From Atractiella rhizophila (lineage: Eukaryota), in contig MU271214.1 of NCBI GenBank assembly GCA_021432655.1, forward strand, positions 61,544 through 125,543: a stretch of 64,000 nucleotides of DNA, written 5' to 3'. Shown here piece by piece: positions 1-64,000 of this stretch; the stretch's first letter is position 1; every line of letters begins with the position of its first letter. The notes beneath the pieces were generated by a model, which saw nothing but the letters and a program-made list of their open reading frames with translations, searched no databases and was not told the DNA's origin. A program made the translations under genes and the position numbers.

Positions 1-262
1 CTTCTCGCAGGGCGAGACTCTGTTTCCAGGAGCTGTCAGCACGATGCAATATAGGGAAAAGGGAGAAAGACATACGTTTGCTGCTGGGCTTGGGCGTTCG
101 ACTCGTTGTGGGAGGCCAGTGAGCGCCGAGGGAGGGGGCGGATCTCCCTCACGGTCGCATCAAGAGATCTATCGCTAAGTTAGTCAGAGAAAGAGATGAT
201 GAATGAGAAATGCGAACGACTGGAGGGAGAAACCTGGGACGGCGAAGGTGAATTGGGACATG
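1..262 (-). CDS. Possible 5' part of an intron-containing gene running off the left edge; product unknown
   Basis: Minus strand shows an intron GTATGT...GCTGACAG (~32-77) joining an open frame (SLDATVREIRPLPRRS...QQQT|SWKQSLALRE). An upstream CTAAC..TAG acceptor lies near 177. Start codon not resolved. Confidence 0.3.
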
Positions 263-2198
263 TTGCTGTTGACTGTGGGGAGGCTTTGGAGAAGGTAGTC
301 AATGCTGAGAACTGCTGTCGTTGGTGAGGGAGAAGGTAGGAATCGGGTTCGCTTTTATATCCTTGGATTGATGCAGGAATGATGCCAGGAATTGATGCAG
401 GAATTGATGAGTTAGGAGCAGCCACGTGACCATGGGAATTCTCGTGATTTTGTTTTCTCACTCAGGAAAAAACAATTTCCTTTTATAGAAGGTGGAATCT
501 AGTCATTGTTTTCAAGGGAGATGTTATCGTGTCACAAGCGCGGCTTGGGAATTCATGGGAAAGCGGGCAGCCTCCGTGCGTCCCGCCACGGCATGGACGA
601 CGGGATTTGCCTTTTTGCTCTTGCCACCCCCCAGATTCCTCACAACAGCTTTGCATCGCTTCTACGTCTGCAGGTGAAAGTTTTTATACAAATATCTAAT
701 AAAATGAGAAAGGAAAGCGACCAGAAGTGGCAACTATTGGAAATGAGAAATTTCAGGGCAAATAACACAAATAAATCCCGGCAAGACCCCTTATCAACTC
801 AATCCAAGAATGAAAACTCTGTCCTTGGAGTTTGCACTCTCCTACAAGACTTTGTTCATGAATTCTGTGCGTTTTGAAGAGATTAGGTACAAAATGGGCG
901 GACGCGTTACAACGCGAAAGAGAAACGTGATGCTGGAAGACTGAGAAATGCGGCTGGCCACCTTCCAACTCAATGCCCACAACACGAAAAGGATACCAAC
1001 AGATCGAAACTCGAGCCTTACAAGATGCTGAATAGGCTGTTATTGCGCGACGAGCGTTCTGATCTAATAGAGTTGGCAGAAGCAGAGCAGTAGGACGACT
1101 GCACAAGGATACATGTTAGGGTCGTGTAAGCATTTGCTTGATTGAAGGAAGTATGGATGTGGCTGTACACAAGTTTAATTTGAAGATGGTGGAACTCGTT
1201 GTAAGCTACGCGTGTAGCGTGTTTGAATATTGGACAGTTGTGCCGTATTGCTCTCCTTCCTTCCCCATCCCCACCCTTGAATCCAACGGTGTCACAGAGT
1301 AAGCTCATAGGTCAGGCGAATGAGAGTCGTTTAATTTCCTGATGATGCCTCAACTATTGCTGATATTGGATGTCTCTCTCTTTCAGACACTTTTTCCCCA
1401 CGGCGCCGTTTACGCCCTGAATCTGTTACAGATTCCTTGAATACCCAAAGAACGGCGGCTCGACCAAAGACACCCATTGTCTCATACTGCAGTTCATGAC
1501 GACTGACCATAGGTCCGCCTCCTCAAGGCTCATACCGCACTACTTCCCCTTTCCCCTTACTCCCATTTTCAGGTATCTTTCTTTCCCTTTTATGCAGACC
1601 GTTGCTGCTGCAAGGCTAGTCGTGCTTTGGTTGTGTGTGAATAGTAGTTCTGGGCAGACTTGGGGCCAAAGATGGTTGATGGTCGACGGTGAGAAGATGA
1701 CGCGGATTCCTACTCTCAGTGGCTGCTGTCTTTATTCTTTATTGGTGCAGCCTTCCTCCCTGTGATGTCCAGTGAGACAGCACCAAAGCGCGGGAGCTGT
1801 CTAGATCATAAGTGTTAGGTCATAGGTGTCATATCTCAGTGCCTCCCATCTCTTTTTTTCGGTGAGGAAAGAGGTGAAACCAGAAACTGCTACTGATTCG
1901 GCCCATTTTGCTTCTACTTTTGCATGCCTACTCATACCTCTAAGCCTTCTGTGGACAGACAGGGGCGTCATAAACAACGGACAGCAAAAGTGAGACGCTC
2001 TGCGGTCCGGCGGAGGCTTTCTCCACGCGCTTCGACGCGTTTCGGCGAGGGCTTGGGAGGCATAGCGTGTAATATTGTAACGGAATGCTATCGCGACACA
2101 GGAATCGCGAACATCCATCGTGAGATGGCAGACAACAGCGGCTTCCTTGTCCGCTCCTACATAAAGAAATGGGGTCTTCCAGGTTGGAAGTCTTCAAA

Positions 2199-4934
2199 AT
2201 GCTGTGGTTTACTTTCCTTTCCACCTTCTCTCTTGCCTACTCCGCTGCGATCAAAGGGCAGACGGATCCATGCGCTGCAATCGCTGGTCAAAAGTGAGTC
2301 TTACTTTCCGCAGAGCCATTTTAGACTGAAAAAGGACCTGGAAGATACGTGAAACCTTCCGAAGTATGGATTTCCCACCTTTATTGCCAAAGCATGTCTA
2401 TTCTGACTTGTCGCCAACAGGTGCAAGCGTGCTTCAACACCTTTGCCTTCAACGAGACCATTAGGGACAACGTCATCGAAACTGTCTGTCCTCCACCCGT
2501 CATGGCTACCAAAATACTGAAGGGTTTACGCAGGTCTCGAAAACACTCAACTTCCACTCGTCCTTGAACTACCAACTCAACGCCCCCGGTCCATATGGCA
2601 TTGCCGTCGATCTCCTTGCAGAACTGGAGGCACTCAAAGCTGTTCCCTTTTCAAACGATTTCGAGTTCCAGATGAATGTTACAGCGCTGATGGATAGAGT
2701 TAATGATGGCCACTCGACTTATATCGGTTTGTCCTCCTCGCTTTGCTCCAACGTTTCCTTTACTTTATCTCCTTAGATACTGATGATTAACTAACAATTA
2801 TGGACAGCCTACTGTTATGAAGATGCCTGGAACACCTATCTTCCCTTCTTCCTCGTCAACCTTAACGGAAGTAATATACACATCGCACCAGAGGCAAGCG
2901 CGGTTGTGACGTCCTGGTTCTCCGACTATGCTGCGACATGGCAAGAGGAATCTGGCCTCGAATTCGCAAAGTATGACGGTGCTCAAGTCCTTTCTATCAA
3001 TGGCAAAAACCCTTGGGATGTTGTCGATGAATATGCTGGAGTTTCTGGATCGTATCAAGGGTTAAGTTCTCGACAAAACAGCTTCTTTGCGGCTTATACG
3101 AGGTCTGCATTGGAATATGGTGTGTCTGTCTTGCCTCATTTTCCTAACTACCACACTGATGATTGATTTGGAATCCAGGATATAGAGTCGGGCAGTTCGC
3201 GGGATGGTGGAAGCCTCCGCCGTCAGACACGGTTGAGCTCACAGTATCATTAAACGGGGCAGAAGAAACCATCACCGTCCCCTACGTTTCACAGATTGCG
3301 TCCGATACTGTCGCATTCACAGATTCTGCTAGTTATTGGACCAACAACTGTCTCGCCAAGTCGACTACAAATGGGGAACGTTCTTCTGCGACTTCCACCA
3401 CCACCACTTCGAGCGTTCAAGGTAGTTCTCCCAATGCAACGGACAACACTGTGAACGAAAACGTAATGTCCTCCCTCCCTTCTCTTCTGAAGAAGGACAC
3501 TGATTGCCAACTTGTTTGGACAGCAATATCCCTCCCCCAGGCGGTTTGCGCCTCCTATACCGCAAGAAGACGTTCATACTCAGATCAATCACGCAGTTAA
3601 CAAATTGGCAGCTCTCGATATCACCCTACCTGAGGGTTTTGCACCTACCACCCCTGTGATCGGAGGATCCGATGGTATGTCCTGTCCCATCACTTGTCGA
3701 GAGCAATGCTAACCATTTATGGTGCGGAGGATCTGCACAGTTTTTCCACTATGACACAGACTTGTGCGTGTGTCGTTTGCCTTTCGATCGGTTTTATTTA
3801 CAGTCTAATAGAGGCGTCCTATCGCTTGGCTCATTCTCGGATGGAATCTCACTCTGGAGTTGGCTTTTGTGTGCCTTCTAAATGATGCTGTGTAACTTGT
3901 GCTGACGGTTGCAAACAGTGTTCTTGCTGAAGGCCTGAACTGGCTTAGAAACAATGAGGTATGCTTCTGCCTTGCATAAATTGTTGCTGAAAGTTGAAAG
4001 GTCCCGTACCTCATCGTTGATTTGACCAATAACTCTGGAGGATATGTCTGCGTCCACCATGTCAGGTCCTGCCATTCTCTAGTTCATTTCTGAATACCAG
4101 CGCAGTACCTCCATCGTTTCCTTGCGGGACCCTTACTACACCCAACAATGGTCAGAATATGACCCAACGTGCCAGCCCTCTCGCTCAAAATATGGTACAA
4201 AAGGTCATCGATGGCGCTGTAAGCAGAGGGCAGTCTGCTTTCGACCCTCTCCTATACGTCGAAGCGGGCAAAGGGTACCCAGATACCTTCCCAGAGAACC
4301 TTAACTATCTTCAGCCTTCAGTGCCCACCACAATTAATGGGCGGTTAGTTTTCCTTCATTTCCGAGCAGCAAGTTGATCGGGATGCAGAGTCGACCTTTT
4401 TTCTTCTCCTCACGGGGATGTTTGCTTCAACTACGTTACGCAAACCGAACCCCCAGATTTTGCTCCATGGAACATGAGCAATATCATCCTTTTGGTAAAT
4501 GGGCGTTGTGCCAGTACATGCGCACTCTTCACGACTGCGATGAGAAAGCACGGTGTACGCACTCTCGTCGCAGGAGGGAAAGCCGGTCAGCCTCAACAGT
4601 ATTGTGGAACTGTGGGAGGGGCATCCACAAGCCACAAGGCCATCAATCCTGTATTGAAGGCTACAGGATTGAAGAATGATTCAGCTGCGCCGCCAGATTT
4701 TATCTCTGATAGCTATCAAGGCGCCGTTCTCCAGCTGGCTTTGGAGTGGGAGGGTGCGGAAGTGGAAGAGTGGATTGACCACGAGACTGATCTAACCATG
4801 GATCTGACGTTGGAAATGTACGCCGTCCCTTTTGGTTTGCAGGTGTTAATGCTGACAATGGCGACAGCGTCAATAAGCCAGAGAGCATCTGGAAAGCAGT
4901 TGCTAAACAGGTTTGGAACCTCGATATTGCATGA
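2199..4934 (+). CDS. Secreted peptidase S41-family (tail-specific protease-like) protein, multi-exon
   Basis: ATG at 2199 gives signal-peptide-like MLWFTFLSTFSLAYSAA then DPCAAIAGQ. Later exons carry NDFEFQ...DGH, DLTNNSGGY, LLVNGRCASTCALF and VAGGKAG, motifs typical of fungal S41 proteins. Many short GT-AG introns; last exon ends IWKAVAKQVWNLDIA* (TGA 4932-4934). Confidence 0.8.
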
Positions 4935-5474
4935 TATCGTTTAGTGCTCCCGCTCCAAGTACTTGATGGCACGCTGACTCTTTACCGGCTCTACTCCTGC
5001 ATGGAAATGAATGTTTAATAATGCTACTTTCCACATGTACACTGAGCTTTCCAGGATTTCCCTTTGACCGGTGACAAACACGACGAATCAAGTTGAGCGG
5101 TTTGAGATTCCAGATGAGTCTAAGCAAGCTCAAATTTGGTCGTGTTGAAGTTGGACAGCATTTCCTCAGCTCTGGGTTGCTAACAGCGACTGGTCATAAC
5201 TTTGAAGCCATAATTTCTAGTCACAGTTTACTTCTGTCTCTTCCAATATTTGGTTCTAATAGAGAAATGCTGTGCGGTTCGATAGTGTTGATATCACGTA
5301 GCCATGAGTGCATATGCCCAGGAAGCTGGAGAGGAGAAGCATAGCCCTTTACTAGCTTTACTAAGGATTGTCACAACATTTAGGAACAGTTTTCATACAC
5401 TACTGATGGGATCTACCCAGTACCATGGCCACCCCCATCTCGCTCGTCTCTACGCCGTCTGTCTCCAGTTTTTG

Positions 5475-6197
5475 TTAACGTTCCAGCTCATTTCCTTCAA
5501 AGTCCTTAACAAAGGTCATCAGGAAAGATCGGACGGCATCCTCGTCCTGGGAGGACAGTACCGTATTTGCGTCCGTGTAGCCAAGCCGTTGTGATGGTTG
5601 TGATGGTTGCGATGGCTGTGAGAGGGACGGGGACGGATCGGAGACGTGGAAGGCAGATGGGAAGTCCCGCATAATGGACTGCAACGATTCATCATCATCT
5701 CCCGCTTCCGCTTCACCGTCGCCTGCACGTTTGCGGTCACCTAATATTCTCTCCGCCGATGGACTCGCATTTTGACGCGTGGAGGAAGGACTTGCACGGC
5801 GGGTGGACGAAGCGGAGGACGTCGTTGTGGGAGAAACCTTCCTAGTTGCTTCCGTACCGTGACGTTGACTACTGGAGGCTTGGGTGTCGGAATACATCGA
5901 TGTTTGAGTTTGAGGGTATGTGCAATTGATCTCCTCGATAGCCACCCTCCTGGTTCTGGCCAGCGTCACGCATCTTGAGCAAGCCTTCCAGTTACCCGCA
6001 TCAGCATTTGTCCTGTCAAAGAGTGGGAAAGGGACATCACTTACCGGCCTTCCCGCGTCGCACTTCACCCTTCGAGCTTTACAATTGCTGCATGCCGTGT
6101 TCCTCTTCAATGTGTCCGGATTCGGACGGCGTTGCAAAGGAAACTTAGATGGCGGGGGTGTGAACGTTGAGAGGGTTTTCGGGTTCTGTCCACTCAT
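5475..6197 (-). CDS. Short Zn(II)2Cys6 transcription factor
   Basis: ACSNCKARRVKCDAGRP|intron ~5982-6043|ACSRC-x15-CTY zinc cluster followed by a Ser/Thr-rich low-complexity tail. Start taken at MSGQNP (6197). Confidence 0.8.
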   Translation of the reverse strand: MSGQNPKTLSTFTPPPSKFPLQRRPNPDTLKRNTACSNCKARRVKCDAGRPVSDVPFPLFDRTNADAGNWKACSRCVTLARTRRVAIEEINCTYPQTQTSMYSDTQASSSQRHGTEATRKVSPTTTSSASSTRRASPSSTRQNASPSAERILGDRKRAGDGEAEAGDDDESLQSIMRDFPSAFHVSDPSPSLSQPSQPSQPSQRLGYTDANTVLSSQDEDAVRSFLMTFVKDFEGNELER

Positions 6198-9100
6198 AGC
6201 GGGACAATGAACGGGGGAGTTGGAAGCGAACCCGAGCATAGCAGGCGAAGAGAGGTATTGGATGGTCGGAAGGAGATGTAGGCGAGGAGTCCCTTTTATG
6301 CACGGTGGAGCAACGGTACCCAACACTGGTCCACCAAAATCACTCACCCGTCTACCGTCTATCGCCAAAATCTCGCCGGACTCCAATCTTCAAACGCAAC
6401 AGAACCAGGACATAGCATGAACGGAGACGAGAGGAGAGACAGTACCCAACCTTTAATGCTGTCTGCCTACGCCGACGTGGCTAGACGGAGTGCAGGACTT
6501 AGACATCAACATCCGCTTCACACGGCTCTTTATGAATGAGGAGAGAGGAGGGAGGCGCGATGACAAATACCTTAACTACCTCATCTCCTACTCACGGCTG
6601 AGGATGGAGCGACGGGCAAGTACAAAGTACACAGTGCAGTAAACTCCGGCTCCACTGCCTGAAGAGTGGTGAGCGGTGATGGTGGTGTTTCTCCAACTGG
6701 TGCAAAATGGTTCATATTCTTGCGTATGCGAATGAGGAGAGGACGAGGACCGAAGAAGGTAAGTTCCCTGTCTTGGATACCATATAATAACCTCAGAAAA
6801 ACATCACAAGCAATTGATATCAAATATTCGGCCATGCTTCTTCTTTACCATCATACAGAAATCCAGATAGGAAAACTTGTCCACAATTACTGTCAAATGT
6901 CCATCTCCAATACTCCATGAAGAGAAGAAGATAGCATCCATGCAACTCGTAGTATCTCCAATCACCCTCGTAGTATCAAGATTAGTTCGAGCAAAGCTCC
7001 CATCAATCGCGGAGAGCGCTGACATCCCGCTATCCTTCTTTCTGTGAGCCCGGGGCATTGGGCCGCTCTTTGGAAATCTGGACGTCGTCATTTCGGCGGT
7101 CTGGACACAAGGACTTGATCCGGATCGAGAAAATAGATAATTCTGTCCGAAACAAGCTGACAAACTCATAAAACAATGCGCCAGAACGCCTCGTTTCGGA
7201 CGTGTCACTTTTCCGGGGGAAGCCATTGTCTGCGATTGCAAACAGAAGGAAGGAGGACACGTCCCGACAGGAATGACGACACCATCCCTGGAGGTACAAT
7301 ACCTGGCTTCGTTGAGGTAGTCACAGACTAAGCTACTGTGTGGCTGGCGGTTGATTTCGTTGATCCATAGAATCTGCTATAGAGCAATGTCATTTGCCTA
7401 AACACTCGTTGACTCCATACCATCCATGGGATGATGAAATACATGGTTCGCGATTCATCACACCGCCTCTTTCAATTGCTTCTGTGACAGCAACGCACCG
7501 CGGCAGCCCCAACATACTCCCAATCCAGCCCTAAAAAACAGCAGCCTCAATCCAGAGATCGTATCGCACTCGTCGTTTTTGCCACTGTTTCACAGACCGA
7601 CACAAATAACGAAACGACCACCTTCTCGCAGCATCACCTAGGTTCCCGTTCATTATCGCATACCATCCCATAACTGGCTAATCCATCCAAAGACGACACA
7701 ACTCTCGAAAAATGACTCCAAGTCCCTCCCCAAGTCCTCCTTCCATCGCGTCCACCAGCGCATCCTCGCTCTCCGCCAGCCCTTCCGCCTCCTGGAATTC
7801 TCTCAAGAGCAACAACTACACGCCTCCGCTCTCAAACGACGACGAGCAAGAGTTCAGCCCGCCTTCTGATCAGTCAGGATCGGGGAATGTGGAGGGTGTC
7901 GGTGGCATCGGTGGTGGAAGAGGAAGTTGGATCGAGGGAGCGAAGGGATTGGAGAGGGGTGGGACTGTTAAGGGTCATGGAAATAATGGTATATTCTCAT
8001 CTATTTCATTTTCAAAAGGGTCGAGTTACGTAGGCTTCTACTCTGGGTGGTGTTGACGGACGGGTCTTGATTGGAAGGACGGTCTTGATTTTAGCTTCAT
8101 GGCAGTATTGCCTGAACTGTCTCACGGATGAGCCTTGTCCGTTGATTCAAGCTTCAAGTCTGCGAACACGCGTGGAAATCATTCTAGCGTGCTCTCAGAG
8201 AGGAGCAGCATCGTTTTCCCCGCCTTTGAGATGACATCGATGCACCTTTGCGGAATGACCATTCTATTCCTTTGTTTTACACTTCTTTCATGCTTCCGTC
8301 CATTTTTTCGTGAGTCCTTTCAGAGAGAGACAAAGGAACCCGAGAAGGTTCGCCTCTTTCCCATTGGAGCAAGGTCGACATGTTTGTGCTGTCCTCTTGC
8401 TCCATGGTCTGGAGTGATTCTTTGTTCCCATAGTCTTTCTTTGGTTCATAGTTAACAATAAGTCGAATACTCCCACCCCTGAGTTATCGATCCCTTTCAG
8501 CGTGGACCAATCAGCTATTGTCCCTTCCTTGATAACCTTTTGCAGACTGATCCAAGAAATCGTTTCGCACTTACGGGCGTAAGAAAGCTGTTGGCCGTAA
8601 CCATGCATTTGAATTTAAGGAAGGTAGCCAAATTCTTTGGAGTCCATTCAGGAAAAGTGTGTGCGTACACATCAATTTATCTACGTACTGTGGGTTCTTA
8701 CGGTTTCTTTGGGCTTTCCATAGCCATTGATCGGAGAGCGATAAACACATGTCTCAGAGATGTGCACCTTGTTCTCGTCGGAAAGAGGATCGGTGCCCTG
8801 GTATGAGCTTGGTGATCTCTCCTCCGAAAAGCATTGTTGTTTATGTAGTTCAATGCCGTTTGTCGCACTGCGCTTTAACCTGATGTTTCACGCTCTTTTG
8901 TTCAATGGATCCCGAGCTTTCGGTCTTTCCTTGTTTCTCTGGGAATGGAGAGCCTTGCTGCAGAGGTTGATTTGTAACAGGCCTCGGCTCTGTGTCCTCA
9001 TTCCGTTGAGAGCTGCAAATGTGTACGGAGATGGACCGCACCAGGCCGAAACCAACGGTCTTCCTCGGACTGGGGATGTAGATTGTGGCATCTCGACAAA

Positions 9101-9692
9101 GGAAGCTTTTTAATATCATTTGTTCGACTCTTTGGCCCACACGTTGAAAATAAATTTCGGTGTTGGAGAGGTCCAACATTTTCTACGTCAGATCAAAGCG
9201 TAGATGATTCCGCGAGCCTATCCGTCGGAGTGAGTATTGAGCATTCCCTTTGGACCGTGTTCGTTTGTCGTAGATTCGAGAATGCGCTGAATGCTCAACC
9301 ACTACGTTTAGTTGATTAAAGCTGCTCCGGTGATGTGTTGTGTATGGGTCTTATTCTCTCCCTCCTGGGTCTCTTACCAGTGTCTGTTCACGGTGTCGGG
9401 GTGCGAATCCACGTCAGGTATCAGGAAGGGATTCCTCTCCTGACTTCGGTGTCCCATTAGAAAGCGAATGTTAAAATAACGATTCCCAGATCTGGAGGCT
9501 GATACTGCCCTGCCAGGTATCCCGCGGCAATCATCTACCTCATACATCAACTCCAAATCTGCAGCATTATCCATAAACGAAGAAGCAGGAACATCTTCGA
9601 TACATTTCAACAACTTCGAACTGCCTCCAAATCACCCATCGCTCTCCCTTCCACCGAAGAAGAAGAAACCGCGGCGCACGAGGAAGCCGAAA

Positions 9693-10771
9693 GTGGACCT
9701 AACAGCGTATCCACAGCAAGACCTCCTCAAACTGATGGCACAGCTACTAGAGCAGATCGCCCAAGCGAATGACAAACTTCCGCCAGTGCAGGAGCGGATG
9801 AAGAATGCAAGTTCTTCGCGAGATATCAGTGAATCGGCATCCGTTGCTTCTATAGAGTCGAGACCAATCTCAACAGAACCTCTGAGACATTATCGTCAAA
9901 CAACACTCTCGCATCCGCCAACACCATCAACAGATCGACCTCCCGAACCCAAGCGTCTGTACCCATCCGATACAGTGCTTTCAGCTTCAAAGAAATCCAT
10001 TGTGTCCCCTCAAGCCCATTTGTGCTTCCATGCACGCAACGTACCCTCAATCTCCATCGAAGCATATCTCATACGAATTCTTAAGTACTGTCCGACCACG
10101 AACGAGGTTTTCTTGTCATTGCTTGTCTATTTCGACCGGATGGCACGACTGGCTGCTGGCGGAGATCCTGAGAAAGAGGTTGGAGATGATGTTTCCATCA
10201 GTGAAAAAAGCTCCATTGGGCCAGCTGGCGACAGAGTACCTTTTGCCATCGACAGCTTCAACGTACACCGTCTCGTCATCGCCGGTGTAACTGTGGCGAG
10301 CAAATTTTTTAGTGATGTCTTTTACACCAACTCGCGCTACGCAAAGGTATGCTTTCGGCTGCGTTCTCATATTATTGTGGCTGAGCCCATCTTGAGGTTG
10401 GCGGTTTACCATTACACGAGCTCAACCAACTGGAACTCCAGTTTCTTCTTTTGAATGATTTCAATCTCATGATCCCGCTGGACGAAATGCAACGTTACGC
10501 GGATCAGCTGCTCGTCTATTGGCCGGGAGGGATGACTGTTCCTCCCGACGAGGAAGAAGAGGAAGAATCGTCAGAAGAGGAAGCAGACGATGATTCGCGT
10601 ACGGCTTTGATGCAGAACGGAGCCAAGTTGGGATCGCGAAGAAGCATGGACAGGGCTTCAATCTCTGCAACATCCACTATCGCCAGCGAAAGCGAGGCTT
10701 CGACGATCACTCCTGGCAATCGGACACCCGCCGTCAGCGAATCGGGGAGAAACGAGGATATGAAGGAATGA
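9693..10771 (+). CDS. Pho80/Pcl6-7-type cyclin (Pho85 cyclin family); true 5' end lies further upstream
   Basis: FHARNVPSISIEAYLIRILKYCP, FNVHRLVIAGVTVASKFFSDVFYTNSRYAK|intron ~10348-10396|VGGLPLHELNQLELQFLLLNDF are hallmark Pho80-like cyclin box motifs. Confidence 0.9.
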
Positions 10772-11424
10772 AGATTACGCTCAAAATATGAAGTGAGCGA
10801 CAGTGCTGAACGATCAGATTGCTCGAAGTACCGAGAAACTTGAAGTGGATGGTGAACGTTGAAGATCCTAGGTACTATAGTTTGACTTGTTACTTTTGTT
10901 TCGTCCAGTGTCCTATAATTACAGAATCCCTGTGATGGTTTATTTTGTTTTTCTCCAGCTCAATCCGGCTCGGTTATGTCAACCTCGTTTGTTTTTCAGT
11001 CTCTTACTTCGCAGCATACCCATTTCAATATCTGCCAATCAACACGCTGGACGCAAACAACAATAAACAGTTAAAGATTTTCATCAGCAATGCGTTTTTT
11101 TTATTCCTACCCTGACACAGTCTTCCCCTTTAACTTAAAATGGTTGCAACTTCCAAGTTCAAGGGGGAAGAAGCTTCTTCAGCGATTCCGATAGGAACGC
11201 CCTCTCTTCTTCCGGATAATACCATTGTGCCAGTGCACCGTTTCCTCCTTCAATTTGGCCAGAGGAGGTCAGTCATAGAAGCTCGAAGGAAGATCCTAGA
11301 TGGTCCTGGAAAGAGCGGGATAAAACCCTGCTAGTGGATGACCTACCATCTAGGTTAGTACCTCTCTTTCTTCAGTGTTCGTATCATGTAGGGAATGTTT
11401 TCCACTATGCTGAAGCCGAAAATA

Positions 11425-12740
11425 CACTGCCAATTCAGTTTCAGGTGGTGGTCAGTTGAATCTAAAAACTGTAACGAGACAATCACAACTGTATTGTTCT
11501 GATCGTGAACTGGATTCAGCTGTCCAGCCATATCTGAAAGCTGAAGTCATTTGAATTGCGGCTGCTTGCAGCCGTCTGCGACTGGTCGCATCTGAATGCG
11601 TGTCCGCGTGCAAATGACGCGCGTCTAACTCCAGAAGATGTTCATCTGCCTTGCAGCTGCATCCCCCATCTTCTCACGGCTGCAATGACATCTGCGTTCA
11701 TCTGTAAGCATCTGTATGCGGTCAGTAGTTCGACAACAGGTTTAAAAAAAGAAATGCTCTTTCTGCCGCTTGTGCTTCCTGCCGTTGTCTCCACATTTCC
11801 CACTTCCCACATTATTTCTGATTTTTTTTGGATGATGTTAAGCTTGTTGTCAGTGGGGATCAAACCTGAGGAGTCTAGCAAGGGTGTCAGTGTACATACC
11901 ATTAAATTATTGAGATGCTTACTAGATTTCATGTTTTCTAACCTCCTTTTGCATCAAGTGTTTCTACAACATCATGACTTCACTTTCTCAAAAACGTCTA
12001 AGTCATTCCACTGCTGACAAGACCATGTTAGGCTTATTCCACATGTCAGCCACTCCTCTCAAGCCGATCGTCACGGTCCTGGGCGCCCCGTTTGAGGATC
12101 CAGTCTCTCTGTCAACATGCTCTCCATACTTACTGATCCCCTCCCAACTGCTCAAGATTGTGGAACTTCCCAACCATCTTTGTCCTGTTGTGTAGAATTG
12201 CATTTTGATGGCATTTCAAAGAAAAGTTATTTAGCTTACAATGTAGCCCAAATGACTACAAGCCCAGAGGATGGGAACAGAAGGAAAAGAAGAAACTTTC
12301 ATATTTAGAGGTAAAGGACAGACACATGCAGGCGGATATACAATGTGTTCTCAGCTAAATGCAGAAGTGCGATGCAAATGCATGTACCTGTCTGGCCAGA
12401 CGGTTATAGCTTGGTGCGCCTGGATACGAATGAGTGGGGCAGCTGAGGGTGGGATGTCAGCTGACTGCTTACAGCTGTCGCCAGGTGCTTTCGGACAGAG
12501 GGAGAGCTGAGGACAGGTACTAATCATATGATTTCAGGTGTTAGCAGGTAAGTCCAGCTGACATTACGACTGGATGAAGGGTGCATTCAGACACAAGCAT
12601 TCGTCTACATCTGAGTCCAGATGCGACCTCATCTTTCTCCAGTTGCTCATACAACTGATTCGCCTGTCCAGCCATATCTGAGTTCTGCATTCAGAATTTG
12701 CGGGGCACGGCTGGATTCAGTTAAACTTCGATTGGCAGTG
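11425..12740. mobile_element. Non-autonomous CACTG-ended DNA transposon (CACTA/EnSpm-like), 1316 bp
   Basis: Terminal inverted repeats CACTGCCAAT (11425) / ATTGGCAGTG (12731-12740) flanked by TA on both sides. Exact 18-nt subterminal repeat CTGTCCAGCCATATCTGA at 11520 and 12664, plus repeated CTGGATTCAG. Confidence 0.75.
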
Positions 12741-13199
12741 TAGTGGTGCTACATTTAAATCATCACTAGTTATCCCCTGGAACCTTGCAGGGCTGGTCCA
12801 GTGCACGCCTACTCACTCAAGGCACTAGCACTCAAAACGGTGCTGGTTTAGAGATGGTTTAGGGCCGATTTTTGGCTCCGCAGCAGTGCCAGTTTTGTGC
12901 ATCTGGTGCGCTGTTAGTGTTGCAGCTAGTGCTCATGTGTAAATCGAATATTCAGTGCCTTTAGTGTACTGTCAGTGCAATGTAGTGCCAATCTAGCGTG
13001 TAAAACAGAGCACGGTTAGTGCAGCTTTAGCGAGGGTCCAGTCGCACTCCATTTACGGCTCAGTTATACAGGAGCATAATGGAAATGGATTGATTCCACC
13101 ACAGTCTTTACCCCTGATCTACACAGTGATACTCCCATCGCCATCTCCCCTGTTCCCTCCCTAATCCCTCTTTCTCCTCAAATACCGAATGTGCCATAT

Positions 13200-15899
13200 T
13201 ATCGTGGTCTTAACAGTCGAAGCCCCTCTCGTGTTCCTGCGCCGTTACCTCCACTCCCTCCGCCACTTCCACTAGTACTAGCAACACGTTCCTGATCGTC
13301 CTGGCCCCCTTTGAGTAGTCGAAGAAGCTCCAATATCCTTTTGTCGATGGAATTAAATTTCATAATCATAACTCCTACGTCGTACTCCTATTCTCTGTTG
13401 AGAAACTAGCTGGGAAATACAGACTACTCACTTGGTTTTGTAACATTTTCTTCCAGTGCTTCGCATTCCAATGGTTCTCTTTTGCCATTTTTTTGGCCTC
13501 AACTAGCTGTGCCATCATATCCTGCTTGTTGAGCAATGGTCTAAGTTTCTCAACATCCTCCCTCAGTGACACAACTTCCTCTGGAAGCAGAGCATCCGAG
13601 TTCTCTTCGTTCTTCTTAGACTTTCCTCTCCTCTTCTCGTTTGCACCAATCCCATTCACCTGTCCCACCTGACCCAGCTTGAGTGGCATGGGCCAGATGT
13701 CTGATGGTGGTGCAATATGTCCAGGTGATGGACCTTCGCTACAGGGGGGAGGTAGGAAGTGAGAGATCTTGCTGCATGGCAACATAGGAGCGATACCGCC
13801 TTGCAGAGGTGGAGGAGGAAGATGATCGTCGGTAGGAGGAGGAATAGGAACGTCATGACCCTGTTGCCACGTTAGAATGAAAGCATCGCCTTGTTCAGGA
13901 GGAGGCACAACATTGTTGATTCACAGAGAAGGTGGAGGGAGGTAATGAAGAGTAGAACGGAGTGGGCACTGTGGAAATCGATGTTTTTCGGCTTTGAGGT
14001 TTTTCTCCTTTGACGTGGTAGACACAGGATCTGTATGCTGCTGTGACCTTTCTAACAATGCTTTCAAATACTCACCTGCCACCATAATGTTCTTAAAATC
14101 TTTGGCTGAACGCACGTCCTAATCCAGCATGACAACCCTGTTGAAAGGAAAAAGCGAGACTCATAGAAATGGCATTGCTACCACCGCCCTCCAGCCAAGC
14201 CTCAGCCAGACTCTCAGCCAGCCTAAAGTTGAGAAGCAACGATGTCACATCCATCGAATCCGGATATGCCTCCTTCCATCGCTTGCACAATCGTTGTGCA
14301 ATCTTCGCACCCCTCACTACAGCTTGAAGCAGCTCCCCAATCGCTTCCCGTGAACCCACATTCTTCCACTTCCTCAAGCAGAACAGTGTCTCCTCACCGA
14401 GGCTGTTATCGCCCAGCATATCCCCTCGAGGATTGTTTCGTAAGTCTTCAGAGGTATAATCGTCCTCGTCTGCATCGATTGCGAGGTTGATATCACATTC
14501 CGACGACATTATGGTGATGAGAAGACGTTTTGTTGCGGATTGTGCAAGCATTTCGCTGTCGATAGCACGAGAATGGGCGTGGCAGAGAGGTAGGATGCCA
14601 TCTTCAATAAATGCGGCCAGTGCTTTGAGGTTGATGAGACAATTATTGTCAGCAACCATTTCCTTGAGCTCATCTATTGTCCTGTTAGTTTCAAATAGCA
14701 GAGAATGGCATGTCAAACAAAATACAGACCAATTGATCCCTTAATGGTGTCAGGCATAGAGCTGGAGTTATTCTGCCTCTTGAGCAACTTGTTCTGGCTG
14801 GCCCTGATCCCATGAAGTGGGTCATTCGGGAGTTTCGCCTATATGCTGAGCAATTAGTATCTAGTCATTTAGAAGGCCAGAAATGCACCATTGGTCTATC
14901 ATTCTTCCTCTTCATAGTCCTCTCCACCACTCTCACTGACGTAGCAATGGAGCCACAGCCTTCAAGCCCTGATCCTCTTTGGCCCAATTTGGTCCAAGGA
15001 GAGAGATGCTCACCATGCTCTGCATTCACACTCTCCACCCTATTTCTCTTCTCCGTCGGCATGACAGATCTGTTGATACTGGCCTTCCTTTTTATTCCCC
15101 TCTTAACAATCTGGCCTCCATCCTCATCACGCTCGCCATCACATTTATAGGCACTCCCTCTTGTATTCCTTAGCACTACGGTAACGAAGATACGTGACAT
15201 CCTGTTGTTCTTCCCAAGGCAAAGAACTGAGCTGTAATCTGCCTCGAGTTTGCGCAGGATGTTCGGAAGATGGACGGTTTTGCAGAGGCCCGTCTGGTTC
15301 TTGATCGACTTCGTAGTGTCCAGGTAGGTTTTTGAGTAGAGGGTGGCATCGTTTTGGATGACATCAGCAACCACACTGGACAACTGAGTTGCTCCAATAA
15401 CGCTATCATCAACTTCATCGAAGACAAGCTGATTTAGCACCTGGACGGGATCAAGGAGGTTGTTCTGTACGCCACTTCTCATTGAGGCGGCTGCTTGTGT
15501 ACGTTCCCAAACGATCCCAGGGTCTTCAGCATCTTCTTTGCTGATAATTGGACGGTATGGTTTCACTGGCCATTTGATCCAATCTTCTCTGGAAGATTCA
15601 GAGCCTGTTTCAGGGGCCAGGGCCTTCGCTACCATACCTCCCACACGCTGTTTCGACGTTGAATCCACCGGGGGAAGAACCTTTTTCACCTTCTCAAGCT
15701 CCAACCTCAATCGATCCACCTCTTCATCCTTCTCCATGTAAAACTTCTTCCACTTATCTTTGTCCATCCGCTCTTTCTCCAAAGAACTCTCTAGCTCAAA
15801 CACCTTTGATTCCAGTCCCTGCACATAAGGATTTGATGAAAAATCGCGCCGAGTAGCAATTTGGATGTGGATGGGAAAGGATGGGTCCTCTCGCGACAT
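13200..15899 (-). CDS. Unknown multi-exon coiled-coil/proline-rich ORF(s), probably accessory gene(s) of the adjacent CACTA-type element
   Basis: Long same-strand ORFs 14865-15899, 14093-14716 and 13375-13908 with coiled-coil-like stretches (LESKVFELESSLEKERMDK). Divergent from the transposase relic. No family recognised. Confidence 0.4.
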
Positions 15900-16298
15900 T
15901 TCCTGTTAGTTGTGGGAGGAGGCTGAGGGTTATTGCGGGGAATGAGAAGTATGGATGGCTGTAGGCAAGAGGGCAGAGTTGTAAGAGTTGTCGTCATCGA
16001 AGATACCGGACATGTTTGCGTGTTTGAACTTAGCACAGGCATAGGGTACCTGCCTAAGAACATGTATCCACATTAGAATTCTCTCTTTGAATATTTCCGG
16101 CTAGACACTCACCTTATCCATGCTCCTACACCTGCTGTTACAATGATTTCTTCGTGAATCTGATCATCCTAAGCCATCTTGCTATGAGATCCAATTCTTC
16201 CCGCTCTATCTCAGCATACCATCAAGTTCCTACTCTAGGCACCACAAATCCTACCAGCACCAGAGCTTTTTCGTCACCATATCCTCCCATCTGATCCC

Positions 16299-19200
16299 GT
16301 GCCAGAAAGAAGAAAGAAGAGGAGGAAGGGGTGCATGCTGCAACACGTGCTGCTCTACGTGTCGATGCCATCTCGACTTCAGGCATCTCCTTCTCCTTCA
16401 AGAAAAGCACATGACGCAATCCCCTACGTCCTCGAAGTGTTTCCTACACCTCTAAGGTCCACATCAAGCTCCAACAACCTAATCGCACATTGCTAGTATC
16501 TGATTTTCAGCCTTATCAGCTAAACGCAACCAACATTTCTCCTTTTGAGAATGATGTTGATCAAGGATGTGCTCCACAAGAAGAAGGTGATACTGAGATG
16601 AGAGAGATGATGGAGATGGGTATAGAGAGCTGAGGGAAGATGATATAGAGCCTCTTATGGTGAGTCCTGAGGAAGAGGAGGAGGCGTACTACAATCCAAA
16701 TCCTGACAATGCTGCTCATCCTGCTGGAGCTGGAAAGCTCACATATGCCACACCACTATTGTGAGTAATCTAATAGCAGAAAGGAGATGCGCTGATATTT
16801 GTACATTGAATTACAGCGAGGTTCGCGATATCCTCATGCCACTCTTCGATGATGGTTCCAATGACCTTCCAACTCTTCCTCCAACTTATCACGATGAAGT
16901 CCTCAAGCTTACTGACAAACAACAGCTTATGCTGGACGAATTCCGAGTCTGGCACCGAGGCAATGAGAAGGAAGCAAGTTATGAAGGTCACTATCAGAGT
17001 TGGACTTTGCGCGGGGTCATGACATGCATACCCTTCCAGAGGCGAAGAAGATGCTTGCTGAGCTCAGTAGGCTGGATGGAGAATGGTTGCCAATGTGTAG
17101 AGCTTCATGCAGCACCTATGTGGGGAAGTATGAGGGGTTAGAGTGGTAATTCTTTCAGATGAATGACATGACATGAAGAGCTTACACAACGTGCAGGTGC
17201 CCTCATTCTCGGAAGATCAATGGACTGGTGGTACCCTGCAATAGACCACACTATTCTCTTTCCTTTGGGTGCTCTGGGATCCCAGGAAATGCATCCGCAG
17301 AAAAAAGAAATACCGAAAAGAGCTTTCTCTTCTGCAACCCAATCCATCGAATCAAGGCTATGTTCCGGGCACCACAAACAGCCAGGATGATGGGAGATTT
17401 TGGGAGGAAGCTGGGAGAGGCTCTGGCAAAAGCAGAGTATCTCATCGACAAGCTGAAGAGGGGCTACACGTACAATGACTTCCATCACGGTACTGCAGTC
17501 TAAGCGCTGGCTGAGGATGACATTGACTTCTTGGAGGATGAACGAGAATGTGTCTTCATCACATCAACAGACGATGCAGCCATCCATGCTACTCGCGACT
17601 CTAATATGTGGTTTGTCATTCTCTCGTTCCTTGGCTTCGACATGCACATCAGAGCAAAGCGCTGTCATACCTTCTTTACACTGGGCGTCCCCAGTCCCAA
17701 CAATGCAGTCGACATTCAATCATTCTTTCTCCCATTCTATAAAACGATGGTGAAGTTGAGTGGAGGGTTATGGATGTGGGACGCATCTTCTCAGAAGTGG
17801 TTTGTTTGGAAAGGTTGGCTTATCAACAAGTTGGGTAAGTTATCTTACGCTTTCTTTTCGGTACTCTAATGTTGGCACAGGTGACATGCTTGGTTCCGCG
17901 AAGGCCAACGGCTGCACAGGCCATCAGGGGAAGTGCGGTTGTCGTTTTTGCAAGCTTATCGGTCAACTCCTAGGTTAGCATTACTACTATCCATGTATAT
18001 CACTTCCCCAAGACAACAGTACTCTCCCCAGCTATCGTCCGGCCACATATGACCCGCTCAATCTTCCAATTGACACCACGACCGAGTACACTCAAACAGC
18101 AAAGGATCTTGCACTCGCAATAACGCAAAAAGCACGAGCAGAGATGGCACGAGACAGTGGTGTCATTTCCATCACGCCAGCTTCTGGATTCAAGACTTTC
18201 CATGATCCATGGACATTTTTTGCTGGGGATCTTGCTCACCTCCACTGGAAGAATGACGCTGAACTCATTTTCGACTCAACCATGGGGATCAACAAGCAGG
18301 GATCTCTTCCTGAGCCGTGTCACCGGACACTGCAGGTACGAGAGGAGTTCGGACACATGGTTGAGCGCTCGAAGGTAGATATTCCGTACGACTTCTCTCA
18401 AGCAGGTCCATGGAACACCAACCGATTCCGAAACAGCCAGTATAAGATGCACGAGTGGTGGGAGGTTTTCGATTGGCTCCTGAGTCCCTGCCTATTCCTT
18501 CTAGGATTCCCTTTAGATATCATTCACCTTCTTGATTTGTTTATCTGCGGCTGCTGACTGGCTTGGCAACATGAAATTAGCGAGCAGGAGCAGCTGGAGA
18601 TTAAGCAACTTTTTGCATCTTTCATCTTTCGTTACAGGCTGGGAGAGACTATACGTTCACGGTGATTCCACCTGCCTTAGTCGTATGCCTATGTGCATCC
18701 ACCACCTCTTGCACATTGCCGACTGGATCCTCTGGTGGGGGCCTGGGATCCTCTACTCGCAGTTCCCAATGGAGGGAATGATTGGATTCCTCAAGAAACA
18801 AATCAATCAGGACAACAGGTATCAAGAGAACCTGCTTAACCAAGCCCTGCTGTTGGAGCAAATGAACAGTATCTACCATAAGCCCCGTCCCATCTCTTAT
18901 AGGTGTTNNNNNNNNNNNNNNNNNNNNNNNNNNNNNNNNNNNNNNNNNNNNNNNNNNNNNNNNNNNNNNNNNNNNNNNNNNNNNNNNNNNNNNNNNNNNN
19001 NNNNNNNNNNNNNNNNNNNNNNNNNNNNNNNNNNNNNNNNNNNNNNNNNNNNNNNNNNNNNNNNNNNNNNNNNNNNNNNNNNNNNNNNNNNNNNNNNNNN
19101 NNNNNNNNNNNNNNNNNNNNNNNNNNNNNNNNNNNNNNNNNNNNNNNNNNNNNNNNNNNNNNNNNNNNNNNNNNNNNNNNNNNNNNNNNNNNNNNNNNNN

Positions 19201-19714
19201 NNNNNNNNNNNNNNNNNNNNNNNNNNNNNNNNNNNNNNNNNNNNNNNNNNNNNNGAAGCACGAAAGGCATGCAGGTATGAGGTAAGTGTTAGCTCAATGT
19301 GTCTGGCTATCCTTTCTGATTGAACAGGGAATCGATGATGCAGGAGATATTTTCTATGGTGAGGCAGTGGTCTACATATGGGTTCCAGAGACTTTCTTCG
19401 ACCCCGAAGCAAATCCAGCCAACGACAAACTCTCCGTACTCACTCAGCTTTTCAGCAAATGCTGTAGCCTTTTCAGGAGCGAAATACTCTGCCAGTGGAC
19501 CGACGAATTCCGACTTGTACCCCTCGATCTCATGAAGCGCTCGATCGGGGTTATTCAAGCAGAAGACGGCGAGGGCGGAACCTTTGTCTGGGTTCTTCAC
19601 TGTCACCACTCTGATGCGCCTATCAGCCCAGTCCCTGACCCTGAGGCAGAAAATGCTCTTATTGAAGGAGATGCCAGCCAGAGTGACGAGATGTATCTCC
19701 CAGACCCTGTTTAG
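16299..19714 (+). pseudogene. CACTA/Tnp2-type transposase, frameshifted, spans assembly gap
   Basis: PMCRASCSTYVGKY, NPIHRIKAMFR, YNDFHHG, GDMLGSAKANGCTGHQGKCGCRFC and HHLLHIADWILWWGP...SQFPMEGMIG motifs spread across broken frames. Confidence 0.75.
18908..19254. other. Assembly gap (run of N)
   Basis: Continuous N from 18908 to 19254. Confidence 1.
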
Positions 19715-20355
19715 CACTACAGATGCTATGTTGATGCCTTTTTTGCAGAGGGCGCTTTGCCACGGTATAGTCTTCTAGAAATTTAAACTTATTACTCCAG
19801 TTCACTATTTCAATTCCTAACTTGGATTTTGATTGTTGGAAATATGTGATATATTCTAACAGAGATTCTGGAAGCTAGTTTACATATATTGTGCACAGAG
19901 CAGTCGAAAATTTGTACCTTCCCTCAGTATAATCAACCCTCCATATGTGATTTTGTCCTTTACCATTTCCTCCCATGATAAGTGCTTTGAGATTAAGTGG
20001 CGCCTCGAGCCTATGCGTTAAGTGTCCCCTATGTGCTTGTCAATATTTCAATGGCCCTCACGCAGCTTCATGCACACTTCGCTCAAGCAAATTGAAAACA
20101 CAACACCAGACTGCTCTAATACACCAGACTAACCAAGCACCAAATACACTAACACCTCCCTACCCCAGCGCTAACTCGGCCCTGCAGTATGTCAATGAGG
20201 GCTTCCAAGCACCAGGCTCTTGAACTGTTGAATGCTCTGGAATTTGAACTCTTCCTCCTTGGCACTGTTCAGAAATGGTTTAATGGTCACAATGACGGCT
20301 GAAGTAAACTCCTTCGATTTACAGAATCGACATCCTATTTAGTTCTGGAGATGTA

Positions 20356-20471
20356 TGTTGGAGGTATCCAGTGTGGTAAGATCACCGCACACAGGTGTAC
20401 GTACGAACGGTCAATGACCTGCTCTCCCCTAGGTGCTTACCACCAGGGATGAGCAGATCCACATGGTAGCG
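20356..20471 (+). repeat. Short 5' LTR (~108 bp) and tRNA-iMet-type primer binding site of the Copia element
   Basis: TGTTGGA (20356)...TCCACA (20463) immediately followed by TGGTAGCG (20464-20471), matching the first 8 nt of the Ty1 PBS TGGTAGCGCC. Gag ORF begins ~50 nt later. Confidence 0.6.
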
Positions 20472-23400
20472 AGAGCAGGTTGGGGAAAAATTTTCGAAAA
20501 CACTGTTGAATGACCGTTGACAAGTTAATATCTCTGCCCCCATCGCTGGCTCCAACCCCTTTTCCTGAGCAGGAAACCAAATCAAACGCATCCAGTGAGA
20601 CCCTGGATCTCATCTTGGACCACGTGAAAGAGAAGGCGGCGACCGCGACAATGGCGCAAAACTTGATGAGTCTTTGGAGTGGTAGAAAGCTGGAGGCACG
20701 GAACCGGAAATCTTGGTATGAAGAGTTTATTCGCTTGGCGGTTGGGAGTGGTTTTGGGGAGGTTGTTCTTGAGGAAGGGAGTGGAGGTACACCTAAACCA
20801 GAACTTCCTACTTTCGCGATCGGCGGTTTGAAGGAGAATGCAACCTCGTTTACCTCTAAGATGACCACCTATCAGAAATGGATCTCAAATGATGCGGCAG
20901 CCAATACTATCCGGAAGGCTCTCGTGATGGAGAGTGATTGAGATTCGATGGCGAAACTTGGGACATGTCGTGAGAGGATCAATGTCCTGAAGACGCAATA
21001 TGGGGCTCCACAGAAGCAATCGGAAATATTCGACCTCCTCAATTTCGTCAATATGAGGCAAGTTGCGGGAGAAGACCAGAAGGAATGGTGAATAAGTGGC
21101 GAACCAAGAAACGAGCTATTAGCGATGCTAGGTCCGAAGACAAAGTCCCGAATTCATTCTTCCTTGACCTCCTGAAGGCTCAATCAATCCCGCCATGGAC
21201 GGGGTTGATGGAGAAGGTAGAGAATGATCCGAAATGGGCGAGGGATTACACCAGTCCAACGTTAAGGGATAAGAAGTTTGAGTCCATGTTAGACGAAATC
21301 CTGGATTTCTGTATCAAGCAGTGGGACATGGACTTAAAGAGGATCGAGATGGGACAACCTCCTACCAACGGGACATACCTCGATTATCCGACTCACGAAT
21401 CCTCCAGCGCATATTCCGTCCAGAGCCCACGGACACCTACTGCTAACAGGACGCATAACTTCTTTCCAGGCACGCCGACAAGGAGAGGTTCAACGACAAT
21501 GACGCCACCTCAATGTGTATTCCGTCCGAAGTCACAGCAGCTTATGCCCACACTAAGACCATACCGAAACGTTCCCCTATCGTCCGAGAGGATGATATAT
21601 GCGCTACCTCTGAGGAATGGAGGAAATCCAACACGTGTTGATCAATTGCAAGAGATTCCTGGAAGAGTTTGGAATGGTGGATTTACAGCTGGCGGAAAGC
21701 TGATGTTGAGTGGGAGATGTCATGTCTGTTTTCAGGAGGGCATCGTGGAGAAACATGTAGACTGAAGGGGGCGGATGTCAACACCCGAATGAGAGCAAGA
21801 GCGGCAGAAGTAGGGAGATACTATACGGGTATCACTCAATGGAACGTCAGTGGCCTGGCTGTCTCTCGATTGAATACGACGGCGGCCGATGACGGAACAA
21901 AGAACATTGTGGGAGCCGTTAACATGCACATCGATGACGGGAGAGCTAATGGAACTGGAGATGGATCAGTCGTGTTCGGACCTAACGACCTTGCTTGGGT
22001 TCCTGCCTATGTACAGGAGGCGTTTGAACAGCGGGGACGACACCTTCCGGACAATCCTGCTGCATTATCCACCTTCCCGATCTATGTCCCTGGTTATAGC
22101 AAAGACAATCCTCTCCCTCCCGAACATCCGGTCTTCAACCAAGAATGCAGATATTCGTCTGAAGGAATAGAATATGAAGAATATGACAGAGATGTTATGG
22201 GAGGCGCTCTTGGGGTACAGAACTGGGAGATGCCTTCGGGAATGGATGGGGTGTGATGCGTATGGAACGGAGCATTTGCTGGGAAGGCAAGAGATGATGG
22301 ACCCATTCTGGATTTGAAGTTCCGAGTAATCGATTGGCATGAGGGCATTCTTCCACCGCGAACTGCGCTGGCAACATTGAAGATGATACATGACACGGGT
22401 GCCACATATCACATGGTTTCCTCCTTCAACTTACTTCACAATGTTCAAGAAATAGAAATAGAGGAACCGGTCGTCCTGCGAGGAGTCTTTGATAGTTCGG
22501 GTACCACGAAGATTGTTGGAGAAATCCATGCAGTCATGGAGAACATGGATGGAACTAGGTTCATTGTCGTCTTCGAAGATGTCCTCTATCTACCACAACT
22601 GGGGATCAATCTTATCTCTGCCATGCAGCTTATACGGAATGGGATGTGATTCACGAACAACCGCGAAACGATATACTATGGGATCGACGATGGGAGATCG
22701 ATAGGATTTGCGGTTATTGGGGAAAAGAACGTCACCGTAAAGGCAAGTTACATCCCATCTCACACAACGTTCGACGCTCATGTCTGCTTTTCGTCTACGT
22801 CCTCGATTGCGAAATCAGTTGAATTGCATACCCTGCATGAACGACTGGGACATCTGAGTTTTGGAAAGATAAAGGATATGTTGCAAAAGGGGAAACTTGG
22901 AAATGTGACGTTAACGAGATCGAAATCAAATGAAGGGATTCCAAAGTGCTTGACGTGTGCGATGTCTAAGTCGACTACAAAGACGAACAGGCCGAAGCAG
23001 ATGTCGGAGAGCGTTCTGGGATCAGCCGATTTGAACCGGAACATGGAGTTAAAATTAAGAAGATACGAACCGATAGGGAAGCAGAGTACATGGGAATGAC
23101 TCTGGCGACCTTTACGAGGACAGGACAGAAGGAATTCAGCATGAGACATCGATTGCCTATAAACACAACCGTATGGGCATGATGGAGCGTCCGTGGTTGA
23201 CATTGCTGAACATGACCAGAGCGTTATTACTACAGAGCGGTTTTCCTGTCAGTTTCTGGGGGGACGATATGGCAACATCAGTTTATCTATACTTGAGGGT
23301 ACCACATAAGGCACTCACGGATGCCAGGAGCCCATACGAGGCGTTATACGGAAATTTACCGTCCATGGATCACCTTGTTGCTTTTGGGACATTGGGGGTT

Positions 23401-24749
23401 GCTACCATCCCAAAGGAGCGTCAAGAATCGAAGCTTCAACCTAGGGGAAGGGAAGGATACATGCTGGGATATTGTGAAGACGCGGCAGGATGGAGATTGT
23501 GGGATGCAGAGAAGAGGGTAGTATTTGAATCGGCTGATGTCGAATGGTTCGAAGGGGTCTTCTATCGAGAAAGGAAGGGAACGAGACGTGAGGAGGCTAG
23601 AGCGGCTTTAGAGGCTGGGATAGAAGAATTCTGGGGGAGGAATTGGGGTGTCCATGATTTCGTGCACGGTATGGGGGCCTTCCGGAAGACCAGACTGAGG
23701 TAGCACCTGTGGGGGACAGAATACGTGAGGAACTCGACGATACGGCGGGGGATATGGGACGCGCAACCACACCTAGACCAGATGTTCGCCGATCATCTAG
23801 GAAGACCCTGCGACGAGATTATAAGAAGATGAACTCGGGTATACAGGACTTACCAAGTGCATATGTCGTCCTGAGGCCTGGGATCAGAGAACAGGAGTCG
23901 AAGAAAGTGCGGGAGGCAAGGACGGTCGTTGAAAATCTGGTCCAGGCATCAGCGATTTTTGATGAGGCACAAACAGACGGGAATGTTGGAGGTGGGGCAT
24001 TCGCGGTGGACGGAAATTGGGACGGGAATGACGATACACCTACGTTTTCGAAGGCAATGATGGGCGAAGAAAGGGAGGGGTGGACTGGAGCATGCGGAGG
24101 GGAGTGGGGACAAATCACAGGGATGGGGGTTTTGGGTCCGCTACAGCCGAAACCGGACAGAGTCGTTCCTATTCCACTGAAGTGGGTGTTAAGCAAGAAG
24201 AGGAAGTTGGGGGGCGAATTTCTGAAATATAAGGCGCGACTAGTTGCCCTTGGAAATAAGCAGGTGGAGGGTCGAGATTTTACGGAAACCTACGCTCCGA
24301 CGGTACGCATGTCCACCATCAGAGTTGTCCTTGCGCTTGCCGCCATAAACGGATGGACCCTGGGACAGTTCGACGTTGGAAATGCATTCTTACATGGAGA
24401 ATTAGAGGAAGAGATATATGTCCAGCAGCCACCGGGCCTTGTTGATCCCAAACATCCTGACTGGGTTTACCGAGTAAAGAAGAGTCTCTACGGGTTGCGA
24501 CAAGTGGGGAAGAGTTGGAATGAAGAATACAGCACGATGATGAAGGAGGAGGGATTCGTGAAATCACAGGCTGATCACGGAATGTACGTTAGACAGGATC
24601 ATAGGGGACTGGTAATAGTGCTCTTACACGTGGATGATGGACTCGTTGCATCGACGTCGACGGATTTGCGAGACAGCTTGATGAATAAAATGGTGGTGGT
24701 CTTCAAGAGAGTTACACACGGCGAAGTGGGAGAGTACCTTGGGATGCAG
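20356..24749 (+). mobile_element. Ty1/Copia LTR retrotransposon, degenerate, 3' truncated within RT
   Basis: Copia domain order: gag with frameshifted CHVCFQEG/HRGETC knuckle, protease IHDTGATYHM, LHERLGHLS..CLTC, partly deleted integrase (LLNMTRALL..FWG), then RT KARLVALGNKQVEGRDFTETYAP...KSLYGLRQ...LHVDDGL. Several in-frame stops. No RNase H or 3' LTR. Confidence 0.92.
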
Positions 24750-24774
24750 GATCCTATTTCTTTCAGAGACAGGG

Positions 24775-25128
24775 TGTTAGGACAAACAAACACTATGTGC
24801 GGTCGCCGATGGGTGATGCGTCTGTAGTGGAGATAAACCTAAGAGCATGATATGATATGAAGACTAACCTGTAGTGGAGATAAACCTAAGAGAATACTCT
24901 AAGGTCACCTCCACTACTCTCTGATTCATATATACAAGCGGAATAACACTGCCACAGAGCGTAGAGGGGAGCAGATGAAACATGTAAGAGGAATAAAAGG
25001 GGAAGTGACAGTGGGATTACACGGAGTTAATAAGAGGAGGATAGGCACAATTGGGCTAAGTGGTGATGTAGGTGCAAATGGGCGAACGAGCGAACAGGCG
25101 CCGATTTGCGTAAGATGCAAACCTGACA
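24775..25128. repeat. Solo LTR (family A), 354 bp, 5-bp TSD CAGGG
   Basis: TGTTAGG...CCTGACA termini; CAGGG at 24770-24774 and 25129-25133. Homologous in inverted orientation to 56427-56787. Confidence 0.88.
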
Positions 25129-25144
25129 CAGGGTTCCACCCTGG

Positions 25145-25581
25145 TGTCAGGCTTGCTCCAGCACATTACGGAAGTGCAACAGCTTGGGTCACATGACCTA
25201 CTTCCTTACCTCACAACTTTATGCCTTTACCCATCACCACTTTGCGCCTGCCTGCTCTCACCGCTGCTTTACGGTCTTTACGTATAGGTCGCCGCTTGGT
25301 AAATCCTGATCAGTTAGCCGGTCTGCACCCCTCCATTTTCGTCTTGATTTCCTTTTGTATCGCTTTCCTTCTTATATCTTCCAGTTATTTCCCTTGTTAT
25401 CTTTCCAATTTAGTTATTCTATATGTTTCATGAGACATACTTTACAATTCAAGGTGGTGCCCCTTACACACATATATATGTATTGAGATGTAGTGGCGAT
25501 GACCTTAGAGTATTCTCTTAGGTTTATGTCCACTCCAGATACATCACTAGTCAGTGACCATACATAGTGTCTGCTCTGACA
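25145..25581. repeat. Solo LTR (family B), 437 bp, 5-bp TSD CCTGG
   Basis: TGTCAG...CTGACA termini; CCTGG at 25140-25144 and 25582-25586. Shares the GACCTTAGAGTATTCTCTTAGGTTTAT block with family A. Confidence 0.85.
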
Positions 25582-26830
25582 CCTGGTTGGCCGGCAGGCA
25601 AGGATTTAGCCACGATCCTGTTCCTGACAGAGACAGGGTTAAACCCTAAAGTACCGTTAGTAGAGGTACCCATGAAATATTTTAAATTCCTAGGCATTGA
25701 GGAAAATAAATCCCATACTAATGAATTTTATTGTTTCAAGATTGAGTTTGAATTTCTTTTCCCTTATTCTCCACAGCGACAAGAACCCGCTGTTCGGATT
25801 GAGAACCTGTGGCGTCTAATGCTCGAAAACGGTATGGCCAATCTTTGTGTGGATGTCAACCCGCAAGGTGTGACCACGGCCATTGGATCTAAACAACACA
25901 ATTGCTAAGCTCTATTACTGAAAATCATATCAGCTGTACAAGTGGTAAGCCAACTATCTGTTTCACCAGGGTCACTCCATCCATGGGGCCATAACGTGCC
26001 TGGCTCAATTGATTTGATAACCCTGACCGTGTACCGTTTCAAGAAAGGGAGTAAACCAGGAGATACAGCTATAACCTCAATGGTCATAATCTGATTAACA
26101 CAAGGATGACAGACTAAGGAAAAGCCCTGGCTAGCGTGTTCAGGTTTGAGCACCCAAGTTGCCTTAGTTGTACCAATTCCCATGCTGTACAACACCGAAC
26201 TTTGGTTCCCAAATCGCCCATCAAAATCTATTGGGTAGGCAACCGATTCATCCGCAGGATTTGACCTTTGCCTCGCCTTGATCCTACAAATCCCTTTGTT
26301 TGTTTGCAGTGGGAAATGGAGATTTCACGGACCAACTTTTCAACGGTTTGTTCGGAAACAGAGATTGTATTATAGGCGGTTGGCTTGATTGTTCTGCATT
26401 CCAAGTCCCAAAACCTATGCTGAAAACAATGGTAATGTTGCGGTTCAGGCGGCAGACATCTAGCTGAAGAGTAAATCCTATTGCAAACTCATTTGTGCGT
26501 CTGATGATACTCAGATCCTGCTGATACACCTAATTGTAACTTGGTATAACCCAAGCAGCCTTAGGAAGAGGGACATACCTTGGTTATTGTCAGCATCTCA
26601 TGAAGGCTGTGAAGTGTCAGTTGGGATCAGTTTGCCGGTCCAAGTATATGAATGCTCACCCCATTGATCCTTGGATTTCTGCATGTTGAAATCTTTGCAT
26701 CGTTTTATCGGTGTTAAGCATTGGTGTTGATGCTCGCGTAGGTCTTATGCAGTCGTCGCGTCCTATGAGATTGTTCCTGAAGCGAAGGGTGGGCTCTATG
26801 AGGGAAAATGAACCATCTTATAAGGAGAGA

Positions 26831-29800
26831 TTATCTGAGCGCACCAACATCCTCCTCAATGTAATCTGCACACTCTAAATCCACACTCTTTGACGAAACG
26901 AGGGATGGAACATGGGCCCAAGGAGTGCGGAATTTTGTTCCACAATGGTCTCCTTGGATGGCAGACAGCCTGTCTCCCCTCTGCAACACTCTGAGGTCAT
27001 CCTCGCAAGAGAAAGGGACCTTCTCTCTGTCATGAATACATTGACCTTGAGTCTGTTGATCTTCCACTCCACCATAGAGCAGCTTTGCGTCCTCGAACGC
27101 CCTCAGGGCATCCTCCAAGCGACCAAGCACAATGTTGATTTCCCCAATGCCGCAAATGCAGTAGGATTGACCACGTTGATGTCCCAATTCTGCATAAAGC
27201 ACCTTTGCCCCTTCAAACGCCTTCAGCGCATTCTCCTTCCGACCACGTTGAAACTCGATCTCCCCAACGTTGCGGAGGCAGTGGGCTAGACCTTGTCGAT
27301 CTCCCACTTCCCCATACAACAGCTTCGCTTCCTCAAATGCCCTCAGGGCATCCTCCAAGCAACCACCATCGTTGTCGATTTCCCCAATGCTGAAAATGCA
27401 GTGGGCTCGACCTTGTCGATCTCCCGTAACACCATAGAGTGTGGCCGCCTCCTTCAATGCTTTTATGGCATCCTCATTCCGGCCACATCGAAAGTGGGTC
27501 CTCCCGACGCTGAAGACGCAATTGGCTTGACCTTGTAGATCTTGCAATTCCTTGAACACCACGTTTGCCTCTTCAAATTTCTTCAGGGCATCCTCATTTT
27601 GTCCACACCAGAAATCCATCTCCCCGATGTTGCGAATGCAGTGGGCTTGACCCCGTCGATCTCCCAATTCCACATAAAGCACCTTTGCCTCTTCAAACGC
27701 CTTCAGCGCATTTTCCTTCCGACCACATTGAAAATCGATCTCCCCAACGTTGCGGAGGCAGTGGGCGAGACCTTGTCGATCTCCCACTTCCCCATACAAC
27801 AGCTTCGCTTCCTCAAACGCCCTCAGCGCGTCGCCGTTCCGGCCACTTCGAAAATCGATCTCCCCGAAGTTGCGGATGCAGTGGGCTTGACCCCGCATAT
27901 CGCCCACTTTGTCATAAAGTGCTTTCGCTTCCTGGAATGCCATTAGCGCATCCTTGTTCCGCCCGTCTCGAAAATCAATCTCTCCGATGCGCCGAATGCA
28001 GCGAGCCTGACCCTGTCGATCTCCCTTGCTTTGATAGAGCATCCTCACCTTATGGAATGTCATCAGTGCATCGTTATTGGCGCCTTGGTTGCGATAACAG
28101 TAGCCAAGCGACTCGGTCACTGAACAATGTAGTCTTGATAAAGTGAGCTGCTGATCTTGCGCTGTCTCCACAACACGTACCGCCTGTTGGAACAGCGGGG
28201 TAGAAAGATAGTGTTTCAGATGTAGGAACCTTGACATGTTGCTCAAATGGTGAACGATTGCTAAAGGGTCTTGTAGGTATTGCATGCTCGCTACCAGGAT
28301 GTGTTCGAGATTAGGGTATTGTTCACGGAACAACGAGAGCGCATCCTTGTCATTTTTGTACTGTTCAATAATTTTCAAACTTTTCTGAATGATATGGTTG
28401 GCAAGAGGTAAGAGCGACCAAGCGACATTCCTAAAAAATGGTGGTTTGGAAAGAGAGACAAGGAGGTTGAGATATTCGCGAATAGGAGCGAGCATACGGA
28501 GACGGTTTGGAGTATCTTTGATGTTGTCGGCAAGGGCAATCTTTGAAATTGCACCAATAACTTTGTAAGTATCCTGAGATTCATAACAGCTTGAAATGAG
28601 CACCAACAAATCCTCATAGGATAGACCGTCAGGTGCCCATGAAAGCAGAGCAAGCACGAAAGTCCCCTGTTCTCCATGTTTTTTGAGAGCCGGGGAGTTG
28701 AGAGAGAATGAGATAGATGTTTGGAGAGTGATTGTGTCCTCACACTCGTCGTCAGAGAAAATTTTTGTCTTTTTCTTCTTCCACTCATCTTCCAATTGTT
28801 CGAGTGTCGAGGTGGGGTCTTCTTCAGCACGTAAAGCGAACAGCTTGATTGACAGAGCATGGAAGTCCATCTCTTTAACTAGGCGTTGAACCAAGGGTCC
28901 CGAGAAATCGGCTTCTCTCTGATACGAGTTTTCGAAGAGTGCGAGCGCGCCTTCTTTTGGCAAAGTTCCAACTGGGACCTTGATAAACTTTACAGGTCTG
29001 TCTGCGCTCACGTCTAAAGGTTCTACTTGATCGCCACGATGGGCCACGACGAGCACTGATCCTACCGAGTTGTTCGAAAGAAGATTGCGAAAAAAAAATT
29101 GTTTCTGGCCGCTGTCAGCACGCAAGGGAGTTTCAAAGTTATCCAAAACGAGAAGGCATTTTTGATTTCGGAAATAGTCCGCCACGATCTGGAGAGAAGG
29201 TTGGCGAGATTGCGGCAGTGTGAAAATGTCGTTACAAATATGGTCGCATAGCGTAGCAAAGCTATCAAAGTTGTCACACCGGACCCAGAAGCGGAACTCT
29301 TCTTTAGTGCCTCCGTTCAGATCTGTAAAGGACTGCTCGATCTCTCTCGAGTGCAGGGTGTGGAGTGCAACTGTCGATTTTCCGTTTCCAGCTCCACCCA
29401 CAATTGCTACATGATGTCCTTCAAGTATAGCAGCTCTGGCACTTTTGACCTCCTGTTCTCGCCCAAAGCAAGCACCTGGTGGCGGCAATGGCAACCTTCG
29501 ACGAACTGCATTCCGTTCGCCGCACACTACGAGAACATCAGCATGTTATCCACTTATGAGGCAAGAGATTATACCTTGCACGAGAAATTCAGCAGCTTTA
29601 CGCGCTTCATGACCCATTGCTTCCATATAAGCTTTCGTACAGCCTACGACATCCTCCGTTCGCTCCCACTCCTCCCACTTGATGCCACCCATCGTGTTGA
29701 CTGAAAAGCGATGATAGCGATGTCCCAGACCTCCAAGCTGCATCTTCATCTTCAACTGATCCGCGATGTGGGCACAATCTTCTATAATCGCCTTCACAGC

Positions 29801-30784
29801 TAGTTCAATCTCACCTGAGGTCTGGCCCCATTTGACAGCCGGAGCGATCCCCGACCCCAGAGAGACGAGACAGGCGACTTGGCTACCTTCTCCCCAAATG
29901 TGCTTTGACTCGTCAATAGCTATTGCTGCTGGGTTATTGTTCCCAACGGCAATATATTTCGATTTGTCGATGACAATAGGAGGAAAGAATTGAGGAGCAG
30001 AGGAAGTCGCTCTTGCTGCTTCCAACACCGTACATTGAGCAGCAGAATGCACTGCACTGAGGCCGTCATACGTGCGCATCTCTGTTGAAACAACTGCATT
30101 TGCTTCATACCTTGACACAACAAAACTTCTGCATCTATCTTTGATTGCGGCATCCTTCATGGGAAGTTGGGAGGACGATACAGATGATGGAGCTTGTCGT
30201 GTAATGATCTTGTGGAAGACATCTTCGAGCCTCTCTGCAGAGTACCGGTAGCCCTCTTTCGAAGGTGGAGCTTCGTCAGAAAAGACGTTCTGCACGATCT
30301 CCTTGTACGCACTGATGGACTGTCGAACGGTCATCCCCAACCGTCCGAGCATGAGGGCAATCCACCCTCCTGTGGAAGTGCCGCAGATGAGATCAAATAC
30401 ATCACACGGCCGGATATCTTCTCCCTCAGGAACTTGAAGAATGTCTCCAACTTGGAGCATGATAGCTTCGAGCATGTAAAGGGTAGAGAGGGTGCAGATG
30501 CCCCCGTTGTCGATGGCGAGGATTCGGACACCTTGTTTGTTCGTCTTCTTGACATTCTCCGGGACTTGGAAAATTTTAACAGTTTGAACGTCGGAGGAGA
30601 CGCGGGATGGAAAGGCTGTTAGAGTGGGAGGTCTGGAGGTAATTGGCGTTGTGGTACGTGATAAGAGAACTGCTTCGCGTTCTCCCGATGAAATTTCTTG
30701 CAATTTGCTGCTCAGCATGTCGTTTTCGAACAAATTCTCCGCGTCTTCATGATAAGGATCGTTGGAATAGGTTGAGGTATCCAT
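26831..30784 (-). CDS. NLR-like receptor: patatin-like phospholipase domain + NB-ARC-type STAND NTPase + TPR repeats; exons 30784-29575 and 29526-26831 (~1301 aa)
   Basis: Patatin motifs ILAIDNGG, FDLICGTSTGG, ARATSSAPQFF; P-loop GGAGNGKS; Walker B LLVLDNFE; eight 40-aa TPR units. A 48-nt intron GTATAA...GCTGAT...GTAG (29574-29527) joins the two long ORFs in frame (CAA G|TG TGC). Confidence 0.92.
27065..28024 (-). repeat. Tandem array of 8 x 120-nt TPR-coding repeats with high internal conservation
   Basis: Units start at 28024, 27904, 27784, 27664, 27544, 27424, 27304 and 27184. Consensus GDRQGQAHCIRNIGEIDFRCGRNEDALKAFEEAKLLYGEV. Confidence 0.95.
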
Positions 30785-31899
30785 GTTGACAAAACAAGAT
30801 AAATGGTATAGACGATAATGGGAGGTGGTCTGATTTGTTGAACGCTAGACGACACCCAAGAAATGCAAATCAGATGTCTGCAGTGGATGCGAGAAAGCAA
30901 GTAGGAAACAAGTGAAATTTGAAATTGTGCTAATTGATATGGGAAGAGTAATAATCCGATCCAGAGGAACATCCGTACGTACGATGGCATGGAAGATGCC
31001 AGAGATATCTTGAATGGTTGGTGATTTGTCAATCACAAGAACATTGATAGGAAAATCAAGGAAGCAATACACAACGCCCAGTGCTTCGCGGTCCGAAGGC
31101 GGCGAAGGAGCTCTTAAAGGGTAATGGGTAATGCAGATGTAATTGGGGATGGCGGGGGAACAGAAAATCATCACTCGAAGCTCTACCCGGCACAACGTTG
31201 TCAACTTTTAGCCTCAGCCAAGCTAAACCGTCGACAGTACCAGTTTTCAGATTTGATACTCACAAGAACTTTCAGCTGTACCAATCCTGAAATACTTAGC
31301 GAAACCACCGATTTCAAGCAACACACGATCAAAATCGTACCTTAACAGCCGAATGTCTGCTTTATCTGAACCTGTAGAAGAGGGCTATGTCCGTTCGGTT
31401 GGTGGGATTCCAGAAGCAGATTGATCACTGTTTGTCCCACATCCTGAACATACATTGCCCGCCGCTCCCGACAGTAGAAATGGAGGCATTTCTCATGCTT
31501 AATTTTCTGACATATCCGATGACTTATGCAGTCCTAAGTATCTATTTCATTGCTTCATGACTTGGTCAAGTCAAGATTCAGGTTCCATGAACCCTTTTTT
31601 GATAGCAGAAGATTGCTCCACATCCACCTCCAAATTCCACCTTCAGCCTCCCAACATCTGCTCAGTCATCGTGCCGACACCACAACGAAACTCCAAAATC
31701 TTCTTCGCAGAGGCACGCTGCCAGTCCTTCCCTCTCTCCTTCTCTAGCTCCACATTCACCGTCGGACTCTCCTTTCCTCTCTCTCGCTCAGTCATCTCTA
31801 CCTCTCTCCCTCCGTCGTTCCAGCCTCCCGATAATGTTAAGTGTAGAGCAGAAGCAAAATGGAAACATCGACACTAAAGCAGGTGAGAACACCGCCCTC

Positions 31900-33075
31900 C
31901 GTCCTCAGATCACGGTCGAGATCGGGACGAGCGAAGAGAGGATGGTCGAGGCCGTCGAACTCGCGAAGCCGGATGTCATACTCGCTCCCTTCTTGACTAA
32001 GAGAGTTCTCAGGCTGGGGGAATCATCTCGCCCTGTCCTCCACGTGAGTCTTCATCCATTCCTGCTCTGCTTTCTCTCTTCGCCCTGCATCATTCGCTTA
32101 CATTACCTTACAACTAACGAATGATAATATGAACAGCCCGGTCCACCTGGCGACGACGGCCCTTCCTCCCTCGAATGGCTGCTCATGGGCGATGACGGAG
32201 GGATTGAAGATCCAAAGCGCGCCTTGGTCTATCTGACAAGCGATGGCAAGGCAAGAACAACAACAAAATGGTGGGGAGACACCGTTTTTCAGGCCGTCGA
32301 AGAGGTGCGTCTTTACTTTTCTTTGCTTTCTTTCCTCGAAGAAATAGAAAGGTTGAACGAAAGTCGAACATCTTTTGGTGAAAATGAATATCATAAGAAA
32401 ATACGTGCTGATTGAAGGAACAGCTTCAGGCTGGCCCTGTCTGGGCCACTTCCGAGTTCGCTCTACCTACCTTCGAGACTGAGACCAATCCTCTCTCTAC
32501 CGGTACTACATCACCCCACACTGCATCCAAGCCATCCACCTCCTTCTCTCTCTCTCCACACCTCTCCCCTCCTCCCCTCCCTCCATCCTCCTTCTCCTCC
32601 TTCTTCTCAACACCGATGCACAGCCGCCGCCTCCTCAAGCCGTCCGAAAAAGACTTCGACCCTTTCATCGAGACCGCCACCTCCGTCTCCCGCAAACTTC
32701 GCGCTCTGACTCCCAGCCTGAGATCTTGAGCAAAGCGCTCGGTCCCGCCCTGTTCCTCTACGGGGTACGATCGAAGTCTCACCTTCCTCCTTCGAGGGGA
32801 GTGTGAAGAACACAGCTCCAAGAGAGATGCGGGGAAACGGGTGGAGCGATCTTGCTCAGGTGCAGGGACGGTGCGGTGTGGATCTCCCATGTAGAGCACC
32901 TAAGGCGAAGGCGGATGGGAGGGAGGGAATGAACACGAAGGTATCTATTGCGAGTGTTTTAGAAAGCAGAGTCCCGGGAATATGAGTAGAGTGAGGGAGA
33001 TCGAGTTGAGAGGACTAGAGAGGAGGGTGGGCACCTATTAGGAGTTCTGCCTCGAGGAGACGGAGGCGGGAGAGG
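31900..33075 (+). pseudogene. HoxX/HypX-like (formyltransferase N-terminal half) gene relic
   Basis: ITVEIGTSEERMVEAVELAKPDVILAPFLTKRV...H|intron 32044-32136|PGPPGDDGPSSLEWLLMGDDG...WGDTVFQAVEE|intron|LQAGPVW, later LFLYG and GAILLRCRDGAVWISH. Frameshifts and stops; enoyl-CoA-hydratase half absent. Confidence 0.72.
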
Positions 33076-33382
33076 TTGTCACCGCCTGTTGGAAAGTCTA
33101 TGGAGCTTTCTTCACCGAACAGTGCGAAACTTCAGCTTCCAATCCTTCTGGTCCTCGTACTCCCAAGAGCGCTGAACGTATCCCTCCTCCGGCGCGCACA
33201 CCCCTCCCTCCACCAGCGCCGCATGTCAACGGCGAGTCAAGCTTCCTTGCTCTCGCTGGGACCCCGAAAAGAGACCGATTTGCTCTTCCTCGAGACGCCT
33301 CGTTCCTTGTTTCCCCACTTCCGACATCACAAAAACGAAGTCTGGATGATCAGGTTCCGACGAGAATTAGCTCTGTTATGCG

Positions 33383-33458
33383 AAAACAATGCACCGCGAA
33401 AACCTTCCCTCCTCTCCTGCCCGGGGCTTCATAAACGCACCGAATTGTGTACCTGATT
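33383..33458 (+). repeat. 76-nt dispersed repeat, copy 1 (copy 2 at 43814-43890)
   Basis: AAAACAATGCACCGCGAAAACCTTCCCTCCTCTCCTGCCCGGGGCTTCATAAACGCACCGAATTGTGTACCTGATT recurs with a few substitutions and one indel at 43814-43890. Confidence 0.92.
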
Positions 33459-36400
33459 AGGCATACGAGTAGGCTGCCAGAGCCCGTTTGACGTGAAAAA
33501 TGCCGCTTTCTCCCTATCTCTCCTTTTTAAGACCACCTGCCAATACCCGGAAGCAAGGTCGGGGGAGTATGGTGACTGAGAGGGCTTGAGAATACCTTGG
33601 TCGAGCATGTCGCGTACTTGCTTGTCGATCTCCCGTTGTTTCATTGGGTTGGCACGATGGGCTCTGGCTGAGGGTGGTCGCTTCCCGTCTTCGATTTCGA
33701 TTCCAAACTCCACCCCTCTTGCTGTTCCCAATTCCTCCAATCCTTTCGCAAATTGTCCACCTCTTTCCAACAAGAACTCCTTCAACCGCAGGCCCTCACT
33801 CTCCGTTATCCCATCTCCCAAGTCCAACCCCTCTAAATCGTCCTCCGTAATGGAGTAACACTCGTCAGCCGTTTTCGAAGATGAAAGGAGTTGTGAGGCT
33901 GAGGGTGCATTGAAAACTTGAAAGTCCTTAAGGTTGGCAAGGTGTCCTACGATGGTGCCTTTTGGAAGTCGTACCTCGTCCCCCCGCACGTTGATGAAAC
34001 TGAAATATTGATCAGAATGAGATTGTGGGTTGAAGTTGGTGTCCTGAAAAGATGGACAGAAGAGGCGAAATCAGTTTGCGATTGGAAATAAAGGTCGTTG
34101 TGAGAGAGAGTGGGGTAGAAAATGAGTTTAACATCGGTTGCTGAATGGGGAGGCAGGATGGCGTCGAGTTTGAGTCGTACTTCTTTCCTGGCTCCCGTCA
34201 GTGGTTCCTGGTCAACAGGGGGTAGGGGAGAGGGGGATGGCGGTCTGGGAGTGGATGTACCCTTCTTGGGCTTCATTCTCGGATTACCTACTCTACACTT
34301 CACTTGTTCAGTAGACATTTCACGAGACTTGGAAGGAGGAGGGATTGGCATGGAGGAGAGGCTAAAGGGTACAAAAGCATCATGACCTTGCTTCCAGAAA
34401 CGCAAAGAATGATTTCTGAAGTTGATAATAACTCCATACTGTTCCATCACCTCAGTTCCGATCAAGCAACTGAAGTGATTGCCGTCCAGGACGTGGCAAT
34501 CCACGGCGAACTCCTCCCCCATTATCTTGACCTCCAACGTCGTCACTCCTACCACTGACGCAGGGCCACCAGCCATATTCGAAGCACCCATCGGCCTCTC
34601 CAGCTCCCTAATTTCCAGTCCCTTCTCTTCACAATAGCCCCGGGTTACCACTGACTTGGAGCAGCCAGTATCCATACACAACATTTCCACTTTTCTGTTA
34701 ATGATGGCATGGAACATCACGATCCCTCGAAGGGTCATTCGTAGGGCCGGAACTTGGAGAAGTCGAAGGGGCGGCGAGAAGGGAGTGGAGGAGGAAGGTC
34801 AAAAGTCGCATCTGGAAACGAATTGTATGGAGGAAAATCGGAGTGTCGAGGGGTGAGGAAAATACTGTTGATTTGGGCAGTTTGGTGGTGAGGAACCGGG
34901 GGCGGATCTAGGAGGTCATGTGGTGGTTTGACATCTTGAGAGATGTCGCCACAAAAGAGGGGGTTGGTGAGAAGGATAGTTTCTTGTTTTGAAGTTGCTG
35001 AAAGTGTCGGGGAGGAGGGAGGTTTGGGCATGAAATAGCAATCCTCCTCTTCTGTCACCGAGTGGGTTGTTGATGCGAACGAAAGAGGGCAGTAGGGATT
35101 ATAAAGTCTTCTGTGGTTAGTAACGGAAGTAGAGGGAAAGGATTGGGGAAACAAGGCAGACGGAAGAGAAGAAAGAGGTCGTGAGGAGAACATTATGCTT
35201 CCCGAACAGGCTCCTCCTCCTATCAGGTGTTGGCTTCCCCCGCCAACAAGAGCTCATCCATGGAGCGGGTCCTCCACTCATTTCCAACATAATACCCATA
35301 CCCAATTCCTTCCCCCCTGTTGTCCTCACTTCTTCCCAACATTTCAAACTCCTGCACGAATTCCTCCTCCTCCCATTCTTCTTCTCCCTTCCCTCCACCA
35401 TAAGTGAACGCCCCAACGTCTCCTCTTTGTGTATTCCCAGCGGTGATGGCTCGTCCAGCCTCATTCCTTGCCCTCAACTCCCTTTCAGGATGCATTAGAG
35501 GGCCAGGTAGGCTTCCTAGTGGAAGGTTGTTTGGTGGGGTTGCTGGAGTATTGGTCGGACCACGAGAAGGATAAGGCGATGCAGGAGTTATGGGTTGAAT
35601 GGGAGAGGCGAAATTAGGACGGGAACGGGGATTGAAAGGAGACGGGTACGGAGAGACTGAGTCTGGAAACGGGTTGCTTATTCTAGGAGAGAACGGGAGG
35701 AGAGTGGAGGTCTTCTTTGTTGAGGTTCTGCCGGAGGAGTGGTCGTATCGGAGTAGTTGGAGACGGGAGGTCGCAAGCGGGGAGTGGGGTAGTAGAGTTC
35801 GTTCCTTCAGTTGAAAGCGGTATTTCGGTCTGTTATCTCATCAAGCATCCCTAACCCCGCAGCTCTACCTTGCTCGTTGGGTTCAGCCTTGAACGCCACA
35901 CCCTTCTTACAAAGAGCAGAACGTCCGCTTGGCACACCATAGAGCGAGGTGCGGTAGCTCTCACTTACCTCTGCCCTAGCCAAATCCAACATCACCAACT
36001 CCTCTTTTACTTCCCTCCAAGATAGCTCCGCCTCCATACCCATCCTCCTGCCTTCTTCACTCTTCCCATACCACATCTTCGCAATCCACTCCTTGAAATC
36101 CTCCACCTCGATCATCCGTAATACCTCCCGAATCCGATGCTTGTCCCCCAAGATTTGTCCCCATCTACACCACTGTTCCACTTCTTGAAGGAACTCTGCC
36201 ATCGTCTCCCCCACATGATCCTTATCCTTAAACCTCCTCTCTGATATTTTCGCCAACGCCTTTGACGCCCTTGCCGCATGTGCAAGGTAGTTCGTAAACC
36301 TCGAACACAGGGTATCCATAAGGGTCTCATACGATTCTTGGACGCCTTCCGCCACATCCTGAAGGACTCGGCCAGCCAATGACGTTGGTTTGATACACTC

Positions 36401-36796
36401 GCCAGACAGTAGGATTACTGCCTTACGTTGGTCACTGTCGGGATCCTCGTCGTACTTATAATGACGAAAATAATGTTCCATTTGCCTAGAGAATTGCTCG
36501 GAGTCCTCGTCCGTATCCTCTCCTTCGCCGGTAAATGAGGGAACCTTGAGAGAAGGAACCGGCTTGACTCGAGTGGTTGATGAGGTATCGATGGATGGTT
36601 GCGGCGTTCCACGAAGGATTTGTTGAACGAAACTGGCGAGTTGATCTTGGGAGAACTGGATGATGGGCTGCAAGGAGGCAGAAAGTGGAAGATGGGGCGG
36701 TGAGTCGCGCCTGGATTTGTTGTCTCCTTTGTCCTCCGAAATTTTGTTGATAGGATCGTGGAAAGCGGGGGTCAGATTGCCAGAGGTCTGTGGCAA
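33459..36796 (-). mobile_element. Ty3/Gypsy retrotransposon relic (gag, aspartic protease, partial RT)
   Basis: Gag-like ORF 35807-36796 (LKVPSFTGE), protease MDTGCSKS...CLIGTE, RT start EIDKQVRDMLDQGILKPSQSPYSP fused through a deletion to DLASGYWQV...DREKAAF...RMP, then cut at 33459. Confidence 0.88.
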
Positions 36797-38329
36797 GGTG
36801 GAAGAAGTGAGATGGATGCGTGAGAGGAGGATTGGAGGCGTTTTAGATGCTTGAGGGGGTGGAATGGCGGCGAAATGTTGCTCGATTGATACTGTTGAAA
36901 TGCAGATGGAGAAATTTCAAGGGGTGGAAAGAGAAAAGAGAAAAGGGTGGCCATTTTATGGGCAGAAAAGTGGCTGAGTGAGACAAGGGGTGGGGCGAGG
37001 GAGGGTCAAGAATTGTGCCTCTCGCTCCGGATGATCCCTTGCGCTCCCAAGCTGGAACCTGACGGCCCCTCGCACACGTGAGCGGAATACGAATGCCTGA
37101 AAAATATTTAAAATGTGTAATAATGAGCCTTGAAGGCTTCATAGGCATAATACTGGCAAAGATAAATTAAGGAAAGCAAGGATGGAGTGGAGAAAAGGTC
37201 TTCGTTGAGTTTTTGATGGTATAAAGGGTCAAGAACTTGTTTCGGGTGCTTTTGAGGTTAAACAAAGCCTCTGAAGTGATATCAAGTGCAGAAAATGATG
37301 TCTTGCTCATGCTAGAAGTTGGCGAAAACAGTTACACGATGCACCAGGAAAACCTGGGGGGGCTGCAGGTTCCACCTTGGGGAGTCCAACGAGCATCCGG
37401 AGCGGCAAAAGTTTTCTTGACCGTCCCTCGGGTGGGACGATGAATGCAGGATCAGGAAGAGGAAATAACGGTCGATGAAGATTCTAGACCTTTGGGCAGA
37501 AAAACGATACAAATGCAAGTGTGAACAAACTGCAATTCCTGTGGCAGAAAAGACTGAAGTGAGTCATGAGCGAAAGATCTTTTCCGCCCTTCCAACAAAT
37601 TGTAGAATGCGAAGTGAGGTCATTGCTTGTTTTCACAACCACTTCGCCATTCCCTCTCAGCAGATCAGCTCACTCAAGTGAGTTTTCACGCGTCCTAAAA
37701 GCGCAAAAACTTCATTCGGCACCCCCCAACAGCTCTCCTTCTCTAGATTCACTCAGTTCAAGATAATGGCCGATATGGCAGGAAACGATGGCGGGAGTGG
37801 AGGGCAAGGCGGAATGACGTCCTCTGAGTCTCTGGAGAACTTGTTTGCAGGAGGCATGTCTGGCGCTTCGGGAAACAATTGGGGAGAGAGAGGATTGGCA
37901 AGTGGTCTGAGAGAAGGGGAAGGAAGAGAAGGGATAGGAAGCCAGGCAACGGAGGGTGGTGTTGTATCGGGTTCGTACGCGTCGGGACTCGGTGGTGTGG
38001 AATCAGGAGCAGGAAATGCGGAAAACGCGTCGGATCGAGTTTTCTTCGACTCCCTACAACGCCTGGCTAAGGAAGGGCGACTTCAAGGCATCCTGAACGC
38101 GTCGGGCTGGGTGAATACTTCAGAATCGGCATCGCAGGTAGCCACCACCAAGTTCCTCGATTCTATCGGCAATCTTGTTCAAAATCTCACCAGCTCAGTT
38201 ACGAAGGAGAAAGAAAAGGAGGGAGGAATGTCTGTGATAGATGGGACAGCAAGAGTTTCAGGCGCGTGTCCTCCAGTGAGTGTTTCGTTTGTTGTCGGGA
38301 CAATGATGCTTGGAGTTTTGGGCGTCCGC

Positions 38330-38770
38330 CAGTTAGCTGGCGTTGCGCGTGCAGTACTGGTTAGCCGGGCTGCAGAAGCTGTTCTGTCAGCCTGCGTTGC
38401 GTTTTGCGTTAGAGCATTTAGCTCAGTTAAGAAATATACAACTGTGTAGGCAGTTGTAAAGCGTCGCGTCACTGGTTAGCCAGTTCTTGCAGCGGTCTCG
38501 GCAGCTGCATTGCGTTGCAGTACTGGTTGGCCAGCTTTTCTTGCGCAGTTGTGTTGACAACTGCATTCTTTGCGTTACTGGTTAGCCAGTTAGTGCAGCT
38601 GTGTTGGCAGCCGCCATGCGTTGCGTTACCCGTTAGCAGGTTAATAGAGCTGTGTTGACAGCTGCCTGCGTTGCGTTACAGGTAGCGGGATTGTGTTGGG
38701 AGACTGCATTATGTCCCAGTTTCTTGTGTTAATACAGTTGTGTTTGTAGACTGTCATGGTGTGCTGCGTT
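38330..38770 (+). repeat. Degenerate tandem array of ~7-8 units of 50-60 nt, each with a hairpin
   Basis: Anchor ACTGGTTAGCC-like at 38356, ~38411, 38471, 38522, 38577, 38628 and 38678, followed by a GCAGCTGTGTTGACAGCTGC-like stem-loop and TGCGTTGCGTT. Confidence 0.85.
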
Positions 38771-39604
38771 TCACAGGGGATTGTGATGGAGAATGGAGCT
38801 GATGAAATGTGCGGTGAAACAGTGGCTGCATGTCAAGTTGTATGAACATGCGAAGAAGAATCCGCACGCGTTCCTCGAAATGGCCGCCTATTCGCCCGGA
38901 TTCAACAAAACGCGTACCCCCAACATGTCAGACAAAGTCGCAATCGATCTCAACCTCGGCACCACAGTTTACGCCACCAACTCGGTGGAACATATCCTGA
39001 AGAACTTCAAAGGGAAGGACAAGCTGCTCTCCTTCGATGAATGGTACAGGGCGGCGAAGGTCCTGTTGAGAATTTTTCGAGAGGCAGAGGACAAGCACGA
39101 AGGAGCGGCGGCGTGTTGGGAAAGATACATTGATTTGGTGGAGGGTATCTACTACGGCGAGGGGAGAGGATCGGCAGAGAACTGGCCGGTCATCCGCGAC
39201 GCAGATATTCGCCACAGGAATCAACACGCAGTTTCAGGCAAGGATCTGGGGAACGGATCGAGAGCGTGGCCCGATATCAGCAACTCGGCTGTGTTCGAGT
39301 CGCTGTATCAGTCGGTGGTACGTGAATCGCTGCATTCGATTGTCTCAAGACCAACTGCGACGCCTTTTCCTTCACCCTCGAATCGCGCACCTTCTCAGAG
39401 AAACGGCCAGCCCTTTCGGAGCGGCTCCACGTCTCCCTACGAGAGACGCCAATCGGCAGCGGGTAGCGTTGCCTTTAGCTGTTGCATCCAGTGTGGAAAG
39501 GATAAAGCGGTCTGCGGTAGTAGGACATGTAGGTCGATTGTAGTGTGCAGCGGTTATGTGGCTGAGCTCAAGAATAGGGCAGTGGTGCAAGGAGTCAACC
39601 ACAG

Positions 39605-41728
39605 TTGCAGGAAAGCCCATCAAGAAGCAGTCCCTCCCTCGTTCCGCTCTCCTCGACCCCCAAGGACGCGTCGCATGTTCTCAGTTCAACATCAACCATT
39701 GCAACTTCAACACAAACTGCAAGTACAACCATTCATGCACCATCTGTGGAGAAGCTCATTCAGCCCGGCAATGCCCATCCGTCGAAACTAGGCGCGGCAG
39801 CGCCACATCCTCTTCGTCCTGAACGGATTCTTCCTTCGCCGCCGTCGACGCTCTCGAGCGAAGACTTTGCGCATGCGAAGGAATTGGTGACGCCTCTTAA
39901 TACGCCGGTGTGGATCAATGGTTTAACGGTTTCAGGACTCCTGGATCAGTTCCAGGATGTGGTTTCTACTCTGGCTCACGGTTTCAAAGTGGACGGACTC
40001 AACTCCCCCCCTTCCTTCACCTTCACTCCCGACAACCACCCCTCAGCTGCACAATACCAATCATTCTTAGACGAGTACGCAGCGGAGGAGGTGCGTTTAG
40101 AACGGTATGCAGGTCCGTTTACGAAGGAGCAGGTTGAGGAACTGCTGGGTTCCCCTTTTCAGTCATCGCCCTTGGCAGTCGTTCCCAAGTCGGAGCCAGG
40201 AGAATATCGCTTGATACAAGACTTATCTTTCCCTAAGGACAGGAAAGTCCCTTGGTGGTTGTGGAAGAGGTGGAAGAAAGATAGAAGGGATTACTATGCG
40301 AGAAAGAAAACGGTGTTGAAGAAGGAAGGGAGGCTGTTTGGGAAAGTAGTAGATTGGGCGGAGCTGGTGGATAAAGAACAGTTGGATGAGGGAGAGGAGC
40401 GAGCGATAGGGGCAGGACAAGATGGGGGCCCTCTATCGGTGAATACAAGGGCGGAAACAGAGAAGTACGAGTGTGGATGGGATTCCTTCAAGGACATGGC
40501 GGCAGCGGTCTTGGAGGCTCCCCCTGGCGCGCAGGCGGCGGTTGTGGATGTCAAGTCAGCTTTTCGCCTCATCCCCTCGCATCCCTCGGTTCGATGTTGG
40601 CTTGTCGTTCAGATCCGACCGGGGCATTTCTACATCGACAAGTGCGGTTGCTTCGGACTGGCGCCAATGCCAATGATCTACGGCCGAGTAGGAGATGCGT
40701 TGGTGGCGCTCACAGAGTCCCACGGCTACGGTCCCATCAAGAAGTGGGTGGACGACAAGGCGATCTTTTGATCCCTGCCTTACAAATACGACCTAGCGGG
40801 TTTCTTCAACGGCATGGTTTCTTATGCGTGGCGTGGAACGAGGCGAAATGCAAAGACTTCGCCTTTCGCTGCCCATACGTCGGGTTCGAATGGGATCTCT
40901 CGTTGAAGACGGTAGAGTTGAAGCGGGAGAAGTATGACAAAATCTTAGGAATGGTGCGAGAATGGTTGGGGGACGGGTTTGCGTGCACGGCCAAGGACGT
41001 AGAGCGCATGCATGGGCGACTGGTGCACCTCACGTACATCATCCCTCAAGGCAAACCGTACTTGGCCAGCTTAATCGCATTTCAGAAGGAATGGGGTTTT
41101 CAGCCCTCAGTGTCCCGCTCGCTCAACAATTCAGTCCAAGCGGATTTGGAAGTCTGGCTCTTTTTCCTCATGAACGCCCCCATTCGTCAATTAATCCCTT
41201 CCATGGCTCCGGTCGACATCTCTTGGATCGGAGACGCGTCTACATCGTTCGGGATGGCGGCGATTGTGCGGCGATTGTGCGGCGCTATGGGTATGGAAGG
41301 GGGGACCTGTGGAAAATACGTGGATTGGTTGGGGTGAAATGCTCGCGGTGGAATTGGGGTTGAGATTATTAGATTGGATGTTGGAGAAGGGTTTTCTTCG
41401 TTTAGGACCGCACGAACGATCAATTCTCGTCCGATCAGACAATTCGGGAGTTGTAGGCGCCGTCAATCGAGGAAGGTCGCAAAACGTTCCGATCAACGAG
41501 TCGCTGAAACGAGTGTACCAGTTGCAGTTCGCCAGAGGTCTGACAGTGCACTCCCAGCATTTAGCGGGTAAGGCTAACCGCTCCGATGCTTTGTCTAGGG
41601 GTTCTTTTTCGCGTTTTCGGCAAGATTTTCCTCATTGCAGGGTAGTAGAGATTATGGTTCCTCATGAAATTTCGAAATATGTGGGTTTATGGGCAAAGCC
41701 ATATGAGGCTTCGTTCGACTTCGTGTAA
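39605..41728 (+). pseudogene. RT-RNase H ORF of the YR retrotransposon (frameshifted)
   Basis: Three successive frames (39605-40771, part of 40471-41337, 41264-41728) carry consecutive RT and RNase H motifs. Confidence 0.9.
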
Positions 41729-42004
41729 CCAACAGTGTCTCGTATCAAATAGTTTTCCCAGGTTTTTCAGTCTTCATTTCATTGGTTTGCTGCATGGGCG
41801 CAAGGGGTTTCAGCAAATCATCATCAGCAAGGTGTATTAGCAGGTGTTTGTACTTAGTGACGATGCGTAAATATATCGCAATTATCAATGTTGATTTACT
41901 ATATACAAACTGCTCGTTTGGAGGAGGAGAGCTGAAGCTCATTTGAGATGAGGAGTTGATGGGATGACGTATCGGAAAGCGAGGTTACCTGAACCATCAC
42001 CATC

Positions 42005-43195
42005 ATGCCTCCTTACCAGGACCTCGTCCAACAGGCACAACAATCGGCTTATCGTCGACTACTCGCTTATGATCCCCAGCTCTTGTTTCCAAAGGTCAAA
42101 GCGCAAGATAGGATTTTACAGTGGAAACCGGAGCAACACATCCAAGCGGTCTACAGCCACCCTCGACTTCAAAACCTGGTTGCCCTCGCGTCTGCAGCTT
42201 CCCTGGACGAATCGACGCGTAAATCATACGGTTCAGGATTAGCAAAGTACCTAGAATACTGCGAGAAGATGAATTTGCCTCGAAACGAAATATTCCCGGC
42301 GTCGAAGGGCGTGATTTTAGGTTTTGGTTTATGGACGTGCTTAAAGGAAGATGGAGGAGTGGAAGGAGAAGGGCCTAAGAAGTTGGTTACACCGCAGACA
42401 GCACAGAAGTACGTCACTGCACTTCATTCGTGGCATACACATCATGGACTGCCATTCGCACTTTCCTCAAAGGAGGATTGGGATTATTTTCATTACCTTA
42501 TGCGCGGCGCAAAGAAGTTGCGAGGAGAAGAGCTCAAGGCTCCTCGCCCCCCAGTTACGTTACACATGCTTCGCGCCTTGCACACTGGGTTAGACTTTCG
42601 CAACTCATTCGACTCCTGTTGTTAGGCGGTTGCCACATCTACCTTTTTTGGTTTGATGAGATTGGGAGAAGCTACCGTGCCCAGCAAACCGGAGTATACG
42701 CGACACCCAGAGAAATACGTCCCTCTTCGTAACGCGACTTGGAATTCCGACAATTCAAGGGTTGGGTTCCTGAAGCTATCCCTTCCGCACGATAAGACGA
42801 AGAATCGTGTTTTGCGACCTGGAGAGAACCCAAATGTTTTCCTGCCACGACAAGCAGACCTGAAATTGTGTCCTGTGGAAGCCTTAGCCCACCACCGATC
42901 GATTACCCCGTTGCAACCAGACAATTTTCTGTTTTCATACATTGACCGCAAGACGCTTCAGATGCAGCCAATGACGAGACAAGCCTTTCTGAAACGCGTC
43001 AACGAAATTTGGGAAGCCGCAGGTTTGGAACGTGATGTATCAGGTCACAGCTTTCGAATTGGAGGAGCCTCCTTTTTCCTGGGACAAGGGATCTCTCCCC
43101 TCACCGTACAATGGGCAGGCAGGTGGAAATCACTGGCATTCACCTTTTATATTCGAGCTTATGAGGACATCATTCCTAAGTCGTTGGCAATTTGA
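42005..43195 (+). pseudogene. Tyrosine recombinase ORF with one internal stop
   Basis: STRKSYGSGLAKYLEYC N-terminal domain; TAG at 42623-42625 (likely from TGG); R...HxxR...W...Y catalytic set in the downstream same-frame ORF 42653-43195. Confidence 0.9.
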
Positions 43196-43813
43196 GTATG
43201 TAGGATCACTTAACTCACGTCTGAGGTACCTACTGATTAGGTGTGGTAATGCGTTTAGAATGTGGTATTTCATGTTACACTGATCAATGTTAATGTTTCT
43301 CCTACCGCCAGGTTGTGGGGCATGCCACAAGCAGCAGGCTGTCGGTTCGTCGAACCCTTAGTGGGGTGCGCCTGCTTTCCTTGCGTCCCCCTTCAGGTAG
43401 CGTAGCTTAGCGTTCGGAGCTCGTTTTTGTGCAGGTTTCGTGCTTGCTTTGCAGCGCTTAGCTTGCATTACGCGCGCCTCTTCACGTCGTATGAGGCACG
43501 TGCTACCGACCTCCGACCGCCCGGCTCCGCTCCACCCAACTTGGCCGAAGAGTAATGTGCGTTTCAGTAGTTAGAGTGAGCTGAAGAACAGATTTGTTGG
43601 ATGAGTAGAACCAGCACAAGTGCCTCTGCAACTTGTGAAACTCTTTGGGCGAAATCAGCCCAGTTGTATGGTCTCGTCGAGAGAAAGGAAAGGTGATCAA
43701 AGGGGTTGTTTGTCGCCACTCAAACAAGCCTTAATGGCGACTGCAACATGAGGAAAGCTCAATCACTCGCGCAACAAAGGTGAACGAAGTGAGCCTCCTC
43801 TCTCTGAACGCCA

Positions 43814-43890
43814 AAAACAACACACCGCGAAAACCGTCCCTCCTCTCCTGCCCCGGGGCTTCGTAAACGCACCGAATTGTGTACCTGATT
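43814..43890 (+). repeat. 76-77-nt dispersed repeat, copy 2
   Basis: Near-identical to 33383-33458; both copies end at ...GTGTACCTGATT. Confidence 0.92.
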
Positions 43891-46549
43891 TCCTACTCTT
43901 TAGCTTGATTTCGCTGTCGGGTGTAGACTCCAATCGATCGTCTATTAACGAGTTTGAAACTGAATCGCTTGCAGAGAGGTATATTACGAGAGTAGAGGAG
44001 ACAGAGGATGGTGGTGGTTCTACCTGAGACAGAATACCAACAGAAAGGAGAAAATGGGCAGACGGTAGGAAGGCCGGTTCAAACTCTAACTAAAACCAGA
44101 TGTGGCACGAATGAAAAGTCGTTTAACACGCTCTGATCAGGACTGAACATAATTTGCAAGTAGTTGAGCAGGAGAAGCGCAGGCTCTGGGTATCTCCTGA
44201 TCATTCAAGCCAGTGAAGGATATATTCTCTCCATGGTCACGCTTTGATCAGGCAAGTTGAGAATGGTCAACCGATGGCTACTCGGTCGATGTGCATGATC
44301 ATAACAATGTACTATAATACATTCCTGAAAACAATCAGTTAAGAGCGTGTGGAGCGGATACAAGAGACTGTCAGATCCGTTTCCGTTCGTCTCACCCAGC
44401 TGCACACAGACTTCTGTTTCTATCTCTGTCTCTTGCTGTCGGGTTCTTCCTGAGCGAGCATTTTCCTTTCTTCCTTTTACCCTTCTGCGGAAGGTCTCAC
44501 CTCTCTACTTAATACATAGCTAGACCACCGCCCCATTTTTCAGCATCGTCCTGCAATCATAGCCATCCCTCATACAATGATTATCTCCAAGCCCAATCTT
44601 GAGAATGGTCCTGCCACCCTGAGTGCTGGTGGTCGGCAAGCAATTGGTGCCGCATTTTGAAATTGGGGATAGCGCATTGCACAATCGTTCCAAGTCCATT
44701 CGCATTTGGAGATGTTCCTGACGATGTTAGCATTGGCACCGCATTTCCCAACCGTTGCTAGAACATTGTGAAATGCGCTGACATTTCAATAATGGACAAT
44801 CATTTGGTGACCATTGTTGCAATGTTTGGAAGGTGATTGGAGGGCCATGTTTGAGGCCCATTCGAGCCAGGGACAGCGTGAAGCGACCAGGTTCGTCAGT
44901 TTTCTATCATTAAGACCATTTTGCGTGCGGCCTCTTCACGTTCCTTTTCAGTTATTGCAGTTTTGCTAATTCTTTGGCAGGCCGGGTGGAACTGCACGAC
45001 GTCATGCTTCCTATTCCATTCCTCTTTCCTGTCCCACGGTTGCCTAGCAGGCCAGGCGCCGACCCTCTATGCCCCCTCCCTGAAACTCATCTGCAGGTCA
45101 CTTTGCCGACGTCAAGACCTATCCGCGCCTACTTGTCAACAGCCACAGCCAAAGCTGAGGAATCGAACTACAAGTTACCGTGAGATGGGGGGGGAGTGAA
45201 GCCCCTTGCCACTCAGAGGGGCAGGGGGCAACGAGTGGGCTAGCCACAGAGCGAACCAGGAAATGGTCAAGTAGGTACACACTCTGTCTTGAGTTCCTCT
45301 CTGTGCAGCCTTATAGTAAAATCATTGACCAAAGTCTTATCTAATAGATTCATCTCCTGTAACCTTCAGGGCAAGCTTGAGCGTCAGATCTTACTAGTGT
45401 GGTGAAGGCTTAACCCTCTATGCTTGATATTCCCAACGATTAGAGCGAGGTTTCGATGAAAGGAAATGAGAATGGGTGAGGGAAAGAGGAAGGATGGGAT
45501 GTAGATCAAGATGGGTATCGTTTAGAGGTGATGGCCGCAGTGAGATAAATTTGGCCTTCCAAAGTCTTTGAACCTAGAGAATATTGAGACTAGCTAAATG
45601 AATGGAGATGGTGGATAATCTTGATGTATTTCCTTTCCTTTCCGCCTCTTCATCTCCAGGCCTCACTGGCTGATATGACAGGCCTAATTGCTACTGAATA
45701 ATGTGGTAGCTACATGCCAACCAGAACTCTGCATCATGGGCCGTCTCTCCACCAACTCCATTGGTGCAATTTATGCTGTGTTATTTGGAAGAGATGCAAG
45801 GAGAGACAGGGGATGGGAATGGAAATTGCTCAGATTGTCGAAGAGATCGAGAGAGTGGAAGAACATCAGCACATTCCTTTGCCCTATGGGGATCTATGAT
45901 AGGACCTCGTTATAGAGTGGTTCCTAGCTGTCCCTATGGCGCTATGGGAGCCATAGTGAGCCATGACTATGACTCAAGAATAAATCGCTCACTTGTTTTA
46001 TTAACTATTGTTGAAATATGCAGTTATTAGATGTGAAGCCGGTGAGGCAGTGATGCTGATGCTGGCACCATGCATCAACAAGCCCACATTTGCTATGAGT
46101 CACCCCCCATTTCTGAACCGCCCGATCGATCGACTTTCCCTTCATCTCCTTCGAATACCTCTCCCCCACCAAGTTCTCTTATAGATTACGAAAAGTAGGA
46201 AGGCGACATCGGAGCTATCTAACGTGCTCAACTCTAATGCCTGTTCAATTTTCGTTTCACACACGTCGGGAGAACAAAATCTAGGGTAAATGGCAAAGGG
46301 CAGGAGGTATTTGCGGTGTGGAAGCAGTATATGGTGGGATGGGCAGAGAGGATAAACACGGGTGAGTGTTCTAAAATGGAGAAAGTGAGAGGGTGTGTTA
46401 TGTCAGCTTCAAGCTTGGAAGAGAGTGAGTTTTCAGTCAGACTGCAGGCTTGGATCAAGCATGAATGTATTTCCTTTCTCATCCTTTCTACCTACGTGGA
46501 CTCAGCGCTAGTTGTTGCGTTGCGAGCGTGCCCAGCAACTTACAATTTC

Positions 46550-47930
46550 TCAACTGAAGCGCAAAAGCGCGTCTTGATCTGAGAACTTGATAAGCCAAGC
46601 TTCTTGGTGGCTTTCCAGAATGTTTGAGCGGTTTTGATTGCGAGGAGTTTCTGCCTTGAAGATGGGAGTGACATGTGCCTGTCGAATGATGCGGTCGATG
46701 GGAAGCACCTCCACATCCCGAACTCGTTCACGATTGACGGAGACTTCAGCAATTTTGAGCTTCCACATGTGTGTGGAAGGGTCAACCTCATGTCCCACGA
46801 GGTTGAAATACTGTACAAAAGTGAGTTCGTGCTGCTGTCCTTCATACTCAAGACTGAAAAAGAAGGAGAACCTGTGCAGGGCAGAAATGATGCTTTGCTG
46901 TTGCCCGCTTCTCACGAATCACAACGCAGTTGAAGCGCTCGAAAGCATCGTTGCTGGATCCTGGCACATCCCGAGTGTACCAAGAGTCCTTAGCCCGAAT
47001 AGAATACTTGATGAGTGGTTTCGCCTTTGTGAAAGCTGCAAGATTCCGCCAGAGAGAGGTAACAGCTCCGAAACGTGTAATGGAACCCTGAATATCGGGC
47101 AACTGGTCATCATGTTTGTAGCCGACATACTCTCCCGTTTCCAGTGACTTTAGAAAGCGGCCAATGTGGTAGCGAAGGTAGAAGAGTTGTTCCTTCTCGA
47201 TTGCTTGCAACACTCACATTGGGTATCCTTCCTCTATGCCATGTATGAGCTTTTGAAGCTGTTGAGAACCAAAGCTTACCTGGAGTTTTGCCATGAAAAC
47301 TCCTACTGTGCCTCCATAGTCAACATGTCTTGCCCCTAGAGGTTGAGCTGCCTTGCTTGGAAGTAAGCCAACATCTTCAAGATAGGCAGTTTTGAGTTGG
47401 AATGCATCTTGCAAGAAGTTTCGGTTCAAAATCTGGGTGTCTGCGTTGTTCTTGTTCGTCCCTCTGAATGGATCTTTGAGGTCAATGGAATGAAGACTTT
47501 CTGAGTACTCTGTGCTGACAAAAGTTACCGGTCCAACATTGACAATGTCAACGTCGTAATGATGCAACGAATGAATCTTTGGAATGTTGTCAAACCCTTT
47601 ATCTTTCCCGTCTTTACCAATACGGACACAAGCAAAAGCTGGCAGATCAGCAAAGAACCGCATCTTCACTTGCTGTAACCCTTCATGTTTGACGGCACCA
47701 AAGACAGGAAGTTTGGCGAAGTAGATAAACTCAAGTAATGCAACTGTGCAGCGCATAGCTGGAGTTGGAATGAGACCATAAATCGCTGGTGCAAAGATAG
47801 CTGCGAGTTGTTCAGCGTCTCCTGCAGACCAGCACGAGAAGTTTAGTCCAGTGTAGAATGCGTGGATACCAGGAAAAGCTGGCATAAACTTCAGTCACCT
47901 CTCCAGCTCTGAGATGCCTGGTCCACTCCA
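46550..47930 (-). pseudogene. Plavaka-type transposase, C-terminal part, frameshifted
   Basis: MPAFPGIHAFYTG..SCWSAGD, ALLEFIYFA, FDNIPKIHSLHHY..I...G....STEYSESLH..LKDPFR.TN motifs, then RFNCV...PAQVLLLF and VLPIDRIIRQAHVTPIF. Confidence 0.7.
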
Positions 47931-48559
47931 TTCTTGATGTTGGAGTTCGATAAGTCTGAGAACCCTGGTGACACGATTGTTCCAGCTGTTGACCCCACTG
48001 CCTCTCGATGCAGGCCACGCAAAGTCAAGCTCATCCTGCCACCTCGCAAGACAATTGACCGAAAGACGAAAACGAAGTCAATCCATGATCTCGAGGCAAG
48101 GGGATTGGTTCTCAGCGTAACTTACGGCCGATTGAAGAGCCTGTCGAACTAGAACAGGACCCTCTTGCTACTGCACGAGCCTCAGTACTCACGGCTAGAC
48201 CGCTAAAGGCAACAGATCAGTCAAGGGACATCCATGGACAGAATACAGTTGGATCTGATGGAGTGGTGGTGGAGAAGCGGGTCGGACCGTACAGTGAGCC
48301 AGTAAGTTGTGGATGTGGGAGGGGAAGAGCAAAGGGGAGAGGACTGAGTAGAAAGAGGGGCAGAGGGAGGAGTGTGCCGGACTGGGAGATAGGTGGAGTG
48401 ATTGAGCTCGATGCGGACAATGGAGACAATTCATCGAATACAACCACATGCAGCAACACTCAGAGCGAAGGGAAGAATACAACCTCAGTCAATCCCTTGC
48501 TAAGTAGTCTGCACGATTCTTCCTCATCCCTACCTACTATCCAGCCTCTCATGTCGCCC

Positions 48560-51500
48560 CTTTCGCAACACTTGGAACACTTTTCGGCCTCAGTTAGCAA
48601 GAGGGGTAGGAAAGGGCCTCCCGAAGGAGATCAGGTGGCAGAGGATCGATTAAAGAATGCTGCAGAATGTGGGACGGTCGCTAAGCATTACGAAACGAGA
48701 GGGAAGGTTCTTAGTGTTGCATTTGTCAATCAGTTCTGCATTGTGATTGAATGAGGTACAGATTTCATGGATCAAGAAGATACAGAACAGAGCATTGACA
48801 GTAGCGATGAAGCTGATAACCCTGGCATTGAGACCATGCATGGTCATAGGAGTGACAGCGAAGATCCTGGCTTTGTGCACATTCTTTCATCCTCAGTTAT
48901 TTCTGGCTTCCAATAATTTCAGCTTTCTGACAGCAAAGGCCTAAGCCAAAAGGACGGACTGCTCAGCCAAAGCAGAGCAATGTAAGTTCCTTCTTCATCA
49001 GTTAGCTTCGTTGATGAATGCCGAATAGAAGAAATACCGAAAGACTGACACTAGTGCTAAAACTATTGATGCTGCTAAAGAGAAGAAGGTAGCCTCTGTC
49101 TTATCACTTCTGACAAGCTGATAGAGAAAATGAGAAGCAGGAGGCTGCTTTACAGAAAATGAAAAGAGCGAAAGCTATTGACACCATTGCCGAACTGAGA
49201 GCAAAATTTGTCTGTATCCCTTCTCATTTCACTATTTTGCAGCTCGCTTCGTCCGTAGATTGTCTCCTCGCCAGAAAACACTCACAATGTCCCAATCGAG
49301 GATGAGGCTGATTCTGTTTCCCAATCCACCATCAACGATCAACCAGGCGATATGTGGTACAATGTTACATTCTCCTCCCAGCCTCATGAACCTCGAAATG
49401 CATATAGGAGTTTCAAGTGATGAACAGATCCTGACTCAGATACTGCTGGCATCCTCATCAACCCTAACCGATTCTCATGTCTTCATATGCATGCTGGACC
49501 TGCTGCAGTATCTGACTCCACCAAGGATGTTGAAGTTCCTTGGGTGCTCAGAATCGCCAATATTTCAGATGGAGTCAATGAGGACGACATCAGGGTGTGT
49601 TTGTTCTCATAAAGTACTTGGATTGTGTTGACATTGGTACAGGCAGCATGCTCACCATTTGGCAGGATACTAGGGATCAGTTTTCATCCACCAGCAGGAA
49701 TTGCCAGAACAGTATCTGTGGATGTCATTTATGCAAAGGAGATGCATGGAAAGTCAGCCATTACACAACTGAAGTATGTCTTTCTTTTGTTTCTCTAGCA
49801 GCGACTTATAATTTGCAGTGGAGAGGAGGAACGTGATCTCAACTGTGCTGCCTGCATGTTCCAAGTCCCCACATCATCTCCATTCCATCTGATTAACCAT
49901 GTACCTCCACCTTCACAGCACCATCTTTGTTGATCTACCGATGTGATATTCAATGTTGGTGCTTCTGCTGCTTCAGCGGCTAGAATGTTGCTGGCTACGA
50001 GTCATACCCAGGCTCTTTGTACACTGACTCCCCAGCCACCTTCACGCTCTTTTATCACTACAATGCGCAACGTGAAGGCAGCCATCTCAGCTTCCAAATT
50101 CCAGCTTGCCCTCTACGCATCCATTCCAATTGCATATAAATGTGCCACTTCCGCCATGAGAAAAAGAAGGCAAAGTTTGGAGGGCAGTTCAGAATGTGAA
50201 GATGATAAGAGGAAGAAAAGGAAGCCATGCATGAAGATGAATGGTGTGTCCGTCTACCTCCCTTTCTCGTCTAACTATAGGTCTCAGAATGGACACCACA
50301 ATCCCAACACATTCTCAAAGAGTTGCAGAGGCAGATGCGGCTAACTATTCTTCTTGAAGATCCATTCATTTCTTCCAACATGGAACGTGTGCGCACTATA
50401 GAAGCATTTAAGGCTTTGCGAGGAGAGTGGGGCTCAATGAGGAACAAATCCGACATGTACGTGTTATCTACTTCCAGCAGAACCTCGCTTACAAGAGGCT
50501 ACAAGCTGATGTCATGGGTAAGTGCCTATAAAGGGCATTTTGCTCGTACTGCCAAACAGCATACCTGTGATTTGTGGAAGAGTTCCTGCTGGTTATGACA
50601 ATGATGATGCGGCTGATGATGCAGATGACATGTACAGGTTGTTTGAGTGGTGGAGGTTCAGGTTCCACTATGGTGATGCAGACTTAGAGAACTACCCCAA
50701 CATCACACCAGACACGGTATTATCTTTGGACTGTATTAATGAATGGTGCTAACCGAATTCCTTCCCAGCTTTCCAAGCCATTCCTTTCCCCTGCCTTCAT
50801 TGAAATGATCCACAAAGCCATCTTCAATCCTCCCGCTTGGTCCGATGCCTGCTGATTGTATGAACTTTGACAATTATCTTCCTCCATCAACTTTGGCTTC
50901 GGTAGGAACTGCAGTGTGCCTTGCATACTCCGTCTGGTAACGCACTGACATGAGCAGGGGCAGGTGTGGCATGAGTTCAGCCATGAGATGAGGTTCTACG
51001 AGGTGTTGGGCACTAAAACGAGCTCTCGAAAAGCAAAGGAAGGTGCGGCGAAGGTTCAATTCACCCCTGAAGCTTACAGCCGCGTTTACAAAGCATTTTT
51101 TCGGCGGACAGACCAGCTCTCCACAGAGACCTTGCGCACTATCTGCAGAGCTGCTAGTAAAGTACTGCTCAAGCGTCTTTAGCATGCTTAAGGTGTTATA
51201 GGTGGACGAGGTCCTTCAGTGAAGTCTTCAGCTCTCCAAACAAAACCTCCTATCTCTCATATGAAAGCTGCTGCTAAGGATGCTGACGATCTCGCAAGCT
51301 GTCTTGGCCTGCCTTTGCGAGCCGCCACCGAGCCTAGCTTCATTGATCCGTCACTCCTGGACGAGGCGGCCAGAGTTCCTGAATACAATTTGGATCTCGA
51401 TCTAGATCAAATGGAGGAAGTGGAACGGATTGCAGGGGATGCAGACATGATCAACTACGGAATGGTGCGAATCGGGCGCCTGTGGCCAAGTGGAGTGTCG

Positions 51501-51572
51501 GCCCAAGATGTGCTGGATAGAATGGAGAGTGGGACGATAGAAGTAGCAGAAGGGCTGAAAAATATCGGATAG
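48560..51572 (+). pseudogene. Unknown decayed multi-exon gene(s), with a Cys/His-rich segment near 49590-49860
   Basis: Successive short ORFs separated by GT-AG introns and stops. Cys cluster RNCQNSICGCHLC...LNCAAC. No family recognised. Confidence 0.3.
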
Positions 51573-52299
51573 TGCACATAGGGAAGACTAAAGGATAGGG
51601 ACAAACGAGATATTTTATGTTATAATTCTATTGCTGGCGTGATACTCGAAGAAAGATTGCACACAGCCAACCTAAATGACACTTGTTGCCTTATGGCCTG
51701 CAGGATAAAAGCAAGGAACACGCACTGAAGGGACTCATTAAGGCTTCTGAGACTGTCAACCTCTTTTTTCAACCCAAGATAAACGGAGTTTCCTGACTTC
51801 ATCAAAGCATGTTCATCCGCCTGTTGAATCTTCAGCCAGTCTCGTTCAGAAAGCTCAGAGAAGGGCTTTCGACTTTGTGGAGGGACTGAAGATCGGGAGG
51901 AAGGTGTACGAGAAACATCACGCCTCTGTGTGTGCCGTGACAGACCAGTTGACGGAGGGAGCATTGTAAGGTGTTCATATGGCTCAACATCAGACTCTGG
52001 CCACAGATTCATCAGATGGATATTATTAGAAGGACTGTGGAAGAAAGGACGGACGGGCTTCATGAATATCCTGAACGGACAAGTCCCCATATCCTTCATT
52101 ATCTGACCAGACATAAAAGCACCTCCTATATCGTCATTGGACTCGTCACAGTTGTAGGAACGTTTTGAAGACATATTAAAGAGGTACTGCCGTAAATTAG
52201 TAAGGAAAAATAGTGAGGAAATATCCAGGTCGTCGTGGAAGAAGAATGAAGTTGACGTACGCACGTGAGTCCCATAATTCCGCGCCATTGAGTCCTTCC

Positions 52300-55200
52300 A
52301 ACTGCTCTAAAGACTCTATCATATATGAAAGAAGGGGACGCTGAAAAATTCGCCGCTGGGATACTGCGCTGACTTGTCGAAAATGAGGAACAGATTTTGT
52401 TGGAGCAATTTTTGTTGGAGTTCAGATCACGTTTTTGCAAAACTGACCACAAACTTATTGCGCAAACGAAACTGTCTTCCCTGCAACAGAAAGGCAACCT
52501 AGAGTCCTACATCATCAAGTTTGAAGAGTTGGCAAATCAGGCAGACTTTGATGATGAGGCGCTCACATTTTTCTTCAAACGGGGCCTCAATCCTACCTTA
52601 CACCTTAAAGTGACACAAGGAGATTTCCCCAAGTCCCTTGAAGAGTGGAAGGAAAAAACGCGGCGAATCGACGCAGAAGAATTCGCGCATTCCAGCTTCT
52701 TTCGGGGCATCTCATCGGCGATGAGTGGAACCCAAAATACACCTTCAGCAAAGAAAGATCACTCAAAATCGACGAAACAGAAAGACAACAGCGGACCGCC
52801 ACTGTACCGACCGAGCGCCGCTTTGTCGCCCATCGCCGCTTCGCAACCTCATGAAGCTAAAGACCCCGATGATATGGAGGTGGACGCAACGAAGTTCAGA
52901 CCGCCTCGTTGTCGAAGATGCCAAAAGATCGGACACAGAGAGAAGGAATGCAAGATGTCCATGAGCAAAGAGCAATACCTTCGTGCACAAGGAGAATATT
53001 TCGACACTCGTCTCGTAGAACAAGAACGACAATCTGCGCAAATCGCCGACCGGTCGCCTAAAACGACCGTCGCTCAATCATCGGATCTGGAGGAGGATTT
53101 TTGAGACGGCGATGGGTGAAAGGAGTGTCCCCGTCGCCGACTTGCAATTCATTTTCGTCATCTAAAATCACTTCCAACAAAGTGCCGATTTGCGCAGATT
53201 TCCCTTCTCCCGAACATGACTCCCCATTTCCAAAATTGCGTTTTCCATCTTGGAGACAAAGATGCGCAGATGTCGCAAAAATGTACGACAAAGTCCACCT
53301 ACGTTCGACAACGGCATCCCTAGTCAGTTCTAAAACGAAACTCAGAACCGCTTTTCATCACCCACATTCCCATCGCCGACAAGCCACATCGGCGCTCATC
53401 GACAGCGGAGCAACCACTTCCTTCATTTCTCCGAAACTCGTTTCTGAATACAACCTACCCGTCACTCAACTCCCTTCCCCAGTGCCCGTTTACAATATCG
53501 ACGGATCCCACAATCAGGGGGGTTCCATCCATTCTGTCGCTTATTTACCCATTTCGATCGCCGCCCATCACGAAGTTTGGCAATTCGCTGTGGCGGAGTT
53601 GGGGACAGTCGACATGATTCTGGGTCATGACTGGCTAAGACACCACAACCCAGAGATTAACTGGGCATCAGGGAAAGTCGAGTTCTCTCGTTGCCCCACC
53701 GGTTGCAATGCGGTTGATGTGTCTACCACACGTGACCAACTTCCATCGTCCTCTGCCTCAATACGTGCCGCCATGACAAAATCGCAGAAACTGGTGAAAG
53801 ACGCAGCGGCAATGAGACCAAAAAGCGTTGTCGAAATACCGACGCAAATCGCCGATTTTGCAGACATTTTCGACGACGAAAAATTCAAAACCTCGCTTCC
53901 TCCTCGACGACCTTGGGACCATGCCATCAACCTCAAACCAGAAGCTCAACCATATGCTGGTCCCATCTACCCCTTGAAAAGAGACGAACAAGCGGCGCTC
54001 GACCAATTCATTGACGCTGAACTGAGCGCCGGTCGTATACGTCCTAGCACAGGTGAACATGGTGCTTCCGTCTTTTTACACACAAAAAAAGACTCACCCG
54101 AACTTCGTCCCCTTTTCGACTATCGTAAGTTGAATGAAGCTACAATCAAGGACAAAACTCCACTCCCTATCCAAGCTGACCTCTTCTCCATGGTCTCTGG
54201 TAAGAAATTTTTTAGCAAGATTGACCTGAGAAAGGGTTTCAACAACGTTCGCATCAAAGAAGGAGACGAACACAAAGCGGCGTTTCGCACAAATCGCGGA
54301 CTTTTCGAACCATTGGTGATGTATTTCGGTCTCTGCAACTCACCGGTGACTTTTCAGGCCTTCCTGAACTCTATTTTTCGCGCGATGATCGCCGCTGCGT
54401 TCATCTTCATATACATCGACGACATCCTCATTGTGACAGAGACTGAAGAAGAACATTGGGAACGTGTTCGACAAGTTTGTGAAATTTTGCGCGAAAATGG
54501 TCTTTACGTAAATTTACAGAAATGCGTTTGGTGTCAAGAAGAGGTGGAGTATCTAGGCTTGATCATTTCCAGCAGAGGGATCGAACCAGATCCAGTGAAA
54601 GTTGCAGGAGTGATGGATTGGCCAGAACCAAAAAACATGAAGGAGGTCCAAATGTTCCTCGGTTTCGCTAATTTCTATCGCCGCTTTTGCGACAGATTCA
54701 GTCACATCGCACGACCTTTATACGAACTGACGAAAATGGAGGTTTCCTGGGTCTGGGGGGTAGATCAACAACGTTCATTCGCCACTTTGAAACAACTCAT
54801 GACTTCGCCACTCATCTTGGCGCATCCTGAACAAATAGGACGGTTTTTGCTCGAAGTCGACGCGTCAAAATTCGCGACAGGCGCCGTTTTGTCGCAAATG
54901 AAGCCAGATGGGAAGTTTCATCCTCTCGGTTTCATGTCAAAATCGCTTGACGCTGCCCAGAGGAACTATGACACCTACGACAAAGAAATGCTCGCGATTA
55001 TGTGTGGACTGCAAGGATGGAGACACCTTCTTCAAGGTACTGATGAGCCATTTCTGATCTTGACCGATCACAAAAATCTTGAGTATTTCAGAATGCCACA
55101 AAAGTTGAATCGGCGACAGGCACGCTGGATCACTGAACTTGCATCTTTCAATTTCACTCTATTACACCATCCTGGACGAAACTCCGCAAAACCAGATGCG

Positions 55201-55915
55201 CTCAGTCGGTGACCGGATCACAAACCGGCGACTTGCGACAACTTTGACGTAGTATTACTCCCAGAACGTTTTTTCAACACGGATCGTATCACGATCAACG
55301 CGACTGGGAGCGCGGTTGCGCTCACAAGACAAATGTCGGAGTTGAGTATACTGGAATGCGTGAAAAAGGTACCTGAACAGGAAGAACAAGTAGTCAAAGC
55401 CTTGAGAGAGATCCTAGACGAACCAGTCGACGCAATTCGCCGACGGGAGTGGCAAGAAGTCGATGGCGCTGTCTATTTTCGTGGAAAACTCTACATTCCC
55501 CGTGACGACGAAATTCGCCGCTCGATTTTGCAAGACCTGCACAATTCGCAAATCGCCGGTCATCCAGGTGTAAAATCGACAACAGCTCTCGTAAAAAGGT
55601 ACTACTGGTGGCCAGGTTTGGCCCATTACGTTCGCCGCTATGTCAGCGCCTGTCACACTTGCCACAGAACAAAAAACTTTCCTTCCCCACCTGTCGGGTT
55701 TTTGCAACCAAATGACATTCCCACGCGTCGATGGCAAATTATCAGCATGGACTTGGTTGGACCACTCCCAGAATCTGTGGGGTTTGACATGATTTTCGTC
55801 ATAGTAGACAGACTCTCAAAACGCACCCATCTCATCCCCACCCATTCGACGATGGATGCAGAAGGCCTTGCAAGACTTTTTCGCGATCACGTATGGAAGT
55901 TACATGGACTTTTCG
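52300..55915 (+). mobile_element. Ty3/Gypsy (Tf2-like) retrotransposon internal region, both ends truncated
   Basis: Gag with CRRCQKIGHREKEC knuckle; pol in -1 frame: ALIDSGAT, DYRKLN, IDLRKGF, YIDDILI, RNase H DASKFATGAVL...TDHKNL, integrase H..GHPG...CHTC...ISMDLVGPLP. One TGA at 55210-55212. Breaks off after KLHGL. Confidence 0.95.
53095..53139 (+). promoter_or_regulatory. Programmed -1 ribosomal frameshift signal (G GAT TTT + stem-loop)
   Basis: Slippery heptamer 53095-53101 in gag frame directly before the gag TGA; 5-nt spacer; 10-bp stem CGGCGATGGG (53107-53116) / CCCGTCGCCG (53130-53139). A -1 shift enters the pol frame. Confidence 0.8.
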
Positions 55916-57170
55916 ATGTTGCAATTTTCGACAAGTTCATAATGTCATGGAGGAAGAGAAATACGAGTATACTCCATTAACCCACGAACAAATTATCTCC
56001 CTTGAGCTTTTCATCATTTGCCATGGACCTGCCGCTGGAGACTTGTATGAGGATCTTCGTGCCTGGGTGGAGGAACGATTCAAGACAAATACACTTTCCC
56101 TCGATCGAATAAAGTGTTGCATCAAGGAGAAAAGTCATATAATGCCAGAGGCATTTGACATGTGTCCGAACTCTTGCATTGCGTATACTGGCAAATGGTC
56201 TGAACTCACCGAATGCCCAAAATGTCACCTATCACGCTATCGAAAAGCAACGTAAAACCAGGAGGCAAGCGCAAGAAGAAGGTTTCTAGACAACAGTATT
56301 TCATGGTTCCATTTGAAGCTCCCCTCAAGGCTCGCTGGGCCACCGAAGAAGGAGCGTCTACTTCAAAGCATAGGGCCACACGGACGAAGGACCTTCTCAA
56401 AAAGTGTCCCCAAGATGGGATGCTACTGTCAGGTTTGCATCTTATGCAAATCAGCGCCCGTTCGCCGGATTGCGTCTCCTATCGCCCATTTGCGTTCCCT
56501 GCGAATCGGCGCCCGTTCGCCACTGCGTCTCCCGTCGCCCATTTGCACCTACATCACCACTTAGCCCAATTGTGCCTATCCTCCTCTTATTAACTCCGTG
56601 TAATCCCACTGTCACGTCCCCTTTTAGTTCTCTTACATGTTTCATCTGCTGTCCTCTACGCTTTGTGGCAGTGTTATTCCGCTTGTACATATAGATCAGA
56701 GAGTTTGACCTTAGAGTATTCTCTTAGGTTTATCTCCACTACAGACGCATCGCCTATCGGCGACCGCACATAGTGTCAGCCCTAACAAGTTCGCACACGA
56801 TGGAAAGAGCTCGAGCGGCCTATCAATGAAGTACGCATCAGTCGGAATATTATGTATCTACGACAAACCGTACCCTGGCTCGGAACAATGGGGCCCATGC
56901 AAATTGAAATGCAATATGGTGAGGTATGCTTTTTCTTGGAAGTTTCACTGGCTTCGAGCGTACATCACCCTGGCACTCATTCGACCGTACGGCGATTACG
57001 AGCAGCGCGACATCCACTCTGTTATTCTGAGCTGCAAGCCAGCTGTTGAAGGTTCCCTCGCTGTCATTTCCGTGAAAGATATCAAGGAAGTTGTTGCTGT
57101 AATTCCTAGACCATGGTTCGGTGACTGCTTCATTGTTCATAAACTGGGTTTGGATGTAGATAGTGATTAA
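55915..57170 (+). pseudogene. Second CACTA/Tnp2-type transposase relic (N- and C-terminal pieces only)
   Basis: AFDMCPNSCIAYTGKWSELTECPKCHLSRY and QYFMVPFEAPLKARW before the LTR; ALIRPY...LAVISVKDIKEVVAVIP after it. Confidence 0.72.
56427..56787. repeat. Solo LTR (family A), 361 bp, no target-site duplication
   Basis: TGTCAGG...CCTAACA; reverse-complement homologue of 24775-25128. Flanks GCTAC and AGTTC do not match. Confidence 0.88.
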
Positions 57171-58734
57171 ATGGATCTCCTCTATATCACATCACTTCTT
57201 TGCATTCCCATCCGAGGTAAGGAAAAGTTTCTGAGCAGACAAGAATCTCTGTGGACGTGAGGAGGAGGCGGTGCGGCAAGATGAGGAGGCAGAGCAAACT
57301 GGCAGATGATGCAAGCGGGTGCCGTGGCCAAACGTGAACGAGAGATCGTAAGAGGTCTATATCGGCAAACAACATAGGTCAGAGGCTAGCAAATAGAATG
57401 GAGGACACCTACCTTAACAGGAAGCTGTGCCATTCCAATACTATATCTGGACCACAACGGACATAGTATCGTGATGATCCAGCTGAAAGGGCTTTGTCAG
57501 TGAACTGGATCAATGTCCAAGATGTCCTACTCACAGCTGCAGCAGAGTACTATTGGCAGAAAGAGAAAGACTTACTGAGTTTATGCAAGCGAAGCTCAAA
57601 TATTACCGGAAACCATTGTGAGACCAGAGTTCTACTTGGCTGCAAAGTCTCTGAAGGCTGTTATCGAACGCGATGCGGAGCTGATTAGTACCACTGATAA
57701 AAAATGACATCGTTGAAACTCAATTGACAGATTGCGAAAAGCCTTCGACGAGGGAATCAGTGAAAGAAGTCCAAAGCGTTGGCGATGGAAGCGTACTGGA
57801 GAACGACTAACCCCCTCCTCCCTGCGCTCAACAACAGAGAAGCTCACATTAGCATTGATTTCTTGCCAGCCCCTTTCAGCCCCCAGAAATTCCTAATTAT
57901 CCCAACTTTTCCCAACTGAGCCAGAGCTGAACTTGCTTTGCTGCAGGCGTTGCTGTGTCAGTCGAAAAATGCGGAAATTTCGTAGATATTTGTCCGCATT
58001 TGTTGCACAATCGAGGAAAGTGTGGGAAATTCAGGAAAGGACTTTTGACAGGGCTTTAGCAAGGGTGCTCGTAAGCAGAGCCTCCAAGACACTCCGAAGG
58101 GAGGCTCACATTTCGTTGGGCTGGGGAACACTTCCACGAATCAAGCAACCAACTTGAATCGACAACCAGGGTCCCTCGCAAGCGGCTGAGCTCTCGCGAT
58201 TAGGCAGTTTATAGGAGGAACTCAGCCGATAGTTTAGGCGGCTACGCCAGTTAGGAGGAGAGATTTGGAGTCAACTGGACAACAGGCACATTTGCTGATC
58301 ATTATTCGTTTGTGGCTTTCCTGCAAGTATAGGTGAGCTTTATATCTTTGAAGGTTGGGAGTTGGTTTTGTAAACCATTACTACATTTTGTCTCTTTGTC
58401 GCGCTTCTGCCTTGGTTACCTGTGCAGCGCTCAGATAGAAGTGAGCAGCCCAGCTCCACAAACCTAATCCCAGCAGACTGCAATTGTTTTCAAACGAAGC
58501 GAATGACAAGACATGCACGCAAACGAGAAATCTCGCTCTTTAGGCTGTGCGCTTCCATGCAGACAGAAACTTTTCAGCCTTCTACATGAATCCGAAAAGC
58601 CGTGATATTGACCCTGATTAAAATATTTCTCGTCTACTCTTTCCCTGATACATGTGGAAGTGAGAGGATCAGCAGTTTGTGGCAAGTTCATTAACTGACA
58701 AACTTATTTTACCGTCATATTACAGTCATTCAAC

Positions 58735-61272
58735 ATGTCCGTCCCCCTTCGCCCCATCCGGACCTCCTCATCCTCTGGCGCGGCATACTCCTCTCTCCCT
58801 TCCACTTCAACCTCCTCCCTCCCCCTCCACCATTCTCAAGGACATACGAGACGGCGCTCTATCGAACAACAACAAGATCAACTGACTGAAATCATCATGG
58901 GTACTGGCGGGAACGAAGGGGAGGATGGAGAGGACGACGAGTTTGAAGACATATTGTTGGATGGAGACGACGATGACTGGTTAGGTCGAATGCGCAAACG
59001 GCTCTTCCCTCCACTCTCTCCCAGGAGAGCATCAGGCTGGAAATCAATGCGGGTTGGAGAAGCGGAGGGTGAGGGGAGATTGAAGAAATCGTGGAAGAAG
59101 GTCTGGACGGCGCTTGGCGCTTTTTTCGAGAAACATTGGTGGAAATTCGTACCTCTCTTCCTCCTTGCAGTCATCGCTTTCCCTTTCATACTATCCGATC
59201 CTCAACCCTCCAAAGCGGCGTCAGATTCAGACGATGCGAACTTAGAAGCCGAAAACCCACCTTCGAAAGTCGTCTTCAATCCAGAATCGTACCTTGATAC
59301 GCCACTACATGAAGATCTTCAACGGCCATGGGACTTTGGAAAGGATTTAATACGGGGTGTGAACCTCGGAGGATGGTTGGTTCTCGAGCCTTTCATCTCC
59401 CCCGGACTATTCGATCCAACGATTGCAGACGAATGGGTGCTATCCACAAAGCTAAGGAAAGAGGGGAAACTATCGTACGACTTTCATTTTCCGGGTTGAT
59501 TACAGCGTTGATGAGATTGAGGAAGGACGATTTCGAACCATTATGCAACTTTCATAACCAGGGGCGATTTTGTGCAAATCAAAGAGGCAGGTCTCAATTG
59601 GGTTCGTATACCGATCCCATATTGGGCGTTGGGGGATATTTGGGATGTGGAAGAGGAGCCTTATTTGGTGGGAGAGAGTTGGGAGTATTTCCTGCGCGCT
59701 GTAGGGTGGGCAAGGGAGTTGTGCGTCCGTCCAAGCTCGTGGTCAACAGACTCTGATGATGCCGGCGCCGTACAGGGGACTTCGAATATGTCTTGACCTC
59801 CACTCGGTACCTGGGAGTGCAAATGGCTGGAACCACGGAGGCCGTGTTAGTTCCACCTGTTGTTATAGACGAAGGGAGTTTAATCAAGGGTGAAGAAAGA
59901 CAGGCTCCATCAACTTTCTCCACGGCCAGATGGGTGTCGTTAACGCCCAACGAGCGCTCAATTACATCCGTGCGCTTGTCGAATGGGCTTCTAGAGATGG
60001 AAATAAAGAGGTTGTCCCTATGGTGGAACTTGTTAATGAGATCTTCAAGAATATAGTGGGAGATGAGGAGGTGCGGCACTTGTACGTCCCGTCTCTCCTT
60101 CGCTCTAAGATGTAATGAACCCGACACTGATGTTTTCACGTTCAAGCTATACAGAGGCGTACCGACTCGTTCGCCAGATCACAGGTGTGGGAGGAGGACC
60201 AGTAGTTGCAATGCACGACGGATTCAGAAGCGGACAAAAACAATGGAAGCTTTTCCTGGAGGGGAATGATCGTGCGTTCTCCCTCTTCTGCTCTGCGACG
60301 ACCTAATCATCCTGGCGGTGTCCTAGGCATTGCATTGGACAGTCACTCCTACCTGACCTTTGGAAAAGCGCCAGTGAACGACTCCCTTGACATTCAGGCT
60401 TCAAGAGCTTGCGAAAAGTATGGAGTAGCTTACAATGACTCGATGAGAGATTTCGGGTTTTCGTTCTGTGGAGAGTGGAGTCTTGCGGTCAATGACTGTG
60501 GGATGGCACGCCTTCTTGTCCAATTTCATCAACCCACCGCTAATCCTACTGAGATAGTACCTGAATGGCGTCACTCAGGGTGCGCGGTATGAAGGCAGTT
60601 ATGCCTATGGGAATGAAGAGTCGTACGATCCCATAGGGAGCTGTAAAGAGTGGAACGAGTATTGGAACTGGTCTCCTGAGCGGAGACAAGGCTTGAAACA
60701 GGTAGCACAAGCGTTCATGTCGAGCACCAGGGTGCGCTGTTCTTTGGCTCCTCTTGCTCTCAGGAGCTGAAAGTCGGTGGGAACAGAACTTCTTCTTCTG
60801 GACTTGGAAAATAGGTCCAAAGAAGGATGGCGAGCACCCCCCGAATCCATTCTGGTCGTATTCTCTGGGTCTCGAATACGACTACGTGCCCACGTTCACA
60901 ACCCCACAATCGATAGAAGAGACGAATCATTTCTGCGACAGCAAGTTCCCAGGATCCACACGGTCATATTGGGATGGCGTTATGCGAATTGGGGATGGCA
61001 CAGTAGATCCAAAACAACTGAACCAATACGGTCAATGGCCTCCAGCAACGCTCGCTGGTTTGCGGACAGACCATCTACCCACTTTGGTCAAAGGAGGAAA
61101 ACCTCTTATTCTGAGACCATTAAGAGATGTTCAGGATGATGGCGAGTGGTACGAACGTAAAGCGGGGTGCGAGGCAAGCTATAAAGGTATTTGGGCAGGT
61201 GTGATGGAGGAAGTGGACGGGGATTGGTGTAGGAAGAATTTGTGGTCGTCTAGGATAATATTTCGCCTGTGA
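58735..61272 (+). CDS. Glycoside hydrolase family 5 exo-1,3-beta-glucanase, type II membrane-anchored, multi-exon
   Basis: Single TM segment ([16 protein letters not shown]), [44 protein letters not shown], acid/base ELVNE, nucleophile [14 protein letters not shown]. Confidence 0.92.
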
Positions 61273-61633
61273 AAAGCATTACATTTCCCGACACAATAGT
61301 TTTCGAGCTCAGATGTGTCCCTCAACAATCCAAGGTGAAAATTTTGACATGTACTGTTGATTTCACAGAGATACGCTATATCACAGTAAATACAGCAAAA
61401 GTGGAAATAGAAGGCGGATTTCTCATTGCGGTTAGGTAACATGCCACGAGCTATCGTATGGGCATGCGGATGTTTTTTTTCTACTTTACTCAATAAAGCT
61501 TCAGTAGAAGTTTCATGGTCTCCTGAAATAGCTCGCTATTCTACCCTATAGTAAACTCTAACCAAATGGTGACACCAGACGCCTTCCATAAACTACCCTG
61601 TACCCATCAAGCCCATCTAGATGCATGAGAAGT

Positions 61634-62550
61634 CTAAGAACAGGATCCTGATCCTTCCCCCGCAGAATAGCCACGTAGAACGGTCAAAACATCAGCGAGC
61701 CTAGCTTCGTCTCCCGCAGATAATCCAGCACCAACAGCTTGCCCTGCAGTTGTAAAAGGCGGTTGAGGCGCTGCGAAGGACATTCCAAGAGGCAGATGTT
61801 GGTGCTGCAATCCAGAAGATCAGCTTCGCAAGAAGCCTAAGACATCAGACAAGCCGACTTGATCTCCTGATGAAACACCTGAGTTTGGTTGACTATCCGC
61901 AGGGATATTGAGGAGCAGCGAGAGAAGCTCTTCCTCCTGCATCCGCGTGATGGTTGCTCCATGTCCTAAGGTGGGAACCACTTGTTGGCGGAGTTGCTGG
62001 CTCTGCATGTTCTGGTGCAGACCGTGCAGAAGACTGCCTTGTTGCCTCAATATATTTTCCAACGAGTCTGGAAACAGATGAAAACAGATGCATGGACAAG
62101 GAAAGAACTGACTTAGGCGATTTTCCAGACGAAGGAGCGAACGCTCCTCAGCTGTGGCGCTGTCCAGTTGCGCCATGTGCGCGAGCTGTTCCAATTCTGC
62201 TTCATTGAGCACCCTTCGTTCTTCATATTGGCAAATAATGGTGGTTGGATCTACTCCTTGAGCAATAGCAGACCGCCTACAAGCTCCACAAATCGGTCGT
62301 GCACTATGAAGCCAAATTAAGTCAACAATTGGTGCAAAATAGGAATCATTCTCACGCGTCGCATCTGACTTTCTGGTTACCCGCAACTCCATCAGTGCCT
62401 TTGCGCTTCCGTGGGAAAAGGTAAGGTACGCACTCTTTCTTTGCAGCGTTTGCATGCTCTACCTCGGGGGAGAGCAGGGAGAGTACCTGAGTTCTTCCCC
62501 GGTGCATTCCCTACAGTCCTGTCTGCATTTATGCTTGTAGTTGGAGGCAT
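61634..62550 (-). CDS. Short Zn(II)2Cys6 transcription factor, multi-exon
   Basis: MPPTT...LPRGRACKRCKE, then RPICGAC-x15-CQYE, a coiled-coil LLRLENRL, and a last exon ending ARLADVLTVLRGYSAGEGSGSCS* (TAG 61636-61634). Confidence 0.75.
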
Positions 62551-64000
62551 GATCCGCCGCAAGATGAGATATCTGCTTGTTTGATACAACACTCCACTTT
62601 CTCAGTTGACACGCTCTGTGGCTTTTTGTCTGGCCTGTCCCGCGTTGCATCCCACCCCATAGCAGCAACATTCGACTTTTAAATGCTCCCCTCCGTCCAT
62701 CCAAGCGTCAGAAGCAGCTTTCCTCCTACCGCGACGGGCGGGAGTACAACGGTTACGTCTTCACATGCTTCCAACCGATAACAGTTTGGATGCAGGACGG
62801 GGTGGAGAGTACACCGAAGCAAACTGGCGGCTTGACGGCTGTTTGCGGGAGGTGTTACCGGATGACTAAACCCTTTCTTATGCCCGGAGGCCACTCCTTC
62901 CCGCGCGGCGCTTTTGAAGGAGAACCGCACAGACTCTGAGATTCCTGAAGCGCTTTCCATCAGGGTCGAGAAAGAGCTGTTGCCTATACTCTCCGGCACC
63001 TTCCCGTTACGCCATCCCAGAAGATATGGCACGGGCATTCTACACGTCTGCATTCTTCGGGTACCTTGGGGAAGTTATAATAAGCAACAAACAGATTTAA
63101 ACTGTCATGCGCCAGAGGGAAAGTTTAATTTAATTCGTTGACGAAAAGGCCAGCTCAGATATCAAGATCAGCATAGGTGCCCAAGGCGATTGTCACCTCT
63201 GCTTAAATCGGACTGGCAGGCAAAGAGCCAGTGCAGAATGAATTAATCAATCAGAGGTTGCCAATCAGGGTCTCTCTCAACTTGGTCAGCCTTCTTGAAC
63301 AGTCAATCTGGTTAGCCTACTGGAGCCTCACCACTTCCTCCTATGTTGCTGAGAGCAGAATGTCGGAGGTCGGTAGGCTCCCTCAACCGTACCGTAGCCC
63401 GCTCACCTTCTGGAGGTACGAAAAGGTCAAAGATTGATCGATTCTCCACTCAGGTCTGGAAGGGTGGAGCAACCTTGCGACCATTTTTAAGATGGGCACG
63501 TCGGGTACAACACCAGTAGGCATAGCGAACTCATACTACCGACAATGGGGAAGAGAGATCCTGTATCTAGTGTTTATGCTCAATACCTTCTCTTGCACAA
63601 GAGCACACATTATACATGTCTGTACATCACTATCTTCGTAACTTCACACTCTCATCCGTGGTAATAACGCTGCTCAGACAGCAGAAACTGGTTGAGATGC
63701 AGAACCAACGAAGGAGAACATGGCCCGGTCTGTGGAGCTTGGACAGTGCACGATGATGACCTGTAACAAAACCATGACGTGACAAAGTATGGATAACGTA
63801 GGAAGAGAGGGTAGACAGGAAGACCGTTGATACCCCTTTTTGCAATCTAACCCTCCAAACTTGTTACATCCCGACGCTCAACGAAAGACTTCCAGATATC
63901 AAGAAATCATGTTCCGTTTGGGCACAATTGGTTGCCTTTGAATAACGGCCAATATATCCCATTCTCTCTATAAACAGAACAACACTCACCACCAATCAAC

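Follow-up and report, generated by a model that had tools for sequence, protein, structure and literature searches.

Gene layout, NTPase and repeats

The locus lies in a window of 64 kb, the whole stretch of Atractiella rhizophila DNA that was analysed, and it holds an intact, probably expressed receptor gene of the NLR (STAND) type. In the encoded protein of 1300 aa, a patatin-like domain is followed by a P-loop STAND NTPase and then by about 8 TPR units. All features lie on the minus strand and are given below from the start codon downwards.

30784..26831, minus strand: whole coding region, from the ATG at 30784 to the stop at 26833..26831; two exons translated into 1300 aa
29575..30784, minus strand: exon 1, coding for a disordered N-terminal tail (residues 1-68) and then the patatin-like domain
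29576..30529, minus strand: patatin-like domain, residues 86-403 (Pfam PF01734, structure model and Foldseek)
30494..30511, minus strand: Gly-rich (oxyanion) loop DNGGIC(T), residues 92-97, DGGGxRG in relatives
30368..30382, minus strand: nucleophile elbow GTSTG, residues 135-139, intact, Ser137 at 30376..30374
30080..30082, minus strand: codon of Glu235, a candidate substitute acid, on strand 229-237 of the structure model (from conservation)
29930..29959, minus strand: Asp (D-segment) loop KYIAVGNNNP, residues 276-285
29527..29574, minus strand: intron of 48 nt, GT..AG, with a CTGAT branch-like site (sequence and spliced contig)
26831..29526, minus strand: exon 2, with linker, P-loop NOD, helical region, TPR array and stop
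28865..29467, minus strand: P-loop STAND NTPase core (profile searches, conserved residues)
29398..29372, minus strand: Walker A, GGAGNGKST (sequence)
29143..29138, minus strand: Walker B, LLVLDN (..LVLDN) (sequence)
27054..28025, minus strand: TPR array of about 7-8 units in tandem, each 120 nt (40 aa) long (repeat analysis and TPR_12)

The initial annotation placed the gene at 29546..30784 and described an open frame of about 1300 codons. The number of codons holds once the transcript is spliced, but the frame is interrupted by a single in-frame stop, TAA at 29548..29546, which lies inside the 48-nt intron. Position 29546 is thus the last base of the intronic TAA and the gene reaches 26831. 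The splicing was seen in a contig of sequencing run X3, which joins 29526 to 29575 with exactly the 48 nt skipped and 0 other letters, bridges the junction of the two exons in frame and runs on into the NOD. This one contig, from a run of unrecorded kind, suggests that the gene is expressed, and by the same contig all three NLR parts are placed on one transcript. The patatin domain, the NOD linker and the P-loop are joined in 10 paralogue models too.

A deposited A. rhizophila model of 432 aa is identical to the 1300-aa protein over 403 aa. The 31-nt intron that this model implies was rejected, as the X3 contig is unbroken over 29203-29526. The gene is present in a single copy in the window (tblastn over 64 kb). 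The surroundings are rich in transposons; copia lies at 22.2-24.8 kb, and fragments of gypsy lie at 33.4-34.8 and 52.4-56 kb.

The central P-loop NOD carries both Walker A and Walker B, as is characteristic of fungal NLR and STAND proteins, and G46, G48, K49, D128 and N129 are invariant across 26 NOD homologues. It had been labelled NB-ARC in the initial annotation. This label has to be replaced by nSTAND1-like, as 22 of the 26 homologues match nSTAND1 while only 6 match NB-ARC, and the protein itself has no match to Pfam NB-ARC (PF00931) at E up to 0.01. For the protein the nSTAND1 score of 25.7 bits lies below the cut-off of 27.1, and the matches to AAA_22, NACHT and AAA_16 are sub-threshold as well. 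The C-terminal repeats were found by TPR_12 (E 1.1e-30, four stretches) and by repeat analysis, which gave a period of 120 with 6-7 copies and 67-69% matches.

The same order of parts, N-terminal patatin fold, P-loop NOD and C-terminal TPRs in one polypeptide, is found in Neurospora crassa PLP-1 and Podospora PaPLP1. Unlike these patatin-NB-ARC-TPR allorecognition NLRs, the Atractiella protein has an nSTAND1-like NOD, and it has neither the dyad Asp nor the GxGxxG/Arg loop. The patatin part of Podospora PLP-1 aligns with it at E 3e-21 and 26% identity, while no BLAST similarity to PLP-1 was found in the NOD/TPR part. An orthologue of PLP-1 was therefore rejected, given 26% identity in the patatin part only and no SNARE (sec-9 type) family member among the 45 flanking ORFs scanned in the window.

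Fold and active site of the patatin-like domain

The domain matches Pfam Patatin (PF01734) over profile positions 2-191 of 191 with E 1.1e-15 and 58.8 bits, the cut-off being 27.7 bits. Its predicted structure has a pLDDT of 83 and a pTM of 0.82, with values mostly above 90 in the core, and residues 5-53 of the tail fall below 50. The best Foldseek match is CapV (8zr9_A, E 7.5e-16, TM 0.64/0.74), and patatin (1oxw_A, E 3.7e-14) and 9ion_B were also found. A Foldseek probability of 1.00 to CapV, CapE, Pat17, iPLA2-beta and PlpD identifies the patatin alpha/beta fold. Among solved structures and among PDB sequences, the bacterial CBASS effectors CapV and CapE come nearest to the domain. Both are oligomeric immune effectors of patatin fold. 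They are, however, stand-alone, nucleotide-activated enzymes with an intact Ser-Asp dyad, whereas the Atractiella domain is fused to an NTPase.

According to PMC12871566, the Gly-rich, GXSXG and DGA/G motifs form the catalytic set of patatins. The GXSXG motif is present as GTSTG, as had been stated in the initial annotation; it contains Ser137 on the minus strand and is followed by the clade-specific Trp141. The other two motifs are lost. At residues 92-97 the sequence reads DNGGIC where DGGGxR was expected, in agreement with the earlier reading; the changes are G93N, R97C and G98T, the central G94 and G95 are retained, and the DGGGxRG/GxGxxG motif of a competent patatin is absent. In KYIAVGNNNP, from which Asp-Gly had been reported lost, the column of the dyad Asp is occupied by Ala279 or a gap, relatives have two more residues in the loop, and no DG[A/G] motif is left. 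The alignments with solved CapV chains, with 120 longer homologues and with Podospora PLP-1 all agree on this. Alignment to Pfam Patatin and to the paralogues, which had been proposed along with the initial annotation, likewise revealed neither the canonical Ser-Asp dyad nor the GxGxxG/Arg loop. Compared with potato patatin Pat17 (1OXW) and the PNPLA definition, the domain shares the fold, the full-length Pfam match and GxSxG, and fails two of the three motifs (Gly-rich loop and DGA/G).

The short loop could in principle be an artefact of assembly or reading, with the Asp-Gly codons really present. No support for this was found, and it is almost certainly not the case. A DNA contig of run X1 over 29855-29992, with the Asp loop inside, shows 0 differences and no indel, no indel is listed in any of the four runs, and the identical short loop is present in 18 other gene models elsewhere in the genome. 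The X1 contig counts as non-independent support because X1 may be the sample behind the window assembly. Runs X1 and X2 may both represent the source sample.

The Atractiella paralogue clade and dyad loss in other fungi

The short-loop, Asp-less state was found in 19 of the 23 paralogous A. rhizophila gene models that show the loop. Two paralogues of the same genome, P0272 and P0130, are canonical, with the motifs DGGGVRG/YVDGG and DSGGLRG/YVDGG, respectively. In the tree, all 18 A. rhizophila rows fall into a single clade (SH-aLRT 99), within which the 14 short-loop rows form one subclade (support 97), and P0272 and P0130 lie outside as its sisters. The shared state and the single clade mean that the Asp loss is old and inherited; as read from these gene models, they show that the altered state arose once, in the ancestor from which at least 14 paralogues descend; it is carried by 19 models.

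The replaced residues are themselves conserved. N93 is present in 10/10 clade rows, C97 and T98 each in 9/10, while 69 canonical rows carry G, R and G at 91-100%; together with W141 and H358 these new residues are fixed at 90-100% in the clade. The nucleophile elbow reads GTSTGGW in 16 paralogue models and GASTGGW in 2, so that no member in which the region is visible has lost Ser137, and G94 and G95 are nearly invariant. Within the clade, the mean frequency of the commonest residue is 0.91 at the 87 canonically conserved columns and 0.65 at 134 variable columns, and seven paralogues compared in pairs have a mean identity of 0.86 over residues 86-160 but of 0.44 over the N-terminal tail. On alignment evidence of this kind, column conservation and paralogue identity show that the altered state has since been retained under purifying selection.

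These data bear on whether the gene belongs to a birth-and-death NLR family and is decaying into a pseudogene. The transposon-rich stretch, the many broken or partial paralogue models and the gene's own deposited model, cut at 432 aa, fit with such decay. Nevertheless, the spliced frame is open over 1300 codons, Walker A, Walker B and the TPR array are intact, the contig is precisely spliced in frame into the NOD, and the Asp loss is common to a whole conserved clade; decay is thus very improbable. In the initial annotation the gene was proposed as a possible maintained pseudo-enzyme, with a young pseudogene as the alternative. Against a young pseudogene stand the intact ORF, the spliced contig, the intact Walker A and B and the clade-wide inheritance of the state, with the patatin core as the best-conserved part. 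Chance cannot explain a 1300-codon open frame, or one motif state in 19 paralogue models. Many of the paralogue models cover only fragments and may represent pseudogenes.

Within the data searched, this NLR-type (STAND) family was seen only in A. rhizophila. A metagenome scan with the protein gave no relative, and a metagenome scan with the clade alignment gave 51 loci, all with at most 45% identity in the best segment and 0 of them belonging to the clade.

Ser and/or Asp are missing from 38 of the 327 related fungal patatin domains, which means that dyad loss is recurrent. The Ser is lost in 35 of these 38, and only 3/327 keep the Ser and have lost the Asp. The state of the Gly-rich loop follows the Ser: G93, R/K97 and G98 are all kept in 263/274 Ser-bearing domains vs 15/31 Ser-less domains from outside Atractiella, and R/K97 is kept in 271/274 vs 19/31 of the same sets. 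The dyad-less domains of other fungi (for example Mycena latifolia P0017 and P0091, Cronartium P0024, and Rhizoctonia solani P0137 with two such domains) are likewise N-terminal in long TPR- or NOD-bearing proteins. None of them has the two-residue deletion or the DNGGICT loop, and they are mostly Ser-less. No description of dyad-less patatin NLRs was found in the literature on fungal NLRs, patatin dyads, pseudoenzymes and the A. rhizophila genome, and a word search of NLR reviews and of a fungal NLR domain survey gave no mention of a dyad-less patatin.

Possible roles of the remodelled domain

Taken together, the domain would no longer be a canonical Ser-Asp phospholipase. That it is catalytically dead, as the initial annotation supposed from the motifs, is not proven. 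The retention of Ser137 throughout the clade, when the Ser is lost in 35/38 dyad-less domains elsewhere, suggests that the Ser is still needed and favours residual or altered catalysis. The domain could then still be catalytic, either as a serine hydrolase or as an acyl-transferase, by means of a working Ser137 and working oxyanion glycines. The general base would be relocated to Glu235, or less likely to D273, H355, H358 or an acid of the neighbouring protomer, and the loss of Arg97 would move the substrate away from phospholipids. Relocation of the catalytic acid is known in alpha/beta hydrolases. The near invariance of G94 and G95 and the position of the loop-elbow segment as the most conserved part (0.86) are consistent with a working active site.

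The substitute residues are less convincing. Glu is found at column 235 in 12/13 of the clade and in 0/72 canonical rows, and it is missing in the sisters with full-length loop, which have Y, N and F (P0272, P0130 and P0133). The column varies, however, across the wider family (L 141, R 79, I 27, H 26), so that Glu there is not striking. Glu235 and the Asp loss co-occur in one evolutionary event only, and the independent Ser-kept, Asp-lost domains P0172, P0151 and P0318 have I, L and R at this position. H355 and H358 are clade-specific, the latter at the start of the last strand in the structure model. The Asp in IVIDKS (D273), named as a possible substitute in the initial annotation, was rejected as a compensating residue: the canonical sister paralogues carry it too, so it predates the Asp loss. 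The loss of R/K97, seen in only 3/274 Ser-bearing relatives, is also at odds with retained hydrolysis. A relocated base with changed substrate is judged unlikely, but it is the main rival of the reading favoured here. The retained central loop glycines, and the origin of Glu235 on the branch of the Asp loss, also stand against a non-hydrolytic domain.

The initial annotation had proposed a sensor, decoy or dominant-negative partner of an active paralogue. A dominant-negative role fits poorly because the Asp-less models far outnumber the canonical ones (19 vs 2), while a sensor/helper arrangement is possible. The protein would then be a sensor NLR with a degenerated execution domain, or an adaptor, a decoy or a dominant-negative form, and a partner would supply the active patatin, the altered domain pairing homotypically with a canonical paralogue, for instance P0272 or P0130. 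In favour of this, the genome also contains the canonical sister paralogues, and the entry titles of CapV and CapE speak of dimers, tetramers and filaments. The ratio of 19 altered to 2 canonical domains resembles plant sensor/helper networks; in the NRC network the N-terminal MADA motif of the sensor CC-NLRs has become degenerate, according to PMC6944444. The likeness to plant sensor CC-NLRs is a functional analogy only, of many altered beside few canonical execution domains, as the domain and the kingdom are unrelated and the altered Atractiella domain is strongly conserved and not degenerate. Moreover, a 'use it or lose it' history predicts decay of the pocket, yet no part is more conserved than the pocket, in which the new residues are fixed. 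No canonical paralogue is linked, as tblastn found no second patatin gene in the 64-kb window, and P0272 and P0130 are short deposited models in a genome whose models are often truncated. Such a division of labour is hence quite unlikely.

We tentatively favour, with somewhat less than even confidence, a maintained and remodelled patatin domain that is probably a non-hydrolytic signalling domain. The altered Gly-rich loop, which resembles that of clearly non-hydrolytic (Ser-less) relatives, counts for this reading. Most likely it would be a conserved signalling module that binds a lipid or ligand and is directed to the membrane: the TPR array would sense a cue, the NTPase would oligomerise and the patatin modules would be brought together. 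More doubtfully, fungal NLRs may have evolved a patatin-fold execution or signalling domain independent of the Ser-Asp dyad, either as a lipid-binding pseudo-enzyme or as the sensor half beside canonical patatin helpers. The Atractiella clade would then illustrate most clearly a wider and so far undescribed phenomenon, in which dyad residues are missing from about 1 in 9 related fungal patatin domains.

PLP-1, one studied patatin NLR, requires the activity of its patatin domain for cell death, as stated in the review PMC12881547. The Atractiella clade keeps the fold and the Ser without the Asp and the anion-binding Arg. This raises the question whether patatin signalling in fungal NLRs can proceed without canonical hydrolysis or through a rebuilt active site, and either answer, if true, would add to the kinds of NLR output domain that are known. 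A simple system for testing this is provided by Ser137 and Glu235 together with the canonical paralogues P0272 and P0130. The correction of the deposited gene model from 432 to 1300 aa, moreover, suggests that NLRs are under-annotated in the genome of this root endophyte.

Gene structure, splicing and the NTPase-TPR chassis

The gene occupies two minus-strand stop-to-stop frames of the same phase, 30844..29546 (432 aa) and 29545..26831 (904 aa). The sole stop separating them, TAA at 29548..29546, falls inside a GT..AG stretch whose excision is frame-neutral and leaves 1300 codons, which begin with the ATG at 30784 and end at the stop 26833..26831. The open frame of about 1300 codons described in the initial annotation is thus found once the gene is spliced, while the unspliced DNA carries this one in-frame TAA. 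The elements concerned are as follows.

29574..29527, minus strand, intron of 48 nt with GT..AG ends and a CTGAT branch-like site
27054..28025, minus strand, tandem TPR array of 120-nt units

Pfam Patatin matched the exon 1 product (P0001, 403 aa) over the whole profile length (E 1.1e-15, 58.8 bits against a cut-off of 27.7) and TPR_12 matched the exon 2 product (P0002) strongly (E 1.1e-30). P-loop NTPase matches in exon 2 were sub-threshold, namely nSTAND1 (25.7 against 27.1), AAA_22, NACHT and AAA_16, and no Pfam NB-ARC match was obtained in the gene's protein. For residues 1-430 of exon 2, most homologues combine nSTAND1 with TPR and come from Basidiomycota and unnamed environmental records. 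Among 26 aligned homologues of the central STAND NTPase (NOD), nSTAND1 was matched in 22, NB-ARC in 6 and NACHT in 5; the domain is nSTAND1-like and not a Pfam NB-ARC. The tripartite receptor gene is intact.

In a contig of the public sequencing run X3 (record 21, 428 nt, 0 other letters), 29526 is followed immediately by 29575, and the contig runs unbroken on to 29203; further X3 contigs cover 30073-30844 and portions of exon 2. This is most simply read as a transcript that has been spliced and passes in frame from patatin domain to NTPase, a hint of expression and not proof, because the type of X3 is not on record and no listed run is recorded as RNA. An X1 DNA contig spanning the Asp loop (29855-29992) shows zero differences from the window, and no indels are listed across four runs; X1 and X2 are possibly from the same sample as the window, and their agreement is not independent. 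We regard an artefact as exceedingly improbable.

The deposited protein of the gene has 432 aa, of which residues 1-403 are 100% identical. It departs from the frame past "CGERNAV" (29475-29526, minus strand), just beyond the exon junction, and implies a 31-nt intron that is absent from the X3 contig, which is unbroken there. Since similar out-of-frame tails occur in several paralogue models, NLR genes seem to be systematically truncated in the annotation of this genome.

In another A. rhizophila protein, P0363 (1235 aa), a BAG domain precedes the same NOD-TPR chassis (NOD 47% identity); the exchange of BAG for patatin is an instance of the domain shuffling usual in fungal NLRs. Contig depth in both DNA runs rises from ~90-130 to 900-13,700 at 27211-27347 and 27485-27895, within the TPR array, where most contigs are just 90-95% alike, from which it follows that the genome has many copies of the TPR units and of portions of the patatin exon.

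Catalytic motifs and the predicted fold

An excerpt of PMC12871566 gives a Gly-rich region, GXSXG and DGA/G as the catalytic motifs by which patatin domains are defined. In the minus-strand gene these regions read:

residues 92-98, Gly-rich loop, DNGGIC(T)
residues 135-139, nucleophile elbow, GTSTG
residues 276-285, Asp loop, KYIAVGNNNP

One of the three motifs is thus present; the intact GTSTG and the DNGGIC in place of DGGGxR were both read as initially noted. The dyad-Asp column holds Ala279 or a gap and the loop is two residues shorter in all four comparisons: with solved CapV chains (HMMER), with 120 longer homologues (MAFFT), with Podospora PLP-1 (BLASTP) and with an HMM made from canonical relatives. 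The canonical Ser-Asp dyad and the anion-binding loop are absent. The Asp is indeed missing, as first described, yet a clean Asp-Gly loss is only one account of it, as the alignments allow a deletion of DG as well as a D-to-A substitution accompanied by deletion of two residues. The paralogue P0133, with Ala in a full-length loop, hints that the D-to-A substitution may have preceded the deletion.

Built on 88 aligned sequences, the AlphaFold2 model reaches a confident pLDDT of 83 and pTM of 0.82, and its Foldseek neighbours include the CapV and CapE filaments, potato patatin, iPLA2-beta and PlpD (E 7.5e-16 to 1e-9). In the model secondary structure Ala279 directly follows strand 275-278, the position of Asp in relatives, and D273 lies in the turn ahead of this strand. 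D273, the suggested substitute Asp in IVIDKS, was rejected as a compensating gain since the canonical sisters carry it too. The sole acid that appears together with the Asp loss is Glu235, a candidate found in 12 of 13 members of the clade of Asp-less short-loop paralogues against 0 of 72 canonical rows; at this position the three sisters whose loop is full-length carry Y, N and F. A rebuilt hydrolase is the main rival to the reading favoured below, and its case is built on Glu235, the conservation of Ser and the retention of two glycines. Nevertheless, column 235 is variable across the wider family and the co-occurrence amounts to a single event, and we consider such an enzyme rather unlikely.

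Ancestry and constraint among the paralogues

In the databases, "Atractiella rhizophila" is the name given to the identical protein and to every close relative; no close relatives were found in metagenome contigs, and no second copy lies within the 64-kb window. Our survey comprised 34 A. rhizophila gene models, this gene included, of which 11 stop short of the Asp-loop region. Among the 23 in which it is visible, the loop is short and Asp-less in 19 (Y[VI][ALT]xGNNNP or close variants); two (P0272, P0130) have the canonical YVDGG with DGGGVRG or DSGGLRG, one (P0128) a different short loop and one (P0133) Ala without deletion. DNGG occurs in ~20 models, GTSTGGW in 16 and GASTGGW in 2, and in ten the patatin domain runs on into the same linker and P-loop.

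An unrooted tree was obtained by a quick IQ-TREE search (LG+G4, Asp-loop columns excluded) from 54 rows, the first 20 of the patatin-domain alignment and every second of the other 68; no row fell below the threshold of 170 filled columns. All 18 A. rhizophila rows form a single clade (SH-aLRT 99) and the 14 short-loop rows a single subclade (97), next to which P0128 branches (96), with P0272, P0130 and P0133 outside. The economical reading is one Asp loss followed by expansion, because Asp is present in almost all members of the wider family. From the subclade base to the tips the path is ~0.3-0.9 changes per column, and the commonest residue has a mean frequency in the clade of 0.91 at 87 columns conserved in canonical relatives and 0.65 at 134 variable columns.

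Mean pairwise identity by segment in seven full-length paralogues
Residues 1-68, N-terminal tail: 0.44
Residues 86-160, Gly-rich loop and elbow: 0.86
Residues 161-216: 0.64
Residues 217-320: 0.74
Residues 321-403: 0.69

The motif state is inherited and conserved in the expanded clade, whose fixed and specific residues include N93, C97, T98, F99, W141, E235, H355, H358 and W370. This is the pattern of a working domain, with a pocket apparently rebuilt and not abandoned; gene decay appears very improbable. We tentatively favour a maintained domain that lacks canonical lipid hydrolysis and may act in binding or signalling, the patatin-fold modules being brought together through NOD oligomerisation. 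A sensor/helper or decoy arrangement with the canonical paralogues would suit the 19-to-2 ratio and the plant MADA precedent, by analogy with an excerpt of PMC6944444, but fits poorly with the strong pocket conservation and seems improbable to us.

Related fungal domains and surroundings of the gene

According to excerpts of two reviews (PMC12881547; PMC10197012), PLP-1 needs both its patatin activity and the P-loop of its NB-ARC to cause cell death. PLP-1 shares its architecture with the Atractiella protein; however, the two are not orthologues and the Atractiella NOD is of another Pfam type. A scan of 45 ORFs in the window showed no SNARE gene. Fungal NLRs with dyad-less patatin domains were described nowhere in the literature searched, two NLR reviews and a domain survey included, which is weak evidence of absence as most subscription papers were outside reach.

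Among 327 non-Atractiella patatin domains, selected by similarity to the query and hence not an unbiased sample, 289 have both Ser and Asp; Ser and/or Asp is missing in 38 (15 Ser-less, 20 with both lost, 3 with Asp alone lost). Many deviant domains belong to proteins of 1000-1700 aa. In the same set, G93, R/K97 and G98 are all kept in 263 of 274 Ser-bearing against 15 of 31 Ser-less domains, and R/K97 in 271 of 274 against 19 of 31. In its state the Atractiella Gly-rich loop therefore resembles that of plainly non-hydrolytic relatives; the kept Ser does not. Some fungal proteins (P0137, P0150, P0183) contain tandem pairs of patatin-like domains, both without the nucleophile Ser, such as P0137 (1484 aa, Rhizoctonia solani by source label).

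The NLR gene is flanked by retrotransposon remains. The surroundings comprise:

9480-10454, plus strand, Cyclin (PF08613) ORF, E 2.8e-30, ordinary housekeeping-type, ~16 kb from the NLR gene
22257-24827, plus strand, copia-type element with Pol_BBD, gag_pre-integrs, SH3_retrovirus and RVT_2
33429-34798, minus strand, gypsy-type fragment with aspartyl protease
42626-43195, plus strand, tyrosine-recombinase-family ORF (Phage_integrase), slightly below the Pfam cut-off
52373-55980, plus strand, gypsy-type fragment with gag, RVT_1, RNase H and integrase

The G+C content is 0.39 at 18001-20000 against ~0.48 elsewhere in the window, and the many ORFs that overlap there in both orientations point to repeats or sequence of low complexity.
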